Below are positions 1 through 64,000 of a DNA stretch of 64,000 nt, one piece after another. The notes beneath the pieces are model-generated. The model was not told the origin of the DNA, searched no databases, and was given only the letters and a program-made list of their open reading frames with translations. The first letter of the stretch is position 1; each line of letters opens with the position of its first letter. A program made the position numbers and the translations under genes. Source of the DNA: an uncultured Acidimicrobiaceae bacterium (GTDB lineage: Bacteria > Actinomycetota > Acidimicrobiia > Acidimicrobiales > RAAP-2); assembly GCA_963783995.1 (NCBI GenBank), contig CAWAPU010000001.1, forward strand, positions 212,348-276,347, written 5' to 3'.

Positions 1-51
1 ACGGGTCGTCAGATCCGACCTGGCCTGGACAAAGGGGGCAAACTGTACGCA

Positions 52-1404
52 ATGGCGGAACGACCGGTTCCCGAGGTACCGCGCCCGCCCGGCCTCGCCG
101 GTGGTGGTGCGGGCGGCCTGAGCGAGCGTGTCGCGGACGCCGACCGCGACCGCACGGTCACGCTGTTGCGCGAGCACGTGGTGGAGGGGCGCCTCACCCT
201 CGACGAGTTCTCTGAGCGGATGGGGACGGCGCTCGAGGCCAGGACTCGCGGGGACCTCGACGCGGTCATGGCCGACCTTCCGGCGACGAGCTCGACCTCC
301 TCCCTGCCCGCGACGGTGGGCACTCCGCGCAAGACGAGCCGCTGGCACATCGCCGTGATGAGCGGGCACTCCACACGCGGCCGCTGGCGCATCGGCGGCA
401 AGACCAAGGCGGTCGCCGTCATGGGCGGCTGTGACATGGACCTGCGGAGCGCGGAGATCGAGGGTCCAGAGGTCGAGATCACCGCCTTTGCCTTCTGGGG
501 CGGCATCGACATCATCGTGCCTGAGGGCTTCGACGTCGAACTCCGCGGCTTCTCTTTCATGGGTGGACGCAGTCTCCGGCTCAAGGACGTGCCGATCGTC
601 CCTGGTTCGCCGCGCATCGTCGTCCGAGGCTTCGCCATCATGGGCGGGATCGACGTAAAGAGCCGCCCTCATCGCTCCGCCAAGCAGAAGCTCGGCCGTT
701 CGGTTTCCACGTCCGCCCTCGGTGCCTTGGAGGCGGCGTCGCAGTCGGGCGACTTCTCCGACCTGGCCGCCATCGGGAAGGATCTCCGTCGCGAGTTACG
801 CGACCAGTTCCGCCAGCAACGGCACGACCGGGATGACGCGGATCGCTCCACTCGTCGCAATCCGGCCGCCGATCCCGGCCCGGCGGATCGTCCGAGCGAC
901 GGCACGGTCACGATTTTGTTCTGCGACATGGTCGACTACGCCGGCATGACCGAACGCCTCGGAGACCAAGCGTCACACAGGATCCTCCACGAGCACCATC
1001 GCATCGTGCGTGAGGCGCTCGGTCGACACGGCGGCCGCGAGATAAAGGTCCAGGGCGACGGGTTCATGATCGCGTTCACCGGCGTCGCCCGCGCCATGCG
1101 CTGTGCCATCGACATCCAACGCGCTATCCGCGATTGCGTTCCTCTCGATGGCGAGAAGATCGCCGTGCACATCGGCATCAACACCGGGGACGCGGTGGAG
1201 GAAGAGGACGACTATCTCGGCTACACCGTCATCGTGGCCAGTCGTCTGGCCGACACAGCTTCGCCCGGCGAGATCCTCGTCTCGTCGCTCTCCGAACAGC
1301 TGGTGCAGGGCTCGGGCGAGTTCACCTTCGACGGCCACCGGGAGACGCACCTGAAGGGCATGGCCCGGGCGCAGCACTCGGCCACGTTGAACTGGGCCGA
1401 CTGA
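52..1404 (+). CDS. Class III adenylate/guanylate cyclase fused to an N-terminal DUF1707 (SHOCT-like) domain and a LiaF-C-like beta-rich module
   Basis: 450-aa ORF. N-terminus 'DRDRTVTLLREHVVEGRLTLDEFSERM' is DUF1707-type. Middle 'GGCDMDLRSAEIEGPEVEITAFAFWGGIDIIVPEGFDVEL' is LiaF/DUF2154-like. C-terminus 'VTILFCDMVDYAGMTERLGD...KVQGDGFMIAF...GINTGD' is a cyclase homology domain. Confidence 0.8.
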   Translation: MAERPVPEVPRPPGLAGGGAGGLSERVADADRDRTVTLLREHVVEGRLTLDEFSERMGTALEARTRGDLDAVMADLPATSSTSSLPATVGTPRKTSRWHIAVMSGHSTRGRWRIGGKTKAVAVMGGCDMDLRSAEIEGPEVEITAFAFWGGIDIIVPEGFDVELRGFSFMGGRSLRLKDVPIVPGSPRIVVRGFAIMGGIDVKSRPHRSAKQKLGRSVSTSALGALEAASQSGDFSDLAAIGKDLRRELRDQFRQQRHDRDDADRSTRRNPAADPGPADRPSDGTVTILFCDMVDYAGMTERLGDQASHRILHEHHRIVREALGRHGGREIKVQGDGFMIAFTGVARAMRCAIDIQRAIRDCVPLDGEKIAVHIGINTGDAVEEEDDYLGYTVIVASRLADTASPGEILVSSLSEQLVQGSGEFTFDGHRETHLKGMARAQHSATLNWAD

Positions 1405-1408
1405 ACCC

Positions 1409-2594
1409 GTGGATAACGGTCCCGATACGGGCCCGTGGGAACGCGCCGGGCTCTACGACCCTGATGCGCCCGAGGCGGACGAACGGCGCGCCCTCCTCCA
1501 GTATCTTGAGCGAGCGCGGCGCCACCATCGAACAGATGGTCGAGGCGCACGCGCAGGGGAGCCTCCCCGCCGTGGCCAGCGATCTGGTCGTGCGAGGGCA
1601 GAACGAGGTCGTGTCGGTCAAAGAGGTGGCTGCTCGCACCGGCATCTCGCTCGAGCGTGTCCTGCGGGTCCTCTTGGCCTCCGGCCTGCCCGTCGAGCCC
1701 GAGACCGAGGTGCCCGCAAAGGTCATCGACCTCCTCGCCGCGTTCGAACGAGGCTCCGAGCTGATGGGCGACGAGGCCATCCTTGCCTTCACCCGGGTTC
1801 TTGGCGCCGCCGCCATTCAGATCGCCGAGGCCGCCGTCGCGCTCTTCTATTCAGAACTCGGCCCCGGGACCGGACGCGAGGGCGGAGACGAACTGAACCG
1901 GGCGAGGCTGGCCGAGGCCGCGACGCTGGTCTTCACCGCGGTGCCCGACGTCCTGGCGCAGATGGTCATGGATCAATTCGAACGCGCACTGCACCGGGCC
2001 GCCACTGTGCGCGGCTGGGGTTTCGAGGCGGAGGGTGAAACCGGCATCTCCGACGCTGCCGTGTCCCAACTCTTCACGCTCGATGCCACTACCGAGCTCG
2101 TCGCTCTCGGCTTTGTCGACCTCGTCGGGTCGACCGCCTGGGCCGAGGCGCTCAACCTGCGTGACCAGTCGCTGGCGCTCTCCCGCTTCGAGTCGGCGGC
2201 CTGGTCGACGGCCGTCCTCAACCAGGGGCGAGTCGTCAAGATGATCGGTGACGAGGTCTTCTTCTCGGCCACCACCGCCGACGCAGCGTGCCGCATCGGG
2301 ATCGATGCCATCCGCGCCGCCGCCCAGGACGACGTTCTGCCCCTGGCGCGTGGCGCTGTGGGTTGGGGTTCGGCCACGCCGCGTGAGGGCGACTACTACG
2401 GGCCCCTGGTCAACCTTCTCTCGCGACTCGTCAAGGCGGGCGCGCCCGGGCAGCTCGTCGTGACCGAGTCGACGGCGGCCGCCTTGTCACCCGATGCCTG
2501 GAGCTTGCAGCCGCTCGAGGTCGACGACCTCCGGGGCATCGACCATCCGGTCAAGGCGTTCATCGTCGAACCCCGCACGCCGTCTGCCCCGTAG
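1409..2594 (+). CDS. Class III adenylate/guanylate cyclase with a cyclase-regulatory-like N-terminal region; apparent 1-nt frame break near 1508 (uninterrupted ORF only from ATG 1536)
   Basis: Cyclase domain 'LVALGFVDLVGSTAWAE...VVKMIGDEVFF...GPLVNLLSRL' lies in the frame of ORF 1134..2594. A plausible N-terminus 'GPWERAGLYDPDAPEADERRALLQYL' starts at GTG 1409, right after the upstream stop, in another frame. It joins 'SERGATIEQMVEAH' only after a +1 shift. Confidence 0.65.
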
Positions 2595-2631
2595 CCCAGC
2601 GCGGCGTGTAGCGCCGCGCTGGGCCGGAGCT

Positions 2632-4105
2632 TTAAGTGTCGCTGCCGAAGATTCGGTTGACCTTCCGTCCGGCCATGGCGAACAGCTCGCGCGGCCGGTA
2701 GTAGATCGTCAAGACCAGGAAGCCAAGGTCGATCAGAATGATGCCGCCGATGGCGAGCGCCCAGACGCCGTGGCCGGGGCCCGTGAACGCAAGGGAGCTC
2801 GGATCGGTGGCGGGTCTTCGCGGTAGTGCCAGAAGCACCACTGCCGGACGAGCCGGTGGCGGTCCCGGGCGACGGCGGGTTCGTCGGGCGTCGGCGTGCC
2901 GTTGCCGCCGGTGATCGTGGCCGTGTCGAGCGTCTCAGACGAGCTACTCGTGCACGTGATCGGGACGTTCGTGCGAGCCAATCGCGACGGTCAAGTCCAG
3001 GGGGCTGGCGCTGGTGAATTGCGGCTGCGTGACGGTCATCGAGGACTGCTGGCCAGCCGTGATGCTTCCGCCGCTTTGCGTCCCCGTCGACAACAAGGCG
3101 GCGTTGCTCGGGTAGCTAGCGGGCACGGTAAAGCTGCCGCTGAGATTGAGCGACGGCGTCCCGATCGCCACCCGTCACGATGAGGGGCAACGTGCCCGAG
3201 AAGGTGACGGTGGCTCCGGGCGTCGTCAATGCTTCGAGAGAGGTCGGGAACTCGATCACGAGCCCGAGTCCCGTATCGGGACCGTTCAACAAGTTCACGT
3301 TGCTCAAGAGGGAATTCGGTACGGCCTTGCTGTTGGCCGCCAGGTTGTCGACCGCCCCTGCGGCTACCGGGATTGGTCTCGAACACGCCCTCGGTCACTA
3401 CGGACGGCAGGTTCACGGGGACCTGTGCCGCGGTGCACGCAAGCGAGTAGTCGGCGAGTCGGCTGGCGCGTTCGAGGAGCCGTGGTGGTCTCGTCGTAGA
3501 GGACGGCGTCGTCGTGGTGGTCGTCGTCGTCGTGGATGACGTGGTCGTGGTGCCGGTATTGCCGGTGTCGCCGGTATTGCCGGTACCGCTCGCAAAGCCG
3601 AGGACCTGTGAGACCTGATCACCGTCCGTATCGCCAAAGGAAATCGTGCAGGCATCCCCGTTTGTCACCTGAGTGGGCGTGGGCGGGCAGGAATACGCGC
3701 CTGCATCCGTCGTCGCACTTCCGCTGCTCGAATCGGTCCCGGTAGTTGGTGGTCCTACTCGTCCCTCGGCAACTGTGAAGTTCGTCGCCGCGAGCACTCC
3801 CGACGCTGATACGGATGCTTCAGCATGGAGAGGGTTTGTGCATGAGACTGGATCTGATTGCCGAGCACCGCAATGGTCGGCTGATCGGGGTCGTTGTTGC
3901 ACTCGACGATCGCTCCGATGGCACTGTCGGACAAACCCGAGCCAGAGACAACCACAACCTGACCACTGGAAAGGTCCGTATCCGGAGCTACCGAAAATGT
4001 CGGAGCCGCGGAAGCTGTTGCTGCGAGGGCGATGGAGCCTGCCCCCGCCAAGAGCAATGCGACGGCGAAGCCGACGGTCGCACGCCTACGACGTGACGTT
4101 TTCAC
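2632..4105 (-). pseudogene. Sortase-anchored (LAFTG) surface protein with neocarzinostatin-like N-terminal domain and Thr-rich linker; at least 7 frame changes
   Basis: GTG 4105 is preceded by AAGGGGG. Signal peptide 'RRRRATVGFAVALLLAGAGSIALAATASA'. 'APTFSVAPDTDLSSGQVVVVSGSGLSDSAIGAIVECN' is NCS-like. Poly-Thr run 'TTTTSSTTTTTTTTTPSSTT'. C-terminus is 'LAFTGPGHGVWALAIGGIILIDLGFLVLTIYYRPRE', i.e. LAXTG plus TM plus basic tail. The coding signal passes through minus-strand ORFs 3755..4165, 3036..3902, 3116..3307, 2944..3171, 2733..2981, an unlisted Gly/Ser piece and 2632..2841. Confidence 0.7.
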
Positions 4106-4569
4106 GCCGCCCCCTTGATGTTGCTCGGAAACAGTTCCGAGCGCCGTTCTCCCAAACACGTGCACGCCTCACCTAGTGGTGCGACAACGTGTGCCTCCAG
4201 AATCGGTCTGACATCCCCCGTTGAGACTTGGCTAAGCTAAGAGCCGGACACCTCGTCGTCAAGCGCTGTTGTGGCTCTGAATATCCCTAAAACTGACGAT
4301 GTTGGGCCGAAAAGCGTCCCTTAACGTGCGCTGCCGGGGGCAGAGGCGCAAAGCGCAATGGGACGGACATCCGTTCGTCGCACTGCCCCCGTCCATACCG
4401 GGAAACGATGAGCGCGGGGATAGGAGGGGCAGCACACGTCCTACGAGGCGCCAGCGGAGGTTGGCGACTGCGACGGTTCGCAATCGTCTGTTATGTCCGC
4501 ATTGGAGCGACCGGAGGGGCAGTCATGCCGTCAAATGGGGGGATCCATTGAAGGAGACAATGTCTGTGC

Positions 4570-6312
4570 TTGGTTTCAAACGAAAGTCAGACGGACAGCG
4601 GAGGGCGTACAGCCCGAGTCGCTGCGTCGCTAGCGCTCATGATGGGCGTGCTCGCCGGAATCGGCGGTGCGATCATCGCGGGTTCCGCGCCGGTGTCAGC
4701 CGGCACGAGCCAATCATTTAGTTATGGCTGCTCATCATCGGCACCACGTACACCTTCGGCGCAGTGGTGTCCGAAACGCCCGACTTGCCGCAAGGGTCAC
4801 CCACGCCTCAAGTTGGTTCGACGTATGGAGAGACGTACTCGGTAACGATCACCATCCCGGTCATCCTGGATTTTCGGCGCCACGGCCGATGCCGCTCTCG
4901 ATCGGAACGGGTATGCGATCGACGCTGAGCATGGACGTCGTTCCTGGAGGGTCCGGCGGCTTCACCAAGGGACTCAGCCGACGCAGGCGGTAAGTGCCGC
5001 AGTGGGAGCCGGGCCCTCAGATACCGCTCACTACTAGTCCGGCACTCGTGCCCGTTCTCGCGTCGGGTAACCCGTCTCAGACGGTGACCTTTGACATGGA
5101 AGCCTCAACTGGACCACCACTCCAGGAACCGGCACCGGGCCCTGGACGTCTACTTTATGGGCCGGGCACTCGATTCCCACGTTTTCTTGGGCGCTACCCA
5201 GAGACACCCACATGTACCCCGAGCGGCACGGACCTGATCGAGTCAATGAGCACGGTCTCTCCCGCCGCCCGAGGATCCGACGGTGGTGGATCAGGCAGCC
5301 ACAGTTTCGTCTGGACAGGGCACGACGATTAATGCCCTCAACGGATCGGCGATGTGGGCGACAACATCAACCCGGCAAGCGTCGCCATCATTTCGGGGCC
5401 ATCGCACGGGACTGCTACTCCGAACGCCAACGGAACGGTCAGTTACCAGAACAACGGGGACAGTTCGGCCACGGACAGCTTCACCTTCCAGGTGCAGAAC
5501 GACACGCAGTCGGACCCGACAACTCCTGCACCGAATGGTGGATTGTCCAACATTGCGACGGCTAATATCTCCATCAGTTTCAACACCTGCAGCGCAGGCA
5601 ACGGTAATGCTGGAGGAGGCAGCGGTGGCACGCTGAACCGTGCAGCCTGCACCAGTTGATCGTGCTGCCGGTTGAACCGGGGAATATTCAGCTGGCCCAG
5701 AACGGCGGCCTGCCGGTCGACGAGCTTGGTAGCGCGTATCTGCGCAGCCCAGCCGACCCTGGCATCACGCTAACGGCAAAGAGCAGTTGGCCTGTGGCGC
5801 CCTGAGTCCCATCACGGTGACCAACGCACGGGTTGGACACCGGATGGCAGGTCACCGGGCAAACGACGGACTTCCTCGACCCCGGCCGACGCCGTGGGGA
5901 CGAAGTGCGACACGCCGGCGACCTACAGCAACCACTGCATCCCGGCGACACCACTTGGAACCTGCTGCGGGCGTAGCTCACGGCATCGTTCCGGGCGACA
6001 CCGCTCAGATTGCACCTGGTACCCAGATGGTTCCGATTGCGGCGACCGCACCTTCGGTCGCGGAACCGCTTCTGGGAACCGTGCAGCCGACCACGGGCGG
6101 CTTGGTCGTCGAGGCCCCGGTGGTGACAGGCCTAGATGACGGGCCGGTGGTCCTGTGTTCGACTCAGTCGTACCAGGCCGGGAACGTTCATCTGCGGTGC
6201 CAGCATTGAGTTGGCCGTGCCGGCCTCCATCGCGGAGCCCATCGTGGACAACAACACGTTGGGAGCTCCGGCTCCGGCTTACGAGGCAACGCTCACACTG
6301 ACGCTCTCGTAA
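4570..6312 (+). pseudogene. Secreted large surface protein A with Ig/cadherin-like repeat and C-terminal WxL-like module; multiple frame changes
   Basis: Signal peptide 'RVAASLALMMGVLAGIGGAIIAGSAPVSA' (alternative ATG at 4560). 'ASVAIISGPSHGTATPNANGTVSYQNNGDSSATDSFTFQV'. C-terminal 'TGWQVTGQTTDFLDP', 'KCDTPATYSNHCIP', '...APAPAYEATLTLTLS*'. Protein-like sequence hops among all three plus-strand frames (ORFs 4570..4845, 4994..5332, 5283..5636, 5354..5659, 5787..6209, 5894..6139 and unlisted pieces). Confidence 0.6.
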
Positions 6313-6364
6313 CTCACGAGCTGACGTGATGTCGCATTGCAGCTAGGTGCGGCTGGAAGTTGTA

Positions 6365-6393
6365 AAGGGGAGCGGGTTCATCCCGCTCCCCTT
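6365..6393 (+). terminator. GC-rich hairpin downstream of surface protein A (candidate intrinsic terminator, weak U-tract)
   Basis: A 12-bp perfect stem, aaggggagcggg (6365-6376) with cccgctcccctt (6382-6393), and loop ttcat. It lies 53 nt after the TAA stop at 6310-6312. Confidence 0.5.
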
Positions 6394-6528
6394 ACGCATC
6401 TTCTAGAAGCAAAGTCTTTTCCGGGCTTCGGGTATTCGACGACGCCTGACCCAATCGCCAGACAGCCGACGTTCGCGGCGAGGCGATGATCAATTTGCTG
6501 GGTGCCACCCTACGATCAGGAGGTGAGG

Positions 6529-9361
6529 GTGAAAAAGGGAGGGGCACGTCGGACCCTCGTCCTGTCTGCTGTGGTAATAGCAGCGATCGCCTCACTTTCT
6601 CCTCTCGGTATGTTGCGCTCGGCGTGCGGTCGTTGCCGCAAGTACAACGGCCTCTCGCGTAACGACGCCTCCGCGACGAGCGTCACGTCGGTCAGCCAAC
6701 AGCTCGCCCTGGACGTCACGGGAGCCCCCGCCCAAGTCGCTGCCGAACAAGACGTTCGACTTGGCGATTTCGGATCCCGGACAGACGCTCCCCGCCACCT
6801 TGCAGGGGTATCCCGTTACGGGAGAAAGTGACGTGACCGTGGTCTACCCGGTTCCAGCTGGGGCCACGCTCGTCTCGGCGTCGCTGAGTGGCGGGTCAAA
6901 CGTCGGAGCCGGGGCAACGGTCACGGAGGTCGCCGATTCTTCAGTCACGGGTCAAACCAACGTCGTGGAGACCGTGCCCGGTCCCATCCTGGCCGGCCAG
7001 ACGTTCTCGTTGCCCACCATCAACCTCACGGTGACCGCCTCCACAAACGTGGGGACCGCGATTTCTGCCGCTCTCCTCGCGTGCAGCCGGCGGCGCCGGC
7101 CACCGTCAGTGCTGACCCAGCCCTGACCGCCACTGTGCAAGTCAATGAGTCGGGGAATGGCTCGACTCCCGTGACCGAGACCTGTTGGCCATCCTCGGCG
7201 ATCCCGACGGTCCTTTCCAGCACCACCGTCGTATTCGTCGATACGACGCCGCCGGCCATTAGCCTGACGACTCCCTCGAAACGGTGCCGTGTACACGGTG
7301 GGCCAGGTGGTAGCTGCTTCGTACAGTTGCAGCGATATTGCCAGCTATGGCATCAGCACCTGCAACGGAACGGTGCCGAGCGGATCAGAGTTAGACAGAT
7401 CGACCACTGGGAGCACACGTTCACGGTGAGCGCAACCGACGATCACGGTACGCCCGCACAGCAGGGTGTGTCTATTACGTGAAGGCGGGACCGACGGCCA
7501 ACGTCATCGGCCCGACCGACTCCGGGGCCCTCACTTCGTCACCGGGACCTCTTGCAGCTTTGGTGGATCGGACTGCCCCGTTTCGGGTGCTCCAGAGGCG
7601 ACCTATGAGGTCGATTCGCCAGTTCCAAACGGTGGCACCTCGTCCTGGGCGATACGTTCAGTGTTCAGTGGCAGATCTTCGAACGGGCGGGTACTCAGCA
7701 ACCGGTGACGGTGCACCGGACCTGACGTGGACTGCGCCCGCACCGAGCGGTGCGTTATCGACGGCCCGGTGACAACGTCGGCGACTGGACTCGCGTCCCG
7801 GACGGTGGGGACGGGCTGCACAGCGCCGCCGGAGCCTGCACCGACGCGACCTGCTCGTCACACGTGTCCGTGCCGGGCGTCCTGGCTGTGAACGGCGTGC
7901 CGGAGAGCGGCGACCGATGGACCTACAGTGCCGTGAACGAGACCCAGCTCGTGATGAGTTGGTCCAAGGATCCATCTCCCGTCGTCGGCACGGACGGCCT
8001 GTATTCGGATGTCAGTTACACCGTGAAGGCGACTACCCCGGGAACCCTGGCGTTGCCCGGCTTCCCGGTCCTCACCGGCGCCATTGGTCTTGCCACAGGC
8101 TCGCTCGCAACACCGAGCCCGGCCGTCTCCTTTGCGGTCGTAGACCCCACTCCTCCCGCTGCTTCGGTTCTCTCCCCGATAAGCGGTGCCTTGATACGAT
8201 ATATGGCCAAACGGTCGACGCTGACTACAACTGTTCGGACCCCGTCGTCGTGATCACCTCGTGTGTAGGAACCGCGCCGGACGACACTCCCATCGATACG
8301 ACCAGCATCACGCCACACAACCTGCACACCTTCACCGTCACCGCTAAGAGATCTCGTCGGCAACACGTCCACCACGGAGGTGGAGTACTACGTGCAAGCG
8401 GCGCCGCCGGTCGCCAACCCGCAGAGCTTCTCAGTGGCCTGGGGAGCCGCCGCGAGCCTGCCGGTGCTCGGCAATGTGACGGTGACCGACTATCCGATCG
8501 ATCCGACGTCGGTGACCGTTGTCAGCCCGCCGTCCGACGGATCCGCCATAGCAAATCCGACGGAACCATCACCTTCACAGACAACCCAGCTCTCACGTAT
8601 GCGAACTACGTGCACACGGGAAACCTTGATGATCCCTTTTCCTATGAGGTGAGTGATCTCGACGGCAACGTGTCGAACGTCACCACAGTGAACCTTACTG
8701 TTCTCCCGCAATTGATGACGACTTCGCTGCCGTCCGTGCCCGAGGGCCTCACCCTGCAACAACCGCAAGCTCAACCCGTCGATTCGATCGGATCCTCGTG
8801 CGGCGGTCCCGGTGTGAGCTTGAATGGCAGTGAACTTGCGTCGTGCGGCGGGTTGGCCCCGGTGACCATTATCAATGACGGGACTGCCAACACTGGGTGG
8901 ACGCTTAGCGGTCAGATAAGTGATTTCGTGGACCCGTCGGCCGCGCCCGAGACGACGTGCGATATTCCCGCGAACTACAACGACCTCTGTATACCCGGGG
9001 GCGACCTCGGATGAACACCATCGGCCGAGGTGGTTTCCGTACTGCCAGGTTCGGGATCCGTGGTGACGCCGGGCCGGTCGATCAGTGCCGCCCTGCCAAC
9101 CTTGGAGAACCCGCAGGTGCCGGTGGGAAATCCATCTCCGGCCTGGTCCGATGGCCAGACGTCTCAGCGCCGGGCGCTTCGTTGACCGCTCCGCCCGGTC
9201 TTCACGACGAACCTCAAGTACTGTGCCAGGCGCCAACAAACGCCTCAGAGGGATGGTTCGTCTGTGGGGCTGCGCTGAGCCTGCCTGTCCCGGCTTCGAC
9301 CGCTGCATCCAGCGGCTCGGGATACCAGGCGACGCTCACCCTCACGCTCACACTGTCCTAA
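6529..9361 (+). pseudogene. Secreted large surface protein B with HYR/Ig-like domains and C-terminal WxL-like module; about 10 frame changes
   Basis: AGGAGG at 6518-6523, then GTG at 6529, reading 'VKKGGARRTLVLSAVVIAAIASLSP'. Two 'TPPA..L..P..G..Y..GQ.V.A.Y.CSD......C.GT.P.G..IDT...G.HTFTV.A.D' units at about 7240-7450 and 8150-8350. C-terminal 'APVTIINDGTANTGWTLSGQISDFVDPSAAPETTCDIPANYNDLCIPGGDLGWTPSAEV...CGAALSLPVPASTAASSGSGYQATLTLTLTLS*'. Coding passes through ORFs 6502..6831, 6761..7126, 7081..7482, 7466..7708, 7479..7772, 7750..8253, 7917..9014, 8380..8652 and 8957..9361. Confidence 0.6.
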
Positions 9362-9453
9362 AGTGAGCGAGCCATTTGGTGATCGAGGACGCGAGGCGAA
9401 ATGGCGGTCGCGTGTAGGAAAAGCAAAAATGTGGCGGGCTGGGGAGGAGCCCA

Positions 9454-10611
9454 ATGAATAGGGGAACGCAAGTCGCGGGTCTGCGGAGACTTGCGCTGGG
9501 GATGACAGCCGCGGCGATTCCCTTCTTGGGAGCAGCGGCGCTTGCCCCGAATGCAGATGCGGCCGTATCGCGACCCGCCGGTTCGGTACCAACGGCAAGC
9601 CCGGCCTCCAATTTTCAGTTCTCGGTCGAGCCCTATGCCTCGCCTGGCACGCAGCAGCGAGCGAACTTCACGTACGAGCTCGCACCGGGCCATTCGATCC
9701 TCGATCAGGTATCGATCCTCAACAGCAGTTCGAGTCCAGAGACCTTCGTCGTATACCCGGAGGATGCAACCAACATCCCGGGCACCGGTGGCTTCGGGTT
9801 TGAACAGCAGGGAAAAATCCACAATACGTCCGTCGGCAAGTGGCTCAACATCGGTCAGACACAGTTCACGGTGCCCGTCGGCAAACAAGTCGTCGATACC
9901 TTCCAGCTCTCGGTTCCTGCCGACGCGACCCCAGGCGACCACGTCGGGGCGATTGTGGTCCAGGAATTGCACTCCGCCACCCAGGCACCCTCCAAAGAAG
10001 GTGTGAACCTGGTCCTTCGCTTCGCCGTGCCGGTGTTTCTCCGCGTGATAGGCCCGGTCAAGCCGGGCATGACCATCGAGAATGTCACCGTCTACCACGA
10101 CAGTCCCTTGATTCCCTACGTGAGCGGTCAAGCGAAGACAGCCGTGCGATTCACGTTGGTCAATACGGGTAACGTCATTCTGCTCCCGAAGTCGGCGAAG
10201 GTATCCATCTCGGCCCTCATCGGTGGAACGATTCACAGTTTGACCGTGAAACGTGTCGCCGGAGCTCAGTCCAAGCGGGATCCGCTGCCATCCGAACTGC
10301 TGCCGGGCGGAAAGCTCATTCTGACCGAGCTATGGAGCGGGATCCCTCCGTTCGATCCATTGACCGCTCATGTGAGCGTTTCTGCTACGGAACCCAGCTC
10401 CGGGATGCAGGTCGCGTCAGGTTCCTCAGTGACATTCTGGTACTTCCCGTGGCTGTTGGTGGTCATCATCATCGCTCTGGTCGTCGGCTTTGTTCTGTGG
10501 CGTCGTTCGCGCCGACGACGCCAAGGTGGATCGAGCGCGCCGAGCGCATCGGTCGCGGGAAGTGTTCCCAACTCTCCGGCTACCCAGCCGGTTGAGGAAG
10601 TCGGTGTATGA
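9454..10611 (+). CDS. DUF916/DUF3324-like (WxL-interacting, CscA-type) cell-surface protein with C-terminal membrane anchor
   Basis: Intact 385-aa ORF with a signal peptide. 'FQFSVEPYASPGTQQRANFTYELAPGHSILDQVSILNSSSSPETFVVYPEDA' and 'GDHVGAIVVQE', followed by a second beta-rich half. C-terminal TM 'WLLVVIIIALVVGFVLW' plus 'RRSRRRRQ'. Confidence 0.7.
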   Translation: MNRGTQVAGLRRLALGMTAAAIPFLGAAALAPNADAAVSRPAGSVPTASPASNFQFSVEPYASPGTQQRANFTYELAPGHSILDQVSILNSSSSPETFVVYPEDATNIPGTGGFGFEQQGKIHNTSVGKWLNIGQTQFTVPVGKQVVDTFQLSVPADATPGDHVGAIVVQELHSATQAPSKEGVNLVLRFAVPVFLRVIGPVKPGMTIENVTVYHDSPLIPYVSGQAKTAVRFTLVNTGNVILLPKSAKVSISALIGGTIHSLTVKRVAGAQSKRDPLPSELLPGGKLILTELWSGIPPFDPLTAHVSVSATEPSSGMQVASGSSVTFWYFPWLLVVIIIALVVGFVLWRRSRRRRQGGSSAPSASVAGSVPNSPATQPVEEVGV

Positions 10612-11627
10612 GTCGACTCGGCCGAGTCGCCGGGCTGAGGATGACAGCTTGTGCAGGCGGGCTGGGTGCTCTGCTCGGACTGGCCGGGCTGATCGGTATT
10701 CCGGAGTTGGGTGCAGTCGTACCAGCTGCTGCTGCCGGCCCTAGTGCGATAGCGACGAGTCCAGTCACCTCGTCCGGGCAGTTGGAACGTGTAAGCGGAA
10801 GTGGCTGGGACGATGTCGGTGGGGTCGTCACCGTTCAGATATGCGGTCAGGACGCCGTCAACCTCACGAGCGATTGCGATGAGGCGAATACGTATGACGC
10901 GGCTATTCGACCGGGTGGAACCTTCTACGCCGGACTGTACGTGCGGATACCACAGATGCCGTGCCCCTGCGTCATCTATGTCACGAGTCAGTCTGGTGAG
11001 TCCAGCAAGATTCCGATCCAGATAGTCGGCGCTCCCGTCGCGCCGATTGTTCCGCAGATCAATCCTCTCGGTCCTCTGGCGTTGGACGGAAGGCTCGATA
11101 CCCCGACGTCTGTCACATCGTGGTTTGGCGGCCCGAAGAACGTGACGTTGCTATTGCACGTGAAGAATATTTCAGGAATCATTCTTCCTTCGGCTGTGGT
11201 TTCCGTCAGAGTGGGCCGAGGCGGAAGTCCTACGGAGTTCGTTGCGGGGAAGACGTTGGCCACGTTGCCTGTCGGTGCGAGCCGAGTCGTGAACATACCC
11301 CTGACCATCCCTGCCGTCACGTACGGCCGATACACCGTGCTCGTGGCGACGGCAGTTGACGGCAGCACGGTAACGACCAAGGTGCAGACAAGCAGTTGGC
11401 CGTGGGCCTGGCTCGTCATCGCCGTCCAGCTATTCCTGATTTTGCTCGTGTTGATCCTGAGGCGAGCACGACGAGGACGTGAAGCTCAGATCCAGTCACT
11501 GGCGCCGGAATCACCCGTAGCTCCATCGTCAGGCGTGCACCCGGAATTGTCCGCTGAATGTCGGTCGGGCTCTCGGGCTGCGTTTCCAAGTGGGTTTTGC
11601 GGCCTTGGTCCCGTTGAGAAGTTGTGA
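10608..11627 (+). CDS. Secreted, C-terminally membrane-anchored protein (NCS-like Cys-containing N-domain plus CARDB-like domain), family uncertain
   Basis: Its ATG overlaps the upstream TGA (ATGA at 10608-10611). Signal peptide present. 'SSGQLERVSGSGWDDVGGVVTVQICG...CPCVIYV'. 'VTLLLHVKNISG...GRYTVLVATAVDG'. TM 'WAWLVIAVQLFLILLVLIL' plus 'RRARRGRE'. Confidence 0.55.
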   Translation: MSRLGRVAGLRMTACAGGLGALLGLAGLIGIPELGAVVPAAAAGPSAIATSPVTSSGQLERVSGSGWDDVGGVVTVQICGQDAVNLTSDCDEANTYDAAIRPGGTFYAGLYVRIPQMPCPCVIYVTSQSGESSKIPIQIVGAPVAPIVPQINPLGPLALDGRLDTPTSVTSWFGGPKNVTLLLHVKNISGIILPSAVVSVRVGRGGSPTEFVAGKTLATLPVGASRVVNIPLTIPAVTYGRYTVLVATAVDGSTVTTKVQTSSWPWAWLVIAVQLFLILLVLILRRARRGREAQIQSLAPESPVAPSSGVHPELSAECRSGSRAAFPSGFCGLGPVEKL

Positions 11628-11802
11628 TTATGCGAACTGCAGGTCAGGAGGGCGTGTTGAGAGAAGCATGAAACCCGCGGTGCAGACCTAAGGACTGCTA
11701 GCTAAGGTACCGATTCACTTCTGGGCGACGGGCACGGCGTCTGCTCAATGGAAGTAGGAGGAGCATCGGCTGGACACGGCTGGTGCTGGAGAAGGGCAAT
11801 AC

Positions 11803-12612
11803 ATGAGTGCAGTAAGCGAAGGCAAGCCTTCCGTGTTTGTTCGCGCGGCAAGCGCCGACTTTGAGCCGCCGGGGAGCGAAAGCTCACACGGCGATACCCA
11901 CGGTTCACTCTCCGTGGTCGTGGTCGATGTCCTTCGTCCGAAGGGCCAGTCGCCGGGTCTCTTGGTCCAATCCATTGCCGAAATCGCACGCAACACCGAC
12001 TTCGAGGTTTCAATTGTCTCCGGCGCAGATGCCCGGCCCACCTGGGATGAAACCGGGCAAAAGGGAGCGAGGGTCGTTCTGATTCCGATTTACCTTGCGC
12101 CGACCGATGGCCGAACACTGGTGGATGCCCTTTCCCTCTGGGAGGCACCGGCGGCTTTGTGCGAGGAACTCGCAAGGGCGGGCGTGTTGGTGGTGGCGGT
12201 CATGGGCGGTGCCCCTGCGGCTCTCCTGGCGAGCTGCATCAGCAATGGTGCGATAGGACTCACGAGCAGCGAGGATCTCAACCGAGTATTCCTTCAGCTG
12301 AAGGATGCGATTGATACACGCGGAAACAATGGTTCCCGTTTGAATAAATCCCGAGTCGACCGCCCTGTCTTGCCGAGTCACTACAAGGCGTTGATCTCCC
12401 TGACTGTGACAGAGCGGCGGATTTTGCTCGCCATGATGCAGGGTTGGTCGGCCTCGGATATCGCGATCGCCTTAGTGGTGTCCATACTGACCGTACGCAC
12501 CCACATCCGCTCGATTCTCGCCAAGCTGCACGTGTCGTCACAGATTGGCGCGGTGGCAATCGGATATGGAGCGGACCCTGGCGACGTTCAGGTCGAAGAA
12601 CCCGTTCCTTGA
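11803..12612 (+). CDS. LuxR-family transcriptional regulator (receiver-like N-terminal region plus C-terminal HTH)
   Basis: 269-aa ORF. C-terminal 'LTVTERRILLAMMQGWSASDIAIALVVSILTVRTHIRSILAKLHVSSQIGAV' is a LuxR/GerE helix-turn-helix. Confidence 0.75.
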   Translation: MSAVSEGKPSVFVRAASADFEPPGSESSHGDTHGSLSVVVVDVLRPKGQSPGLLVQSIAEIARNTDFEVSIVSGADARPTWDETGQKGARVVLIPIYLAPTDGRTLVDALSLWEAPAALCEELARAGVLVVAVMGGAPAALLASCISNGAIGLTSSEDLNRVFLQLKDAIDTRGNNGSRLNKSRVDRPVLPSHYKALISLTVTERRILLAMMQGWSASDIAIALVVSILTVRTHIRSILAKLHVSSQIGAVAIGYGADPGDVQVEEPVP

Positions 12613-12635
12613 AGACGTCGAACCCAGAGTCGAGC

Positions 12636-13702
12636 CTAGAAACTCCCAGGAAGGGCGAGGCTCACGTGCTCGAAGCAGACCAGCAGTGCGAGAAGGAACA
12701 CTGGGACGGCGGCCAGCACGATCACGATCCGCAGTGCGCGCCGCTTCGTCACCCGCCACAAAACGTACGCCCCGACCGCGACCCCTAACGTCAACAGCGC
12801 CCACAAGACCGGGGAAAGCCATGGGGCACTGTCGCCTCCGAGGGAGGAGCCCGTGGTCCCGCCGGCGAGTTCGGTGATAGCGGTGGACGTCGTCGTCGTG
12901 GTCAGCGGCTGCGCCGGCTTTCCGTCGAACGCGGCGGTGACCACGAGCCGCTGGGCGGCGCTGTAGCGCGGGTTGCACGTCGTCAGCGTGAGCGTGGCCT
13001 TTCCCGGCGTCGGGTCCAGGACGGCCGTGTCGTCCGGCGAGACGATCTGGCTCCCGGTCACGGTGTAGCGGAAATAGCCCTGCGTCGTCAGGACGTAGAT
13101 GTCGTCGCCCGACGCGAGCGCGTCGAGGTTGTAGAAGGGGTGGGCGTACGTCGTGCGGTGGCCGGCGATGGCGACGTTCCCGACCTCGCCCGGCAGCGCA
13201 GTGCCCGGGTAGTGCCCGGGGCCCTGCTCGAGCTGGGCGTCGCCGACCCCCTGCACGATGGTGTCGGAGATCCCGATCCGCGGGATCCACAACTGGCCCA
13301 CCGCGGCCCCCACCAACGGCTGGGATATGGCGGAGGCCGTCTGGTTGGCGAGCACCTCGCGACCCGAGCCGATCGTGTCCGTGTCTGCGTTCCGGTCCTT
13401 GTTCAGCGTCGGGGTCGACGTCGAGTCGTCGCGGCAGCGGGGGCCGGCTTGGGTGCGGAGGCGGGAATGGTCGTATGGAGCTGTTGGGCCAGCTCCGACT
13501 TGAGGTGCGACTGCGCGTGGTTCTCGTAGAGCGCAGTCCCCCAGAGCTGATACGCCACAAAGGCCAAGAGCAGTAGCCCGCACGCCACGACCCAGAGCGC
13601 GACGCGCACAACGATTGTCGCCCCCCGTCCCACGTGGGGGAGTGTACGAGGCCGCTCGCAACCGGGGTCAGCGGGCCTTCTAATTAGGAGCCCCCCGGTC
13701 AC
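12636..13702 (-). CDS. Class E sortase, interrupted by one frame change near 13440
   Basis: The N-terminal TM 'VRVALWVVACGLLLLAFVAYQLWGT' is in ORF 13403..13702. The catalytic part 'QLWIPRIGISDTIVQG...GPGHYPGTALPGEVGNVAIAGHRTTYAHPF...ATLTLTTCNPRYSAAQRLVV' is in ORF 12636..13661. The two frames join if one base is added to the G5 run at 13439-13443. Confidence 0.8.
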
Positions 13703-13774
13703 ACGTAATTAGAAGGTCTCCCCTCCCAGGCCAGGAAGGCACGCCGAGGGGGTGTCGTATAGTGATCCCAACGA

Positions 13775-13795
13775 AATCTGACGACCCGTCAGATT
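13775..13795. promoter_or_regulatory. Perfect 8-bp inverted repeat upstream of the acyl-CoA dehydrogenase operon (candidate operator)
   Basis: aatctgac (13775-13782), 5-nt spacer, gtcagatt (13788-13795). It lies about 20 nt upstream of the start at GTG 13814. Confidence 0.25.
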
Positions 13796-13813
13796 CGAGC
13801 TGGAGGCAGGGGA

Positions 13814-14995
13814 GTGGACTTCGAATTCGCGCCGGAGCAGCTGGCCTTCGTCAAGGAGGTCGAGGCTTTTCTCGATGCCAACGACGACCCTGATGTCTTC
13901 GACGTGACCAGGGAGAACATGGCGCAGATCGTCGACACCCCCAAGCGCCGCCAGTTCATGGCCTCCATGGGTCAGAAGGGCTGGCTGGGCATGACCTGGC
14001 CCAAGGACTACGGCGGTTCCGAGGGCGAGGGCGTCTACGAGTACCTGCTCAACGAGCAGCTCGCCGGCCGGGGCGGCCCCCAGATCGGCAAGGGCGTCGG
14101 CATCGTCGGCAAGACGATCATCCGCCACGGCAACGAGACGCTCAAGGAGGAGTTCCTCCCCAAGATCCTCCGCAACGAGGTCGAGTTCGCCGTCGGGTAC
14201 TCCGAGCCGAACGCCGGCTCCGACGCCGCCTCGATGCAACTCAAAGCCACCAAGGTCGACCGCGGCTGGGTCCTCAACGGTCAGAAGACGTGGACCACCT
14301 CCGCCCACTTCGCCGAGTGGTACTGGGTCGGCGCCCGCACCGACACCGAGGTCGCCAAGCACGCCGGCATCACCCTCTTCCTCGTCCCGCTCGACCAACC
14401 CGGCATCACCATCAACGCCATCTGGACGATGGGCGACGAGCGCACCAACGAGGTCTTCCTCAATGACGTGTTCGTCCCCGACGAGTACGTCGTCGGTGAG
14501 GTCAACCACGGCTTCCAGTACATCTCCGAGGCACTCGACCTCGAGCGCTTCACGATGTTCACCATCTCGCCCATCCAGCAGCGCTTCGACCTCCTCGTCG
14601 AGTACGTGAAATCCACCACCCGCGACGGCCGGCTCCTCAAAGACGACCCCGTCATCCGCCAGCGCCTCGCCCAGCTCGCCACCCAACTCGAGGTCGCCCG
14701 CGTCATCGGCCTCCGCTTCGTCTACGAGGCCGGCAAGGGCGGCGCCGCCCCCACGGCCTGGGCCTCCGAGTACAAGCTCTTCGCCACCGAGCTCTCCAAG
14801 CGCCTCGCCAACGCCTCCATGGACATCGCCGGCCCCGGCAGCCAGCTCCGGGTCAAGACGCCCGAGGCGCCCATGGCCGGCCGCGCCGAGTCGACCTACC
14901 GCTACACCGTGATCGACACGATCGGCGGCGGCGCCTCCGAGATCCAGAAGAACATCATCTCCCGCCGCAAGCTCGGCCTCCCCAAGAACTTCTGA
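13814..14995 (+). CDS. Acyl-CoA dehydrogenase family protein (non-canonical catalytic-base position)
   Basis: 393-aa ORF. 'MDFEFAPEQLAFVKEVEAFL', 'GYSEPNAGSDAASM', C-terminal 'IGGGASEIQKNIISRRKLGLP'. Confidence 0.85.
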   Translation: MDFEFAPEQLAFVKEVEAFLDANDDPDVFDVTRENMAQIVDTPKRRQFMASMGQKGWLGMTWPKDYGGSEGEGVYEYLLNEQLAGRGGPQIGKGVGIVGKTIIRHGNETLKEEFLPKILRNEVEFAVGYSEPNAGSDAASMQLKATKVDRGWVLNGQKTWTTSAHFAEWYWVGARTDTEVAKHAGITLFLVPLDQPGITINAIWTMGDERTNEVFLNDVFVPDEYVVGEVNHGFQYISEALDLERFTMFTISPIQQRFDLLVEYVKSTTRDGRLLKDDPVIRQRLAQLATQLEVARVIGLRFVYEAGKGGAAPTAWASEYKLFATELSKRLANASMDIAGPGSQLRVKTPEAPMAGRAESTYRYTVIDTIGGGASEIQKNIISRRKLGLPKNF

Positions 14996-14999
14996 CGTC

Positions 15000-16181
15000 G
15001 TGGCGCCCCCCGATGCCGCCGGACCCCTCGCGGGGATCACCGTCCTCGACCTCTCGACGGTCGGGCCGGCGGCGCGCTGCACGCGCCTCCTCGCCGACTA
15101 CGGCGCGTCCGTCATAAAGGTCGGTCCCGTCCCGACAGCGGATGTCCAGCCGATCGTGCCGGCGTACTTCGCCTACAGCGGGCACCGCGGGATGCGAAGG
15201 GCGCAGTTCGACCTACGAGACCCGGACGGGAAGGAAGCCTTCCTCGCGCTCGCCTCGACCGCCGATGTCGTCGTCGAGAGCTTCCGCCCCGGGGTCGTCG
15301 ACCGGCTCGGCATCGGCTACGACGCGGTGTCGGCACGCAACCGCGGCGTCGTGTACTGCTCGACGAGCGGCTACGGGCAGAGCGGGCCGCACGCCCAGTG
15401 GGCCGGTCACGACGTCGACTACCTGGCGGTCGGGGGTTTTCTCGGGATGTCGACCCCCGGCGTCGAGGGAGCACCCCCGCTCCCGGGCGCAACGATCGCC
15501 GACGCGGCGGCGGGAGGCATGCACGCCGCACTGGCCATCACGGCCGCCCTCTTGGGCCGCACTGCGTCCGGTCAGGGCACGTACCTCGACGTCTCGGTCG
15601 CCGACGGCGTTCTCTGGCTCATGTCGCTCTCCATCGACGAACAGCTGGCCTTGGGCGCGGACATAAGGCCCGGACACGACGTCCTGTCGGGCCGTTACGC
15701 CTGCTACGCCACGTACGAGACGGCCGATGGCCGCTGGCTCGCGGTCGGCTCCATCGAGGCCAAGTTCTTCGCCAACCTCTGCGCGGCACTCGGTTGCAAG
15801 GAGTTGGCCGCCGATCAGTACGAGGAGTCCGCCCAGCCCCGCCTGCGAGCAGCGTTGGCCGAGGCGTTCGCCCGGCGCACGCGGGAAGAATGGGTCGAGC
15901 TCCTCGCCGACGCCGACACGTGCGTGGCGCCTGTGCTCGACGTGGCCGAGGTCGTCGCCGACCCCCAGTTCACGGCCCGTCAGGTCGTCGGAATGGCCTC
16001 GCACCCTACGGAGGGCGACCTCCGTCAGCTGGCGCCCCTTCTGGCGGGCATGCCCCGGGCAGAGGGTGTCGTTGCGCTGCCCGACATGACGGGGGACACC
16101 GACACCGGGCACCTCCTCAAGGAGGCCGGAGTCGACGGCGAGACCGTGGCGCGCTGGGTCGCCCAGGGGGTCGTGGCATGA
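15000..16181 (+). CDS. CaiB/BaiF family III CoA-transferase / alpha-methylacyl-CoA racemase-like protein
   Basis: 393-aa ORF. 'LAGITVLDLSTVGPAARCTRLLADYGASVIKV' and 'VVESFRPGVVDRLGIGYD' are typical family III CoA-transferase motifs. Confidence 0.8.
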   Translation: MAPPDAAGPLAGITVLDLSTVGPAARCTRLLADYGASVIKVGPVPTADVQPIVPAYFAYSGHRGMRRAQFDLRDPDGKEAFLALASTADVVVESFRPGVVDRLGIGYDAVSARNRGVVYCSTSGYGQSGPHAQWAGHDVDYLAVGGFLGMSTPGVEGAPPLPGATIADAAAGGMHAALAITAALLGRTASGQGTYLDVSVADGVLWLMSLSIDEQLALGADIRPGHDVLSGRYACYATYETADGRWLAVGSIEAKFFANLCAALGCKELAADQYEESAQPRLRAALAEAFARRTREEWVELLADADTCVAPVLDVAEVVADPQFTARQVVGMASHPTEGDLRQLAPLLAGMPRAEGVVALPDMTGDTDTGHLLKEAGVDGETVARWVAQGVVA

Positions 16182-16699
16182 CGACCGGCGCCGACCCGAT
16201 GACGGTGGCGCTCGACCTCGTCGGGAAGGAGCAGTACCACGAGGTCGGCGAGTTCCCCGTCGAGCAGGGTTACGTCTGGACGTCGTGCGCGTCGGTCGAG
16301 AACGGCAACCCGCTGTTCTGGGAGGCCGAGGTGGCCGACGCGTTGACGAGCGGCCCCGTTGCTCCGCCCTCCATGGTCTCGGTCTGGTTCCGGCCTCACC
16401 ATTGGGCACCGGGGCGCAGCGAACAGGCGCTCCCGCTCCAGGTCCACTTCGACCTCAAGGAGCTCTTCGGCCTGCCCGAGGCGGTCATGACCGACAACAC
16501 GATCGAGTTCCATACGCCTGTGCGCCTCGGCGACGTCCTACGGACGCACCAGGTCCTGCGTTCGGTGAGTGGGGAGAAGACTACGAAGCTCGGCACCGGC
16601 CGGTTCTGGGTGATCGACGTGGTCTACGCGAACCAGGACGGCGAGCTGGTCGCCGTCGAGTCGTATACCGGCTTCGGCTATCGGCGGGCCACGTCGTGA
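16178..16699 (+). CDS. MaoC-like hot-dog protein (N-terminal-type hydratase subunit)
   Basis: ATGA overlap with the upstream gene. 173 aa: 'EFPVEQGYVWTSCASVENGNPLFW...GDVLRTHQVLRSVSGEKTTKLGTGRFWVIDVVY'. Confidence 0.7.
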   Translation: MTTGADPMTVALDLVGKEQYHEVGEFPVEQGYVWTSCASVENGNPLFWEAEVADALTSGPVAPPSMVSVWFRPHHWAPGRSEQALPLQVHFDLKELFGLPEAVMTDNTIEFHTPVRLGDVLRTHQVLRSVSGEKTTKLGTGRFWVIDVVYANQDGELVAVESYTGFGYRRATS

Positions 16700-17196
16700 G
16701 CGTCGCCGTCACCCCACAGCTCCTGTTCGACGACGTCAACGTCGGCGATGAACTGCCGCCCCTCGACTACGAAGTCACCGCGACCACCGTCGTACTCGGT
16801 GCCCTGGCCACTCGCGACTGGAGGCCGATGCACCACGACAAGGACTTCGCCGTCGTCCGCAACGGCACTCAGGACATCTTCTTGAACACGCCCAACCAGG
16901 CCGCCTGGTTCGAGCGCTACTTGACCGACTGGACCGGACCGCACGGTCGCCTGGCGCGGGTCACGTTCCGCATGAAGGGCTCCGTGTTCCCCGGCGACAC
17001 CATGTCGCTGCGCGGCCTCGTCGGATCCACCGAGGTCGACGACACCGGCTGCGGCTTTGTCAATGTCGACGTGACGTTGTCGGTCGACGGCGACGTGAAG
17101 ACGACGTGCGCCGCCCGCCTCGCCCTGCCCACGAGCCCGGACGACAACCCGTGGGCGCGCCGCGGCGACCGTTGGCACCCCGGCCCGTTGTCATGA
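16696..17196 (+). CDS. MaoC-family enoyl-CoA hydratase/dehydratase subunit
   Basis: GTGA overlap with the upstream gene. 166 aa: 'ATRDWRPMHHDKDFAVVRNGTQDIFLNTPNQAAWFERYLTDW...RMKGSVFPGDTM'. Confidence 0.75.
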   Translation: MSVAVTPQLLFDDVNVGDELPPLDYEVTATTVVLGALATRDWRPMHHDKDFAVVRNGTQDIFLNTPNQAAWFERYLTDWTGPHGRLARVTFRMKGSVFPGDTMSLRGLVGSTEVDDTGCGFVNVDVTLSVDGDVKTTCAARLALPTSPDDNPWARRGDRWHPGPLS

Positions 17197-17238
17197 CCAC
17201 TCGCCCCCGAACCCGAACGACGACGGAGGAACTGCGCC

Positions 17239-18366
17239 GTGCTTGACCTCGAATTCGACCAGGAGCAGGAGCTTCTCCGCCAGACCGTCCACGAGATGCT
17301 CCAGCGCCACTGCCCGCTGGACGTGGTCCGGGCCATGGAGGACGACCCGAAGGGCTACCCCGCGGAGCTGTGGACGCAGCTGGGCGACCTCGACCTCATC
17401 GGCCTGCTGCTCCCCGAGGAGTACGGAGGCTCGGGGATGTCGCTCATCGAGGGCGTCGCCCTCTACGAAGAACTGGGCCGGGCGCTCGCCCCGACCCCGC
17501 ACTTCGTCAGCGCCGTTCTCTGCGGGGGCGTGCTCACCGAGGCAGGGAGCGCCGAGCAAAAGGACGGCTGGCTAGGTGCGGTCGCGACCGGCGAAGCCGT
17601 GCTCACGCCCGCGTGGCTCGAGCCCGAGAACGGCTACTCGCCCCGCGGCATCGAGGTCCGTGCGGTCCCCAACGGCTCCGGTCTCACACTGAACGGCCTC
17701 AAGCGTCACGTCGCCTTCGCGTCGTCGGCCGACCGCCTCGTCGTCCTCGCACGGACCGGCGACGGGGACGAGGACGTCGACCTGTTCCTCGTCGACCCGG
17801 CGGCCTCGGGCGTGTCGCTGCGCCAGCAATTCACCATCGCCTCGGACACGCAGTACGAGGTCACCTTCTCCGACGTGGCCCTGACCGAAGCTGACCGCAT
17901 TGGTGGTGCCGGCACCGGGTGGGTCACCTGGCAGAGCGTCCTCGAGCCCGCGCTGGTGCTCCTCGCGGCGCAGGCCGTCGGCGGCGCTCGCTACGCCCTC
18001 GAGATCACCACGCAGTACGCGCTCGACCGGCACCAGTTCGACAAGCCACTCGCCGCCTTCCAGGCGTTGGCGCACTACCTCTCCGACGCCGTGACCAATC
18101 TGGACGGCGCCGAGCAGTTGGTGCACGAGGCCGCCTGGGCCGCCGCCAACGGTCGTCCCCTGACGTCGCTGGCCCCCATGGCCAAGCTCTTCGCCTGTTC
18201 GACGTTTCGCGACATCACGGCCATGGCGCAGCAGATCTTCGGGGGGATCGGGTTCACGCTCGACTTCGACATCCAGCTCTACTTCCGCCGCGCGAAGCAG
18301 CAACAGTTGATGTGGGCCAACGATCGCGCGCTCGAGGACGACGTCGCCGCCGCTCTGCTCGACTGA
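17239..18366 (+). CDS. Acyl-CoA dehydrogenase family protein (short C-terminus, beta-subunit-like)
   Basis: 375-aa ORF. 'MLDLEFDQEQELLRQTVHEML', 'QIFGGIGFTLDFDIQLYFRRAK'. It lacks the canonical YEGTxEIQ tail. Confidence 0.8.
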   Translation: MLDLEFDQEQELLRQTVHEMLQRHCPLDVVRAMEDDPKGYPAELWTQLGDLDLIGLLLPEEYGGSGMSLIEGVALYEELGRALAPTPHFVSAVLCGGVLTEAGSAEQKDGWLGAVATGEAVLTPAWLEPENGYSPRGIEVRAVPNGSGLTLNGLKRHVAFASSADRLVVLARTGDGDEDVDLFLVDPAASGVSLRQQFTIASDTQYEVTFSDVALTEADRIGGAGTGWVTWQSVLEPALVLLAAQAVGGARYALEITTQYALDRHQFDKPLAAFQALAHYLSDAVTNLDGAEQLVHEAAWAAANGRPLTSLAPMAKLFACSTFRDITAMAQQIFGGIGFTLDFDIQLYFRRAKQQQLMWANDRALEDDVAAALLD

Positions 18367-18377
18367 CTCGCGCCCCG

Positions 18378-19259
18378 TCAGCCCGCCGCGTAGCGCGCGG
18401 CGATTTCTTCGAAAGCCTTGACGCTGCCGCTCCAGGGTCCCGTCTGGTCCGGGTGGTGCAGCACGAACTGATCGAAGCCGAGCGAGGCATAAGGAGCGGC
18501 GAGCTCGTCGAACTGGTCGGCCGACTCGATCACCGCCTCCGTCGGCATCCAGAGCAGCACCCGCCCGAGGGTCCCGCGGTCCCGTCCGGCCGCCGCCAGT
18601 ACCTCGTCGAGCACCTCGACCTGTCGACGCGCCGCGTTGAGCACGCTCTCGGGCGTGTGCACGACGCCCCCGGTCGGCCCGGTGGTGACCCAATTGTCGC
18701 CGTAGGTAACAGCGAGCCGCAGGCCTTTGCGTGCGCCGGCGGCCACGGTGAGCGGTATGCGTCGCTGTACGGCGCCGGGCGTGCTGGGCGCCTCGTGGGC
18801 GCCGTAGTGATCGGTCTGCATCGTGGTGCGTTCCGTGGGCGCGCCGTCCACGATCGGCTTGATGATGCGCAAGAACCCTTCGAACCGCGCCAGACGCTCC
18901 GCGGCGGACAGGGGTTCTTGGCCCAGCGCCGCAGCGTCGAATCCCTGGCTCCCTGGCCCGAGTCCGAGATCGAGCCTCCCGTCGCTCAGGTCGTCGAGCG
19001 CCAACGCGTCCCGCGCCAGCGCGACCGGGTGCCGGAAGTTGGGCGTGGCGACGAGCGTGCCCAGGCGGATCTGCGTGGTCGTCGTCGCGGCGGCGGCGAG
19101 CACGGGCACCGCGGCGTGCCATGGCCCTTCGGGCATCCCGCCCCACCGGATGTGGTCGTAGGTCCACGCCGTGGCGAAGCCGGCTTCGTCCGCCCACTCC
19201 CACTGCCGACGGGCCTGACGCCAGCGGTCGGTGGGGAGGATTACGAGCCCGATTCGCAT
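18378..19259 (-). CDS. LLM-class (luciferase-like) F420-dependent oxidoreductase
   Basis: 293 aa counted from ATG 19259: 'MRIGLVILPTDRW...FATAWTYDHIRWG...LGTLVATPNFRHPVALARDALALDDLSDGRLDLGLGPG'. Confidence 0.8.
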   Translation of the reverse strand: MRIGLVILPTDRWRQARRQWEWADEAGFATAWTYDHIRWGGMPEGPWHAAVPVLAAAATTTTQIRLGTLVATPNFRHPVALARDALALDDLSDGRLDLGLGPGSQGFDAAALGQEPLSAAERLARFEGFLRIIKPIVDGAPTERTTMQTDHYGAHEAPSTPGAVQRRIPLTVAAGARKGLRLAVTYGDNWVTTGPTGGVVHTPESVLNAARRQVEVLDEVLAAAGRDRGTLGRVLLWMPTEAVIESADQFDELAAPYASLGFDQFVLHHPDQTGPWSGSVKAFEEIAARYAAG

Positions 19260-19311
19260 CGTGGCGAACCCTAATCCGGAGCGACGGGCCGCCCGTTGTA
19301 CCTTGTCCGCG

Positions 19312-20139
19312 GTGGCCAACGAGACCGAGAGCAAGCGATGGAACGACCAGCGCTGGACCGATGCCTGGCCGTCCCGGGAGAAGCTCACCGACGCGGTGTC
19401 CCCCTTCCTCCTCGCTGCAGCGGATCCTCGGTCCGGCCAACGAGTCAACGACATCGGGTGTGGCGGCGGCGCGCTGTCGATCACGCTGGCGCAGACGGTC
19501 TCGCCCCGGGGCGAGGTGGTCGGGTACGACATCTCTGGACCGCTCCTCGCCCTGGCCGGGCGTCGTGCGGCCGAGGCCGGCGTCGCCAACGTCCGCTTCG
19601 TGGAGACGGACGTGCAGGCCGGCGACTGGGGCGGCGACGCACCGGCGGATCTGGCGGTCAGCCAGTTCGGGGTCATGTTCTTCGATGAGCCGACGAGGGC
19701 CTTTGCCGCCATCCGCCGACACCTTGTCCCCGGCGGTCGCTTGGTCTTCGCCTGTTGGCAGGGCGTGGAGCGCAACCCCTGGCACCTCGGCACCGCACTG
19801 CGAGGGCTTGTGCCACCGCCGAAGGTGCCGGCGCCGGGCAAGAGCCCGGTCGGGCCCTTCGCGCTCGGCGACGACGAATACGTGCGCGAGTTGCTCGAGG
19901 CGGCCTGCTTCGCGGAAGTTCGCTCGACGGGCCACGAGACCACAGTCCGTGCTCCGAGCAGCGCCGTTGTCGATCCGACGCTGTTCGGCTTCATGGGGAT
20001 ACCGCCGGAACGGCAGGCTGACGCACAGGCCGCCGCCGCACGTCATCTCGACCGCTTCGCCGTTTCCGCGACGGGGGACGGCGAGCGGCTCTACGACTAT
20101 CCGCTGGCCTTCATGATCTACGAGGCGAGCACGTCCTAG
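19312..20139 (+). CDS. Class I SAM-dependent methyltransferase
   Basis: Motif I 'VNDIGCGGGALS'. 'DLAVSQFGVMFF'. Start chosen at GTG 19312 (19261 is also possible) to avoid overlap with the divergent LLM gene. Confidence 0.7.
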   Translation: MANETESKRWNDQRWTDAWPSREKLTDAVSPFLLAAADPRSGQRVNDIGCGGGALSITLAQTVSPRGEVVGYDISGPLLALAGRRAAEAGVANVRFVETDVQAGDWGGDAPADLAVSQFGVMFFDEPTRAFAAIRRHLVPGGRLVFACWQGVERNPWHLGTALRGLVPPPKVPAPGKSPVGPFALGDDEYVRELLEAACFAEVRSTGHETTVRAPSSAVVDPTLFGFMGIPPERQADAQAAAARHLDRFAVSATGDGERLYDYPLAFMIYEASTS

Positions 20140-20143
20140 CGAC

Positions 20144-20543
20144 GTGGCCGGCTACAGCGGAACACCGCTCCCGAAGAAGCTCGGGATCACCGAGGACTCG
20201 TCCCTGGCGCTGATCGACGCGCCGCAGGGCGTCGTCGACGGCCTGCCGGCCGGCGTGACGGTCAAGCGCCAGGCCCGCGGGCTCGGCCGACGTGGTGGTG
20301 GCGTTCTTCACCCGGCGCCGCGACTTCGAGCGCCGGCTCGAGACGCTGGCGAAGATGATCTTCCCGTCCGGCGGGCTGTGGGTGGCGTGGCCGAAGCGCG
20401 CGTCGGGTCGGGAGACGGACATGCACGAAGGCGTCGTGCGCGAGGTGGCACTGCCGCTCGGCCTCGTGGACAACAAGGTGTGCGCGATCGACGAGACCTG
20501 GACCGGATTGCGCGTCGTCTGGCGTCGCGAGCGCCGGGGTTAG
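20144..20543 (+). CDS. DUF3052-family protein, one frame change near 20280
   Basis: 'MAGYSGTPLPKKLGITEDSSLALIDAP' (ORF 20144) continues as 'ADVVVAFFTRRRDFERRLETLAKMIFPSGGLWVAWPKRASGRETDM...GLVDNKVCAIDETWTGLRVVWRRE' (ORF 20292..20543). The junction lies at the ggg run 20279-20281. Confidence 0.7.
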
Positions 20544-20564
20544 CGCCACCGCCCGGATCAGAAG

Positions 20565-21224
20565 TCAGAAGATCGTGATGCTCGACAGCGGCCAGATCCG
20601 CACGTCGACCTTTCCGACGATCGTGGACTCTTTGATCGGGCCCCAGTACCGGCTGTCGCAGGAGAGCATGCGGTTGTCGCCCATGACGAAGACGTCGCCC
20701 TGCGGGACCCGGAACGGGTGATGCAATGCATAGCCCGCGCCCGACGGCCCGGGATACGTCTTGCCCTGCTCCGAGGCGGGCAACCAGGACTGGTCGAGCA
20801 ACTTGCCGTTGATGTACACGTTGCCTCCGGACAACGAGATCGTCTCTCCCGGCAGTCCGATCACCCGCTTGACGAGGTCAGCGACCGGCGGCCCGGCGCA
20901 GTCCTCGTTGGGGGGCGTCGAGAACACGATGATGTTGCCCCGGTCGACCCCGTGGAAGTCGTAACTCAGCTTGTCGACGACGATGCGGTCGCCGATCTGC
21001 AGGGTCGGCTCCATCGACCCGGACGGGATCGAGTAGGTGGCGATCACGAAGGTGCGCAGGAGGATGGCAATGACCACAGCCACCACGACGACGGTGCCCA
21101 GCTCCCACGCCCAGCGGGCAGACCTGTTCGCCGTCGCCGGGGAGGCCTCGGGCTCGGGGCCAGGGCCAGGGCCAGGGTTCTCGCCGGGGCCGGCGGCATC
21201 GGCCTGCTGCTCGTCGACGTCCAT
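20565..21224 (-). CDS. lepB: Signal peptidase I
   Basis: 219 aa. TM, then 'IPSGSMEPTLQIGDRIVV', 'VKRVIGLPGETI', 'FVMGDNRMLSCDSRYWGPI'. Confidence 0.9.
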   Translation of the reverse strand: MDVDEQQADAAGPGENPGPGPGPEPEASPATANRSARWAWELGTVVVVAVVIAILLRTFVIATYSIPSGSMEPTLQIGDRIVVDKLSYDFHGVDRGNIIVFSTPPNEDCAGPPVADLVKRVIGLPGETISLSGGNVYINGKLLDQSWLPASEQGKTYPGPSGAGYALHHPFRVPQGDVFVMGDNRMLSCDSRYWGPIKESTIVGKVDVRIWPLSSITIF

Positions 21225-21310
21225 GGCGCAGAGCAGTATTACCCGCCCACGCCCCGGAGGCGCGTCGCCGGGCTCCGCGGAACGGATGTGTCACGACTCG
21301 GCGCCAGAAT

Positions 21311-22039
21311 GTGGGGGTGCCTGAGGCCGTCATCTTCGACTTCTACGGGACGCTGGCCCGCTGGGCCGACACGCAGAAGGCCAGCTACGAAACGGTGTTT
21401 TCCTCTTTCGGCTACGAGTTGCCGCCAGCGGTCCGCGAAGGGTACTTCTCGCTCTACGACGGCGTGGACCACGCCGAGCATTCAGTCAGCGAGGACGCCT
21501 ACGAGGCCTGGGTCTGTTTTCGTCTGCGCGAACTGACCCGGACGTGCGGCGTGGACGAAGCGGAACGCGAGGCCGTGGTCGACGCGCTGCGCGATCTGGA
21601 CCAGCACCCGATGGTCGCGTACCCCGAAGCCGCCGAGACGCTCGAGTTGCTGCGCGACGCCGGGGTAACGGTGGGTGTCTGTTCCAACTGGGGCTGGGAG
21701 CTCGACTCCTTTCTCGAGCAGGTCGGGCTGCTGCGGCTCGTCGACTGTGCGGTCACGTCGGCACGGGCGGGCTCGCGCAAGCCCCATCCGGGGATCTACG
21801 CCTGCTCGCTCGAGGCGTTGGGAGTGCGGCCGGAGCAGGTGGTGTTCGTCGGGGACTCGTGGGAGCCCGACGTGCGCGGCCCGCGGCGCGAGGGGATGAC
21901 GGCGGTCCACGTCTGGCGACCAGACGAGCGCGTCGGTCAGGAGGCGCCCCCCCTCGAGCCAGGCGACCATCGGATCAGCGATCTGACCGGCGTCGTGCCC
22001 CTGGCGAGACCGGAGGGTGAAGTTTCTAGCCAGAGGTAA
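21311..22039 (+). CDS. HAD-superfamily hydrolase
   Basis: 'VIFDFYGTLARW' (DxYGT variant of motif I), 'VCSNWGWE', 'VFVGDSWEPDVRGP'. Confidence 0.75.
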   Translation: MGVPEAVIFDFYGTLARWADTQKASYETVFSSFGYELPPAVREGYFSLYDGVDHAEHSVSEDAYEAWVCFRLRELTRTCGVDEAEREAVVDALRDLDQHPMVAYPEAAETLELLRDAGVTVGVCSNWGWELDSFLEQVGLLRLVDCAVTSARAGSRKPHPGIYACSLEALGVRPEQVVFVGDSWEPDVRGPRREGMTAVHVWRPDERVGQEAPPLEPGDHRISDLTGVVPLARPEGEVSSQR

Positions 22040-25000
22040 TTGTCACGGTGTCGGTGGACGAGCTGGTCCCCGTGTTGGTCAGGCCGGCGGGTGGCGCCAG
22101 GGTGACCGTGTCGGAGAGCGAGCCGGTACCGGCGTCGGGCTCGGCGTCGATGATGAAGGAGATGCTGGAGCCCGCGGGCAGGTTCAACGTGTCGTCGATG
22201 TTGCCAGTGCCCTCATGGCCGGTGTCGCTTGCCCCCCCGCTGTCGTTCGAAACGAACCACATAGTGGAAATGAAGCTGTCACCGAAGACGTCGCTGAGGC
22301 TCGCTCCGTTCGCGGCGTTCGACCCGTTGTTGGTCACGGTGACCTTGTACTCGATGGTGAGGTCTTCGAGGATCGTGCCACCGGTGGTGTCGTTGGTAGC
22401 CGAGTTATAGGTTCCGCCGTCGACGTCGGTGATCATGACCCCGAGGTCGACGGAGCTGGGCACGTCGACGGTCGCTGTCGCCGTCGTGGTCGGGTCGGTG
22501 TCGACGGTGGAGCTCGAGACCGTGGCGGTCGTGGTCGAGCTGCCGGTGCCGTTTGCGTCCACCTCGACGAGCAGGGTGTCCGTGGCCCCGCTCGCAAGTG
22601 TCCCGAGCGACCAGGTCACCATGTGGGTGGAGGAGTCGTAGACGCCGCCGTCGCCGGCGGACACGAAGGCGAGGCCGGAGGGCAGCAGATCGGTGGCGCC
22701 GACGCCGGTGGCGGTCGAGGGGCCGTTGTTGGTGACCGTCACGGTGAAGCCGACCTGGGTGCCCAGGTCGGGCGCCGCGTTGTTGGCCACGTTGGTGATC
22801 GTGAGGTCCGACTGGGGGTCCAATGTGGTGGTGTCGGTGGAGGCGCTGTCCCCGGTGTTGGTGAGCCCGGCGGGTGGGCCGACCGTGGCCGTATCCGACA
22901 AGGTACCCGTGGCCGAGGGGTTGATCTCGGCCACGATGATGTAAGTGACGCTCTCGGCGGGGGTCAGGTCAAGTGTGTCGCTCAGGTCGCCGACGCCCGT
23001 GGGGTTCGTCTGGCCTCCGGTCCAGCTGTCAGAGCTGATGTCCGGATTCGAAGCCAACGGGTCGTTCACGGTCACACCCTCTGCGTCGTTGGAACCGCGG
23101 TTCGTGACGGTGAGGGTGTAGATGATCTCGCTTCCCGGTGTGGCGGTGCCACCGGTGGTGTCGTTGGTAGCCGAGTTATAGGTTCCGCCGTCGACGTCGG
23201 TGATCATGACCCCGAGGTCGACGGAGCTGGGCACGTCGACGGTCGCTGTCGCCGTCGTGGTCGGGTCGGTGTCGACGGTGGAGCTCGAGACCGTGGCGGT
23301 CGTGGTCGAGCTGCCGGTGCCGTTTGCGTCCACCTCGACGAGCAGGGTGTCCGTGGCCCCGCTCGCAAGTGTCCCGAGCGACCAGGTCACCATGTGGGTG
23401 GAGGAGTCGTAGACGCCGCCGTCGCCGGCGGACACGAAGGCGAGGCCGGAGGGCAGCAGGTCGGTGGCACCGACGCCGGTGGCGGTCGAGGGGCCGTTGT
23501 TGGTGACCGTCACGGTGAAGCCGACCTGGGTGCCCAGGTCGGGCGCCGCGTTGTTGGCCACATTGGTGATCGTGAGGTCCGACTGGGGGTCAATGTGGTG
23601 GTGTCGGTGGAGGCGCTGTCCCCGGTGTTGGTGAGCCCGGCGGGCGGGCTGACCGTGGCGGTGTTCGAAAGGTGCCCGTGGCCGAAGGGCTGACCGGCCG
23701 TCGATGGTGTAAATGACGCTCTCGGCGGGGGTCAGGTCAAGTGTGTCGCTCAGGTCGCCGACGCCCGTGGGGTTCGTCTGGCCTCCGGTCCAGCTGTCAG
23801 AGCTGATGTCCGGATTCGAAGCCAACGGGTCGTTCACGGTCACACCCTCTGCGTCGTTGGAACCGCGGTTCGTGACGGTGAGGGTGTAGATGATCTCGCT
23901 TCCCGGTGTGGCGGTGCCACCGGTGGTGTCGTTGGTAGCCGAGTTATAGGTTCCGCCGTCGACGTCGGTGATCATGACCCCGAGGTCGACGGAGCTGGGC
24001 ACGTCGACGGTCGCTGTCGCCGTCGTGGTCGGGTCGGTGTCGACGGTGGTGCTCGAGACCGTGGCGGTCGTGGTCGAGCTGCCGGTGCCGTTTGCGTCCA
24101 CCTCGACGAGCAGGGTGTCCGTGGCCCCGCTCGCAAGTGTCCCGAGCGACCAGGTCACCATGTGGGTGGAGGAGTCGTAGACGCCGCCGTCGCCGGCGGA
24201 CACGAAGGCGAGGCCGGAGGGCAGCAGATCGGTGGCGCCGACGCCGGTGGCGGTCGAGGGGCCGTTGTTGGTGACCGTCACGGTGAAGCCGACCTGGGTG
24301 CCCAGGTCGGGCGCCGCGTTGTTGGCCACGTTGGTGATCGTGAGGTCCGACTGGGGGTCCAATGTGGTGGTGTCGGTGGAGGCGCTGTCCCCGGTGTTGG
24401 TGAGCCCGGCGGGCGGTGTGAGGGTGGCGGTCGTTGAGAGTGTGCCCGTCGCCGACGGGCCGACCAGGGCGTCGACTGTGTAAATCACGCGGGAGCTCGC
24501 AGCCAAGTCGACCGTGTCGGCCACCGCGCCGGTGCCCGAAGGCGACGCGTCACTCGCTCCGCCCGTCGTCGATGCGGTCCACGAGTCGGACTCGATGGAG
24601 GCCGGCAGTGCATCGGCCACAGTCACGCCGGTCACGGGCTGCGGCCCGTCGTTCGCCACGGTGATGGTGAAGGTGATGTCGGCCCCGGGGACGGCCGACC
24701 CCCCGGTGGTGTCGTTGGAACCGGGGTCGTAACTGCCGCCGCCGTCGTCGGTCACTTTGACGCGCAGGTCGGCCGTCGCGGGTGGCGCTACCACGGCGGG
24801 GGTGGACACCGAGGCTATGCCAACGATGTCGTGCACCTTGAGGTCGTCGCCTGGGAGGGAGCCCTCATAGGGTGCATCTCCGAAGGAGAAGACGCCTCCG
24901 TCGACGCCCGCCATCCAATACCCACCACCGTCCGGCGTGGAGGCGACGCCCACGATGTCGTCGATTCCGACGTGATCACCCGGGAGCGATCCCTCATAGG

Positions 25001-25770
25001 GCGCGGTTCCGAAGGCGAACGCGCCACCGTCCGCTCCGACCAGCCAGTACCCGCCGCCGTCGCCCGTCGGGGCGATGCCCACGATGTCGTGCGCGCTGAC
25101 CTGCTCGCCCGGCAGCGACCCCTCGAAGGTCGCGTCGCCGAAAGCGAAGACGCCGCCGTCCGCCCCCACCAGCCAGTACCCGCCGCCGTCGCCCGTCGGG
25201 GCGATGCCCACGATGTCGTGCGCGCTGACCTGCTCGCCCGGCAGCGACCCCTCGAAGGTCGGCGTCGCCGAAAGCGAAGACGCCGCCGTCGGCCCCCACC
25301 AGCCAGTACCCGCCGCCGTTGCCCGTCGAGGCGATGCCGACGATGTCGTGCACCGTAATCCGGTCGCCCGGGAGCGACCCCTGGTATGTGGCGTCTCCGA
25401 ACGTGAAGACGCCGCCCTCTGAGTCAGTCAGCGCATCGCCTCCGCCCTCAGAGGAGGGGCCGATGCCAACGATGTCGTGGGCGGCGACTTGGTCGCCCGG
25501 GAGCGACCCCTGGTACGGCGCGCCACCGAAGGCGAATACCCCGCCGTCGGAGCCCACCAATTGATACGACCCGGCACCGCCGGGTTGAGCGGACGTCAGC
25601 TGGTCGTCCGCCATCAGCGCATCGCGGTGACCGGTGGTGAGCGCGTTCCAGGCGAGTCCCGCGACGAGACAGAGACCGAGCAAGATGAGCGGCGCGATGC
25701 AAAAGGAAGACGCCCGTGACCGTCGCCGACGCGCGCTGAGTCTCGCTCCCCGGCCATACGTCTCGGTCAT
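22026..25770 (-). CDS. Large N-terminally anchored surface protein: six ~43-aa 'GGYWLVGADGGVFAFGDA' repeats followed by tandem DUF11-type domains; frame break at about 25261 plus an out-of-frame patch at about 23591-23700
   Basis: ATG 25770 (or 25797), then TM 'FCIAPLILLGLCLVAGLAW'. The repeats run from ORF 24994..25797 into ORF 22026..25211. DUF11 signature 'DLTITNVANNAAPDLGTQVGFTVTVTNNGPSTATGVGATDLLPSGLAFVSAGDGG...VTWSLGTLASGATDTLLVEV' appears 3 times. No C-terminal sorting signal. Confidence 0.8.
22379..24415 (-). repeat. About 2.6 near-identical tandem copies of a 768-771-bp unit (two DUF11-type domains per unit)
   Basis: Identical antisense ORFs at 22429..22641, 23200..23412 and 23968..24180 (offsets 771 and 768). 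Long identical stretches are seen by eye, with more divergent partial copies on both sides. Confidence 0.85.
24810..25566 (-). repeat. Six tandem 129-bp (43-aa) coding repeats; two adjacent copies almost identical
   Basis: 'cagccagtac' recurs at 25041, 25170 and 25300. Copies 25041-25169 and 25170-25299 differ by one extra g (25261/25262) and one substitution. Confidence 0.8.
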
Positions 25771-25903
25771 CCGATCGACCCTCTCCCGCCCGACCATCTG
25801 TGGCGCGGGACGCTACCAAAGTGGAGCAACGACGGACGAGGCGTCGCGTTGTTTCGGTTCTCGGACCGAGTGAGCTACCAGGGTTGCCAACCCGCAAGCC
25901 GCC

Positions 25904-27594
25904 TCAAGCGATGACGGAGTCGACCGGGGCGCGCCCGTTGTCGGTCAAGCCCGCGGCCAACAGAGCGCGGTCGTCGTCCGTCAATGGCACGAACCGGACC
26001 TCGGCGCTGTCGAGCGGGCGCCACCACACCGGCTCGTCGCACGACCCACGCCTCTTCGCGCAGACGCGACCTTGGTGACCTTGCCCGTCGCGGTCTGCGG
26101 CAGCGACTCCGACACTCGGACGTAGCGGGGGAGCCACTTCGGGCCGAGGTCGGGCTGCTCGAGCAGCCACTGCGCGAAGGCCCCGGCGTCGAAGGGGCGC
26201 CCCGGCGCCGTCTCGAGCGCGACCATGACCTGATCACCCGCGCCCGACGCCGTGTCCGGCACCGGGTACACCGCAACCACCGCCACGTCGGGATGGCGCG
26301 ACAACACCGCCTCTACCGGGCCGGCCGAGAAGTTCTCCGAGTCGACGCGGAGCCAGTCGCCGCTGCGCCCGGCGAAGTAGAAGAACCCGTCCTGGTCGAC
26401 GTAGCCCAGGTCACCGGTCCAGTACCACCCGCCGCGCAGTCGCTCCGCCTCCGCGTCCTCGCGCCGGTAGTAGCCCTCGAAGCTCCCGCGGCCGCTGCGG
26501 TTGACGATCTCTCCGATCGCCTGCCCTGCGTTCAGCAGCTGTCCGTCTGGTCCGAACTCCGCCGGCGCGCACTCCTCGCCCGTCTCGGGGCTGATGACCG
26601 CCAGGTCGACGGCGTCGACCGGTTTGCCGAGCGCGCCCTTGGGCATGCCGACCACCGGGTTCACTGCGGCGCCCCCCTCGCTCTGGCCGTACCCCTCGAT
26701 CAGGTAGCACCCGAAGCGTTTGCGGAAGCGGCTGCGGTCGCGCACCGAGGCCTCGGTCCCGAACGCGCTCGTCAACGTGTTCTCCGCGTCGTCCGGTCGC
26801 TCCGGCGTGGCGAGGATGTAGGCGATCGCCTTGCCGACGTAGCTGAACTTGGTGGCCCCGAAGCGCCGGACATCGTCGAGGAACGCCGACGCGCTGAAGC
26901 GTGGCCGCACGGCGATCGCCGCCCCGACCATCACGGTCGGCCCCCACAACGCCATGAGCGCGTTCCCGTGGAACAGCGGCATCGGGCAGTAGCACACGTC
27001 GGAGGAGGTGTAGCCGTAACCGGGCGCCGCGACCTTGGCGATCCCCGCCAGCCGGCCCTGGGTGCACCGCACCGCCTTCGGCACCCCGGTCGTGCCGGAC
27101 GTGAAGATCAAGAGGAACAACGACGCCGCTTCCACGTCGCCGGCCCCGTCGACGAGCGCCTGCGCAGCAGGGCCGCCCACGAACTCGGCGATCAGCGCCT
27201 CGTAGCGCGGCGTCCCGATCACCAGCACGTTGTCCGGGTCGACCCCGAGGTCCAAACCCTCGAGCAGCGCCGCGCCCTCGTCGTCGGTGACGATCATGGC
27301 GCAATCAGTGGCTCGCACGTCCGCCGCCAACGCGTCGCCGCGCCGCGTCGGGTTGATCCCCACGATCGCCGCCCCCGCCAAGGCGGCGCCGTTGAGCCAG
27401 AACAGGTACTCGGGGCCGTTCGGCAGCAGGACGCCGATGTGCGGCAGCGCGTCGCCCATCAGCGACCGCGCCAGCGCGCCCCGCGCCGCCCCCTGCGCCA
27501 CGGCCTGGCGCCACGTCCAACTCCCCGAGGCGTCGATCACGCCGGTGCGGTCGTCCTCGGCCCGGGCGGCCAACATCTCGGCCACCGTCGTCAC
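25904..27594 (-). CDS. Acyl-CoA synthetase (AMP-dependent synthetase/ligase, FadD-like); two frame changes near the 3' end (about 26064 and 26045)
   Basis: GTG 27594 overlaps the upstream stop (GTGA). 'FTSGTTGVPKAV', 'WYWTGDLGYVDQDGFFYFAGRSGDWLRVDSENF', 'TATGKVTKV'. The expected tail 'RLREEAW' and 'CDEPVWWRPLDSAEVRFVPLTDDDRALL...VIA*' lie in the two other frames (ORFs 25875..26276 and 25904..26170). Confidence 0.8.
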
Positions 27595-28823
27595 GGCGAC
27601 GCCCCGTCGCCCGCTCCCGACCCGAAGGTCCGCCGCACCAGGCCCCGGTCGAGCCCGTCGACCGTCGCCGCCCCGCACAAGGCCATCGCCCGTCGTACCT
27701 CCGTCTCGAACCACCCGAGCATCCCGGCCACCCCGTCCGCGCCGCCCGTCGCCAACGCCCACAACGACGGCCGGCCTACCAGAGCGACTCGGGCCCCCAA
27801 CGCCAGCGCCTTCACCACGTCGGGCGCCCGGCGCAGCCCGCCGTCCACGTACACCTCGGCCCGCCCCCCCACCGCGTCGACTACCTCGGCGAGGATGTCG
27901 GCCGTCGCCGGCGCGTCGGCCAGCTGGCGAGCCCCGTGGTTGGACACCACCACCGCCGCCGCACCCGCGTCGACGCAGCGCACAGCGTCGTCCGCCCGCT
28001 GCACGCCCTTCACCACGACAGGTAGCGTGCTCAGCCCGGCCAGCCACCCGATGTCGTCGGGCGTCAGCGCCGGCTCGAACTCCCGAGTCACGACCGCCAT
28101 GAACCCACCCTCCCGGGCGCTCGACGTCGAGTCGCCGGCCAGGTTCGGCAGCGCCAGGTCGTCGGGCAGGTGCACCCCCGTCCGCCACTCGCGCAGCCGC
28201 AGCCCCGACACCGGTGCGTCGACCGTGAGCACCAAAGCCCGGTACCCCGCCGCCACCGTCCGTGCCACGAGCTCGGCCGTCCGCGAACGCTCCCGCAGCA
28301 CGTAGATCTGCATCCACCGCACCGCCTCGTCCCCCGTCGCCGCCGCCACGTCCTCCAAAGGGCACGTCGCAAGGGACGACAGGATCAGCAGCGCCCCCGC
28401 CGCCGCGGCGCCCCGGGCCGTCGCCACCTCTCCCTCCGGGTGCGCCAGCCCCTGGATCGCCGTCGGGGCGATCCCCACCGGCAACCCGACCCGCGACCCC
28501 AGCACCGTCGTCGCCGTCGACACCTCGTCGACCCCCGCCAGCACCCGAGGGTGCAGCTGCCAGCGGCCCCACGCCGCCACGTTCCCCTCCAACAGACGCT
28601 CGTCGTCGGCCCCGCCGGCGTAGTAGGCGTACGCCATCTCGCCGATGGCCAGCCTGGCCTCCCGCTCCAGCTCCTCGAGAGAGAGGTCGGTCACGAGCGG
28701 CGCCGGCCCCCTCAGCCGGAGCTCTGGCCCCCCCCCGCCAACCTCGGCGACCCCGTCCGGGTTACGCCCCGTCGGGCCGGTCCTGGCAGGATGAGCAGGC
28801 ACGAGCCGCATGGTAGGCGGCAT
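27591..28823 (-). CDS. FMN-dependent alpha-hydroxy-acid dehydrogenase/oxidase (LldD/glycolate oxidase family)
   Basis: 'AYAYYAGGADDE', 'PVGIAPTAIQGLAHPEGE', 'WMQIYV', 'VVVSNHGARQLADAP', 'VYVDGGLRR'. ATG 28811 is an alternative start. Confidence 0.85.
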   Translation of the reverse strand: MPPTMRLVPAHPARTGPTGRNPDGVAEVGGGGPELRLRGPAPLVTDLSLEELEREARLAIGEMAYAYYAGGADDERLLEGNVAAWGRWQLHPRVLAGVDEVSTATTVLGSRVGLPVGIAPTAIQGLAHPEGEVATARGAAAAGALLILSSLATCPLEDVAAATGDEAVRWMQIYVLRERSRTAELVARTVAAGYRALVLTVDAPVSGLRLREWRTGVHLPDDLALPNLAGDSTSSAREGGFMAVVTREFEPALTPDDIGWLAGLSTLPVVVKGVQRADDAVRCVDAGAAAVVVSNHGARQLADAPATADILAEVVDAVGGRAEVYVDGGLRRAPDVVKALALGARVALVGRPSLWALATGGADGVAGMLGWFETEVRRAMALCGAATVDGLDRGLVRRTFGSGAGDGASP

Positions 28824-28840
28824 GACGAAGGGGAGGTGGC

Positions 28841-29713
28841 GTGCGGTTCTCGTATGCGGAGTCGATGGTCGATCCGAGCTTTTACCTGCCGCTGGCCCGG
28901 GCCGCCGAAGAAGCTGGATACGACTCCATGGTCGTCCCTGACTCCATCTGCTACCCCGAGCACTCCGACACGACGTACCCGTTCAACCCCGACGGCAGCC
29001 GCGAGTTCCTCGAGGACAAGCCCTTCCTCGAGCCGTTCTCGATCATCCCGGCCATGGGCGCCGTCACCACCACGCTCCGCTTCGTGACCTTCGTCATCAA
29101 GCTCCCGATCCGCCACCCGGTCCTCATCGCCAAGCAAATCACCTCGACCGCCGTCCTGACCGACGACCGCCTCGTCCTCGGCGTCGGCACGAGCCCCTGG
29201 CCCGAGGACTACGAGATCACCGACGTCCCCTGGGCCCGCCGCGGCAAGCGCATGGACGAGATGATCACCGTCATGCGCGGCCTCATCGCCGGCGGCTTCT
29301 TCGAGTTCCACGGCGAGATCTTCGACGTCCCCTCCATAAAGATGTGTCCCACGCCGCGTCGTCCCGTGCCGATCCTGATCGGCGGGCATCACGAGGCCGC
29401 CCTCAAGCGGGCCGCCGTCGACGGCGACGGCTGGTTGCACGGCGGCGGCGACCCCGCCGACCTCCCCGGGCTCCTCGATCGCCTCGCCATCCTGCGCAAG
29501 GAGCACGGCACCGAGGACAAGCCGTTCGAGGTGCACGTCATCTCGGCCGACGCCTACACCCCCGACGGCGTTCATCGGCTCGAAGAACTCGGTGTCACCG
29601 ACGTCATCGTCGGGTTCCGCTGGCCCTACGGCGTGGAACAGGACACCGAGGACCTGCAGACCAAGGTCGACAACCTGCGCCGCTTCGCCGACACCGTGAT
29701 CGCCAAGGTCTGA
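28841..29713 (+). CDS. LLM-class F420-dependent oxidoreductase (Rv1855c-like family)
   Basis: 290 aa: 'MRFSYAESMVDPSFYLPLARAAEEAGYDSMVVPDS...TTLRFVTFVIKLPIRHPVLIAKQ'. Confidence 0.8.
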   Translation: MRFSYAESMVDPSFYLPLARAAEEAGYDSMVVPDSICYPEHSDTTYPFNPDGSREFLEDKPFLEPFSIIPAMGAVTTTLRFVTFVIKLPIRHPVLIAKQITSTAVLTDDRLVLGVGTSPWPEDYEITDVPWARRGKRMDEMITVMRGLIAGGFFEFHGEIFDVPSIKMCPTPRRPVPILIGGHHEAALKRAAVDGDGWLHGGGDPADLPGLLDRLAILRKEHGTEDKPFEVHVISADAYTPDGVHRLEELGVTDVIVGFRWPYGVEQDTEDLQTKVDNLRRFADTVIAKV

Positions 29714-29730
29714 GCAAGGAGGGACATCCC

Positions 29731-30160
29731 ATGGCCGACACAACCTCGGAAACGCTGACCGCCCGCGAACTCGCCATCCGCTCCCGCGCCGCCGTCCACG
29801 CCCGTGACCGCGACGCCTGGCTGGACCTCTTCACCCACGATGCTCTCGTCCAGGACCCCGTCGGGCCATCCCCGTTCGACCCCGAGGGCAAGGGCCATCA
29901 CGGCCGGGAGGCCATCGCTGCCTTCTACGACACCGTCATCGCACCCTCCGAGGCCATCGACTTCGACATCTACGAGTCGTACCTCTGCGGCAACGAGGTC
30001 GCCGACGTCGGCGTGATCCGCACCACCCTCGCCGGGGGCACCCACTGCGCCGTCGTGCACACCGTCATGACGTACCGCACCAACGGTCAAGGCAAGATCG
30101 CCTCTCTGCCGCGCCTACTGGGAGTTCGACGCGCTCGAGCTCGTCGAGTTGGAGGGCTGA
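29731..30160 (+). CDS. SnoaL/NTF2-like (ketosteroid isomerase-like) protein, one frame change near 30109
   Basis: AAGGAGGG, then ATG at 29731. 'AVHARDRDAWLDLFTHDALVQDPVG...GREAIAAFYD'. After 'GKIASL' the natural tail 'RAYWEFDALELVELEG*' (stop at 30158-30160) lies in the +1 frame, at the cc of ctgccgc. Confidence 0.65.
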
Positions 30161-30168
30161 GCGCGCCG

Positions 30169-30564
30169 ATGGAGGTCACGGTCCGCGACGGGCTCTTCTC
30201 CGACACCGCCCTGCTCGGGAGCCGCTGCACGAACTGCGGCAACTTCCTCTTCCCCCGCGTCGACGCCTGCACGTACTGCGCCACCGAAGACCCCGAGCCG
30301 GTGGAACTGTCGACCACCGGCACCTTGTGGTCCTGGACGGCGGTCACGGCACCGCCCCCCGGCTACCTTGGCGAGGTCCCCTTCGGCGTCGGCGTCGTCG
30401 AGCTGCCCGAGGGCGTCCGGGTCATCACGCGCCTCACCGAGTGCGACCCCGCCCTCCTCCACGAGGGCCAACCAATGGAGTTCCGGCTCGTCCCGCTGCA
30501 CCGGGATGCCGACGGCAACGACGTCATGACCTACGCCTACGCCCCCACACACGGCGGCGCATGA
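30169..30564 (+). CDS. DUF35 Zn-ribbon/OB-fold protein (thiolase-associated)
   Basis: 131 aa from ATG 30169: 'CTNCGNFLFPRVDACTYC' zinc ribbon, then OB-fold 'GTLWSWTAV...GVVELPEGVRVITRL'. Confidence 0.8.
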   Translation: MEVTVRDGLFSDTALLGSRCTNCGNFLFPRVDACTYCATEDPEPVELSTTGTLWSWTAVTAPPPGYLGEVPFGVGVVELPEGVRVITRLTECDPALLHEGQPMEFRLVPLHRDADGNDVMTYAYAPTHGGA

Positions 30565-31715
30565 GCGCGGCCACCTCCTCCGTCGTCGTGGCGGGCGTCG
30601 GCATGCACCCCTTCGGGCGCTTCGAGGGCGTCTCGACGACCGACATGGGCGTCACGGCCGTCCGGGCCGCCCTGCGCGAGGCGGGCATCGGCAAGGGCGA
30701 CTTCCAGGCCGCGTTTTGCGGGACCGCCTACGGCGGTGTCGCCACCGGCCACAAGGTCCTGAGCCGCCTGGGCATGACGGGCATGCCGATCGTCGACGTC
30801 GAGGCGGGATGCGCGAGCGGCGGTGCCGCCCTCATGCTGGCCGCCGGGGCGATTCGCGCCGGCCAGTACGACACCGTCCTCGTCTTCGGCACCGAGAAGA
30901 TGCCGAAAGGGATCATCCGCTCCTCCTTCTTCGAGCCGTGGCAGGAGGAGGCGGGCCTGGCCGCGACGCCGGCGTTCTTCGCGCTGCGCGCCCAGCGGCT
31001 CTGCCTCACCTCCGGCGTCACCAAGGACCACCTGGCTCGGGTGGTCGTGAAGAACCGCCGTAACGGGGCCGCCAATCCCGACGCCATGTATCAGAAGGAG
31101 ACTTCGGTCGAAGAGGTCCTCGCCTCCCGTGTCGTCTGCGAGCCGCTCCACCTCTTCATGCTGTGCTCGCCCAACGAGGGCGCCGCCGCCATCGTCCTGC
31201 GCCGAGCCGACCTCACCACCACGCATCCCGCCCCCGTGACGCTCGCCGCCGCCGTTCTGCGCTCCCACATCGCCGGCTCCGTCCTGAGCGAGTCGACGCC
31301 GCTGTCCGGTCTCGTCGCCGACACCGCCCCCGCCGCCACCACGCTCGCCGCCACCGCGGCCTTCGAGGAGGCCGGCCTCGGGCCCGAGGACCTCGACGTC
31401 GTCGAGTGCCAGGACACCGACGCCGCCCGCGAGCTGGGGTCCTGTGAGGAGCTCGGGCTCTGCGAGCCGGGTGGCTCCGGCGCCCTGCTCGACTCGGGCG
31501 CCATGGAGCTCGGCGGTCGCCTCCCGGTGAACCCCAGCGGCGGCCTGCTCTCCAAGGGCGAGCCCCTGGGCGCGTCCGCACTCGGCCAGATCGTCGAGCT
31601 CGTATGCCAGCTCCGCGGCGAGTGCGGCCCCCGTCAGGTGGACGGCGCGCGCACGGCGCTTTCGCACACCGTCGGCCGCGGCGCCAACGCCGGCGTCGTG
31701 ATCCTCACCCGCTGA
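30561..31715 (+). CDS. Thiolase-like protein (SCP-x / Ltp-type, partner of DUF35)
   Basis: ATGA overlap. 'VVVAGVGMHPFGRF', 'VDVEAGCASGGAALMLA', 'NPSGGLLSKGEPLGASAL'. Confidence 0.85.
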   Translation: MSAATSSVVVAGVGMHPFGRFEGVSTTDMGVTAVRAALREAGIGKGDFQAAFCGTAYGGVATGHKVLSRLGMTGMPIVDVEAGCASGGAALMLAAGAIRAGQYDTVLVFGTEKMPKGIIRSSFFEPWQEEAGLAATPAFFALRAQRLCLTSGVTKDHLARVVVKNRRNGAANPDAMYQKETSVEEVLASRVVCEPLHLFMLCSPNEGAAAIVLRRADLTTTHPAPVTLAAAVLRSHIAGSVLSESTPLSGLVADTAPAATTLAATAAFEEAGLGPEDLDVVECQDTDAARELGSCEELGLCEPGGSGALLDSGAMELGGRLPVNPSGGLLSKGEPLGASALGQIVELVCQLRGECGPRQVDGARTALSHTVGRGANAGVVILTR

Positions 31716-32469
31716 TCCGGAGGCCCTCGTCCAACTCCACGAGCACGGCGGGGAGCTCGTCCAACGACCCGACGATCGCGTCGGGCCGGACCTCAAAACG
31801 TTCGCCCACGCCCACGCCGACGCCGACGCCGTCGCCGTCGCCGTCGCGGTCGATCCACACGGCGGACCACCCGGCCTGCTTGGCGCCGGCGACGTCGTTG
31901 ACCAGATGGTCGCCGACGAGCACACAGGCGCCGGGATCGAGCCCGAGCTGACGTTCGACGATCTCGAAGATGCCCTTGTCCGGCTTGGCCACCCGGTGGT
32001 CCTGCGCGAAGACGACGCACTCGAAGACCCCACCCAGCCCGACCGTCTCGGGCAGTCGGCTCCCGTTCGAGAGCAACCCCAACCGGTAACGCCCCCGCAG
32101 CGTCTCGAGACAGGGGACCGTGTCGGCGAAGAGCGCCGGATCAGCGTCACGGTGGGCGAAGTACGAGTCGCTCAGCTCGAGCGTCAGCGCCTCGTCGCCC
32201 GAGGCGTCGCCCCCTTCCGCCGCCCGCAGTCGCTCGAGCGTGTGGGCGAACCCGAACACCCGGAGGCGGGCCAGGTTGTACTCGATCCCCTCCCATTCCT
32301 CGCCCACCGCCGCCCGGTCCCCTTCGAGGTCCCGCCACGACAGCGCGTCGGTGAAGGCTCCCGGCCGGGCCGTGCGCAGCTCGCCGGCGACGGCGATCAA
32401 CGCGTCCCGCATGACCCGCTCGAAGTCCCACAGCGTCTGGTCGCCGTCGAAGAGGATGGCCTCGATCAT
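31705..32469 (-). CDS. HAD-superfamily hydrolase
   Basis: 254 aa from ATG 32469: 'MIEAILFDGDQTLWDF', 'LGLLSNG', 'VLVGDHLVNDVAGAKQAG'. Contains a DGDGDGVGVGVGVG low-complexity run. Confidence 0.75.
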   Translation of the reverse strand: MIEAILFDGDQTLWDFERVMRDALIAVAGELRTARPGAFTDALSWRDLEGDRAAVGEEWEGIEYNLARLRVFGFAHTLERLRAAEGGDASGDEALTLELSDSYFAHRDADPALFADTVPCLETLRGRYRLGLLSNGSRLPETVGLGGVFECVVFAQDHRVAKPDKGIFEIVERQLGLDPGACVLVGDHLVNDVAGAKQAGWSAVWIDRDGDGDGVGVGVGVGERFEVRPDAIVGSLDELPAVLVELDEGLRISG

Positions 32470-32482
32470 CGCCACCCCCGCA

Positions 32483-33424
32483 TCAGGCGACGAGCACGAC
32501 CTTGCCCAACTTGCCGCCCGCCGCGAACCGCTCGTACGCCGCGTTCGCCTCCGCCAGGGGGTACGTCTCGGCCACCGGCACCCGTAGGCGCCGCGCCACC
32601 AGCAGCGGCAGCACGTGCGCCCGCACCGCCGCGACCACGTCCGCCTTCTCCTGCCGGCTGCGGGAGCGCAGCGTCGAGCCACCGATGCGGATGCGCTGCA
32701 TCATGAGCTGCATCAGCTCGATCTCCATCCGACCACCCGAGCCGGTCCCGATCACCACCACGCGTGACCACGGCGCCATGTGCGGGAGCACCGCCGTCAG
32801 GCTGGCCTGTCCCACCAGCTCGAGGACGACGTCGTAGGGACCATGGTCGCCCTCCCCGCCGGGCTCGATCACCACGTCGGCCCCGAGTTGGCGCACCGCG
32901 TCGTGGTGGTCCCGGTTGCGCACCGTCGCCGTCACCTGCGCCCCCGCCGCGGCCGCCAACTGCACCCCGGCCGTCCCCACGCCGCCGGCCGCCCCGCTGA
33001 CCAGCACGCGCTCGCCCATCTGCAACGCCGCCTGGGTGAACAGCGCGTCATACGCCGTCGCGAAGGCCTCGCTGAAGCCGCCCGCCTCGGCCCAGTCGAC
33101 GCCGTCGGGGACAGCGAATGCGTGCATCTCGTCGACGAAGGCCAACTCGGCCTGGGCGCCGCCGCCGACCAGCGCCATCACGGGGTCCCCGGGAGCGAAC
33201 AACGTCACCTCTCGTCCGACCGCCAAGACCTCGCCCGCCATCTCCATGCCAGGGATGTCGGCCGGCCAACCCGGCGGTGCTGGATACAGACCGATCCGCT
33301 GCACCAGGTCGGCGGAGTTGATCCCCGCACCCTTCACCGAGACCAACAGCTCGGTGTCGCCCGGGACCGGATCATCGTGCTCTTCCCAGTACAGCTCGTT
33401 GTCTCGGATGATGTTGGCGCGCAC
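32483..33424 (-). CDS. NADPH:quinone oxidoreductase (MDR superfamily)
   Basis: 313 aa: 'LLVSVKGAGINSADLVQRIGLYPAPPG', 'VLVSGAAGGVGTAGVQLAAAAGA'. Confidence 0.8.
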   Translation of the reverse strand: MRANIIRDNELYWEEHDDPVPGDTELLVSVKGAGINSADLVQRIGLYPAPPGWPADIPGMEMAGEVLAVGREVTLFAPGDPVMALVGGGAQAELAFVDEMHAFAVPDGVDWAEAGGFSEAFATAYDALFTQAALQMGERVLVSGAAGGVGTAGVQLAAAAGAQVTATVRNRDHHDAVRQLGADVVIEPGGEGDHGPYDVVLELVGQASLTAVLPHMAPWSRVVVIGTGSGGRMEIELMQLMMQRIRIGGSTLRSRSRQEKADVVAAVRAHVLPLLVARRLRVPVAETYPLAEANAAYERFAAGGKLGKVVLVA

Positions 33425-33481
33425 GCCGCCACCCTAGAACGGACCGAGCGGACGCCCGCCGGGGGCCGGTAGGGTCCAAAC

Positions 33482-33970
33482 ATGGCTCTCTACGACATCC
33501 CCATCCACACGCTTCAGGGCGCCGACGCCTCGCTCGGCGACTACGCCGGCAAGACGCTGCTCCTCGTCAACGTCGCCTCCAAGTGCGGCCTCACCCCGCA
33601 GTACGAGGGCCTCGAGCGCCTGCAGAAGCAATACGGCGACCGTGGATTCTCGGTCGTCGGCTTCCCGAGCAACCAGTTCATGGGGCAGGAGCCGGGCACG
33701 GCCGAGGAGATCCAGCAGTTCTGCTCGACCACGTACGGCGTGACGTTCCCGCTCATGGAGAAGATCGACGTCAACGGCGACGACCGCCACCCGATCTACG
33801 CCGAGTTGACGGAGAAGGCCGACGCCGAGGGGAACGCGGGCGACATCACGTGGAACTTCGAGAAGTTCCTCTTGAGCCCGAAGGGGGAGATCGTGGCGCG
33901 CTACCGCCCGCAGGTGGAGCCCGAGGACCCGAGCATCGTGGGCGACATCGAGGCTCAGCTCGCCGGTTGA
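33482..33970 (+). CDS. Glutathione peroxidase family protein (Cys type)
   Basis: 162 aa: 'LLLVNVASKCGLTPQYEGLERLQKQYGDRGFSVVGFPSNQFMGQEPG', 'WNFEKFLL'. Confidence 0.9.
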   Translation: MALYDIPIHTLQGADASLGDYAGKTLLLVNVASKCGLTPQYEGLERLQKQYGDRGFSVVGFPSNQFMGQEPGTAEEIQQFCSTTYGVTFPLMEKIDVNGDDRHPIYAELTEKADAEGNAGDITWNFEKFLLSPKGEIVARYRPQVEPEDPSIVGDIEAQLAG

Positions 33971-34684
33971 TTCCGCCGCACCCCGTCCCGGCGGGGTTCC
34001 AAGCGTCCATCTTCGACATGGACGGGTTGCTGATCGACTCGGAGGTGCTCTGGCATGAGGCCGAGATCGAGATTCTTGGTGACCAGCTCGGCGTTCCCAT
34101 TGACAAGGACGGCTGTCGGACGACCAAGGGGATGTTCGTCAACGAGGTGACGGAGCACTGGTTCGCTCGCTACCCGTGGGCGGGCCCGGCCCCGGCCGAG
34201 GTCGCCGTCACAGTCGTCGACCGGGTGATCGACCTGATAGTCACGAAGGGATCCATCAAACCGGGTGCGACGCAAGCGATCGACCTGTGCGCGGCCCGGG
34301 GTTGGCCCTTGGCGGTGGCGTCGTCGTCGGAGTACCGCCTGATCGAAGCGGCGCTGCGCCATTTCGACTTGCGGGACCGCTTCGACCTCGTGCACTCCGC
34401 TGAAGACGAGGAGTACGGCAAGCCCCACCCCGCCGTGTTCCTGACCGCCGCTGCGAAGCTTGGACGTCCCCGCGAAGCACTGCCTGGTGTGGGAGGACGC
34501 GCCCGCCGGTGTCGTGGCGGCGAAGGCGGCGTCGATGGCGTGCCTCGCGGTGCCCGAACACGGCGAGGGCGGCCACCCGGCCTTCGGCCTCGCCGACCTC
34601 GTCGTCGACTCGCTCGAAGACGTCGACGACGCCGCGTTGGACGTTGTCGCCCAGCGCCGCTTCTCCACTGCACCCGAGGACTGA
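33967..34684 (+). CDS. HAD-superfamily sugar-phosphatase-like hydrolase, one frame change near 34462
   Basis: The TTG start overlaps the gpx stop (TTGA). 'IFDMDGLLIDSE', 'AVASSSEYRLIEAAL', 'GKPHPAVFLTAAAKL'. It then continues as 'DVPAKHCLVWEDAPAGVVAAKAASM' in ORF 34460..34684, with an extra g at 34462/63. Confidence 0.75.
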
Positions 34685-34712
34685 CTCCTCCCGAGCGAGA
34701 CGACCGGACGGC

Positions 34713-35198
34713 TCAGGCGATGACCTTGGAGAATCGGAGATGCCACGTCGGCAGCGGCTCGCCGCGCTTGTCGACGTGGAGGCGTTCCCACCCGCTCGCC
34801 TCGTAGAGAGCAACCGCCTCGGGTTGGCGATCGCCCGTGGAGAGGACGAGGGCGGAGAGTCCGAGGTTCCGTGCCGCGTCTTCCAGTTCGATCATCAGTG
34901 CCCGGCCGATCCCACAGCCGCGCAAACCGGGATCGACCCACAGGCGACGGACCTCACCGACGCCGTCGGCGACCGTGCGCACACCGGCGCCGCCCACCGG
35001 ATGGTCTTCCTCGACCCGGGCCACGAGGAAGGCGCCGCTGGGCGGGTCGAACATCGCGGCGGTGAGCCCGAGCTCGCCATCGTCGAGCCCCCCATAGCGA
35101 GCCACGAGTTCCGCCTCGGCGTGGCTGACCACCGAGCGTGGTCCGTCTGACCCGTACGGCTCGTCGCGCACGGTCACGGCGGTAGCGGGTTGATGCAT
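34713..35198 (-). CDS. GNAT-family N-acetyltransferase
   Basis: 161 aa from ATG 35198: 'EVRRLWVDPGLRGCGIGRALMIELEDAARNLG', 'ALYEASGW'. Confidence 0.8.
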   Translation of the reverse strand: MHQPATAVTVRDEPYGSDGPRSVVSHAEAELVARYGGLDDGELGLTAAMFDPPSGAFLVARVEEDHPVGGAGVRTVADGVGEVRRLWVDPGLRGCGIGRALMIELEDAARNLGLSALVLSTGDRQPEAVALYEASGWERLHVDKRGEPLPTWHLRFSKVIA

Positions 35199-35264
35199 AC
35201 CCTCTATCCTTGCCAAGACGCCCGAGGCTTCGATCGCCCCGGCGTCAAGGACCTCTGCGCACCT

Positions 35265-38200
35265 GTGTTCACACCTGTCCCACCCGATATCGATTTTGTA
35301 GGCCTTGAACAGGCCGAACTGGCCCGCTGGGCAGCTCATCGCGTCTTCGAACGCTCGATCGAGCAACGAGAGGGTGCACCGCCCTGGGTCTTTTTCGAGG
35401 GCCCGCCGACCGCCAACGGCCTGCCCGGGCTCCACCACGTCTGGGCCAGGGTCTACAAGGACCTGTTCTGTCGCTTTCGCACGATGGACGGCGCCTTCGT
35501 GGCCCGCCGCGCCGGCTGGGACACGCACGGGCTGCCGGTCGAGGTAGAGGTCGAGAAGAAGCTCGGGATCACCGGCAAGGAGCAGATCGAGGAACAGGTC
35601 GGCATCGCGGAGTTCACCCGCCTGTGCCGCGAGTCTGTCTACTCCTACGTCGACGAGTTCCAGCGCCTGACGACCCGCATCGGCTATTGGGTTGACATGG
35701 ACGCGGCGTACTGGACGCTCGATCCTTCGTACATCGAATCGGTCTGGTGGCATCTGCAGCAGCTCTTCGACCAAGGGCTGCTCTACGAGGACCTCAAAGT
35801 GGTGCCGTATTGCCCGCGCTGTGGCACGGCCCTGTCGAGCCACGAGCTCGGCCAGGAGGACGTCTACCGCGACGAGGAGGACGAGTCGGCCTACGTCCGC
35901 TTCCGTCTGGTCGACCCGGACCCCTACGTCCTCGGCGACGCGGAGTGGCTGGCCGTCTGGACCACCACTCCCTGGACCCTGCTCTCGAACACCGGCGTCG
36001 CGGTCAACCCCGACCTCACGTACGCCGTCGTCGATCAGATGCTGATGGCGGACGAATTGGTCGACGCCGTGCTGGGAGAGGGGGCGAGCGAGCGCGTCAC
36101 GAAGCGTGTGCCGGGCGCGGCACTCGTCGGGCTGCACTACGAGCGTCCCTTCGACGACCTCGACACGCCGCGCGGAACGGACGGCTGGCGGGTCGTCCCG
36201 GCGGCCTACGTGACGACCGACGAAGGAACCGGGCTCGTCCATCTGGCGCCGGCCTTCGGTGAGATCGACCGCCAGATCGGCCGCGAGAACGGACTGCCGT
36301 CGCTGAACCCGGTCGGTCCCGACGGTCGCTTCACCGCTGAGATCGGCTGGCTGGCGGGCCGCGAGGTGCGTGAGGCCAACCACGACATCAACGACCATCT
36401 CGAGTCGAAGGGCCTGTTGATCCGCCGCTACCTCTACGTCCACTCGTACCCACACTGCTGGCGGTGCCGGACGCCGCTCATCTACTGGGGCAAGCCGAGC
36501 TGGTACATCGCGACCTCGACCCGCAAGGACGATCTCCTGTCGGCCAACGCGACGGTGGACTGGCACCCCTCCTATATCCGCGACGGTCGGTTCGGTGAGT
36601 GGCTGGCGAACAACGTGGACTGGGCGCTGTCGCGCGACCGGTTCTGGGGCACTCCGCTGCCGATTTGGCGCTGCGGGCGGGACCACCTGCGCTGTGTCGG
36701 TTCTCTCGCCGAGCTCTCGGACCTCGCGGGACGGGACGTCACGAGCATCGACCCCCACCGGCCCGACGATCGACGAGGTGACTTTCGCCTGCGCCACCTG
36801 CGCGGCCGAAGGCTACGACGACGAGCTCGCCGTCGTCCCGGCGGGTCGAGCCGGTGATCGACGCCTGGTTCGACTCGGGCTCCATGCCGGCGGCCCAGGT
36901 CGGGTACCCGCACTCGCCGGGGTCCACCGAAGCGTTCACCTTCCCGGCGGACTTCATCTCAGAGGCGATCGACCAGACCCGGGGCTGGTTCTATTCGCTG
37001 CTGGCGATCAACGTGTTGGTCTTCGGCGAGAGCCCGTACCGCCACGTGGTGTGCCTCGGCCACATCGTCGATGCCGACGGCCGCAAGATGTCCAAGTCGA
37101 TCGGCAACATCATCGACCCCTGGAAGATCCTCGACACGCGAGGCGCCGACGCCATGCGGTGGTGGATGTTCAGCCAGGGGTCGCCGTGGACGCCGACCCG
37201 GGCGTCGCTCGGAGCGATCGACACCGCGATGCGCGACATGTTGCTGACGCTGTGGAACACCTTCAGCTTCTTCTCCACCTACGCGTCGCTGAACGGGTTC
37301 GACCCGGCCGATCCGGCCATCCCAGGCCCGACCGAGCGCGGCCCTCTCGACCGCTGGATCCTGTCGCGCCTGGCCAGCACGACGGCCCAAATGACCGAGT
37401 CGCTCCGGGACTACGAGCCGCTCGACGCGGCCTTGGCCGTGGGGTCCCTGGTCGACGACCTCTCCAATTGGTACGTGAGGCGCAGCCGTCGACGCTTCTG
37501 GCGGACCGATCCCGATGCGCCACCGAGTGACACGCTGGCGGCGCAGGCGACGCTGCACTCCGTCCTGACGACTGTCTCATTGCTGCTGGCTCCGCTGTGC
37601 CCCTTCGTGTCCGACGCCCTCTGGCGCCATCTGACCGGTGCCGAGGAGTCCGACTCGGTCCACCTAGCGGACTGGCCCTCGGCCGAAGACGGGCTCATCG
37701 ACCCGGGCCTCGAGGCGCAGATGGCGCTGGCCCGTCGACTTACGTCGCTCGGCCGGGCCGCACGCAGCGAGGCCGGGATGAAGGTGCGACAGCCGCTCGC
37801 CCGGGCCCTGGTCTTCCTTCCCGCAGATTCGCCCGAGATCTTGCGCGACATCGTGGAGGACGAGCTGAACGTCGACGAGATCGACACCACGGACGAGCTC
37901 AACGAGGTCCTCGAGTTCGAGCTGGTCCCGAACTTCCGAGCGCTGGGGCCTCGCCTCGGCGAGCTGGTCAAGGAGCTCAAGCCCGCGCTCGCGTCACTCG
38001 ACACCGCGGCCGCCGCCGCCGAGCTGGAAGCAGGTCGACCGATCACCGTGGTGCTCGGCGGTGAGCCGGTCGAGCTGTCTCCCGATGACGTTCAGTTGCG
38101 CGTCCGTGGCCAGGAAGGCTTTGCGGTCTCGCGAGAGAGCGGGGAGGTCGTCGCCCTCGATCTGACCATGAGCGACGAGCTCCGGAAGCGTGGCTTGGCA

Positions 38201-38450
38201 GCGTGAGGTCGTTCGGCTGGTTCAGGACCTCCGCAAGTCGAGCGGCCTCGAGGTGTCCGATCGCATCCGGCTGCATCTGGTGGGCCTCGACATGATTGCC
38301 GAGCACTTCGACTTCATCGCCCGCGAGGTGTTGGCGACCGAGATCCTCGTTGAGCCAGGGGAGGGCGACGGAACGGTGCTCGAGCTCGAGGACATCGACG
38401 CGACGGTGCCAGCGCAGGTCTGGCTGTACAAGGACGAGAGCTTGGTCTGA
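35265..38450 (+). CDS. ileS: Isoleucine--tRNA ligase, interrupted by three frame changes (about 36768, 36843, 38201)
   Basis: 'PPTANGLPGLHHV' (HIGH-type), 'YCPRCGTALS', 'WRCRTPLIYWGKPSWY', 'WFDSGSMP', 'KMSKS'. The protein runs through ORFs 35190..36857, 36595..37530 (only 'IDEVTFACATCAAEGYDDELAVVP'), 36854..38206 and 38190..38450 ('REVVRLVQDLRKSSGLEVSDRI'). Confidence 0.9.
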
Positions 38451-38480
38451 AGCCAGGGCGCGCGGGCCTGGCCTCGCGCG

Positions 38481-39746
38481 CTACCTGTTCCGGGCCGTGT
38501 GCCGCGGCGTGCTGGCCCTCGTCCACAGGTGCGACGGCCGCGAGGTCATGACCCGGCCACTCGGGCCGACGAAGGTGAGCTCGGAGTTGGCGTCGCCCGA
38601 GAGCGTCCAGCCGTTCGTATGCACCAGGTGATGGTGGTGCTCACAGAGCAGGGCCAGATTGTCGAGGTCCGTCGGGCCGTGGTCACGTCGCCACCACCGC
38701 AAGTGGTGGGGGTTGACGAAGATCGCGTTGGTACAGCCCGGGAAGCGGCAATGTCGGTCCCGGCGCCAGATCTCCCGGCGCTGGGTGGCCGAAGGGACCC
38801 TTCGAGCCCGGCCCTCGTACATCGTGTGACCGACGTCGTCGTCGAGGGCAATGACCACCGAGGCGTCACAGGCCAGGCGCCGCAGGACCTCGGCGTCGAC
38901 GAGGCCACGCTTTTCGAGCTCGCCGGCCAAAGCGACGTCGTCGTCGAGGAGCGTGGCCAAGGGCACGTGCGCCACGACGACATAGGGGCTCGGGGCCGGC
39001 CCGGGCTCCGATGAGGCTGACGAATCACCCGACTTGGCCGGCCGCTTCGACCCGCCCGAGCGCACGAGGGCGACGAAGGCGTCGGCCAGGCGCTGGTCCC
39101 AGCGCGTCTCGCCGTCGGAGGGCAGGGCGCGCGCCCGCGCCTCGAGCCCGGCGCGCACCTCGGCGTAGGACTCCTCTGGGAGCTGGGCGCTCATCGTCCG
39201 CGTGGCGTCGTTGAAGCGCACCGCACGCGTCTCGTGCTGGCGAGCCGGCGGGGCGGGCGGCACCGGGTTCAGCGTCTTGGCCAGCTCGCCCAGTTGGCGC
39301 ACCGAGCACTCGGCGGCCTCGGCCACGAGGGCCGCTTCGTTCTCGGGGGTCGCGGCGTCGACCACGGCGCGTACCTGGTCGAAGCTGATCGAGCCGCCAC
39401 AGAGCCCCTCGGCGAGCTTGGGCAGGTCGAAGAGCCGGGTCCCGACGTGGGCCCACGCCCGTGCCGTGGCCGTCGAGACGTGGCAGCGCTCGGCGAGCCA
39501 GGCCTCGAGGGAGGTGGCGCCCTCTTGGCGCCACGCCTCTTGTCGGTCGAGCTCGGCGGCGACCAAGACGATGCGCCCCGCCAGGGCGTCGAGGGCCCGG
39601 GCCGTCTCGGCGGCCTCCTCCATCAAGGCGGACGTGGACAGCTTGGCGATCGAGGCGGTGGAGATGCTCGAAGGGCTCGAGGGGGTCGTCGTGGTCGGCG
39701 GCATCGAGCGGAGAATGGTCGGGGGGCGCGCAACCGCGACGCACAA
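38481..39746 (-). CDS. DUF222 / HNH endonuclease domain protein (REP13E12-type)
   Basis: 421-aa ORF. 'LEAWLAERCHVSTATARAWAHVG' is DUF222-like. C-terminal 'RDRHCRFPGCTN...HHLRWWRRDHGPTDLDNLALLCEHHHHLVH' is an HNH motif. Confidence 0.8.
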   Translation of the reverse strand: MCVAVARPPTILRSMPPTTTTPSSPSSISTASIAKLSTSALMEEAAETARALDALAGRIVLVAAELDRQEAWRQEGATSLEAWLAERCHVSTATARAWAHVGTRLFDLPKLAEGLCGGSISFDQVRAVVDAATPENEAALVAEAAECSVRQLGELAKTLNPVPPAPPARQHETRAVRFNDATRTMSAQLPEESYAEVRAGLEARARALPSDGETRWDQRLADAFVALVRSGGSKRPAKSGDSSASSEPGPAPSPYVVVAHVPLATLLDDDVALAGELEKRGLVDAEVLRRLACDASVVIALDDDVGHTMYEGRARRVPSATQRREIWRRDRHCRFPGCTNAIFVNPHHLRWWRRDHGPTDLDNLALLCEHHHHLVHTNGWTLSGDANSELTFVGPSGRVMTSRPSHLWTRASTPRHTARNR

Positions 39747-39791
39747 TCGGGAGAAGTCGTTCGGGGACTCCGGGCGGGGACCCGGAGTGGC

Positions 39792-40328
39792 TCAGCAACC
39801 TGAATCGAGGATCTTGGTGAGTGCCGTGTCGAGAGCAGCGCGATCGGTGTCGTCGAGTTGCGCCATGAGATGACGGTCGATGCCTTCGATGTCCGCGGCG
39901 ATGGCGCGTCCGAGGACGGCATGTCCCTCCGGCGTGAGGACCACGTGGATGCTCCGGCGGTCGCTCGGGCACGCCTTGCGCTCCACGAGCCCGGACTCGA
40001 CCATGCGGTCGACCAGGCGGGTGACCCCGCCGGTGGTGAGCGCCACGTCGGTGCTCAAGCGGCTCATGGTCAGCCGGCCCTCGGGGGCCGCACCGACGTG
40101 GATGAGGACGTCGAAGAAGACGAGGGGGATCCCGACCTGCTCCTCCAGTTCCCGGCCGAGGCGGTCGGTGAGGAGACGGTGGGAGCGGATGATGAGGCCC
40201 ATCAGCTGGAGGCGGGGATCGTCGATCTGGCCGAGGACCCCGCAGGTCCCGGCGCCGCCCCCCTCGACCCCGTCGAGCTCCTTGTCCTCACCGCCCTGCG
40301 TTATCGCCGTTGCCGTCGCCATGTCCAT
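39792..40328 (-). CDS. MarR-family transcriptional regulator
   Basis: 'LTMSRLSTDVALTTGGVTRLVDRMVESGLVERKACPSDRRSIHVVLTPEG' is a winged HTH. Start taken at ATG 40328. Confidence 0.85.
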   Translation of the reverse strand: MDMATATAITQGGEDKELDGVEGGGAGTCGVLGQIDDPRLQLMGLIIRSHRLLTDRLGRELEEQVGIPLVFFDVLIHVGAAPEGRLTMSRLSTDVALTTGGVTRLVDRMVESGLVERKACPSDRRSIHVVLTPEGHAVLGRAIAADIEGIDRHLMAQLDDTDRAALDTALTKILDSGC

Positions 40329-40389
40329 CAGTCTCTCCCGAAAACACCCCCGTGCGCTGGCCAAGGAATGCGCCGGAGCCCGGGAGGTT

Positions 40390-40448
40390 GTTGATTGACA
40401 AGTATCTGTTGATTCAGATACTATACTATCAGTAACAGTTCAATCAAC
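40390..40448. promoter_or_regulatory. Divergent marR-yceI control region: sigma70-like promoter with nested inverted repeats (candidate MarR operator)
   Basis: -35 TTGACA (40395-40400), 18-nt spacer, -10 TACTAT (40419-40424). 8-bp inverted repeat agtatctg (40401-08) with cagatact (40415-22). Outer 9-bp inverted repeat gttgattga (40390-98) with tcaatcaac (40440-48). SD AAGGAG (40450-55) lies before ATG 40462. Confidence 0.5.
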
Positions 40449-40461
40449 CAAGGAGTGCGAA

Positions 40462-41025
40462 ATGACCAGCACCAGCACCACCTCAACCCTTCCCCGCACA
40501 GGGACGTATGTAATCGACCCGGCCCACACCGAGGTCGGCTTCGTCGCCCGCCACCTGATCGGGACGAAGGTTCGTGGACGCTTTACCGAAGTCGAGGGCA
40601 CCTTCACGGTGGCCGACCCGATCGAGGACTCGACGGTGGACGTCACGGTTCAGGCCGTGAGTATCCACACCAACCAGACGATGCGTGACGACCACCTCCG
40701 TTCGAACGACTTCCTGGACGTCCCGAATTTCCCCACCCTGACGCTCAAGAGCACGGGTCTGAAGAGGGTGGACGACACCAACTGGGTCCTGAGCACGGAC
40801 CTGACAGTCCGGGGCGTCACCAAGCCGGTGGACTTCGACCTGGAGTTCCTGGGCGAGGGCCCGTCCATGCAGGAAGGCAAGACGGTCGTCGCCTTCTCCA
40901 TGGAGGCTGAGATCGACCGGCGTGACTTCGGCGTCAACTTCAACCACTCGCTGCTCGACGGCAGCGTCGTGGTGGGGAACAAGGTGAAGCTCGAGATCGA
41001 GGTCGAGGCCGGCCTGGCCGAGTGA
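40462..41025 (+). CDS. YceI-family (polyisoprenoid-binding-like) protein
   Basis: 187 aa: 'GTYVIDPAHTEVGFVARHLIGTKVRGRFTEVEGTF', 'LTVRGVTKPVDFDLEFLG'. Confidence 0.85.
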   Translation: MTSTSTTSTLPRTGTYVIDPAHTEVGFVARHLIGTKVRGRFTEVEGTFTVADPIEDSTVDVTVQAVSIHTNQTMRDDHLRSNDFLDVPNFPTLTLKSTGLKRVDDTNWVLSTDLTVRGVTKPVDFDLEFLGEGPSMQEGKTVVAFSMEAEIDRRDFGVNFNHSLLDGSVVVGNKVKLEIEVEAGLAE

Positions 41026-41095
41026 CCTGACTCGGTCGCAAAGCAACACAGCACACAAGGTCGCTGTCGCTGGTCGACAGTCGCAGCGGCCCGGT

Positions 41096-41125
41096 GGTGT
41101 CCCGGTCCGGTAGGGCCGGGACACC
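41096..41125 (+). terminator. 13-bp GC-rich hairpin downstream of yceI (candidate terminator, no U-tract)
   Basis: ggtgtcccggtcc (41096-41108), loop ggta, gggccgggacacc (41113-41125), with one G-T wobble. It lies 70 nt after the stop at 41025. Confidence 0.4.
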
Positions 41126-41145
41126 GCTGGGTACGCTTGCCCGCC

Positions 41146-42871
41146 ATGTCCACGACATCGGGGGGTCTGCGCTCCGCAACAGCGACCGAGCTACGAGTTG
41201 TCGAGCCGGGACCGGGCGGCGGCGAGGAGTCGTACGTCCTGGCGGTGGATCTCGGGACCGGCGGCCCGAAGGTGGCCGTCGTGTCGATGACGGGTCGTAT
41301 CGTCGCCCACGCGTTCGAGGCCGTGGGCATCGCGCTCGAGCGAGGACGGGGGAGCGGAACAGTCCCCGGACGCGTGGTGGTCGGCGGTCGCGTCGTGTGC
41401 CAGGCGTGCCCTCGACGAGAGCGGGGTGGCTGCGGAACGAGTCGTCGGCGTCGGCTGCACCGCCCAGTGGTCGGGCACCGTCCCCGTCGACGAGGCGGGC
41501 GAGGCGATCGGGCCGGCCATCTCGTGGTTGGACTCCCGCGGCGCGCAAGAGGTGCGCCGCACCGTCCGCGGGTCGGTGAACGTCCAGGGCTATTCGCCGT
41601 CGAAGGCGGCACGGTGGGTACGAAAGACCGGCGGGATCCCCAGCCTCTCGGGCAAGGACCCGGTCGGGCACATCCATTTCCTGCGCGCCCAACGGCCCGA
41701 CGTGTACCGGGCCGCGGCCGTCTTCTTGGAGCCCGTCGACTACCTCGGACTGCGTCTGACGGGACTCGCCCGAGCCTCGCACGACTCCATCACGCTGCAC
41801 TGGGTGACCGACAACCGCGCCATCGGGGCCATCGCCTACGACGAGTCGCTGGTCGACCTGGCCGGGCTGGAGCGCTCGAAGCTCCCCGACCTCGTCCCGA
41901 CGGGCTCCGTGCTCGGTGGGCTGGCGCCGGGCGCGGCGGCCGAGCTGGGCCTCCTGCCCGGGACGCCCGTTGTCGCCGGCTCCGGTGACCTGCACACCGC
42001 GGCGGTCGGCTCGGGCGCGGTGGCCGACTTCGATGCGCACGTCTACATCGGGACATCGAGCTGGGTGAGTTGCCACGTCCCGTTCAAGAAGACCGACGCC
42101 TTGACCAACGTCGCCTCGATCCCTTCGGGGATCCCCGGCCGCTATCTCGTGGCGGACGAGCACGAGACGGGTGGGGCGTGCCTCACCTGGCTCCGAGACA
42201 ACGTGTTGTACCCAGGCGATGCGTTGCCGCTCGCCGGCGGAGGGGATGCCGTGGCCGTGGCCGGCGCCCCCGCGGGCTTTTTCGCCGCCCTGAACGACGT
42301 GGCCTCCTCTGTACCCGTCGGCTCCCACGGCGTCATGTTCACCCCGTGGCTCAACGGCGAACGCTCGCCCGTCGACGACCACACGATCCGGGGCGGCTTC
42401 CACAACCTGTCCCTCTCGTCGACACGGTCCGACATGGTGCGAGCAGTCTTCGAGGGTGTCGCCCTGAACTCGGCGTGGCTGCTCGGCGCAGTCGAGAAAT
42501 TCTGCAAACGCCGCTTCGACTCCCTGGCCTTCGTCGGCGGGGGAGCGAACTCGGACCTGTGGTCCCAGATCCACGCCGACGCGATGGGCCGCCAGATCCG
42601 CCAGGTCGCCGACCCCGTCTTGGCCAACGTGCGCGGCGCCGCCCTCCTGACGCTCGTGGCGCTCGGTCATCTCACGCTCGAGGAGGTCCCCGCCACCGTC
42701 GAGATCAAGGCGGTCTACGAGCCCGACCCGGACGCCGCGCAGGTCTACGAGAGCCTGCTCAAGGAGTTCGTCAGCTTCTACAAGGAGACGAAGGGGATCT
42801 ACAAGCGGCTGAACGGCCGCCGGCTGCACAGCGGCGGCTCCGGCTCCAGCTCCGTCGGCGCCACGGCCTGA
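41146..42871 (+). CDS. FGGY-family carbohydrate kinase, one frame change near 41341
   Basis: 'YVLAVDLGTGGPKVAVVSMTGRIV' (ORF 41137) continues as 'DGGAEQSPDAWWSAVASCARRALDESGVAAERVVGVGCTAQWSGTV...' in the frame of ORF 41426..42871. 'FVGGGANSDLWSQIHADAMG'. Confidence 0.8.
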
Positions 42872-43743
42872 CGAAGCCGGCTACCCGCGACGGCGCCAAC
42901 CACCGCCCGCCCGCCGCCCCCGCCCGTCCCCTTCGTGACGATCAGCGCCACCGACGTCGTCACGTACTCGCCGAGTTGCGTCCGCAGGTGGACGTCGCTG
43001 TACGGGGGGACGTCGACGTGGAGGTCCTCGGGCGCCGAGCCGAGCGTGTAGTCCATGTCGATGGCATGGCCGGCCTGTTGCAGCCGTCCCACGAGCCCCT
43101 CGATGTCAGAACGCCGGTAGAACACCGTCCCGCCCGCCTCGACCGTCGGCGCCGCCGGGCGGCCGCCGTCCACCAGGAACTCGGTCGTGTGCACCGCCAC
43201 CCCCCCGGGGCGCAGGCAATCCATCTGCGCGACGACGAAGTCCGCCCCCGCCGCCAGCGTCCCGAGATGCTCGAGCGCGCACGACGACCACGTGAAGTCG
43301 AACCCGCGCAGGTCGTCGGGTAGGTGGTTCATGTCGACGCCCCGAAAGGTCACCCGCTCCGCCAGCTCCGCCTCGGAGATCAGCCCGTGCGTCGGCAGGC
43401 TCTCGAGCCCCCCGGCCCACTCGACCGACGAGTCGGTCCAGCCCGACGACACCGCCAGGTCGTGCGGCTGGTCCGTCGCCACGACGTCACAGCCCTCCGC
43501 CGCGAAGCACGCCACGAGGGGCTCCTGTCCCACCCCGAAACCCAGGCCACGGCGTCCCGGGGCCAGCAGGCCACGCTCGTGCAGGGCTTCGGCGATGAAG
43601 AGCCACTCCCACATCTTGCGGTGGAGCATGACGTCACGGCCGTCCGCGCCGCCCGCGTCCCAGACCGAACGCAGACGTTGCGCCCAGGACCGCAGGGGGG
43701 GCGAGCGCAGGGACTCCGCCGAGCACACCTGAGAGCGCAGCAT
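42799..43743 (-). CDS. SAM-dependent methyltransferase-like protein (start and C-terminal tail uncertain)
   Basis: 'HRKMWEWLFIAEALHERGLLAPGRRGLGFGVGQEPLVACFAAEGCDVVATD', 'LRPGGVAVHTTEF'. Its 3' tail overlaps the convergent kinase gene by 73 nt. Confidence 0.55.
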   Translation of the reverse strand: MLRSQVCSAESLRSPPLRSWAQRLRSVWDAGGADGRDVMLHRKMWEWLFIAEALHERGLLAPGRRGLGFGVGQEPLVACFAAEGCDVVATDQPHDLAVSSGWTDSSVEWAGGLESLPTHGLISEAELAERVTFRGVDMNHLPDDLRGFDFTWSSCALEHLGTLAAGADFVVAQMDCLRPGGVAVHTTEFLVDGGRPAAPTVEAGGTVFYRRSDIEGLVGRLQQAGHAIDMDYTLGSAPEDLHVDVPPYSDVHLRTQLGEYVTTSVALIVTKGTGGGGGRAVVGAVAGSRLRQAVAPTELEPEPPLCSRRPFSRL

Positions 43744-43805
43744 GACCGGTCGACCTTACCGGCGCCCCGCCGACCGGCCGAACCCCATCCCCGGACCCGT
43801 CGCCG

Positions 43806-45164
43806 TCAGATGCGTTCGAAGTTCCGGGCCAGCTCCCAGTCCGAGACGTGCCGGTTCGACGCCTCCCACTCCTGGACGGCCGTGTTCAGCAGGTGGTGGT
43901 GCACCTCGCCGCCGAACGCCTCCGCAGCCACGTCAGACGCAGCCAACGTCGAGATCGCCTCGACCAGCGTCGACGGGATCCGGGGCACGTCGGTCGCCTC
44001 GTACGCGTTGACGGGGTACGGCTCGCCCAGCTCGAGCTCGTGATCGATCCCGTACAGCCCCGCTGCCACGGCCGCGGCCAAGGCCAAGTAAGGGTTGACG
44101 TCCGCCCCCGGAATCCGTGACTCCACCCGACGACCGGCGCCGTGCCCCACCACCCGGAACCCACACGTCCGGTTATCTTCCCCCCACACGACCGCCGTCG
44201 GCGCCCAACTCCCCGGGACGTAGCGCCGGTACGAGTTGAGCGTCGGCGCCGCGCACCACGCCAGCTCACGCGCCGCCGCCAGCTGCCCCGCCAAGAAGCG
44301 CCGCCCCACCACAGAGAGCCCGGTCGGGTGCGACGCGTCGGCCATCAACGCCTCGCCGCTCTCGACGTCCCACAACGACGTGTGCACGTGACACGACGAC
44401 CCCGTGTCGTCCATCGTCCACTTGGCCATGAACGTCGCGGCGCGCCCCTCCTGCGCCGCGATCTCCTTGATGCCGTTCTTGAACACCAGATGCCGGTCCG
44501 CCGCCGTCAACGCCTCGTCGTAGGTCACGTTCACCTCGTGCTGCCCCCGCCCCGCCTCGCCCTTCGAGAACTCGACCGGGATGTCGGCGCCGACCATCTC
44601 GTTGCGGATCCGCCGCAAGATGTACTCCTCCCGCGCCGTCTGCAGCAGCTGGTAGTCCTCGATCGTCGACGTGTGCGGCGTCAACCCCCGCCACGCCTTC
44701 GCCGCCGCCTCCTCGTACGAGTCCCGAAAGAGGTAGAACTCGAGCTCCGTCGCCGCCAGCACCCGCAACCCGCGCTCCGCCGCCCGCTCCAGCTGCCTCC
44801 GCAGGATCTGCCTCGGGGCCACCTCGACCGGCGCGCCGGACCCGTCACTGAGGTCGGCGATCACCATCGCCGTCCCCTCCAGCCACGGGATGCGCCGCGC
44901 CGTGGCGTAGTCGGGAAGACACACGACGTCGCCGTAGCCCCGGTCCCAGTTGGCGAAGCGGTAGCCGGGGAGCGGGTTCATGTCGACGTCGACCGCCAGC
45001 AGGTAGTCGCACGCCTCGATCCCGTGCTCGGCCGAGTGCGAACGGAAGAAGTCTGCGGTTACCCGCTTTCCGACCGGGCGGCCGTGCATATCGGGGAACC
45101 CGATGATGACCGTGTCGATCGATCCCTCTGCGATCCCCTCATCGATGACTTCGCGACCTGGCAT
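43806..45164 (-). CDS. Glutamine synthetase family protein (gamma-glutamyl-amine synthetase-like, PuuA/GlnA3-type)
   Basis: 452 aa from ATG 45164: 'ELEFYLF', 'EFSKGEAGRGQHEVNV', 'GSSCHVHTSLW', 'NSYRRYVPGSWAP', 'RVESRIPGADVNPYLA'. Confidence 0.85.
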   Translation of the reverse strand: MPGREVIDEGIAEGSIDTVIIGFPDMHGRPVGKRVTADFFRSHSAEHGIEACDYLLAVDVDMNPLPGYRFANWDRGYGDVVCLPDYATARRIPWLEGTAMVIADLSDGSGAPVEVAPRQILRRQLERAAERGLRVLAATELEFYLFRDSYEEAAAKAWRGLTPHTSTIEDYQLLQTAREEYILRRIRNEMVGADIPVEFSKGEAGRGQHEVNVTYDEALTAADRHLVFKNGIKEIAAQEGRAATFMAKWTMDDTGSSCHVHTSLWDVESGEALMADASHPTGLSVVGRRFLAGQLAAARELAWCAAPTLNSYRRYVPGSWAPTAVVWGEDNRTCGFRVVGHGAGRRVESRIPGADVNPYLALAAAVAAGLYGIDHELELGEPYPVNAYEATDVPRIPSTLVEAISTLAASDVAAEAFGGEVHHHLLNTAVQEWEASNRHVSDWELARNFERI

Positions 45165-45254
45165 GCGCCATGTTGGCTGCGCCACCGCCGGTCGTCCAGC
45201 GCAGACCCGTGGGTACGCTGGGCCGATGCGCATCAGCGGGCGCCGAGCCCCGTC

Positions 45255-46001
45255 GTGATCCCGCTCATCGGCCTCACCACGTACGTGGCCGACGTCCGGT
45301 GGTCGTCGTGGGAGCGCCGTTCGGGCGTGCTGCCGCAGTCCTATTTCGAGTTGACCGCCGCCGCCGGCGGCCGCCCACTCCTCCTTCCGCCGCCGAGCAC
45401 CGCGCCGGACGGCCCTGAGACCGGCGCCGACGAGGTGGTCGCCGTCCTCGACGGCCTCGTCCTGACCGGCGGCGGCGACGTCGACCCCGAGGCCTACGGC
45501 GAGGAGCCCGTGCCCGAGGTGAGCGGCGTCAACGACGTCCGCGACGCGAGCGAGCGCGCCCTCCTGGCGGCCGCACTGCGGGCCGACCTGCCTGTCCTCG
45601 CCATCTGCCGGGGCTGCCAGATCCTCAACGTCGAGCTCGGCGGCACCCTGCACCAGCACCTGCCCGACGTCGTAGGTCACATGGCGCACCGCACGGCGCC
45701 CCTGGTTTTCGGCGACGTGGAGGTCGAGACCGTCGCCGGGTCGAAGGCGGCCGACGTCTTCGGGCCGCGGCCGGTGGTCCTTTGCTCGCACCACCAGGCC
45801 GTCGCCGGCCTCGGGCGGGGATTGGTCCAGACCGCCGCGACCGACGACGGTGTGATCGAGGCGGTCGAGCTCCCCGACGCCCGATTCGTCCTCGGCGTGC
45901 AGTGGCACCCCGAGGAGCAAGGCGACCGCCGACCGTTCGACGCGCTCGTGCGGGCGGCGAAGGAGTACGCCGCAGGACGCTCGGTGCGACGCAGCGCATG
46001 A
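45255..46001 (+). CDS. Class I glutamine amidotransferase / gamma-glutamyl-GABA hydrolase-like (peptidase C26, PuuD-type)
   Basis: 'LVLTGGGDVDPEAYG', 'LAICRGCQILNVELGGTLHQHL', 'CSHHQAV', 'GVQWHPE'. Start set at GTG 45255 (no in-frame ATG nearby). Confidence 0.8.
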   Translation: MIPLIGLTTYVADVRWSSWERRSGVLPQSYFELTAAAGGRPLLLPPPSTAPDGPETGADEVVAVLDGLVLTGGGDVDPEAYGEEPVPEVSGVNDVRDASERALLAAALRADLPVLAICRGCQILNVELGGTLHQHLPDVVGHMAHRTAPLVFGDVEVETVAGSKAADVFGPRPVVLCSHHQAVAGLGRGLVQTAATDDGVIEAVELPDARFVLGVQWHPEEQGDRRPFDALVRAAKEYAAGRSVRRSA

Positions 46002-46846
46002 ACCCGAACGTCACCGGTCGGGTGGCGGTGGTGACCGGGGCGAGCCGGGGGCTCGGCGCCGGTCTGGCGGTGCACTTCGCGGCGTCGGGCATGCATCTCG
46101 GCCTGTGCGCCCGGCACCGGCCGCGGCTGGTCGTCCGCACGAGGCCGACGGCGCAAGGCGGCCACATCGTCTCCAGCGAGACCCCGGTGCTCTCGGCGGT
46201 CGACGTCACCGACCGCGACGCGCTGGCGCGTTTCGCCGACGCCGTCGTCGAGCGGTTCGGGCACATCGACCTGTGGGTCAACAACGCCGGGTTGCTCGGG
46301 CCGATCGCCCCGCTCGCGCTGGCCGACGGCGCGGCGGTGGCGCAGACGATCGAGGTGAACGTGACGGGCGTGGCGAACGGGTCGTCGGTCTTCGCGGCGC
46401 ACGTGCGCGAGCGACCGGGGCGCGGCGTGCTCGTCAACATCTCGTCGGGGGCGTCGACGAAGCCGTACGAGGGTTGGGCGGCGTACTGCGCGTCGAAGGC
46501 GGCGGTCGACCAGCTGACCCGCGTCGTCGCTTTGGAGGAGGCGCGTCACGAGCTGGCGGCGTACGCGGTGTCGCCGGGCCTGGTCGACACCGAGATGCAG
46601 GGCGCGATCCGCGACGCCGATGCGGCCTGGTTCCCCGAGCGGGAGCGCTTCCGGCGGGCGGCCGAGGAACACCGGTTCAACTCGCCGGGGTGGGTCGCCG
46701 AGCACATCTTGGCGCTGGCGTTCGGGACCGAGCGGCCCGACTCGGTCACGTTGCGCATCCCTGACCAGGCGTCGGCGACGGCGACGGCGTCGGCGTCGTC
46801 GAGCCCCCTGACGCCGCCCGCGTCAGGCTCGGGGCGGGCCGGTTAG
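45998..46846 (+). CDS. Short-chain dehydrogenase/reductase (SDR)
   Basis: ATGA overlap. 'VAVVTGASRGLGAGLA', 'NNAG', 'YCASKAAVDQL'. Confidence 0.85.
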   Translation: MNPNVTGRVAVVTGASRGLGAGLAVHFAASGMHLGLCARHRPRLVVRTRPTAQGGHIVSSETPVLSAVDVTDRDALARFADAVVERFGHIDLWVNNAGLLGPIAPLALADGAAVAQTIEVNVTGVANGSSVFAAHVRERPGRGVLVNISSGASTKPYEGWAAYCASKAAVDQLTRVVALEEARHELAAYAVSPGLVDTEMQGAIRDADAAWFPERERFRRAAEEHRFNSPGWVAEHILALAFGTERPDSVTLRIPDQASATATASASSSPLTPPASGSGRAG

Positions 46847-46855
46847 GGTCTGCGC

Positions 46856-47002
46856 ATGCCCAAGAGCGGTGGCCGCAAGGTCGTGAAGCCGGTGGCGGCA
46901 GCCGCCGTCACGCTGGGAACCATGGCCAGCATCTGGTGGTTCGCCCTCAAGCCCCGGCGCCAGGCCAAGCGGGCCGCCGGGGCCGGCAACGACAAGAAGT
47001 AG
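46856..47002 (+). CDS. Possible 48-aa single-TM small protein (below the ORF-track cutoff)
   Basis: ATG 46856 to TAG 47000-47002: MPKSGGRKVVKPVAAAAVTLGTMASIWWFALKPRRQAKRAAGAGNDKK. It fills the gap between the SDR and Sir2 genes. No homology evidence. Confidence 0.3.
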   Translation: MPKSGGRKVVKPVAAAAVTLGTMASIWWFALKPRRQAKRAAGAGNDKK

Positions 47003-47017
47003 CCGGGGCTCGATGGG

Positions 47018-47815
47018 TCATCCGGTGAGCGCCGGCAACCCTTCGACCATCGCCGGCAGGCACTCGCCTATCCGCCCGTAGACGACGACGTCGGCCAGGC
47101 TGTCCATCTCGGTCGGGCCCCCGTTCACGATGACGACGACCGCGCCGTGCCGCACGGCCGTCGGCACCAGCCCGGCGGCCGGGAACACGCCCAGCGTCGA
47201 GCCGACGGCAAGGAGCAGGTCGCAGTCAGCCGCCGCCTCCTCGGAACGGATGAGGTCCTCGGGCACCAGGCTCTGGCCGAAGCTGATGGTGGCGGGCTTC
47301 AGCATCCCGCCGCAGACGACCCCGTCAGCATCCTCCGCAAGACACGTCGGGTCGTTCTCGCCGGCGCGCACCCGCTCGTGCACGGGCTCGCTCGCCTGGC
47401 GATCGCCGCACTGCAGGCACATGACGTCACGGGTAGTGCCGTGGATCTCGACGATCAGCGCCGGGTCGGTGCCCGCCTTCTGGTGCAGTCCGTCGATGTT
47501 CTGCGTCACCAAGGTGTCGAGGCGCCCGCTGCGCTCGAGGTCGACGAGCGCCCGGTGCCCGTCGTTCGGCTCGGCGTCCCACAGCGGCGAGGTGAGGCGG
47601 TTCTGCCACGACCGACGTCGCAGCTCGGGATCGCTCACGTAGACCGAGAGCGTCGCCATCTTCTCCGCCTCGGGATTCTTGGTCCAGACCCCGTTGGGTC
47701 CCCGGAAATCGGCGATGCCCGAGTCGGTCGAGATCCCGGCCCCGGTCAGCACGACGATGCGCTTCGCCTGTTCGATCAGCGCCCGGGCCCGAACCACGTC
47801 GTCCACGGGCGCCAT
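47018..47815 (-). CDS. NAD-dependent protein deacylase (Sir2 family)
   Basis: 265 aa from ATG 47815: 'VVLTGAGISTDSGIADFRGPNGVW', 'TQNIDGLH', 'HGT...CLQCG', 'VGSTLGVFPAAGL'. Confidence 0.85.
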   Translation of the reverse strand: MAPVDDVVRARALIEQAKRIVVLTGAGISTDSGIADFRGPNGVWTKNPEAEKMATLSVYVSDPELRRRSWQNRLTSPLWDAEPNDGHRALVDLERSGRLDTLVTQNIDGLHQKAGTDPALIVEIHGTTRDVMCLQCGDRQASEPVHERVRAGENDPTCLAEDADGVVCGGMLKPATISFGQSLVPEDLIRSEEAAADCDLLLAVGSTLGVFPAAGLVPTAVRHGAVVVIVNGGPTEMDSLADVVVYGRIGECLPAMVEGLPALTG

Positions 47816-47847
47816 GGTGGCACGGGGCACCGACGTACGCTGCGCCG

Positions 47848-49296
47848 GTGCCGAGCCGGACGAGCAAGCCGAGCCCGACGAGCCCGACGGTCGAGGTGCT
47901 GCACGCGCCCGACGCCGAGGCACGTCAGCGCCGCGCCGCCGCCGCCCTGCTCGCCCGGGGTTGCACCCGAGGCGACCGCGTCGCGTTCTCACTCGGCTCG
48001 TCGGCCGACCTGATCTGCGCCGTCCTCGGCGCCGCCCGCGTCGGGCTCATCCCCGTCCTGTTGAACGTGACGCTGACGCCGGCCGAGCGCGACGCCCTCG
48101 CCGACGACGCAGAGCCGACGGTCCGCATCTTCGACGCCGCCGAGCTGTCCGCCCTCACCGCCGACGACGACGTGTCCGGCACCCACGCCGTCGACCTGGC
48201 GCCGTACCCCCTCACGCGCCCGATGCACTACACGTCGGGCACGACCGGGCGCCCGAAGGGAGTGACGACGGGACTCTGGGACGACGCCACCGCCCGTGCC
48301 GTCTACGAGGACGAGGCGGCGGTCTGGCACTTCGACCCGTCCGACCTGCACATGGTGTGTTCCCCGATGTACCACACCGTCTCCATCCGGTTCTCGAGCA
48401 ACACGTTGCTGGCCGGCGGGTCGCTCGCCATCCTCAGCCGTTTCGACGCCGGGACCGCGCTCGATACCCTGCGCCGACTCCGCCCGACCACCGCCTTCCT
48501 CGTCCCCACGCACCTCCAGCGCATCCTTCAGCACCCGAACCTCGGCGCCGAGGACGACGACGAGACCTTCGGCTCGTTGCGGTTGCTGGCGCACGCCGGG
48601 GCGCCGTGCCCCGAGTCCGTCAAACGGGCGACGATGGCGCGGGCCCGTCCGGGCGTCGTCTGGGAGTTCTACGGCTCGACGGAGGCGCAGTACACCGTCT
48701 GCCCGCCCGACGAGTGGCTCGAGCATCCCGGCACGGTCGGCCGGGCCCGTCCCGGTCGCCGCCTCGCCGTCGCGCCCGTCGACGACCACCCCGCCGAGCT
48801 CGTATACGAGGGCGGTCGGGAGGGGGCGATCTGGTGCGACCAACCCGACTTCGCCCGGTTCTCGTACTGGCGCGACCCGGAGGCGACGGCGCAGGCGTGG
48901 CGCGGGTCGGCCTGCACCGTCGGCGACCTCGGTCGCCTCGATAACGACGGGTTCCTCTACCTGACCGGCCGGCGGCACGACCTCATCATCAGCGGGGGCG
49001 TGAACGTGTACCCCGCCGAGGTCGAGAACGTGCTCGCGGCGGTGCCGGGGGTCCGGGAGGTCGCCGTGTTCGGCCTGCCCGACGAGCAGTGGGGCCAGCG
49101 GGTCTGCGCCGCCTACGTGGCCGAGGCCGCCGGCGCCGAGGATGCCCTGCGGGCCGCCGCCTCGTCCCGCCTCGCCCCGTACAAGCGGCCGAAGTCCTAC
49201 ATCGCCGCCCCGGACCTGCCCCATACCGCCACGGGGAAGCTGATGCGGCGGGCGGTCCCGCAGCACCTCGGTCTGGCGGAAGGGCCCGGCGGCTGA
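47848..49296 (+). CDS. AMP-dependent synthetase/ligase (acyl-CoA synthetase)
   Basis: 'MHYTSGTTGRPKGV', 'GDLGRLDNDGFLYLTGRRHDLIISGGVNVYPAEVE', 'TATGKLMRR'. The exact start is uncertain. Confidence 0.8.
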   Translation: MPSRTSKPSPTSPTVEVLHAPDAEARQRRAAAALLARGCTRGDRVAFSLGSSADLICAVLGAARVGLIPVLLNVTLTPAERDALADDAEPTVRIFDAAELSALTADDDVSGTHAVDLAPYPLTRPMHYTSGTTGRPKGVTTGLWDDATARAVYEDEAAVWHFDPSDLHMVCSPMYHTVSIRFSSNTLLAGGSLAILSRFDAGTALDTLRRLRPTTAFLVPTHLQRILQHPNLGAEDDDETFGSLRLLAHAGAPCPESVKRATMARARPGVVWEFYGSTEAQYTVCPPDEWLEHPGTVGRARPGRRLAVAPVDDHPAELVYEGGREGAIWCDQPDFARFSYWRDPEATAQAWRGSACTVGDLGRLDNDGFLYLTGRRHDLIISGGVNVYPAEVENVLAAVPGVREVAVFGLPDEQWGQRVCAAYVAEAAGAEDALRAAASSRLAPYKRPKSYIAAPDLPHTATGKLMRRAVPQHLGLAEGPGG

Positions 49297-49329
49297 CAAA
49301 AAACGGCCGGGGCCGGGTAAGACTGGGAC

Positions 49330-50696
49330 ATGCCCTTCGCCACGACCAACCCCGCCACCGGGAAGACGGAGAAGGAATTCCCGACCATGTCGCCGGCCGA
49401 GGTCGACGCCCTGCTCGACCGGGCGGTCGTCGCCTTCGAGACGTACCGGCGGACGACGTACGCCGAGCGGGCCCGGCACTTGCTCACGGCGGCCGAGCTG
49501 CTCGAGGGGGAGGTGCCCGACGTGGCGCGCATCCTCACGACCGAGATGGGCAAGACGTTCGCCGCCGCCAAGGCGGAGGTCTCCAAGTGCGCCGTGGCGC
49601 TGCGGTGGTTCGCCGAGAACGGGGAGCGGCTGCTGGGGGACGAGGTGATCGAGTCGAAGGCGTCGATGTCGTACGTGCACTACCAACCGCTCGGGCCCGT
49701 GCTGGCGGTCATGCCGTGGAACTTCCCGATGTGGCAGGTGATCCGCTTCGCCGCCCCGGCCTTGATGGTCGGCAACGTCGGGCTGTTGAAGCACGCGTCG
49801 AACGTGCCGCAGACGGCGTTGGCGATCGAGGACCTGTTCCGGCGGGCGGGGCTGCCCGACGGGGTGTTCACGAACCTGTTCGTCGAGTCGAAGGATGTGG
49901 CGGCGGTGATCGAGGATCCGAGGGTGGCGGCGGTAACGCTGACCGGGAGCGAGCGGGCCGGTATCTCGGTGGGGTCGGCCGCGGGGCGGGCGCTGAAGAA
50001 GAGCGTGCTCGAGCTCGGTGGCTCGGACCCCTTCGTCGTGCTCGGGTCGGCGGACATGGAGGCGTGCGTGCGGACGGCGGTGACCGCCCGGGTGCAGAAC
50101 AACGGGCAGTCGTGCATCGCCGCCAAGCGCTTCATCGTCGTCGACGAGGTGCTTCGATGAGTTCGAGGAGCGGTTCGTGGCGGCGATGGACGCGCTCGTG
50201 GTGGGCGACCCGTTCGAGCCGGCGGACCGACATCGGGCCGATCGTGACGGAGGCGCAGCGAGATGAACTGGTCAGCCAGGTCGCGGCGGCGGTGGCGCAG
50301 GGGGCGACGGTGCACGCCGGCGCGTCGGTCCCGGCGGGGGACGGCTGGTGGTTCGCGCCGACGGTCCTGTCGGGGGTGACGATGGACATGCCGGTGGCGC
50401 AGGAGGAGATCTTCGGGCCGGTGGCGCTCGTGATGCGGGTGCCGGACCTGGACCGGGCGATCCTGGTGGCGAACTCGACGACGTTCGGGCTGGGGTCGAG
50501 CGTGTGGACCGACGACCAGGGCGAGGCGCGGCGGTGTGTCGAGGAGATCGAGGCGGGGGCGGTGTTCGTCAACACGATGGTGGCGTCGACGGCGGAGCTG
50601 CCGTTCGGTGGCATCAAGCGCTCGGGCTACGGGCGCGAGCTGTCCGAGCTCGGGTTGAAGGAGTTCACCAACCCCAAGACGGTATGGATCGCCTGA
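49330..50696 (+). CDS. NAD(P)-dependent aldehyde dehydrogenase (succinate-semialdehyde dehydrogenase-like), two frame changes (about 50153 and 50225)
   Basis: 'WNFPMWQV', 'ELGGSDPFVV', 'NNGQSCIAAKRF' (ORF 49330..50160). Then 'DEFEERFVAAMDALVVGDPFEP' in a second frame. Then 'DIGPIVTEAQRDEL...EEIFGPVA...PFGGIKRSGYGRE' in the frame ending at 50696. Confidence 0.85.
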
Positions 50697-51872
50697 CCGC
50701 GTACTTGGATTGCGCGGCGACGACTGCGCTGCGTCCCGAGGTGGCGGCGGCGATGGCTGTCTGTCCACGAGCGTGCGCTCGGGAACCCGACGGGGAGCCA
50801 CCCGCCGGCGCAGCGGGCCCGGGCCTTGTTGGAGGACGCCCGGGACTCGGTGGCTGGCTTTTTGGGCCGGGACCCCGGCGAGATCGTCTTCACCTCCGGG
50901 GGGACCGAGTCGGCCAACCTCGCCGTGCTCGGCGTCGTGGAGGCGGCGTTGCGCTCGACCGGGGCGAGGCGGTCGTGCTGGCTTCGGCGATCGAGCACCC
51001 CGCCGTGCGCGAGTCGGCCCGGGCGACGGGGCTGATGGGCGCCGACGTGCGGGAGCTGCCGGTTGACTCGTGCGGCGTGCTCGACCTGGACGCGCTGGCC
51101 CGGGCTTTGTCGTCGAGGTGCACGGTGGTGGCGGTGATGACCGCGAACAACGAGACCGGCGTGATCCAGCCCGTGGCCGACGTCGTGGCGTCGGTGCGCC
51201 GGCGGGCGCCGGACGCCGTGGTGTTCACGGACGCGGTGCAGGCGGCGGCGTTACGTCGATGTGGCGGAGGTCGCGGGCGGCGCCGACCTGGTCGGGGTGA
51301 GCGCGCACAAGCTCGGCGGGCCCGTGGGCGTCGGCGCGCTGGCGGTGGGCGGGCGGGTGGCGCTGGTGCCGCGTCAGCACGGGGGCGGCCAGGAGCGCGA
51401 GCGGCGCAGCGGCACCCAGGACGTGGCCGGTGCGGTGGGGATGGCGACGGCGATGCAGCTCGTGGCGAAGGAACGGACGGCGGCCGCGGCCCGGGTCACG
51501 GCGTTGCGGGACCGGTTGGCCGACGGGCTGTTGGCGGCGGTGCCGTGGGCGCACCGCACGGTGCCGACGGACGGGGACGCGGGTGCCGGTGTCGCGGTGC
51601 TCCCGGGGCACCTTCACCTGTGCCTGCCCGAGGTGGACCGGGAGGAGCTGCTCGTCGCGCTGGGCGCGGAGGGCGTCTGCGTCTCGGGGGGCTCGTCGTG
51701 CGCCAGCGGCGCCCTCGAGCCGAGCCACGTGCTCGCCGCCATGGGGGTCGAGCCCGGGTTGGCGGGCGGGGCGGTGCGCTTCAGCCTGGGCTACGAGACG
51801 TCGGACGCCGACGTCGATCGCGCCCTCGCCGTGGTGCCCGGCGTGGCCGCTCGGCTGCGCCGAACCGTCTGA
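50684..51872 (+). CDS. iscS: Cysteine desulfurase (IscS/NifS family), three frame changes (about 50762, 50948, 51252)
   Basis: 'MDRLTAYLDCAATTALRPEV', 'HERALGNPTGSHPPAQRARALLEDARDSVAGFLG...IVFTSGGTESANLAV', 'VVLASAIEHPAV...TANNETGVIQP', 'VSAHKLGGPVGVGAL', 'SGGSSCASG'. The segments alternate between two frames (ORFs 50348..51976, 50826..51035, 51261..51872). Confidence 0.85.
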
Positions 51873-51899
51873 GCCCGGTGGCACACTGTGGCGGTGTCC

Positions 51900-55069
<3,170 letters not shown>

Positions 55070-55138
55070 CACGGGGGCGTGCAGGTCGGGGGGTGTCCAC
55101 CGGACGGGGCCGCGATGTCGGTAGCCTGAAACCGCCCG

Positions 55139-57160
55139 ATGCCCCTGATATCTGATTCCATCGGCCGGGTCCTTGGGAAGCGGTACCGGCTGCTCTCCGC
55201 TCTGGGCACCGGCTCTTCGGCGCACGTCTATCTGGCCGAGGACGTGTCGCTCCAGCGGCACGTCGCGGTCAAGGTGCTGCAGCCGGGTTTGGCGGCCGAC
55301 GAGGCCTTCCTGAAGCGCTTCCGGGCCGAGGCGCGCTCGGTGGCGTCGCTCAACCACCCCCACGTGTTGAGAGTGTTCGACTGGGGCGAGGAGAACGACG
55401 AGCCCTATTTGGTGTTGGAGTACCTGGGGGGCGGGTCGCTGCGGGACCTCGAGGACCGGGGCATCAGGCTGTCGCACGCGCAGGCGGCGCAGCTGGGGGC
55501 GGAGGTGTCGCAGGGCCTGGCGTACGCGCACCTGCGGGGGCTGGTGCATCGCGACATCAAGCCGGCGAACCTCTTGTTCGACGAGGAGGGACGGGTCCGG
55601 ATTGCGGACTTCGGCGTGGCCCGTGCCCTGGCCGAGGCAGCGTGGACCGAGCCAGCGGGGGCGATGGTGGGGACGGCTCGCTACATCTCGCCCGAGGCGG
55701 CGGAGGGCAAGTCGGTGGACGGGAAGGCCGACGTCTACTCGCTGGCGCTGGTCCTGTACGAGGCGGTGACGGGGTCGGTGCCCTTCGTGACGGATACGAC
55801 TATGGGGACACTGGCCGCCCGGATCGGGCAGCCGTTGCCGCACGACCCCTTGTTGGGACCCTTGGACGACGTGCTGGCCCGTGCGGCCGCGCCCGACTCG
55901 ACGGCGCGTCTCGACGCGGCCGGGGTGGGGGCGCGCCTCGGTGCGCTGGCCTCGGCGTTGCCGACGCCGGCCCCGCTGCCGCTGGTGTTCCCGCATCTGG
56001 AGCGTTCGGCGCCGATCTCGGGCTTCCACGCGCCGGGCGTGGGCGAGCTGACCGACTCGGGGGCGACGGCGGTCGTGGCCGGCGCCGGGGCGGCGGCGAT
56101 CTCGGCGACGGCGGTGGCGCCGCTGCCGGGTGCGCCGGTCGGCACCAGGGCCGGGCCCGGGGAGATCTTCGACGCGGAGCCGCTCGGCGGCGCGGCGGCG
56201 ACCGCAGCGGCGGCGGGCGACGGCGGCGGGGCGCCCAAACGTCGTCGCGGTGGATTGCCGGGTGGCGGCAAGACGTGGGCCATCGTGGCCGGGGTGGTGG
56301 CGGCCGTGCTGCTGGCGGCGGGCCTGGCCGTGGCGTTCGGGACGAACGTGTTCACGGCGTCGCACCCGACGCCGACGCTGACCAACCTGACCGTGGCGCA
56401 GGCCAAGACGGAGCTGGCGAAGGTCCACATGGACCTGGCCCAGGGGCCGCCGGCGAAGTCGATCACGGTGGGCTCGGGCGACATCGTGTCGCAGACCCCC
56501 AAGGCCGGGGTCTCGGCCAAGGAGGGCACGACCGTCACGGTGGTGGTGTCGGACGGGCCGCCCAACGTGACGGTGCCCAACCTGGCGGGCATGACGTGTG
56601 CCCAGGCGACGACGGCGCTGCAGGCGGCGCACTTCAAGTCGGTCTGCGCGCCGGGGACGTACAACAACAACATCGCGGCCGGCGTGCTCGATCTGTGGTC
56701 GATCGGGTCGACCCCGAACCCGACGAAGGCGCCCTACGGGGCGACGATCACGCTGGTGCCCTCGCTCGGGCACCAACCGGCGACGGTGCCGAGCATCCCG
56801 ACGAGCTACTCGTTCGCCCAGGCGCAGGCGGCGCTGCAGGCGGTGGGCCTGACGGCGACGCAGAACAACGAGCCGAACGCGACCGTGCCGCAGGGACAGG
56901 TCATATCGACGTCGCCGGCGAGCGGGGCGCAGGCGCCCTACGGCTCCGCGGTGACGGTGAACGTGTCGACGGGCCCGCCGACCGTGCAGGTGCCGAACGT
57001 GCAGGATGACACGGTGCAACAAGCCACGACCGCGCTCCAGGGCGCCGGTCTGAGCGTCTCGGGCGTGTCGGGCAACCCGAACAACAACGTGACGGGGACG
57101 CAGCCCTCTTTCGGCTCCACGGTGCCGACGGGCTCGTCGGTCCAGCTGTTCACGCACTGA
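55139..57160 (+). CDS. Ser/Thr protein kinase with TM segment and four extracellular PASTA domains
   Basis: 'YRLLSALGTGSSAHVYLA...VAVKVL', 'HRDIKPANLL', 'IADFGVA'. TM 'WAIVAGVVAAVLLAAGLAVAF'. Four 'P(N/S)(L/I/V)...(A/V)..L...G(L/F)' PASTA-like units. Confidence 0.9.
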   Translation: MPLISDSIGRVLGKRYRLLSALGTGSSAHVYLAEDVSLQRHVAVKVLQPGLAADEAFLKRFRAEARSVASLNHPHVLRVFDWGEENDEPYLVLEYLGGGSLRDLEDRGIRLSHAQAAQLGAEVSQGLAYAHLRGLVHRDIKPANLLFDEEGRVRIADFGVARALAEAAWTEPAGAMVGTARYISPEAAEGKSVDGKADVYSLALVLYEAVTGSVPFVTDTTMGTLAARIGQPLPHDPLLGPLDDVLARAAAPDSTARLDAAGVGARLGALASALPTPAPLPLVFPHLERSAPISGFHAPGVGELTDSGATAVVAGAGAAAISATAVAPLPGAPVGTRAGPGEIFDAEPLGGAAATAAAAGDGGGAPKRRRGGLPGGGKTWAIVAGVVAAVLLAAGLAVAFGTNVFTASHPTPTLTNLTVAQAKTELAKVHMDLAQGPPAKSITVGSGDIVSQTPKAGVSAKEGTTVTVVVSDGPPNVTVPNLAGMTCAQATTALQAAHFKSVCAPGTYNNNIAAGVLDLWSIGSTPNPTKAPYGATITLVPSLGHQPATVPSIPTSYSFAQAQAALQAVGLTATQNNEPNATVPQGQVISTSPASGAQAPYGSAVTVNVSTGPPTVQVPNVQDDTVQQATTALQGAGLSVSGVSGNPNNNVTGTQPSFGSTVPTGSSVQLFTH

Positions 57161-57185
57161 GCTGTGGTGACGAGGTGAAGAGCTG

Positions 57186-57503
57186 ATGACGGCGCTGCCG
57201 TTCGACCCCAACTGCGACCTCTGCGAGGCGGCGCGCCTCTCGGAGTGGCACCACGAGGACGACGTGTGCTGGGTGGCCGACTGCGAGGTGTGCGGCGTGC
57301 CGATGGTGGTGTGGAAGCATCACGGGCCGACGCCGCCCGACGACGACGTGGCGCACATGATGGACGAGCTGACCCGGGTGGCGGACGCGCGTTTCGGACC
57401 CGGCGAGTGGTCGGTCGACCGGGTGATGCGCCAGATCCCGAACCACTTCCACGCGCACGGCCGGGACCCGAACTGGTGGTTCCGCCTACGCGGACTGCGC
57501 TGA
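57186..57503 (+). CDS. Conserved-looking small Cys/His-rich protein of unknown function
   Basis: 105 aa: 'CDLCEAARLSEWHHEDDVCWVADCEVCGVPMVVWKHHG...HFHAHGRDPNWW'. Two CxxC pairs suggest metal binding. No family recognised. Confidence 0.5.
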   Translation: MTALPFDPNCDLCEAARLSEWHHEDDVCWVADCEVCGVPMVVWKHHGPTPPDDDVAHMMDELTRVADARFGPGEWSVDRVMRQIPNHFHAHGRDPNWWFRLRGLR

Positions 57504-57583
57504 CAACCTGACGACCTGACGGTCGTCGGAGGTCCCCGGACGCGGAGGGGGCCCCAAATTGGCCGCCGGTAGGGTGGCGCCCG

Positions 57584-59203
57584 ATGGAGGCGTCCCCGGT
57601 CGATCATTCGGACGCGCTCCTCGACCCGCTCGCCGACCCCGGCGGCGGGGCCATGGGGACCCTGGGGGACGGATCAGTCGAGACGAACTGGTTCTCGCTG
57701 CTCCACCGGCGCGTCACGGACCGCGCGGTCCGGAGTCCCAGGTATCAGTGGTGGGCCCTGATCGCGCTGTTGTCCGGGCTGCTCGCCCTCAACATCACCT
57801 TCACGGTGTTCGTGGTCGCCCTGCCCACGGTCAAGGCGGACTTCCACACGAACTTCTCGGTGTTGGCCTGGGCCTCGACGGGGCCGCTGCTCGCCTTCGG
57901 CGTGGCGGCGCCGTTCTTCGGCAAGGCCGGCGACCTGTTCGGCCACCGTCGCCTCTACCAGTTCGGGCTGCTGGGGGCGATGGTGAGTGCGGTGCTGACG
58001 GCGACGGCGCCCGATGTCGGCATGCTCCTCTTCGCCCGCGCCCTCGACGGCGTCCAGGGCGCGGCGACCGGCACGGCGTCGATGGCGATCATCCTCGAGA
58101 TGTTCGCCCCGGCGGACCGGGTCAAGGCGCTCGGCTGGTGGTCACTGGTCGGGGCGGGTGGACCCGTCCTGGGCGTCACGCTGGGCTCGCCGGTGATCCA
58201 GTACTTCGGGTGGCGCACGCTGTTCTGGGGCCAGCTCGTGTTGTTGGTCGTGGCGTCGGTGGTGGTGGCTGTGCTGTTGCCGACGCGCCGCAAGGCTCGG
58301 GTCGAGCCGGAGAACGTGCCCACCGACGGGAACAAGACGAAGCGGTCGAACGTCTGGCAGGGCATGGACTGGGTCGGCAGCTGGAGCCTCGCCGGCGGTG
58401 TGACCGCCGCCATGCTCGTCTTGAGCATCGGGCCCATCGCCGGCTGGACCTCGATCGGGGTGGTCGTCTCGGGCGTCGTCGCGGTCGCGCTCGGCGTCAC
58501 CTTCGTGTGGCGTGAAGCCACGTTCGCCACGCCGCTCATCCCGACGACCTACTGGCGCCGCCGCAACTTCATGTTCCCGATGGGCACCAAGGCGTTCACG
58601 AGCTTCGCCTACTTCGGCGGGTTCTTCCTCTTCCCGCTGCTCATGGAGCAGGTCTACGGCTACAGCGTGTCCCAGGTGGGCTTCTTGTCGGTGGCCCGAC
58701 CCCTGGTGTTCGCGATCAGCGCGCCGATCGCCGGCTACATGACGATCCGGACGGGGGAGCGCAACGCGACGATCTTCGGGACCGTGGCCTTGTTGATCTC
58801 GATGGTGATCTTCGCGACGCTCGGCGCATCCTCGGCCGTCGTCGTCGTGGTGGTCGCGTTGGCTCTGTCGGGTCTCGGCATGGGCGTGTCGATGCCGGCG
58901 ACCTCGTCGACGATGTCAAACGAGGTGGCCGAGTCCGAGTACGGCGTGATGAGCGCCGCGTCGTTGCTGGCGGCGCAGGTCGGCGAGGTGGCCGGGATCC
59001 AGCTCGTGCTGACGATTCAGGAGTCGATCGCCAAGAACGAAGGCCTCGGCAACGTGCACCACAGCACGGCGCTGCTGCACAGCTTCAGCGTGCCGTTCTG
59101 GGTGGGCACGGCGGTGGCCGCGCTGGCGGTCGTCTGCGCGCTGTTCATCCGGCCGCTCCCGCGCTCGGCGCGGACGGCGCAGTTGGTGGCCGACCCGGCC
59201 TGA
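57584..59203 (+). CDS. MFS transporter (DHA2/EmrB-like, about 14 TM segments)
   Basis: 539 aa, many hydrophobic helices. 'GKAGDLFGHRRLY' is an MFS motif-A-like loop. 'LDGVQGAATGTASMAII'. Confidence 0.85.
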   Translation: MEASPVDHSDALLDPLADPGGGAMGTLGDGSVETNWFSLLHRRVTDRAVRSPRYQWWALIALLSGLLALNITFTVFVVALPTVKADFHTNFSVLAWASTGPLLAFGVAAPFFGKAGDLFGHRRLYQFGLLGAMVSAVLTATAPDVGMLLFARALDGVQGAATGTASMAIILEMFAPADRVKALGWWSLVGAGGPVLGVTLGSPVIQYFGWRTLFWGQLVLLVVASVVVAVLLPTRRKARVEPENVPTDGNKTKRSNVWQGMDWVGSWSLAGGVTAAMLVLSIGPIAGWTSIGVVVSGVVAVALGVTFVWREATFATPLIPTTYWRRRNFMFPMGTKAFTSFAYFGGFFLFPLLMEQVYGYSVSQVGFLSVARPLVFAISAPIAGYMTIRTGERNATIFGTVALLISMVIFATLGASSAVVVVVVALALSGLGMGVSMPATSSTMSNEVAESEYGVMSAASLLAAQVGEVAGIQLVLTIQESIAKNEGLGNVHHSTALLHSFSVPFWVGTAVAALAVVCALFIRPLPRSARTAQLVADPA

Positions 59204-59218
59204 CCGACTTGGCCCGGG

Positions 59219-59632
59219 CTACTCGGTGATGTCGCGCAGGCGCGTGGCCATCTCGGCAGCCGACGAGTCGGCTGCCGCCGGGGTGGCCTGGAGCGCCATG
59301 AGCTTGGCCATGTCCCCCTCGACGCGCACCTTGCCGGCCATGAAGGCCTGCATGCCGGCTTGCGGGTTCCCGTCGATCAGGATCGCCTTCGCCGTGTCGT
59401 AGTCGACGGTCACCTTGAGGTCCTGCGTCTCGAGGTGACCGGTGTCGAGGACCATCTCGCCGCTCGAGGTGTCCATGTGGGCGAGGATGTCCTCGTCGGA
59501 GAAGGGGACCGCGGTCACGACCAGGTTCATGCGGACGGAGTGGGCGATCGGCGGGGTCTTGCCCTCGAACTCGGCGCGGATGGCGCGCGCCTCGTCCAGC
59601 CAAGCGTCGCTGAGGAACGGATACGACGGCAT
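59219..59632 (-). CDS. SCP2 sterol-binding-domain protein
   Basis: 137 aa from ATG 59632: 'FLSDAWLDEARAI...', 'DYDTAKAILIDGNPQAGMQAFMAGKVRVEGDMAKLMAL'. Confidence 0.8.
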   Translation of the reverse strand: MPSYPFLSDAWLDEARAIRAEFEGKTPPIAHSVRMNLVVTAVPFSDEDILAHMDTSSGEMVLDTGHLETQDLKVTVDYDTAKAILIDGNPQAGMQAFMAGKVRVEGDMAKLMALQATPAAADSSAAEMATRLRDITE

Positions 59633-59758
59633 GTGGGTGTGCTCCTTACGTGTTCTCTCGGTCGTGGTGGGACCTCGTTCGCCCCGCCCCGGAGCCTGTT
59701 GGCCGCCGGAACCATACCCTTCCCGACAGTAGGCTGCCGATTCGTGACGCATCCCATC

Positions 59759-60508
59759 ATGCCCGGTGCAGAGCCATATTCGGCGACCGGCGACGCCCGC
59801 GGCGCGTTGGTCCTCCACGGCTTCACCGGCAACCCCCAGTCCATGCGCGGCCTGGCGCTCGCCATGGCCGACGCGGGGTTCACGGTCGAGCTGCCCCTGC
59901 TCCCCGGACACGGCACGGACGTCTCCGACATGGTGCCGACGCGCTGGCCGCAGTGGTGTGAGGCCACCGCCGACGCGTACACCGCGCTGGCGGCCCGTTG
60001 CGACGCCGTCGTGGTCATCGGCCTGTCGATGGGAGGGAGCCTGGCCGTGTGGCTGGCCGAGCATCACCCCGAGATCGCCGCCCTCTCGCTCGTCAACCCG
60101 CTCGTGACGCCGCCCGACGCGGCGACGACCGACTTCATCCAGGCGATGATCGATGCCGGCGACGCGGTGGCGCCGGGCATCGGCTCGGACATCGCGCTGG
60201 AGGGCGCGGTCGAGTCCGCCTACCCCGAGCTGCCGCTGCAGGCCGCCCTGTCGCTCTTCGAGGGGGTGGCCGAGGTCGAGGCGCTCCTCGGGTCCGTGAC
60301 GTGCCCGGTACTTCTCTTCTCCAGCACCCAGGACCACGTCGTCGACCCCAAGTCGGGCGAGGTGCTGAAGGCCGGCGTGAAGGGCCCCCTCGAGCAGGTG
60401 GTCCTGGAGCGGAGCTTTCACGTGGCGACGCTCGACTACGACAAGGACGAGATCGAGACCCGTACCGTCGAGTTCCTCACCGGCGTGCTCCCCCCGACGC
60501 GTCCGTGA
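59759..60508 (+). CDS. Alpha/beta hydrolase (carboxylesterase/lipase-like)
   Basis: '[18 protein letters not shown]', nucleophile elbow 'GLSMGGSLA', '[10 protein letters not shown]'. GTG 59744 is an alternative start. Confidence 0.8.
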
Positions 60509-60830
60509 CCGGGCCCGCCGACAAGGACGCGGCCCCACGCTCGCTCAGCCGGGAGGACGTGGTGCACGTCGCCCACCTGGCGCGCCTGGACCTGAGCGAC
60601 GACGAGGTCGAGCTCTTCACCTCGCAGCTGCGCACGGTGCTCGACCACGCCGCCGACGTGGCGGCGCTCGACCTGTCCCATCTGCCGCCTTCGTCGCACC
60701 CGATCGCGCTCGACAACGTGCTGCGGCCCGACGAGGTTCGCCCCAGCCTCGACCGCGACGAGGTGCTGGCGGCCGCGCCTTCGGTGGAGGACGACCGCTT
60801 CAAGGTGCCGCGGATCGGCGCGGAGGCGCC

Positions 60831-60834
<4 letters not shown>
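60505..60834 (+). CDS. gatC: Asp/Glu-tRNA(Asn/Gln) amidotransferase subunit C
   Basis: GTGA overlap. '[38 protein letters not shown]'. Confidence 0.9.
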
Positions 60835-62245
<1,411 letters not shown>

Positions 62246-62249
<4 letters not shown>

Positions 62250-63695
62250 CCGACTGGGAGACCGTGATCGGGCTCGAGGTGCACACCGAGCTCAAGACCG
62301 CGACGAAGCTTTTCTGCGGTTGTCGCAACGCATTCGGCGACGAGCCCAACGTGAACATCTGCCCGACGTGCATCGGGCTGCCGGGGGCGCTGCCCGTCCT
62401 CAACGAGCAGGCGGTCGAGTTCGCCATGCGCATCGGCGCGGCGCTCCACTGCGACATCCGGCCGTCGGAGTTCGCCCGCAAGAACTACTTCTATCCCGAC
62501 CAGGCGAAGGACTATCAGATCAGCCAGTACGACCTGCCGTTGAACGTGAACGGCTGGCTCGAGCTGCCCGACGGCTTCCGGGTGGGCGTGACGCGGGCCC
62601 ACATGGAGGAGGACACCGGGAAGCTGACCCACGTCGGGGCCACCGGACGGATCAACGCCGCCCTCTACGCCCTGGTCGACTACAACCGCTCGGGCGTCCC
62701 GCTCGTCGAGATCGTCAGCGAGCCGGACATGCGGACGTCGGCGCAGGCCCGGTCGTACGCCGCCGAGCTGCGCGGCATCCTCGTCGCCACCGGCGCCTCC
62801 GACGGCCGCATGGAGGAAGGGTCGATGCGTGTCGACGCCAACGTCTCGGTGCGCCCGGTGGGCAGCAGCACGTTCGGCACGCGGTGCGAGATCAAGAACC
62901 TCAACTCCATCCGCTCGCTCGGGCGGGCGATCGACTACGAGGTGACGCGGCAGATCGCCCTCATCGAGGGCGGGGGCGTGGTCAGCCAGGAGACGCGGCA
63001 CTGGGACGAGTCGGCCGGTCGCACCGAGGCACTGCGCTCGAAGGAGGAGGCCAACGACTACCGCTATTTCCCCGAGCCGGACCTCGTTCCCCTCGCACCC
63101 GACAAGGCGTGGCAGCGAAGAGGTGCGCAGCTCGCTCGGGCCGATGCCGGCCGACCGGCGCGCCGCGCTGGCCGCCGCGCTCGGCGGCGAACCGACCGCG
63201 GCGGAGGTCGATCAGATAAGCGCCGTGGTCGACCTGGGGCTCGACGCGCTCGTGACTGCCGCGTCCGGGGCCGGCGCGCCGACCGCGCTCGCCCTCGTCC
63301 GGGCGGCCAACGAGGTGGCGGCGCAGCCCGAGGCCGGCGCCCGCCTCGACGTGGGCTCGTTCACGTCGCTCCTGGCGCTCGAGGCCGGCGGGAAGTTGTC
63401 GGCGACCCAGTCCAAGGCCGTGCTGGCGGCGCTCCTCGAGCGCGGCGGCGGGGACCCGGCGGCCATCGCGAAGGAGATGGGCTTCGAGGCTCTGGCGGCG
63501 GACACGCTGTCGACGGCGGTCGACGAGGTGATCGCGGCGAACGTCGACGAGTGGACGCGCTACATGGAGGGCGACGAGGGCGAGCAGAAGAAGCTGACGG
63601 GCTTCTTCACCGGGAAGATCATGCAGGCGACGTCGGGCAAGGCCAACGGCAAGGACGTGGCGGCCGAGCTGCGCCGCCGACGTGAGTCCGCCTAA
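62246..63695 (+). CDS. gatB: Asp/Glu-tRNA(Asn/Gln) amidotransferase subunit B, one frame change near 63116
   Basis: ATGA overlap. '[23 protein letters not shown]', '[10 protein letters not shown]', '[15 protein letters not shown]', '[10 protein letters not shown]'. The tail '[18 protein letters not shown]...[20 protein letters not shown]' is in ORF 63123..63695. Confidence 0.9.
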
Positions 63696-64000
63696 GCGCT
63701 GCTGAGCGGGCCCTTCACGTAGCCGTCGAGCGTAGGGCCGACCCAGCGGCCGATCTCCTTGGGCGACGCGGTGGACATCGGCGGCACTCGCAGGATGTAA
63801 CGGGTGAAGGCCAGGCCCATGAGCTGCGAGGAGACCATGGCGGTGCGCCTCCGGCTCACCGCCTCGCTCTCACCTTCGTTGCGGCTGACGACGCTCCAGA
63901 TGCGCTCGTTGACGAACTCGCGCATGGCGTCGGCCACGTTGGCCGACGCCGCCATGGCGGAGACGCACGAGCCGAAGGACGACCCCGTCGCTTCGGCCCG
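63692..64000 (-). CDS. TetR-family regulator, C-terminal part only (gene runs off the window)
   Basis: The frame is open to position 64000. 'AMVSSQLMGLAFTRYILRVPPMSTASPKEIGRWVGPTLDGYV' resembles TetR C-terminal ligand domains. The stop overlaps the gatB stop region. Confidence 0.5.
   Translation of the reverse strand, partial: RAEATGSSFGSCVSAMAASANVADAMREFVNERIWSVVSRNEGESEAVSRRRTAMVSSQLMGLAFTRYILRVPPMSTASPKEIGRWVGPTLDGYVKGPLSSA

Follow-up and report, generated by a model that had tools for sequence, protein, structure and literature searches.

A candidate WxL/WxLIP cell-surface display locus beside a class E sortase gene in an Acidimicrobiia-like actinobacterium

The window analysed here is a 64,000-nucleotide stretch of a contig from an uncultured Acidimicrobiaceae bacterium. 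Positions 2632-13702 of the window hold seven genes (A, B, C, D, E, a LuxR/GerE regulator and a class E sortase), and all features listed in an earlier sequence-only reading were found there, at positions that agree exactly or to within a few bases. Gene A (2632..4105), which is divergently oriented on the minus strand, encodes a secreted protein of ~490 amino acids (aa). An Ig domain with weak similarity to neocarzinostatin lies at its N-terminus, and a linker rich in Thr and Ser leads to a C-terminal sorting signal composed of LAFTG, a hydrophobic helix and a basic tail. The C-terminus, read directly at 2632, is SSLAFTGPGHGVWALAIGGIILIDLGFLVLTIYYRPRELFAMAGRKVNRIFGSDT followed by a stop codon. 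The neocarzinostatin family (PF00960), proposed for checking by the sequence-only reading, does match A, albeit at weak strength (E 4.7e-6, 27 bits). An intact 490-aa version of the gene, on a contig with 98.4% identity (L001), maps onto 2632-4105 of the window.

The sortase gene at the other end of the locus (12636..13702, also delimited as 12636-13609; minus strand) specifies a catalytic domain framed by an N-terminal transmembrane (TM) helix and a TM segment at the C-terminus. The product matches the Pfam Sortase domain with an E of 1.9e-34, and the intact L001 copy scores above the NCBIfam class E sortase model NF033747 (172 bits versus a cut-off of 160), in agreement with the class first assigned to it. 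Protein A is predicted to be a substrate of this class E sortase, and an A-like tail (LAYTG or LAFTG, with a downstream YRRPRQL) adjoins the sortase in two other loci, L006 and L009. A sortase is found within 10 kb in only 15/87 actinobacterial loci, and the one in the window may be merely a housekeeping sortase that lies beside the block by chance, because its GC3 is native. The intact regulator gene (11803..12612, plus strand) encodes a 269-aa helix-turn-helix protein of the LuxR type, as had been read, and exceeds the cut-off for PF00196 (E 1e-9, 38.3 bits versus 23.5). Matches to NCBIfam are limited to partial response-regulator hits, and the N-terminal 190 aa gave no confident domain match. 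The regulator gene is also present in loci L002 and L003.

Genes B (4570..6312, plus strand; ~580 aa when intact, as in L002) and C (6529..9361, plus strand; 946 aa when intact) encode large WxL-type proteins. In protein B, a signal peptide precedes a Big_9/cadherin-like Ig region, and a WxL-like module at ~5698-6312 forms the C-terminal part; the protein ends at 6312 with GTFICGASIELAVPASIAEPIV and, after a further interval, YEATLTLTLS and a stop codon (read at 6154-6312). Protein C likewise starts with a signal peptide, which is followed by Ig-like domains (Big_9, cadherin-like and weakly SigLec-like) and by the corresponding module at ~8754-9361, and ends at 9361 with GYQATLTLTLTLS and a stop codon. 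The common module, which had been put at about 170 aa, spans ~200 aa with ~41% identity between B and C. It retains a proximal G-W-x-L, six conserved cysteines and, at the extreme C-terminus, a distal Y-x-x-x-L-T-L-x-L motif in which the Trp that names the WxL family is replaced by Leu. Pfam WxL is the only family to recur on the module, in 7/36 members and always collinear with profile positions ~87-211; the window's own modules fall below the Pfam WxL threshold, the best relative reaching 19.3 bits versus 25. A profile of the module reaches Micromonosporaceae proteins (E 1e-13 to 1e-9) that do exceed this cut-off, at 25.2-32.3 bits, and hhalign relates the module family to the Micromonosporaceae WxL set with a probability of 99.8% (E 7e-29). 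On the strength of this link to domains that pass the Pfam threshold, the B/C module is, as judged from its sequence, a remote and divergent WxL domain, and the WxL-like layout originally proposed for it is upheld despite its own sub-threshold score. The module profile found no match among PDB chains by sequence, although a WxLIP-WxL complex has been deposited (9i25), and a Foldseek search with a model of the module (pLDDT 81.6) returned nothing better than E 0.28.

Gene D (9454..10611, plus strand) is an intact 385-aa reading frame. Its product begins with a signal-like segment, continues with two beta-sandwich domains, and ends in a hydrophobic TM helix followed by an Arg-rich tail (RRSRRRR). 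The match of D to PF06030 (DUF916) is just under the cut-off (E 5.8e-6, 26.8 bits versus 27.3), and the family is matched by 72/77 members of the D family. An AlphaFold2 (AF2) model of D (pLDDT 84.9) shows the two beta-sandwiches and the TM helix, at residues 333-357, and its top Foldseek match among solved structures is the Enterococcus faecium WxLIP (9i1y/9i25; E 1.4e-13 over 289 aligned columns). The D family profile matches the EfmWxLIP1 chain with an E of 8e-10, in an alignment that takes in the conserved N-terminal strand region. Taken together, the structural match, the profile match and the presence of PF06030 in relatives identify D, by sequence comparison and modelling, as a WxLIP homologue. 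The DUF916 part of the earlier description of D is thus supported; the DUF3324 half is not, since PF11797 gave no HMM match in D or in any of the 77 relatives, where NPCBM_assoc, fn3_5 or DUF7507 takes its place in the second half of the protein.

Gene E (10608..11627, plus strand) is coupled to D by an ATGA overlap at 10608-10611, as had been noted, with GAGGAAG ~8 nt upstream. It encodes a second secreted protein, in which an N-terminal domain rich in Cys is followed by an NPCBM_assoc/CARDB-like Ig domain, a TM helix that serves as C-terminal membrane anchor, and a basic tail. The E and D families are related by hhalign (96.9%, E 1.7e-10), E being a distantly related paralogue of D's C-terminal half. 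The gene is kept in L002 (where the NPCBM_assoc match is weak), L003, L004 and L006. In the window a 1-nt deletion at ~11548 lengthens the reading frame, so the gene probably ends near 11557 in reality.

Across species-representative genomes, at least 320 loci carry a gene of the WxLIP type. In 69/87 actinobacterial loci, a co-oriented WxL-like reading frame stops no more than 500 nt before the WxLIP domain, and of the 78 loci for which 1.5 kb or more of sequence is available upstream, 74 contain a module. The arrangement of B, C, D and E with a sortase recurs in L002, L003 and L006/7 with different flanks. Accessory parts resembling those of Firmicutes are found in relatives: the WxLIP gene of Micromonospora overlaps at its end with a gene for a small LPRTG protein, and two genes upstream there is a sortase. 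The expected conservation of the neighbourhood in other Actinomycetota is thus observed for the WxL-then-WxLIP gene pair, which by these searches is common across the phylum. The sequence-only reading knew of no characterised example of the arrangement; the system itself is not rare, and some actinobacterial proteins already carry the labels 'WxL domain' or 'DUF916' in databases. Our literature search found no experimental work on any actinobacterial member.

The view of the locus as an actinobacterial counterpart of the Csc/WxL complex, with an LAXTG protein, a class E sortase and a LuxR regulator, passed every test run. We put at roughly 80% the probability that it encodes a WxL/WxLIP cell-surface display system of an Acidimicrobiia-like actinobacterium that works as proposed here and whose frameshifts are assembly errors. 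Proteins B and C would be exported via Sec, with their N-terminal Ig/cadherin-like arrays as the functional, probably adhesive or polymer-binding, part. Protein D, held in the membrane by its C-terminal helix, would act as the cognate WxL-interacting protein that captures and stabilises the WxL domains of B and C at the wall, probably by supplying strands to an incomplete sandwich, in the way that has been proposed for E. faecium and captured there by crystallography. The paralogous membrane-anchored Ig protein E is probably a second subunit or a spacer. The adjacent class E sortase would join A covalently to peptidoglycan via LAFTG, giving A the role of the LPXTG protein in Firmicute clusters, and the GerE-type regulator probably controls the operon. 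The analysis shows the domain identities, the order of the genes, the coupling and the conserved WxL-then-WxLIP pair; homology is the basis for the suggested WxL-WxLIP contact, peptidoglycan binding, sortase specificity and regulation.

The system could also be read as a Gram-positive analogue of chaperone-usher fibre assembly instead of a static wall anchor, with D as chaperone-like strand donor and the B/C modules polymerising or being passed on. After WxLIP, the D model best matches the chaperone-usher chaperones CfaA, FimC, PapD, Caf1M and CsuC (E 4e-8 to 4e-6), the weak top matches of the module model include the pilins PapA and CfaB, and in an AF2 model from the literature a DUF916 hairpin inserts into WxL (PMC10599100). 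We consider this unlikely: the pilin matches lack significance (E at least 0.28, TM 0.2-0.3), two-Ig-domain architectures match one another easily, D is tethered to the membrane, an usher-like gene is absent, and there is no sign of polymerisation. The GC content per kb is 59.5-64.7% across 3-13 kb and mostly 66-76% elsewhere, with one further low bin (63.8%) at 40-41 kb, so the dip reported from hand counts is real but smaller than they implied. The GC3 of A, B, C, D, E and the regulator (0.65-0.74) sets them apart from the flanking genes (0.85-0.95) and from the sortase (0.90), and homologous loci in L003, L004 and L006 lie in unrelated flanks, which they equal in GC3. That the block from A to the regulator is an island acquired from a lower-GC donor, beside a resident sortase, is possible but short of probable. 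The same block, flanks and dip are found in L002 at only 79% DNA identity, so any transfer predates that split and is not recent; integrase, tRNA or repeat boundaries were not seen; and low GC3 can reflect the weak codon bias of rarely expressed Thr/Ser/Asn-rich surface genes. The horizontal acquisition first suggested has partial support: there is a low-GC3 block, but it excludes the sortase and is shared with L002 in synteny.

In the window the reading frames of A, B, C and the sortase are broken: tblastn had to use three frames for each of the first three genes and two for the sortase, which is shifted near 13424. Relative to L001, indel events number 17 in A, 42 in B, 24 in C, one each in the sortase and E, two in the regulator and none in D; the one in E alters its tail, and the two in the regulator compensate each other. 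Gene C also has a Trp-to-stop substitution at 9012-9014. The lesions of A-C and the sortase, ~85 indel events and one nonsense substitution altogether, could be real and mark a decaying pseudogene cluster in which only D, E and the regulator are still functional, and it fits such decay that the C-terminus of B is shifted in L001 too, that a third assembly (P0124) has a frameshift in C at another site, and that just 28/108 indels fall in homopolymers of at least 3 bases. We nevertheless regard decay as quite improbable. Indels outnumber substitutions in B (42 versus 22), unlike natural decay, and many form close compensating pairs; A and C are fully open in L001, as is B save for its C-terminus; and the substitutions in A (84 synonymous versus 41 non-synonymous) indicate purifying selection. 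An essential IleRS-like gene at ~36.8 kb is likewise split over two frames, and indels occur at ~1 per kb elsewhere in the window, housekeeping regions included. Given the open L001 frames and the split tRNA synthetase gene, the frameshifts most likely stem from consensus errors where a long-read metagenome assembly crossed a strain-variable region.

Among known systems, the WxL clusters of E. faecium and E. faecalis (Locus A-C; Elr operon), in which the WxLIP is a DUF916-DUF3324-TM protein (PDB 9i1y, 9i25; Hassan et al. 2023, PMC10599100), likewise place two secreted WxL-ended proteins beside one signal-peptide, two-beta-sandwich protein with a C-terminal TM helix, together with a sortase-anchored protein, and D resembles the solved E. 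faecium WxLIP by both structure and profile. The actinobacterial locus differs in its distal Leu-x-Leu, after which the protein ends directly, where enterococci have Trp-x-Leu; in the six conserved cysteines; in the absence of a small WxL protein; in a second domain of D that is not recognised as DUF3324; in the extra D-like paralogue E; and in LAXTG with a class E sortase instead of LPXTG with class A. The hosts also differ, being a high-GC, probably environmental Acidimicrobiia-type bacterium here and gut Firmicutes there. The csc clusters of Lactiplantibacillus plantarum (CscA with DUF916, CscB/CscC with WxL and CscD with LPXTG; Siezen et al. 2006, PMC1534035) bring together in one co-directional cluster the same four functional classes: a protein of the WxLIP type, a pair of WxL-type proteins and a substrate for a sortase. 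In the present locus the substrate is large (490 aa), divergently transcribed and of the LAXTG type, a sortase and a LuxR-type regulator are encoded next to the cluster, and no carbohydrate-utilisation genes were seen alongside.

The automatically annotated, uncharacterised Micromonosporaceae WxL proteins (HtaA+WxL and Big_3_5+WxL) that adjoin DUF916 genes, as in Micromonospora sp. WMMD812 (CP114904.1; L005), share the module family (43% identity), the Y-x-A-x-LTLTLA ending and the WxL-then-WxLIP order, and they too have a sortase nearby and a gene coupled downstream. They pass the Pfam WxL threshold, come from one WxL gene per locus rather than two, carry different N-terminal passengers (haem-binding HtaA, Big_3_5), and have as coupled downstream product a small LPRTG protein rather than a TM-anchored E. 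The pairing of the sortase with an LAXTG signal is that of the class E systems of Streptomyces coelicolor (SrtE1/E2 with chaplins) and Actinoplanes (SrtE) (PMC5148588, PMC13251363); here the substrate encoded alongside is neither a chaplin nor a hydrophobic sheath protein, and the sortase adjoins a WxL/WxLIP cluster. The locus would thus represent a divergent version of a WxL/WxLIP surface complex hitherto studied only in lactobacilli and enterococci.

The seven genes between 2.6 and 13.7 kb of the window are arranged around gene D, with two large genes (B and C) upstream on the plus strand, gene E, a regulator and a convergent sortase gene downstream, and gene A divergent on the minus strand. 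Gene D (9454-10611, +) is an intact ORF of 385 aa. As the sequence-only reading had described, its product carries a signal-like segment at the N-terminus, read directly from the sequence, and is anchored by a single C-terminal transmembrane helix (WLLVVIIIALVVGFVLWRRSRRRR; residues 333-357). The profile PF06030 (WxLIP_PGBD, DUF916) aligns with D over positions 1-120 of its 121 (E 5.8e-6), at a score of 26.8 bits that lies just below the 27.3-bit cut-off, and it is matched by 72 of 77 relatives of D, with a best E of 7.8e-12. A profile built from the D family also retrieves the deposited chain of EfmWxLIP1, a WxL-interacting protein (WxLIP) of Enterococcus faecium, with an E of 8e-10.

The AlphaFold2 model of D (mean pLDDT 84.9) consists of two beta-sandwich domains followed by the C-terminal helix. 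Its three best matches to solved structures by Foldseek are E. faecium WxLIP chains, from the structure 9i1y and from the WxL-bound 9i25, whose title specifies a WxLIP bound to a long WxL (E 1.4e-13 to 6.4e-13); the alignment with 9i1y extends over 289 columns for a chain of 267 residues. The proposed two-part DUF916/DUF3324 layout stands for its DUF916 half, whereas the Pfam HMM for DUF3324 (PF11797, also HBD) matches neither D nor any of the 77 relatives. The second beta-sandwich is present in the model despite the absence of a DUF3324 match, and across the relatives the second domain is matched by NPCBM_assoc (31 proteins), fn3_5 (19) or DUF7507 (18). Ranked after WxLIP among the Foldseek matches of D are the chaperones of chaperone-usher pili CfaA, FimC, PapD, Caf1M and CsuC (E 4e-8 to 4e-6), and the weak top matches of the model of the C-terminal module of B and C include the pilins PapA and CfaB. 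Taken together, these model-based matches hint that the two partners may interact by a donor-strand-like mechanism. The WxLIP family was defined, and modelled with a hairpin inserted into WxL, in earlier work (PMC10599100).

The shared module of B and C forms the last ~200 aa of both proteins and of more than 35 relatives, contains six conserved cysteines, and ends in G-Y-x-A-T-L-T-L-T-L, in some cases with a final S. The proximal WxL motif is kept as G-W-T-L, its Trp being the same in all 21 module sequences, and a conserved G-Q-x-x-D-F lies downstream of the proximal G-W-x-L. The distal WxL motif is defined as YXXX(L/I/V)TWXLXXXP (PMC5817068); in the module it reads Y-x-A-T-L-T-L-T-L followed by 0-2 residues, so that Trp is replaced by Leu and the XXXP tail is missing. 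The same Trp-less distal motif occurs in proteins of Micromonosporaceae that Pfam accepts as WxL.

Direct comparison with the Pfam WxL family (PF13731) did not bear out the assignment made from the sequence, whereas comparison through the Micromonosporaceae proteins did. Scans of intact B and C against Pfam and NCBIfam returned only Big_9 and cadherin matches, and PF13731 did not match either protein, as encoded on the related ENA contig L001, at E <=1. WxL is nonetheless the sole family that recurs on the module among its relatives, in 7 of 36 members, collinear and always below the gathering threshold of 25 bits (top scores 19.3 and 15.8 bits). A profile of 21 modules searched against a database of 5.8 billion sequences reached the Micromonosporaceae proteins with E 1e-13 to 1e-9; these proteins exceed the Pfam WxL threshold (25.2-32.3 bits), and some of them are named 'WxL domain' in UniRef. 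Alignment of the module set with the Micromonosporaceae set by hhalign gave a probability of 99.8%, an E of 7e-29 and 43% identity. It is on this profile link that the module shared by B and C is classed as a putative remote WxL domain, one that retains the proximal WxL and has exchanged the distal Trp for Leu.

Structural searches gave no significant match for the module: its AlphaFold2 model (pLDDT 81.6) found nothing in the PDB better than E 0.28, none of the 9i25 chains was among the 50 Foldseek matches listed, and PDB sequence searches with module profiles found no WxL chain. The Micromonosporaceae profile matched only HtaA structures in the PDB, through the N-terminal domain of those proteins. 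An initial word-index search for the module gave only 11 proteins, and the profile of an exhaustive search included an upstream Ig repeat, as a result of which giant repeat proteins dominate its output and about 40 of the top 150 matches are true modules.

The remaining genes agree with what had been read from the sequence. The end of D and the start of E share the ATGA at 10608-10611, which is preceded by GAGGAAG, a sequence resembling a ribosome-binding site, and E, likewise membrane-anchored, is conserved in four related loci (L002, L003, L004 and L006). By hhalign, E resembles the second domain plus transmembrane region of the D family (96.9%, E 1.7e-10), a score to which the transmembrane segment and basic tail contribute in part; a PDB profile search with E returned only noise from these same two segments. 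The GerE/LuxR regulator (11803-12612, +) is intact and matches PF00196 over residues 199-251 (38.3 bits against a cut-off of 23.5). The sortase gene (12636-13702, -) matches Pfam Sortase (E 1.9e-34) and carries one frameshift; its assignment to class E comes from the intact L001 copy, which scores 172 bits on NCBIfam NF033747 against a cut-off of 160 and is 96% identical to the window copy over residues 54-324. The C-terminus encoded by gene A consists of LAFTG followed by a hydrophobic helix and a basic tail, and from it the product is predicted to be a class E sortase substrate. Similar tails (LAYTG/LAFTG...YRRPRQL) are found on the sortase-adjacent gene in L006/7 and L009, and in Actinobacteria both class E sortases and LAXTG signals are well documented (PMC5148588, PMC13251363). 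Promoter and terminator scans of 2.4-14 kb gave signals at or below shuffle expectation.

The same gene order was also sought in other Actinomycetota, and it was found. B-C-D-E with a sortase recurs in two related loci (L003 and L006/7) with different flanks, and a scan of species-representative genomes identified at least 320 WxLIP-type loci, of which the best 80 all belong to Actinomycetota and include Streptomyces, Micromonospora, Dactylosporangium, Nonomuraea, Nocardioides and Salinispora as well as several families of Acidimicrobiia. When co-occurrence is counted from HMM envelope coordinates, 69 of 87 loci have an ORF with a WxL-like module that lies upstream of the WxLIP domain, in the same orientation, and ends no more than 500 nt from it. 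The module was not found in 13 of the 87, but 9 of these 13 are without upstream sequence, which places it in 74 of 78 informative loci. Accessory parts are less regular, with a sortase in 15 of 87 loci, a sorting-signal ORF in 25, and the LuxR gene, in a single-sequence search, in only four. In a further group of relatives (P0299-P0311, from Actinoplanes, Catenuloplanes and others) the WxL domain is fused to the HtaA haem-binding domain PF04213 (E ~1e-38), which suggests that haem-uptake receptors and adhesin-like Ig arrays are displayed by the same WxL anchor. The pair of a WxL-like protein followed by a WxLIP is thus conserved in Actinomycetota of soil and water, while the passengers vary and class E sortase substrates sometimes join.

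In the window itself A, B and C are present only as fragments across all three frames. That these are truly separate small ORFs was rejected, as tblastn gave collinear coverage of single proteins across the frames. On L001, which matches the window at 98.4% identity along 20.6 kb, the encoded D protein is the same in every residue; genes A, B, C, E and the sortase gene are each called whole there, at 490, 564, 946, 316 and 324 aa respectively. The more distant L002 (79% identical) has the same genes and flanks, all open, with a B of 582 aa that includes the complete C-terminal module. The window differs from L001 at 108 indel positions, about 95 of them within 2.4-9.4 kb, and by gene the events number 17 in A, 42 in B, 24 in C, none in D, one in E, two compensating ones in the LuxR gene and one in the sortase gene; there is also one TGG-to-stop change, at 9012-9014.

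Such lesions could reflect real gene decay in this organism or errors in the consensus sequence. Gene B differs from L001 by 42 indels and only 22 substitutions, close compensating pairs are frequent among the window indels, and a background of ~1 indel per kb extends beyond the locus. An IleRS-like class I tRNA synthetase at 35151-38206 (+) is likewise split at ~36.8 kb between two overlapping frames, 35151-36857 (+; tRNA-synt_1 profile positions 3-259) and 36782-38206 (+; tRNA-synt_1 positions 293-404, Anticodon_1 and DUF5915), and a frameshift in an essential synthetase indicates residual indel errors in the assembly. The contig names of related records appear to resemble long-read assembler output. 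On these grounds the lesions are most likely errors left uncorrected in a long-read consensus and clustered in a region that varies between strains, and gene decay is an improbable explanation. Gene A (2632-4105; L001 3164-4636) carries 125 substitutions, 84 synonymous and 41 non-synonymous, whereas D, E and the LuxR gene are 100% identical in DNA to L001; this is true allelic divergence at a surface-protein gene, with the look of an allele replacement or strain mosaic that affects the sortase-substrate gene alone. The damaged copy in the window carries a practical warning, that surface-protein genes in long-read MAGs may be full of consensus indels and mis-called as fragments.

Adjacent to the locus, window positions 1-2594 encode a DUF1707/guanylate-cyclase-type protein and an adenylate-cyclase regulatory-domain protein, in the same position as in L002; the second of these genes also bears indels, at 1506 and 2421.

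The suspected horizontal acquisition rested on a low GC content, and the dip is real at 3-13 kb but shallower than the hand counts of 47-63%. GC per kb is 59.5-64.7% within this interval and mostly 66-76% elsewhere, and GC3 is 0.65-0.74 from A to the LuxR gene, against 0.85-0.95 in neighbouring genes and 0.90 in the sortase gene. The dip and the synteny are common to L002, and there is no dip in L003, L005 or L006. Neither a tRNA or Rfam element nor an integrase was found at the borders of the block. An old acquisition, or an allele replacement, may have taken place in this lineage.

Outside this interval GC is low in a single further bin, at 40-41 kb (63.8%), which adjoins a DUF222 gene at 38484-39791 (-), within a region of 38484-41025; in Actinobacteria, DUF222 is frequently associated with HNH endonucleases and mobile elements. 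Another large surface-type protein (1133 aa, six DUF11 repeats, E 6e-111) is encoded at 22029-25427 (-) in a region of strongly positive GC skew, and its C-terminus (...TDTVTITSG) is without a sorting signal.

A broader reading, to which a probability of about 0.35 is given, is that the WxL-WxLIP pair may not be peculiar to gut Firmicutes, and that Actinomycetota (Streptomyces, Micromonospora, Nocardioides, Acidimicrobiia and others) may likewise use it across the phylum as a surface-display module of ancient origin, in which a membrane-tethered, chaperone-like protein of two Ig domains would complete and hold a Trp-less, disulfide-stabilised WxL domain bearing diverse passengers such as Ig adhesins and HtaA haem binders. 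If true, this would overturn the view of the system as one of host binding in commensals, and high-GC Gram-positives would have a general means of anchoring proteins to the wall non-covalently. Should the pair function as it does in enterococci, such non-covalent anchoring would be general to monoderm bacteria, hundreds of 'hypothetical' actinobacterial surface proteins would gain an annotation handle, and natural variants (Trp to Leu, added disulfides) would be available to test which WxL features are relevant to binding.

To our knowledge, nearly all work on WxL/WxLIP clusters has concerned Lactobacillales and Bacillales, in which they are taken to serve gut commensals in adhesion or virulence. 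It is for these orders that the clusters are described (PMC1534035, PMC5817068), and Firmicutes hold over 91% of WxL sequences (PMC9772566); a literature search found no paper on actinobacterial WxL/WxLIP clusters. Hassan et al. 2023 define a WxL cluster as at least one WxLIP and at least two WxL genes within four genes of each other. The consecutive genes B, C and D fit this rule, provided that the divergent module counts as WxL. Clusters in that study typically pair one small with one large WxL protein, whereas here both are large (~580 and 946 aa) and a module-only gene is absent from the locus. The order in Micromonospora sp. WMMD812 (CP114904.1, locus L005, 4779-11583) is that of the Firmicute csc layout, with a Big_3_5 LPRTG protein, a sortase, an ABC ATPase, a Big_3_5 plus WxL protein, a DUF916 protein and an overlapping small LPRTG protein. 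The proposal of an actinobacterial counterpart of the Csc/WxL complex was right in essentials, D matching WxLIP and the module being linked to WxL, and the locus represents a known system in a divergent actinobacterial form, uncharacterised as yet, that occurs widely, is not unique to this genome and is already labelled in part by automatic annotation.
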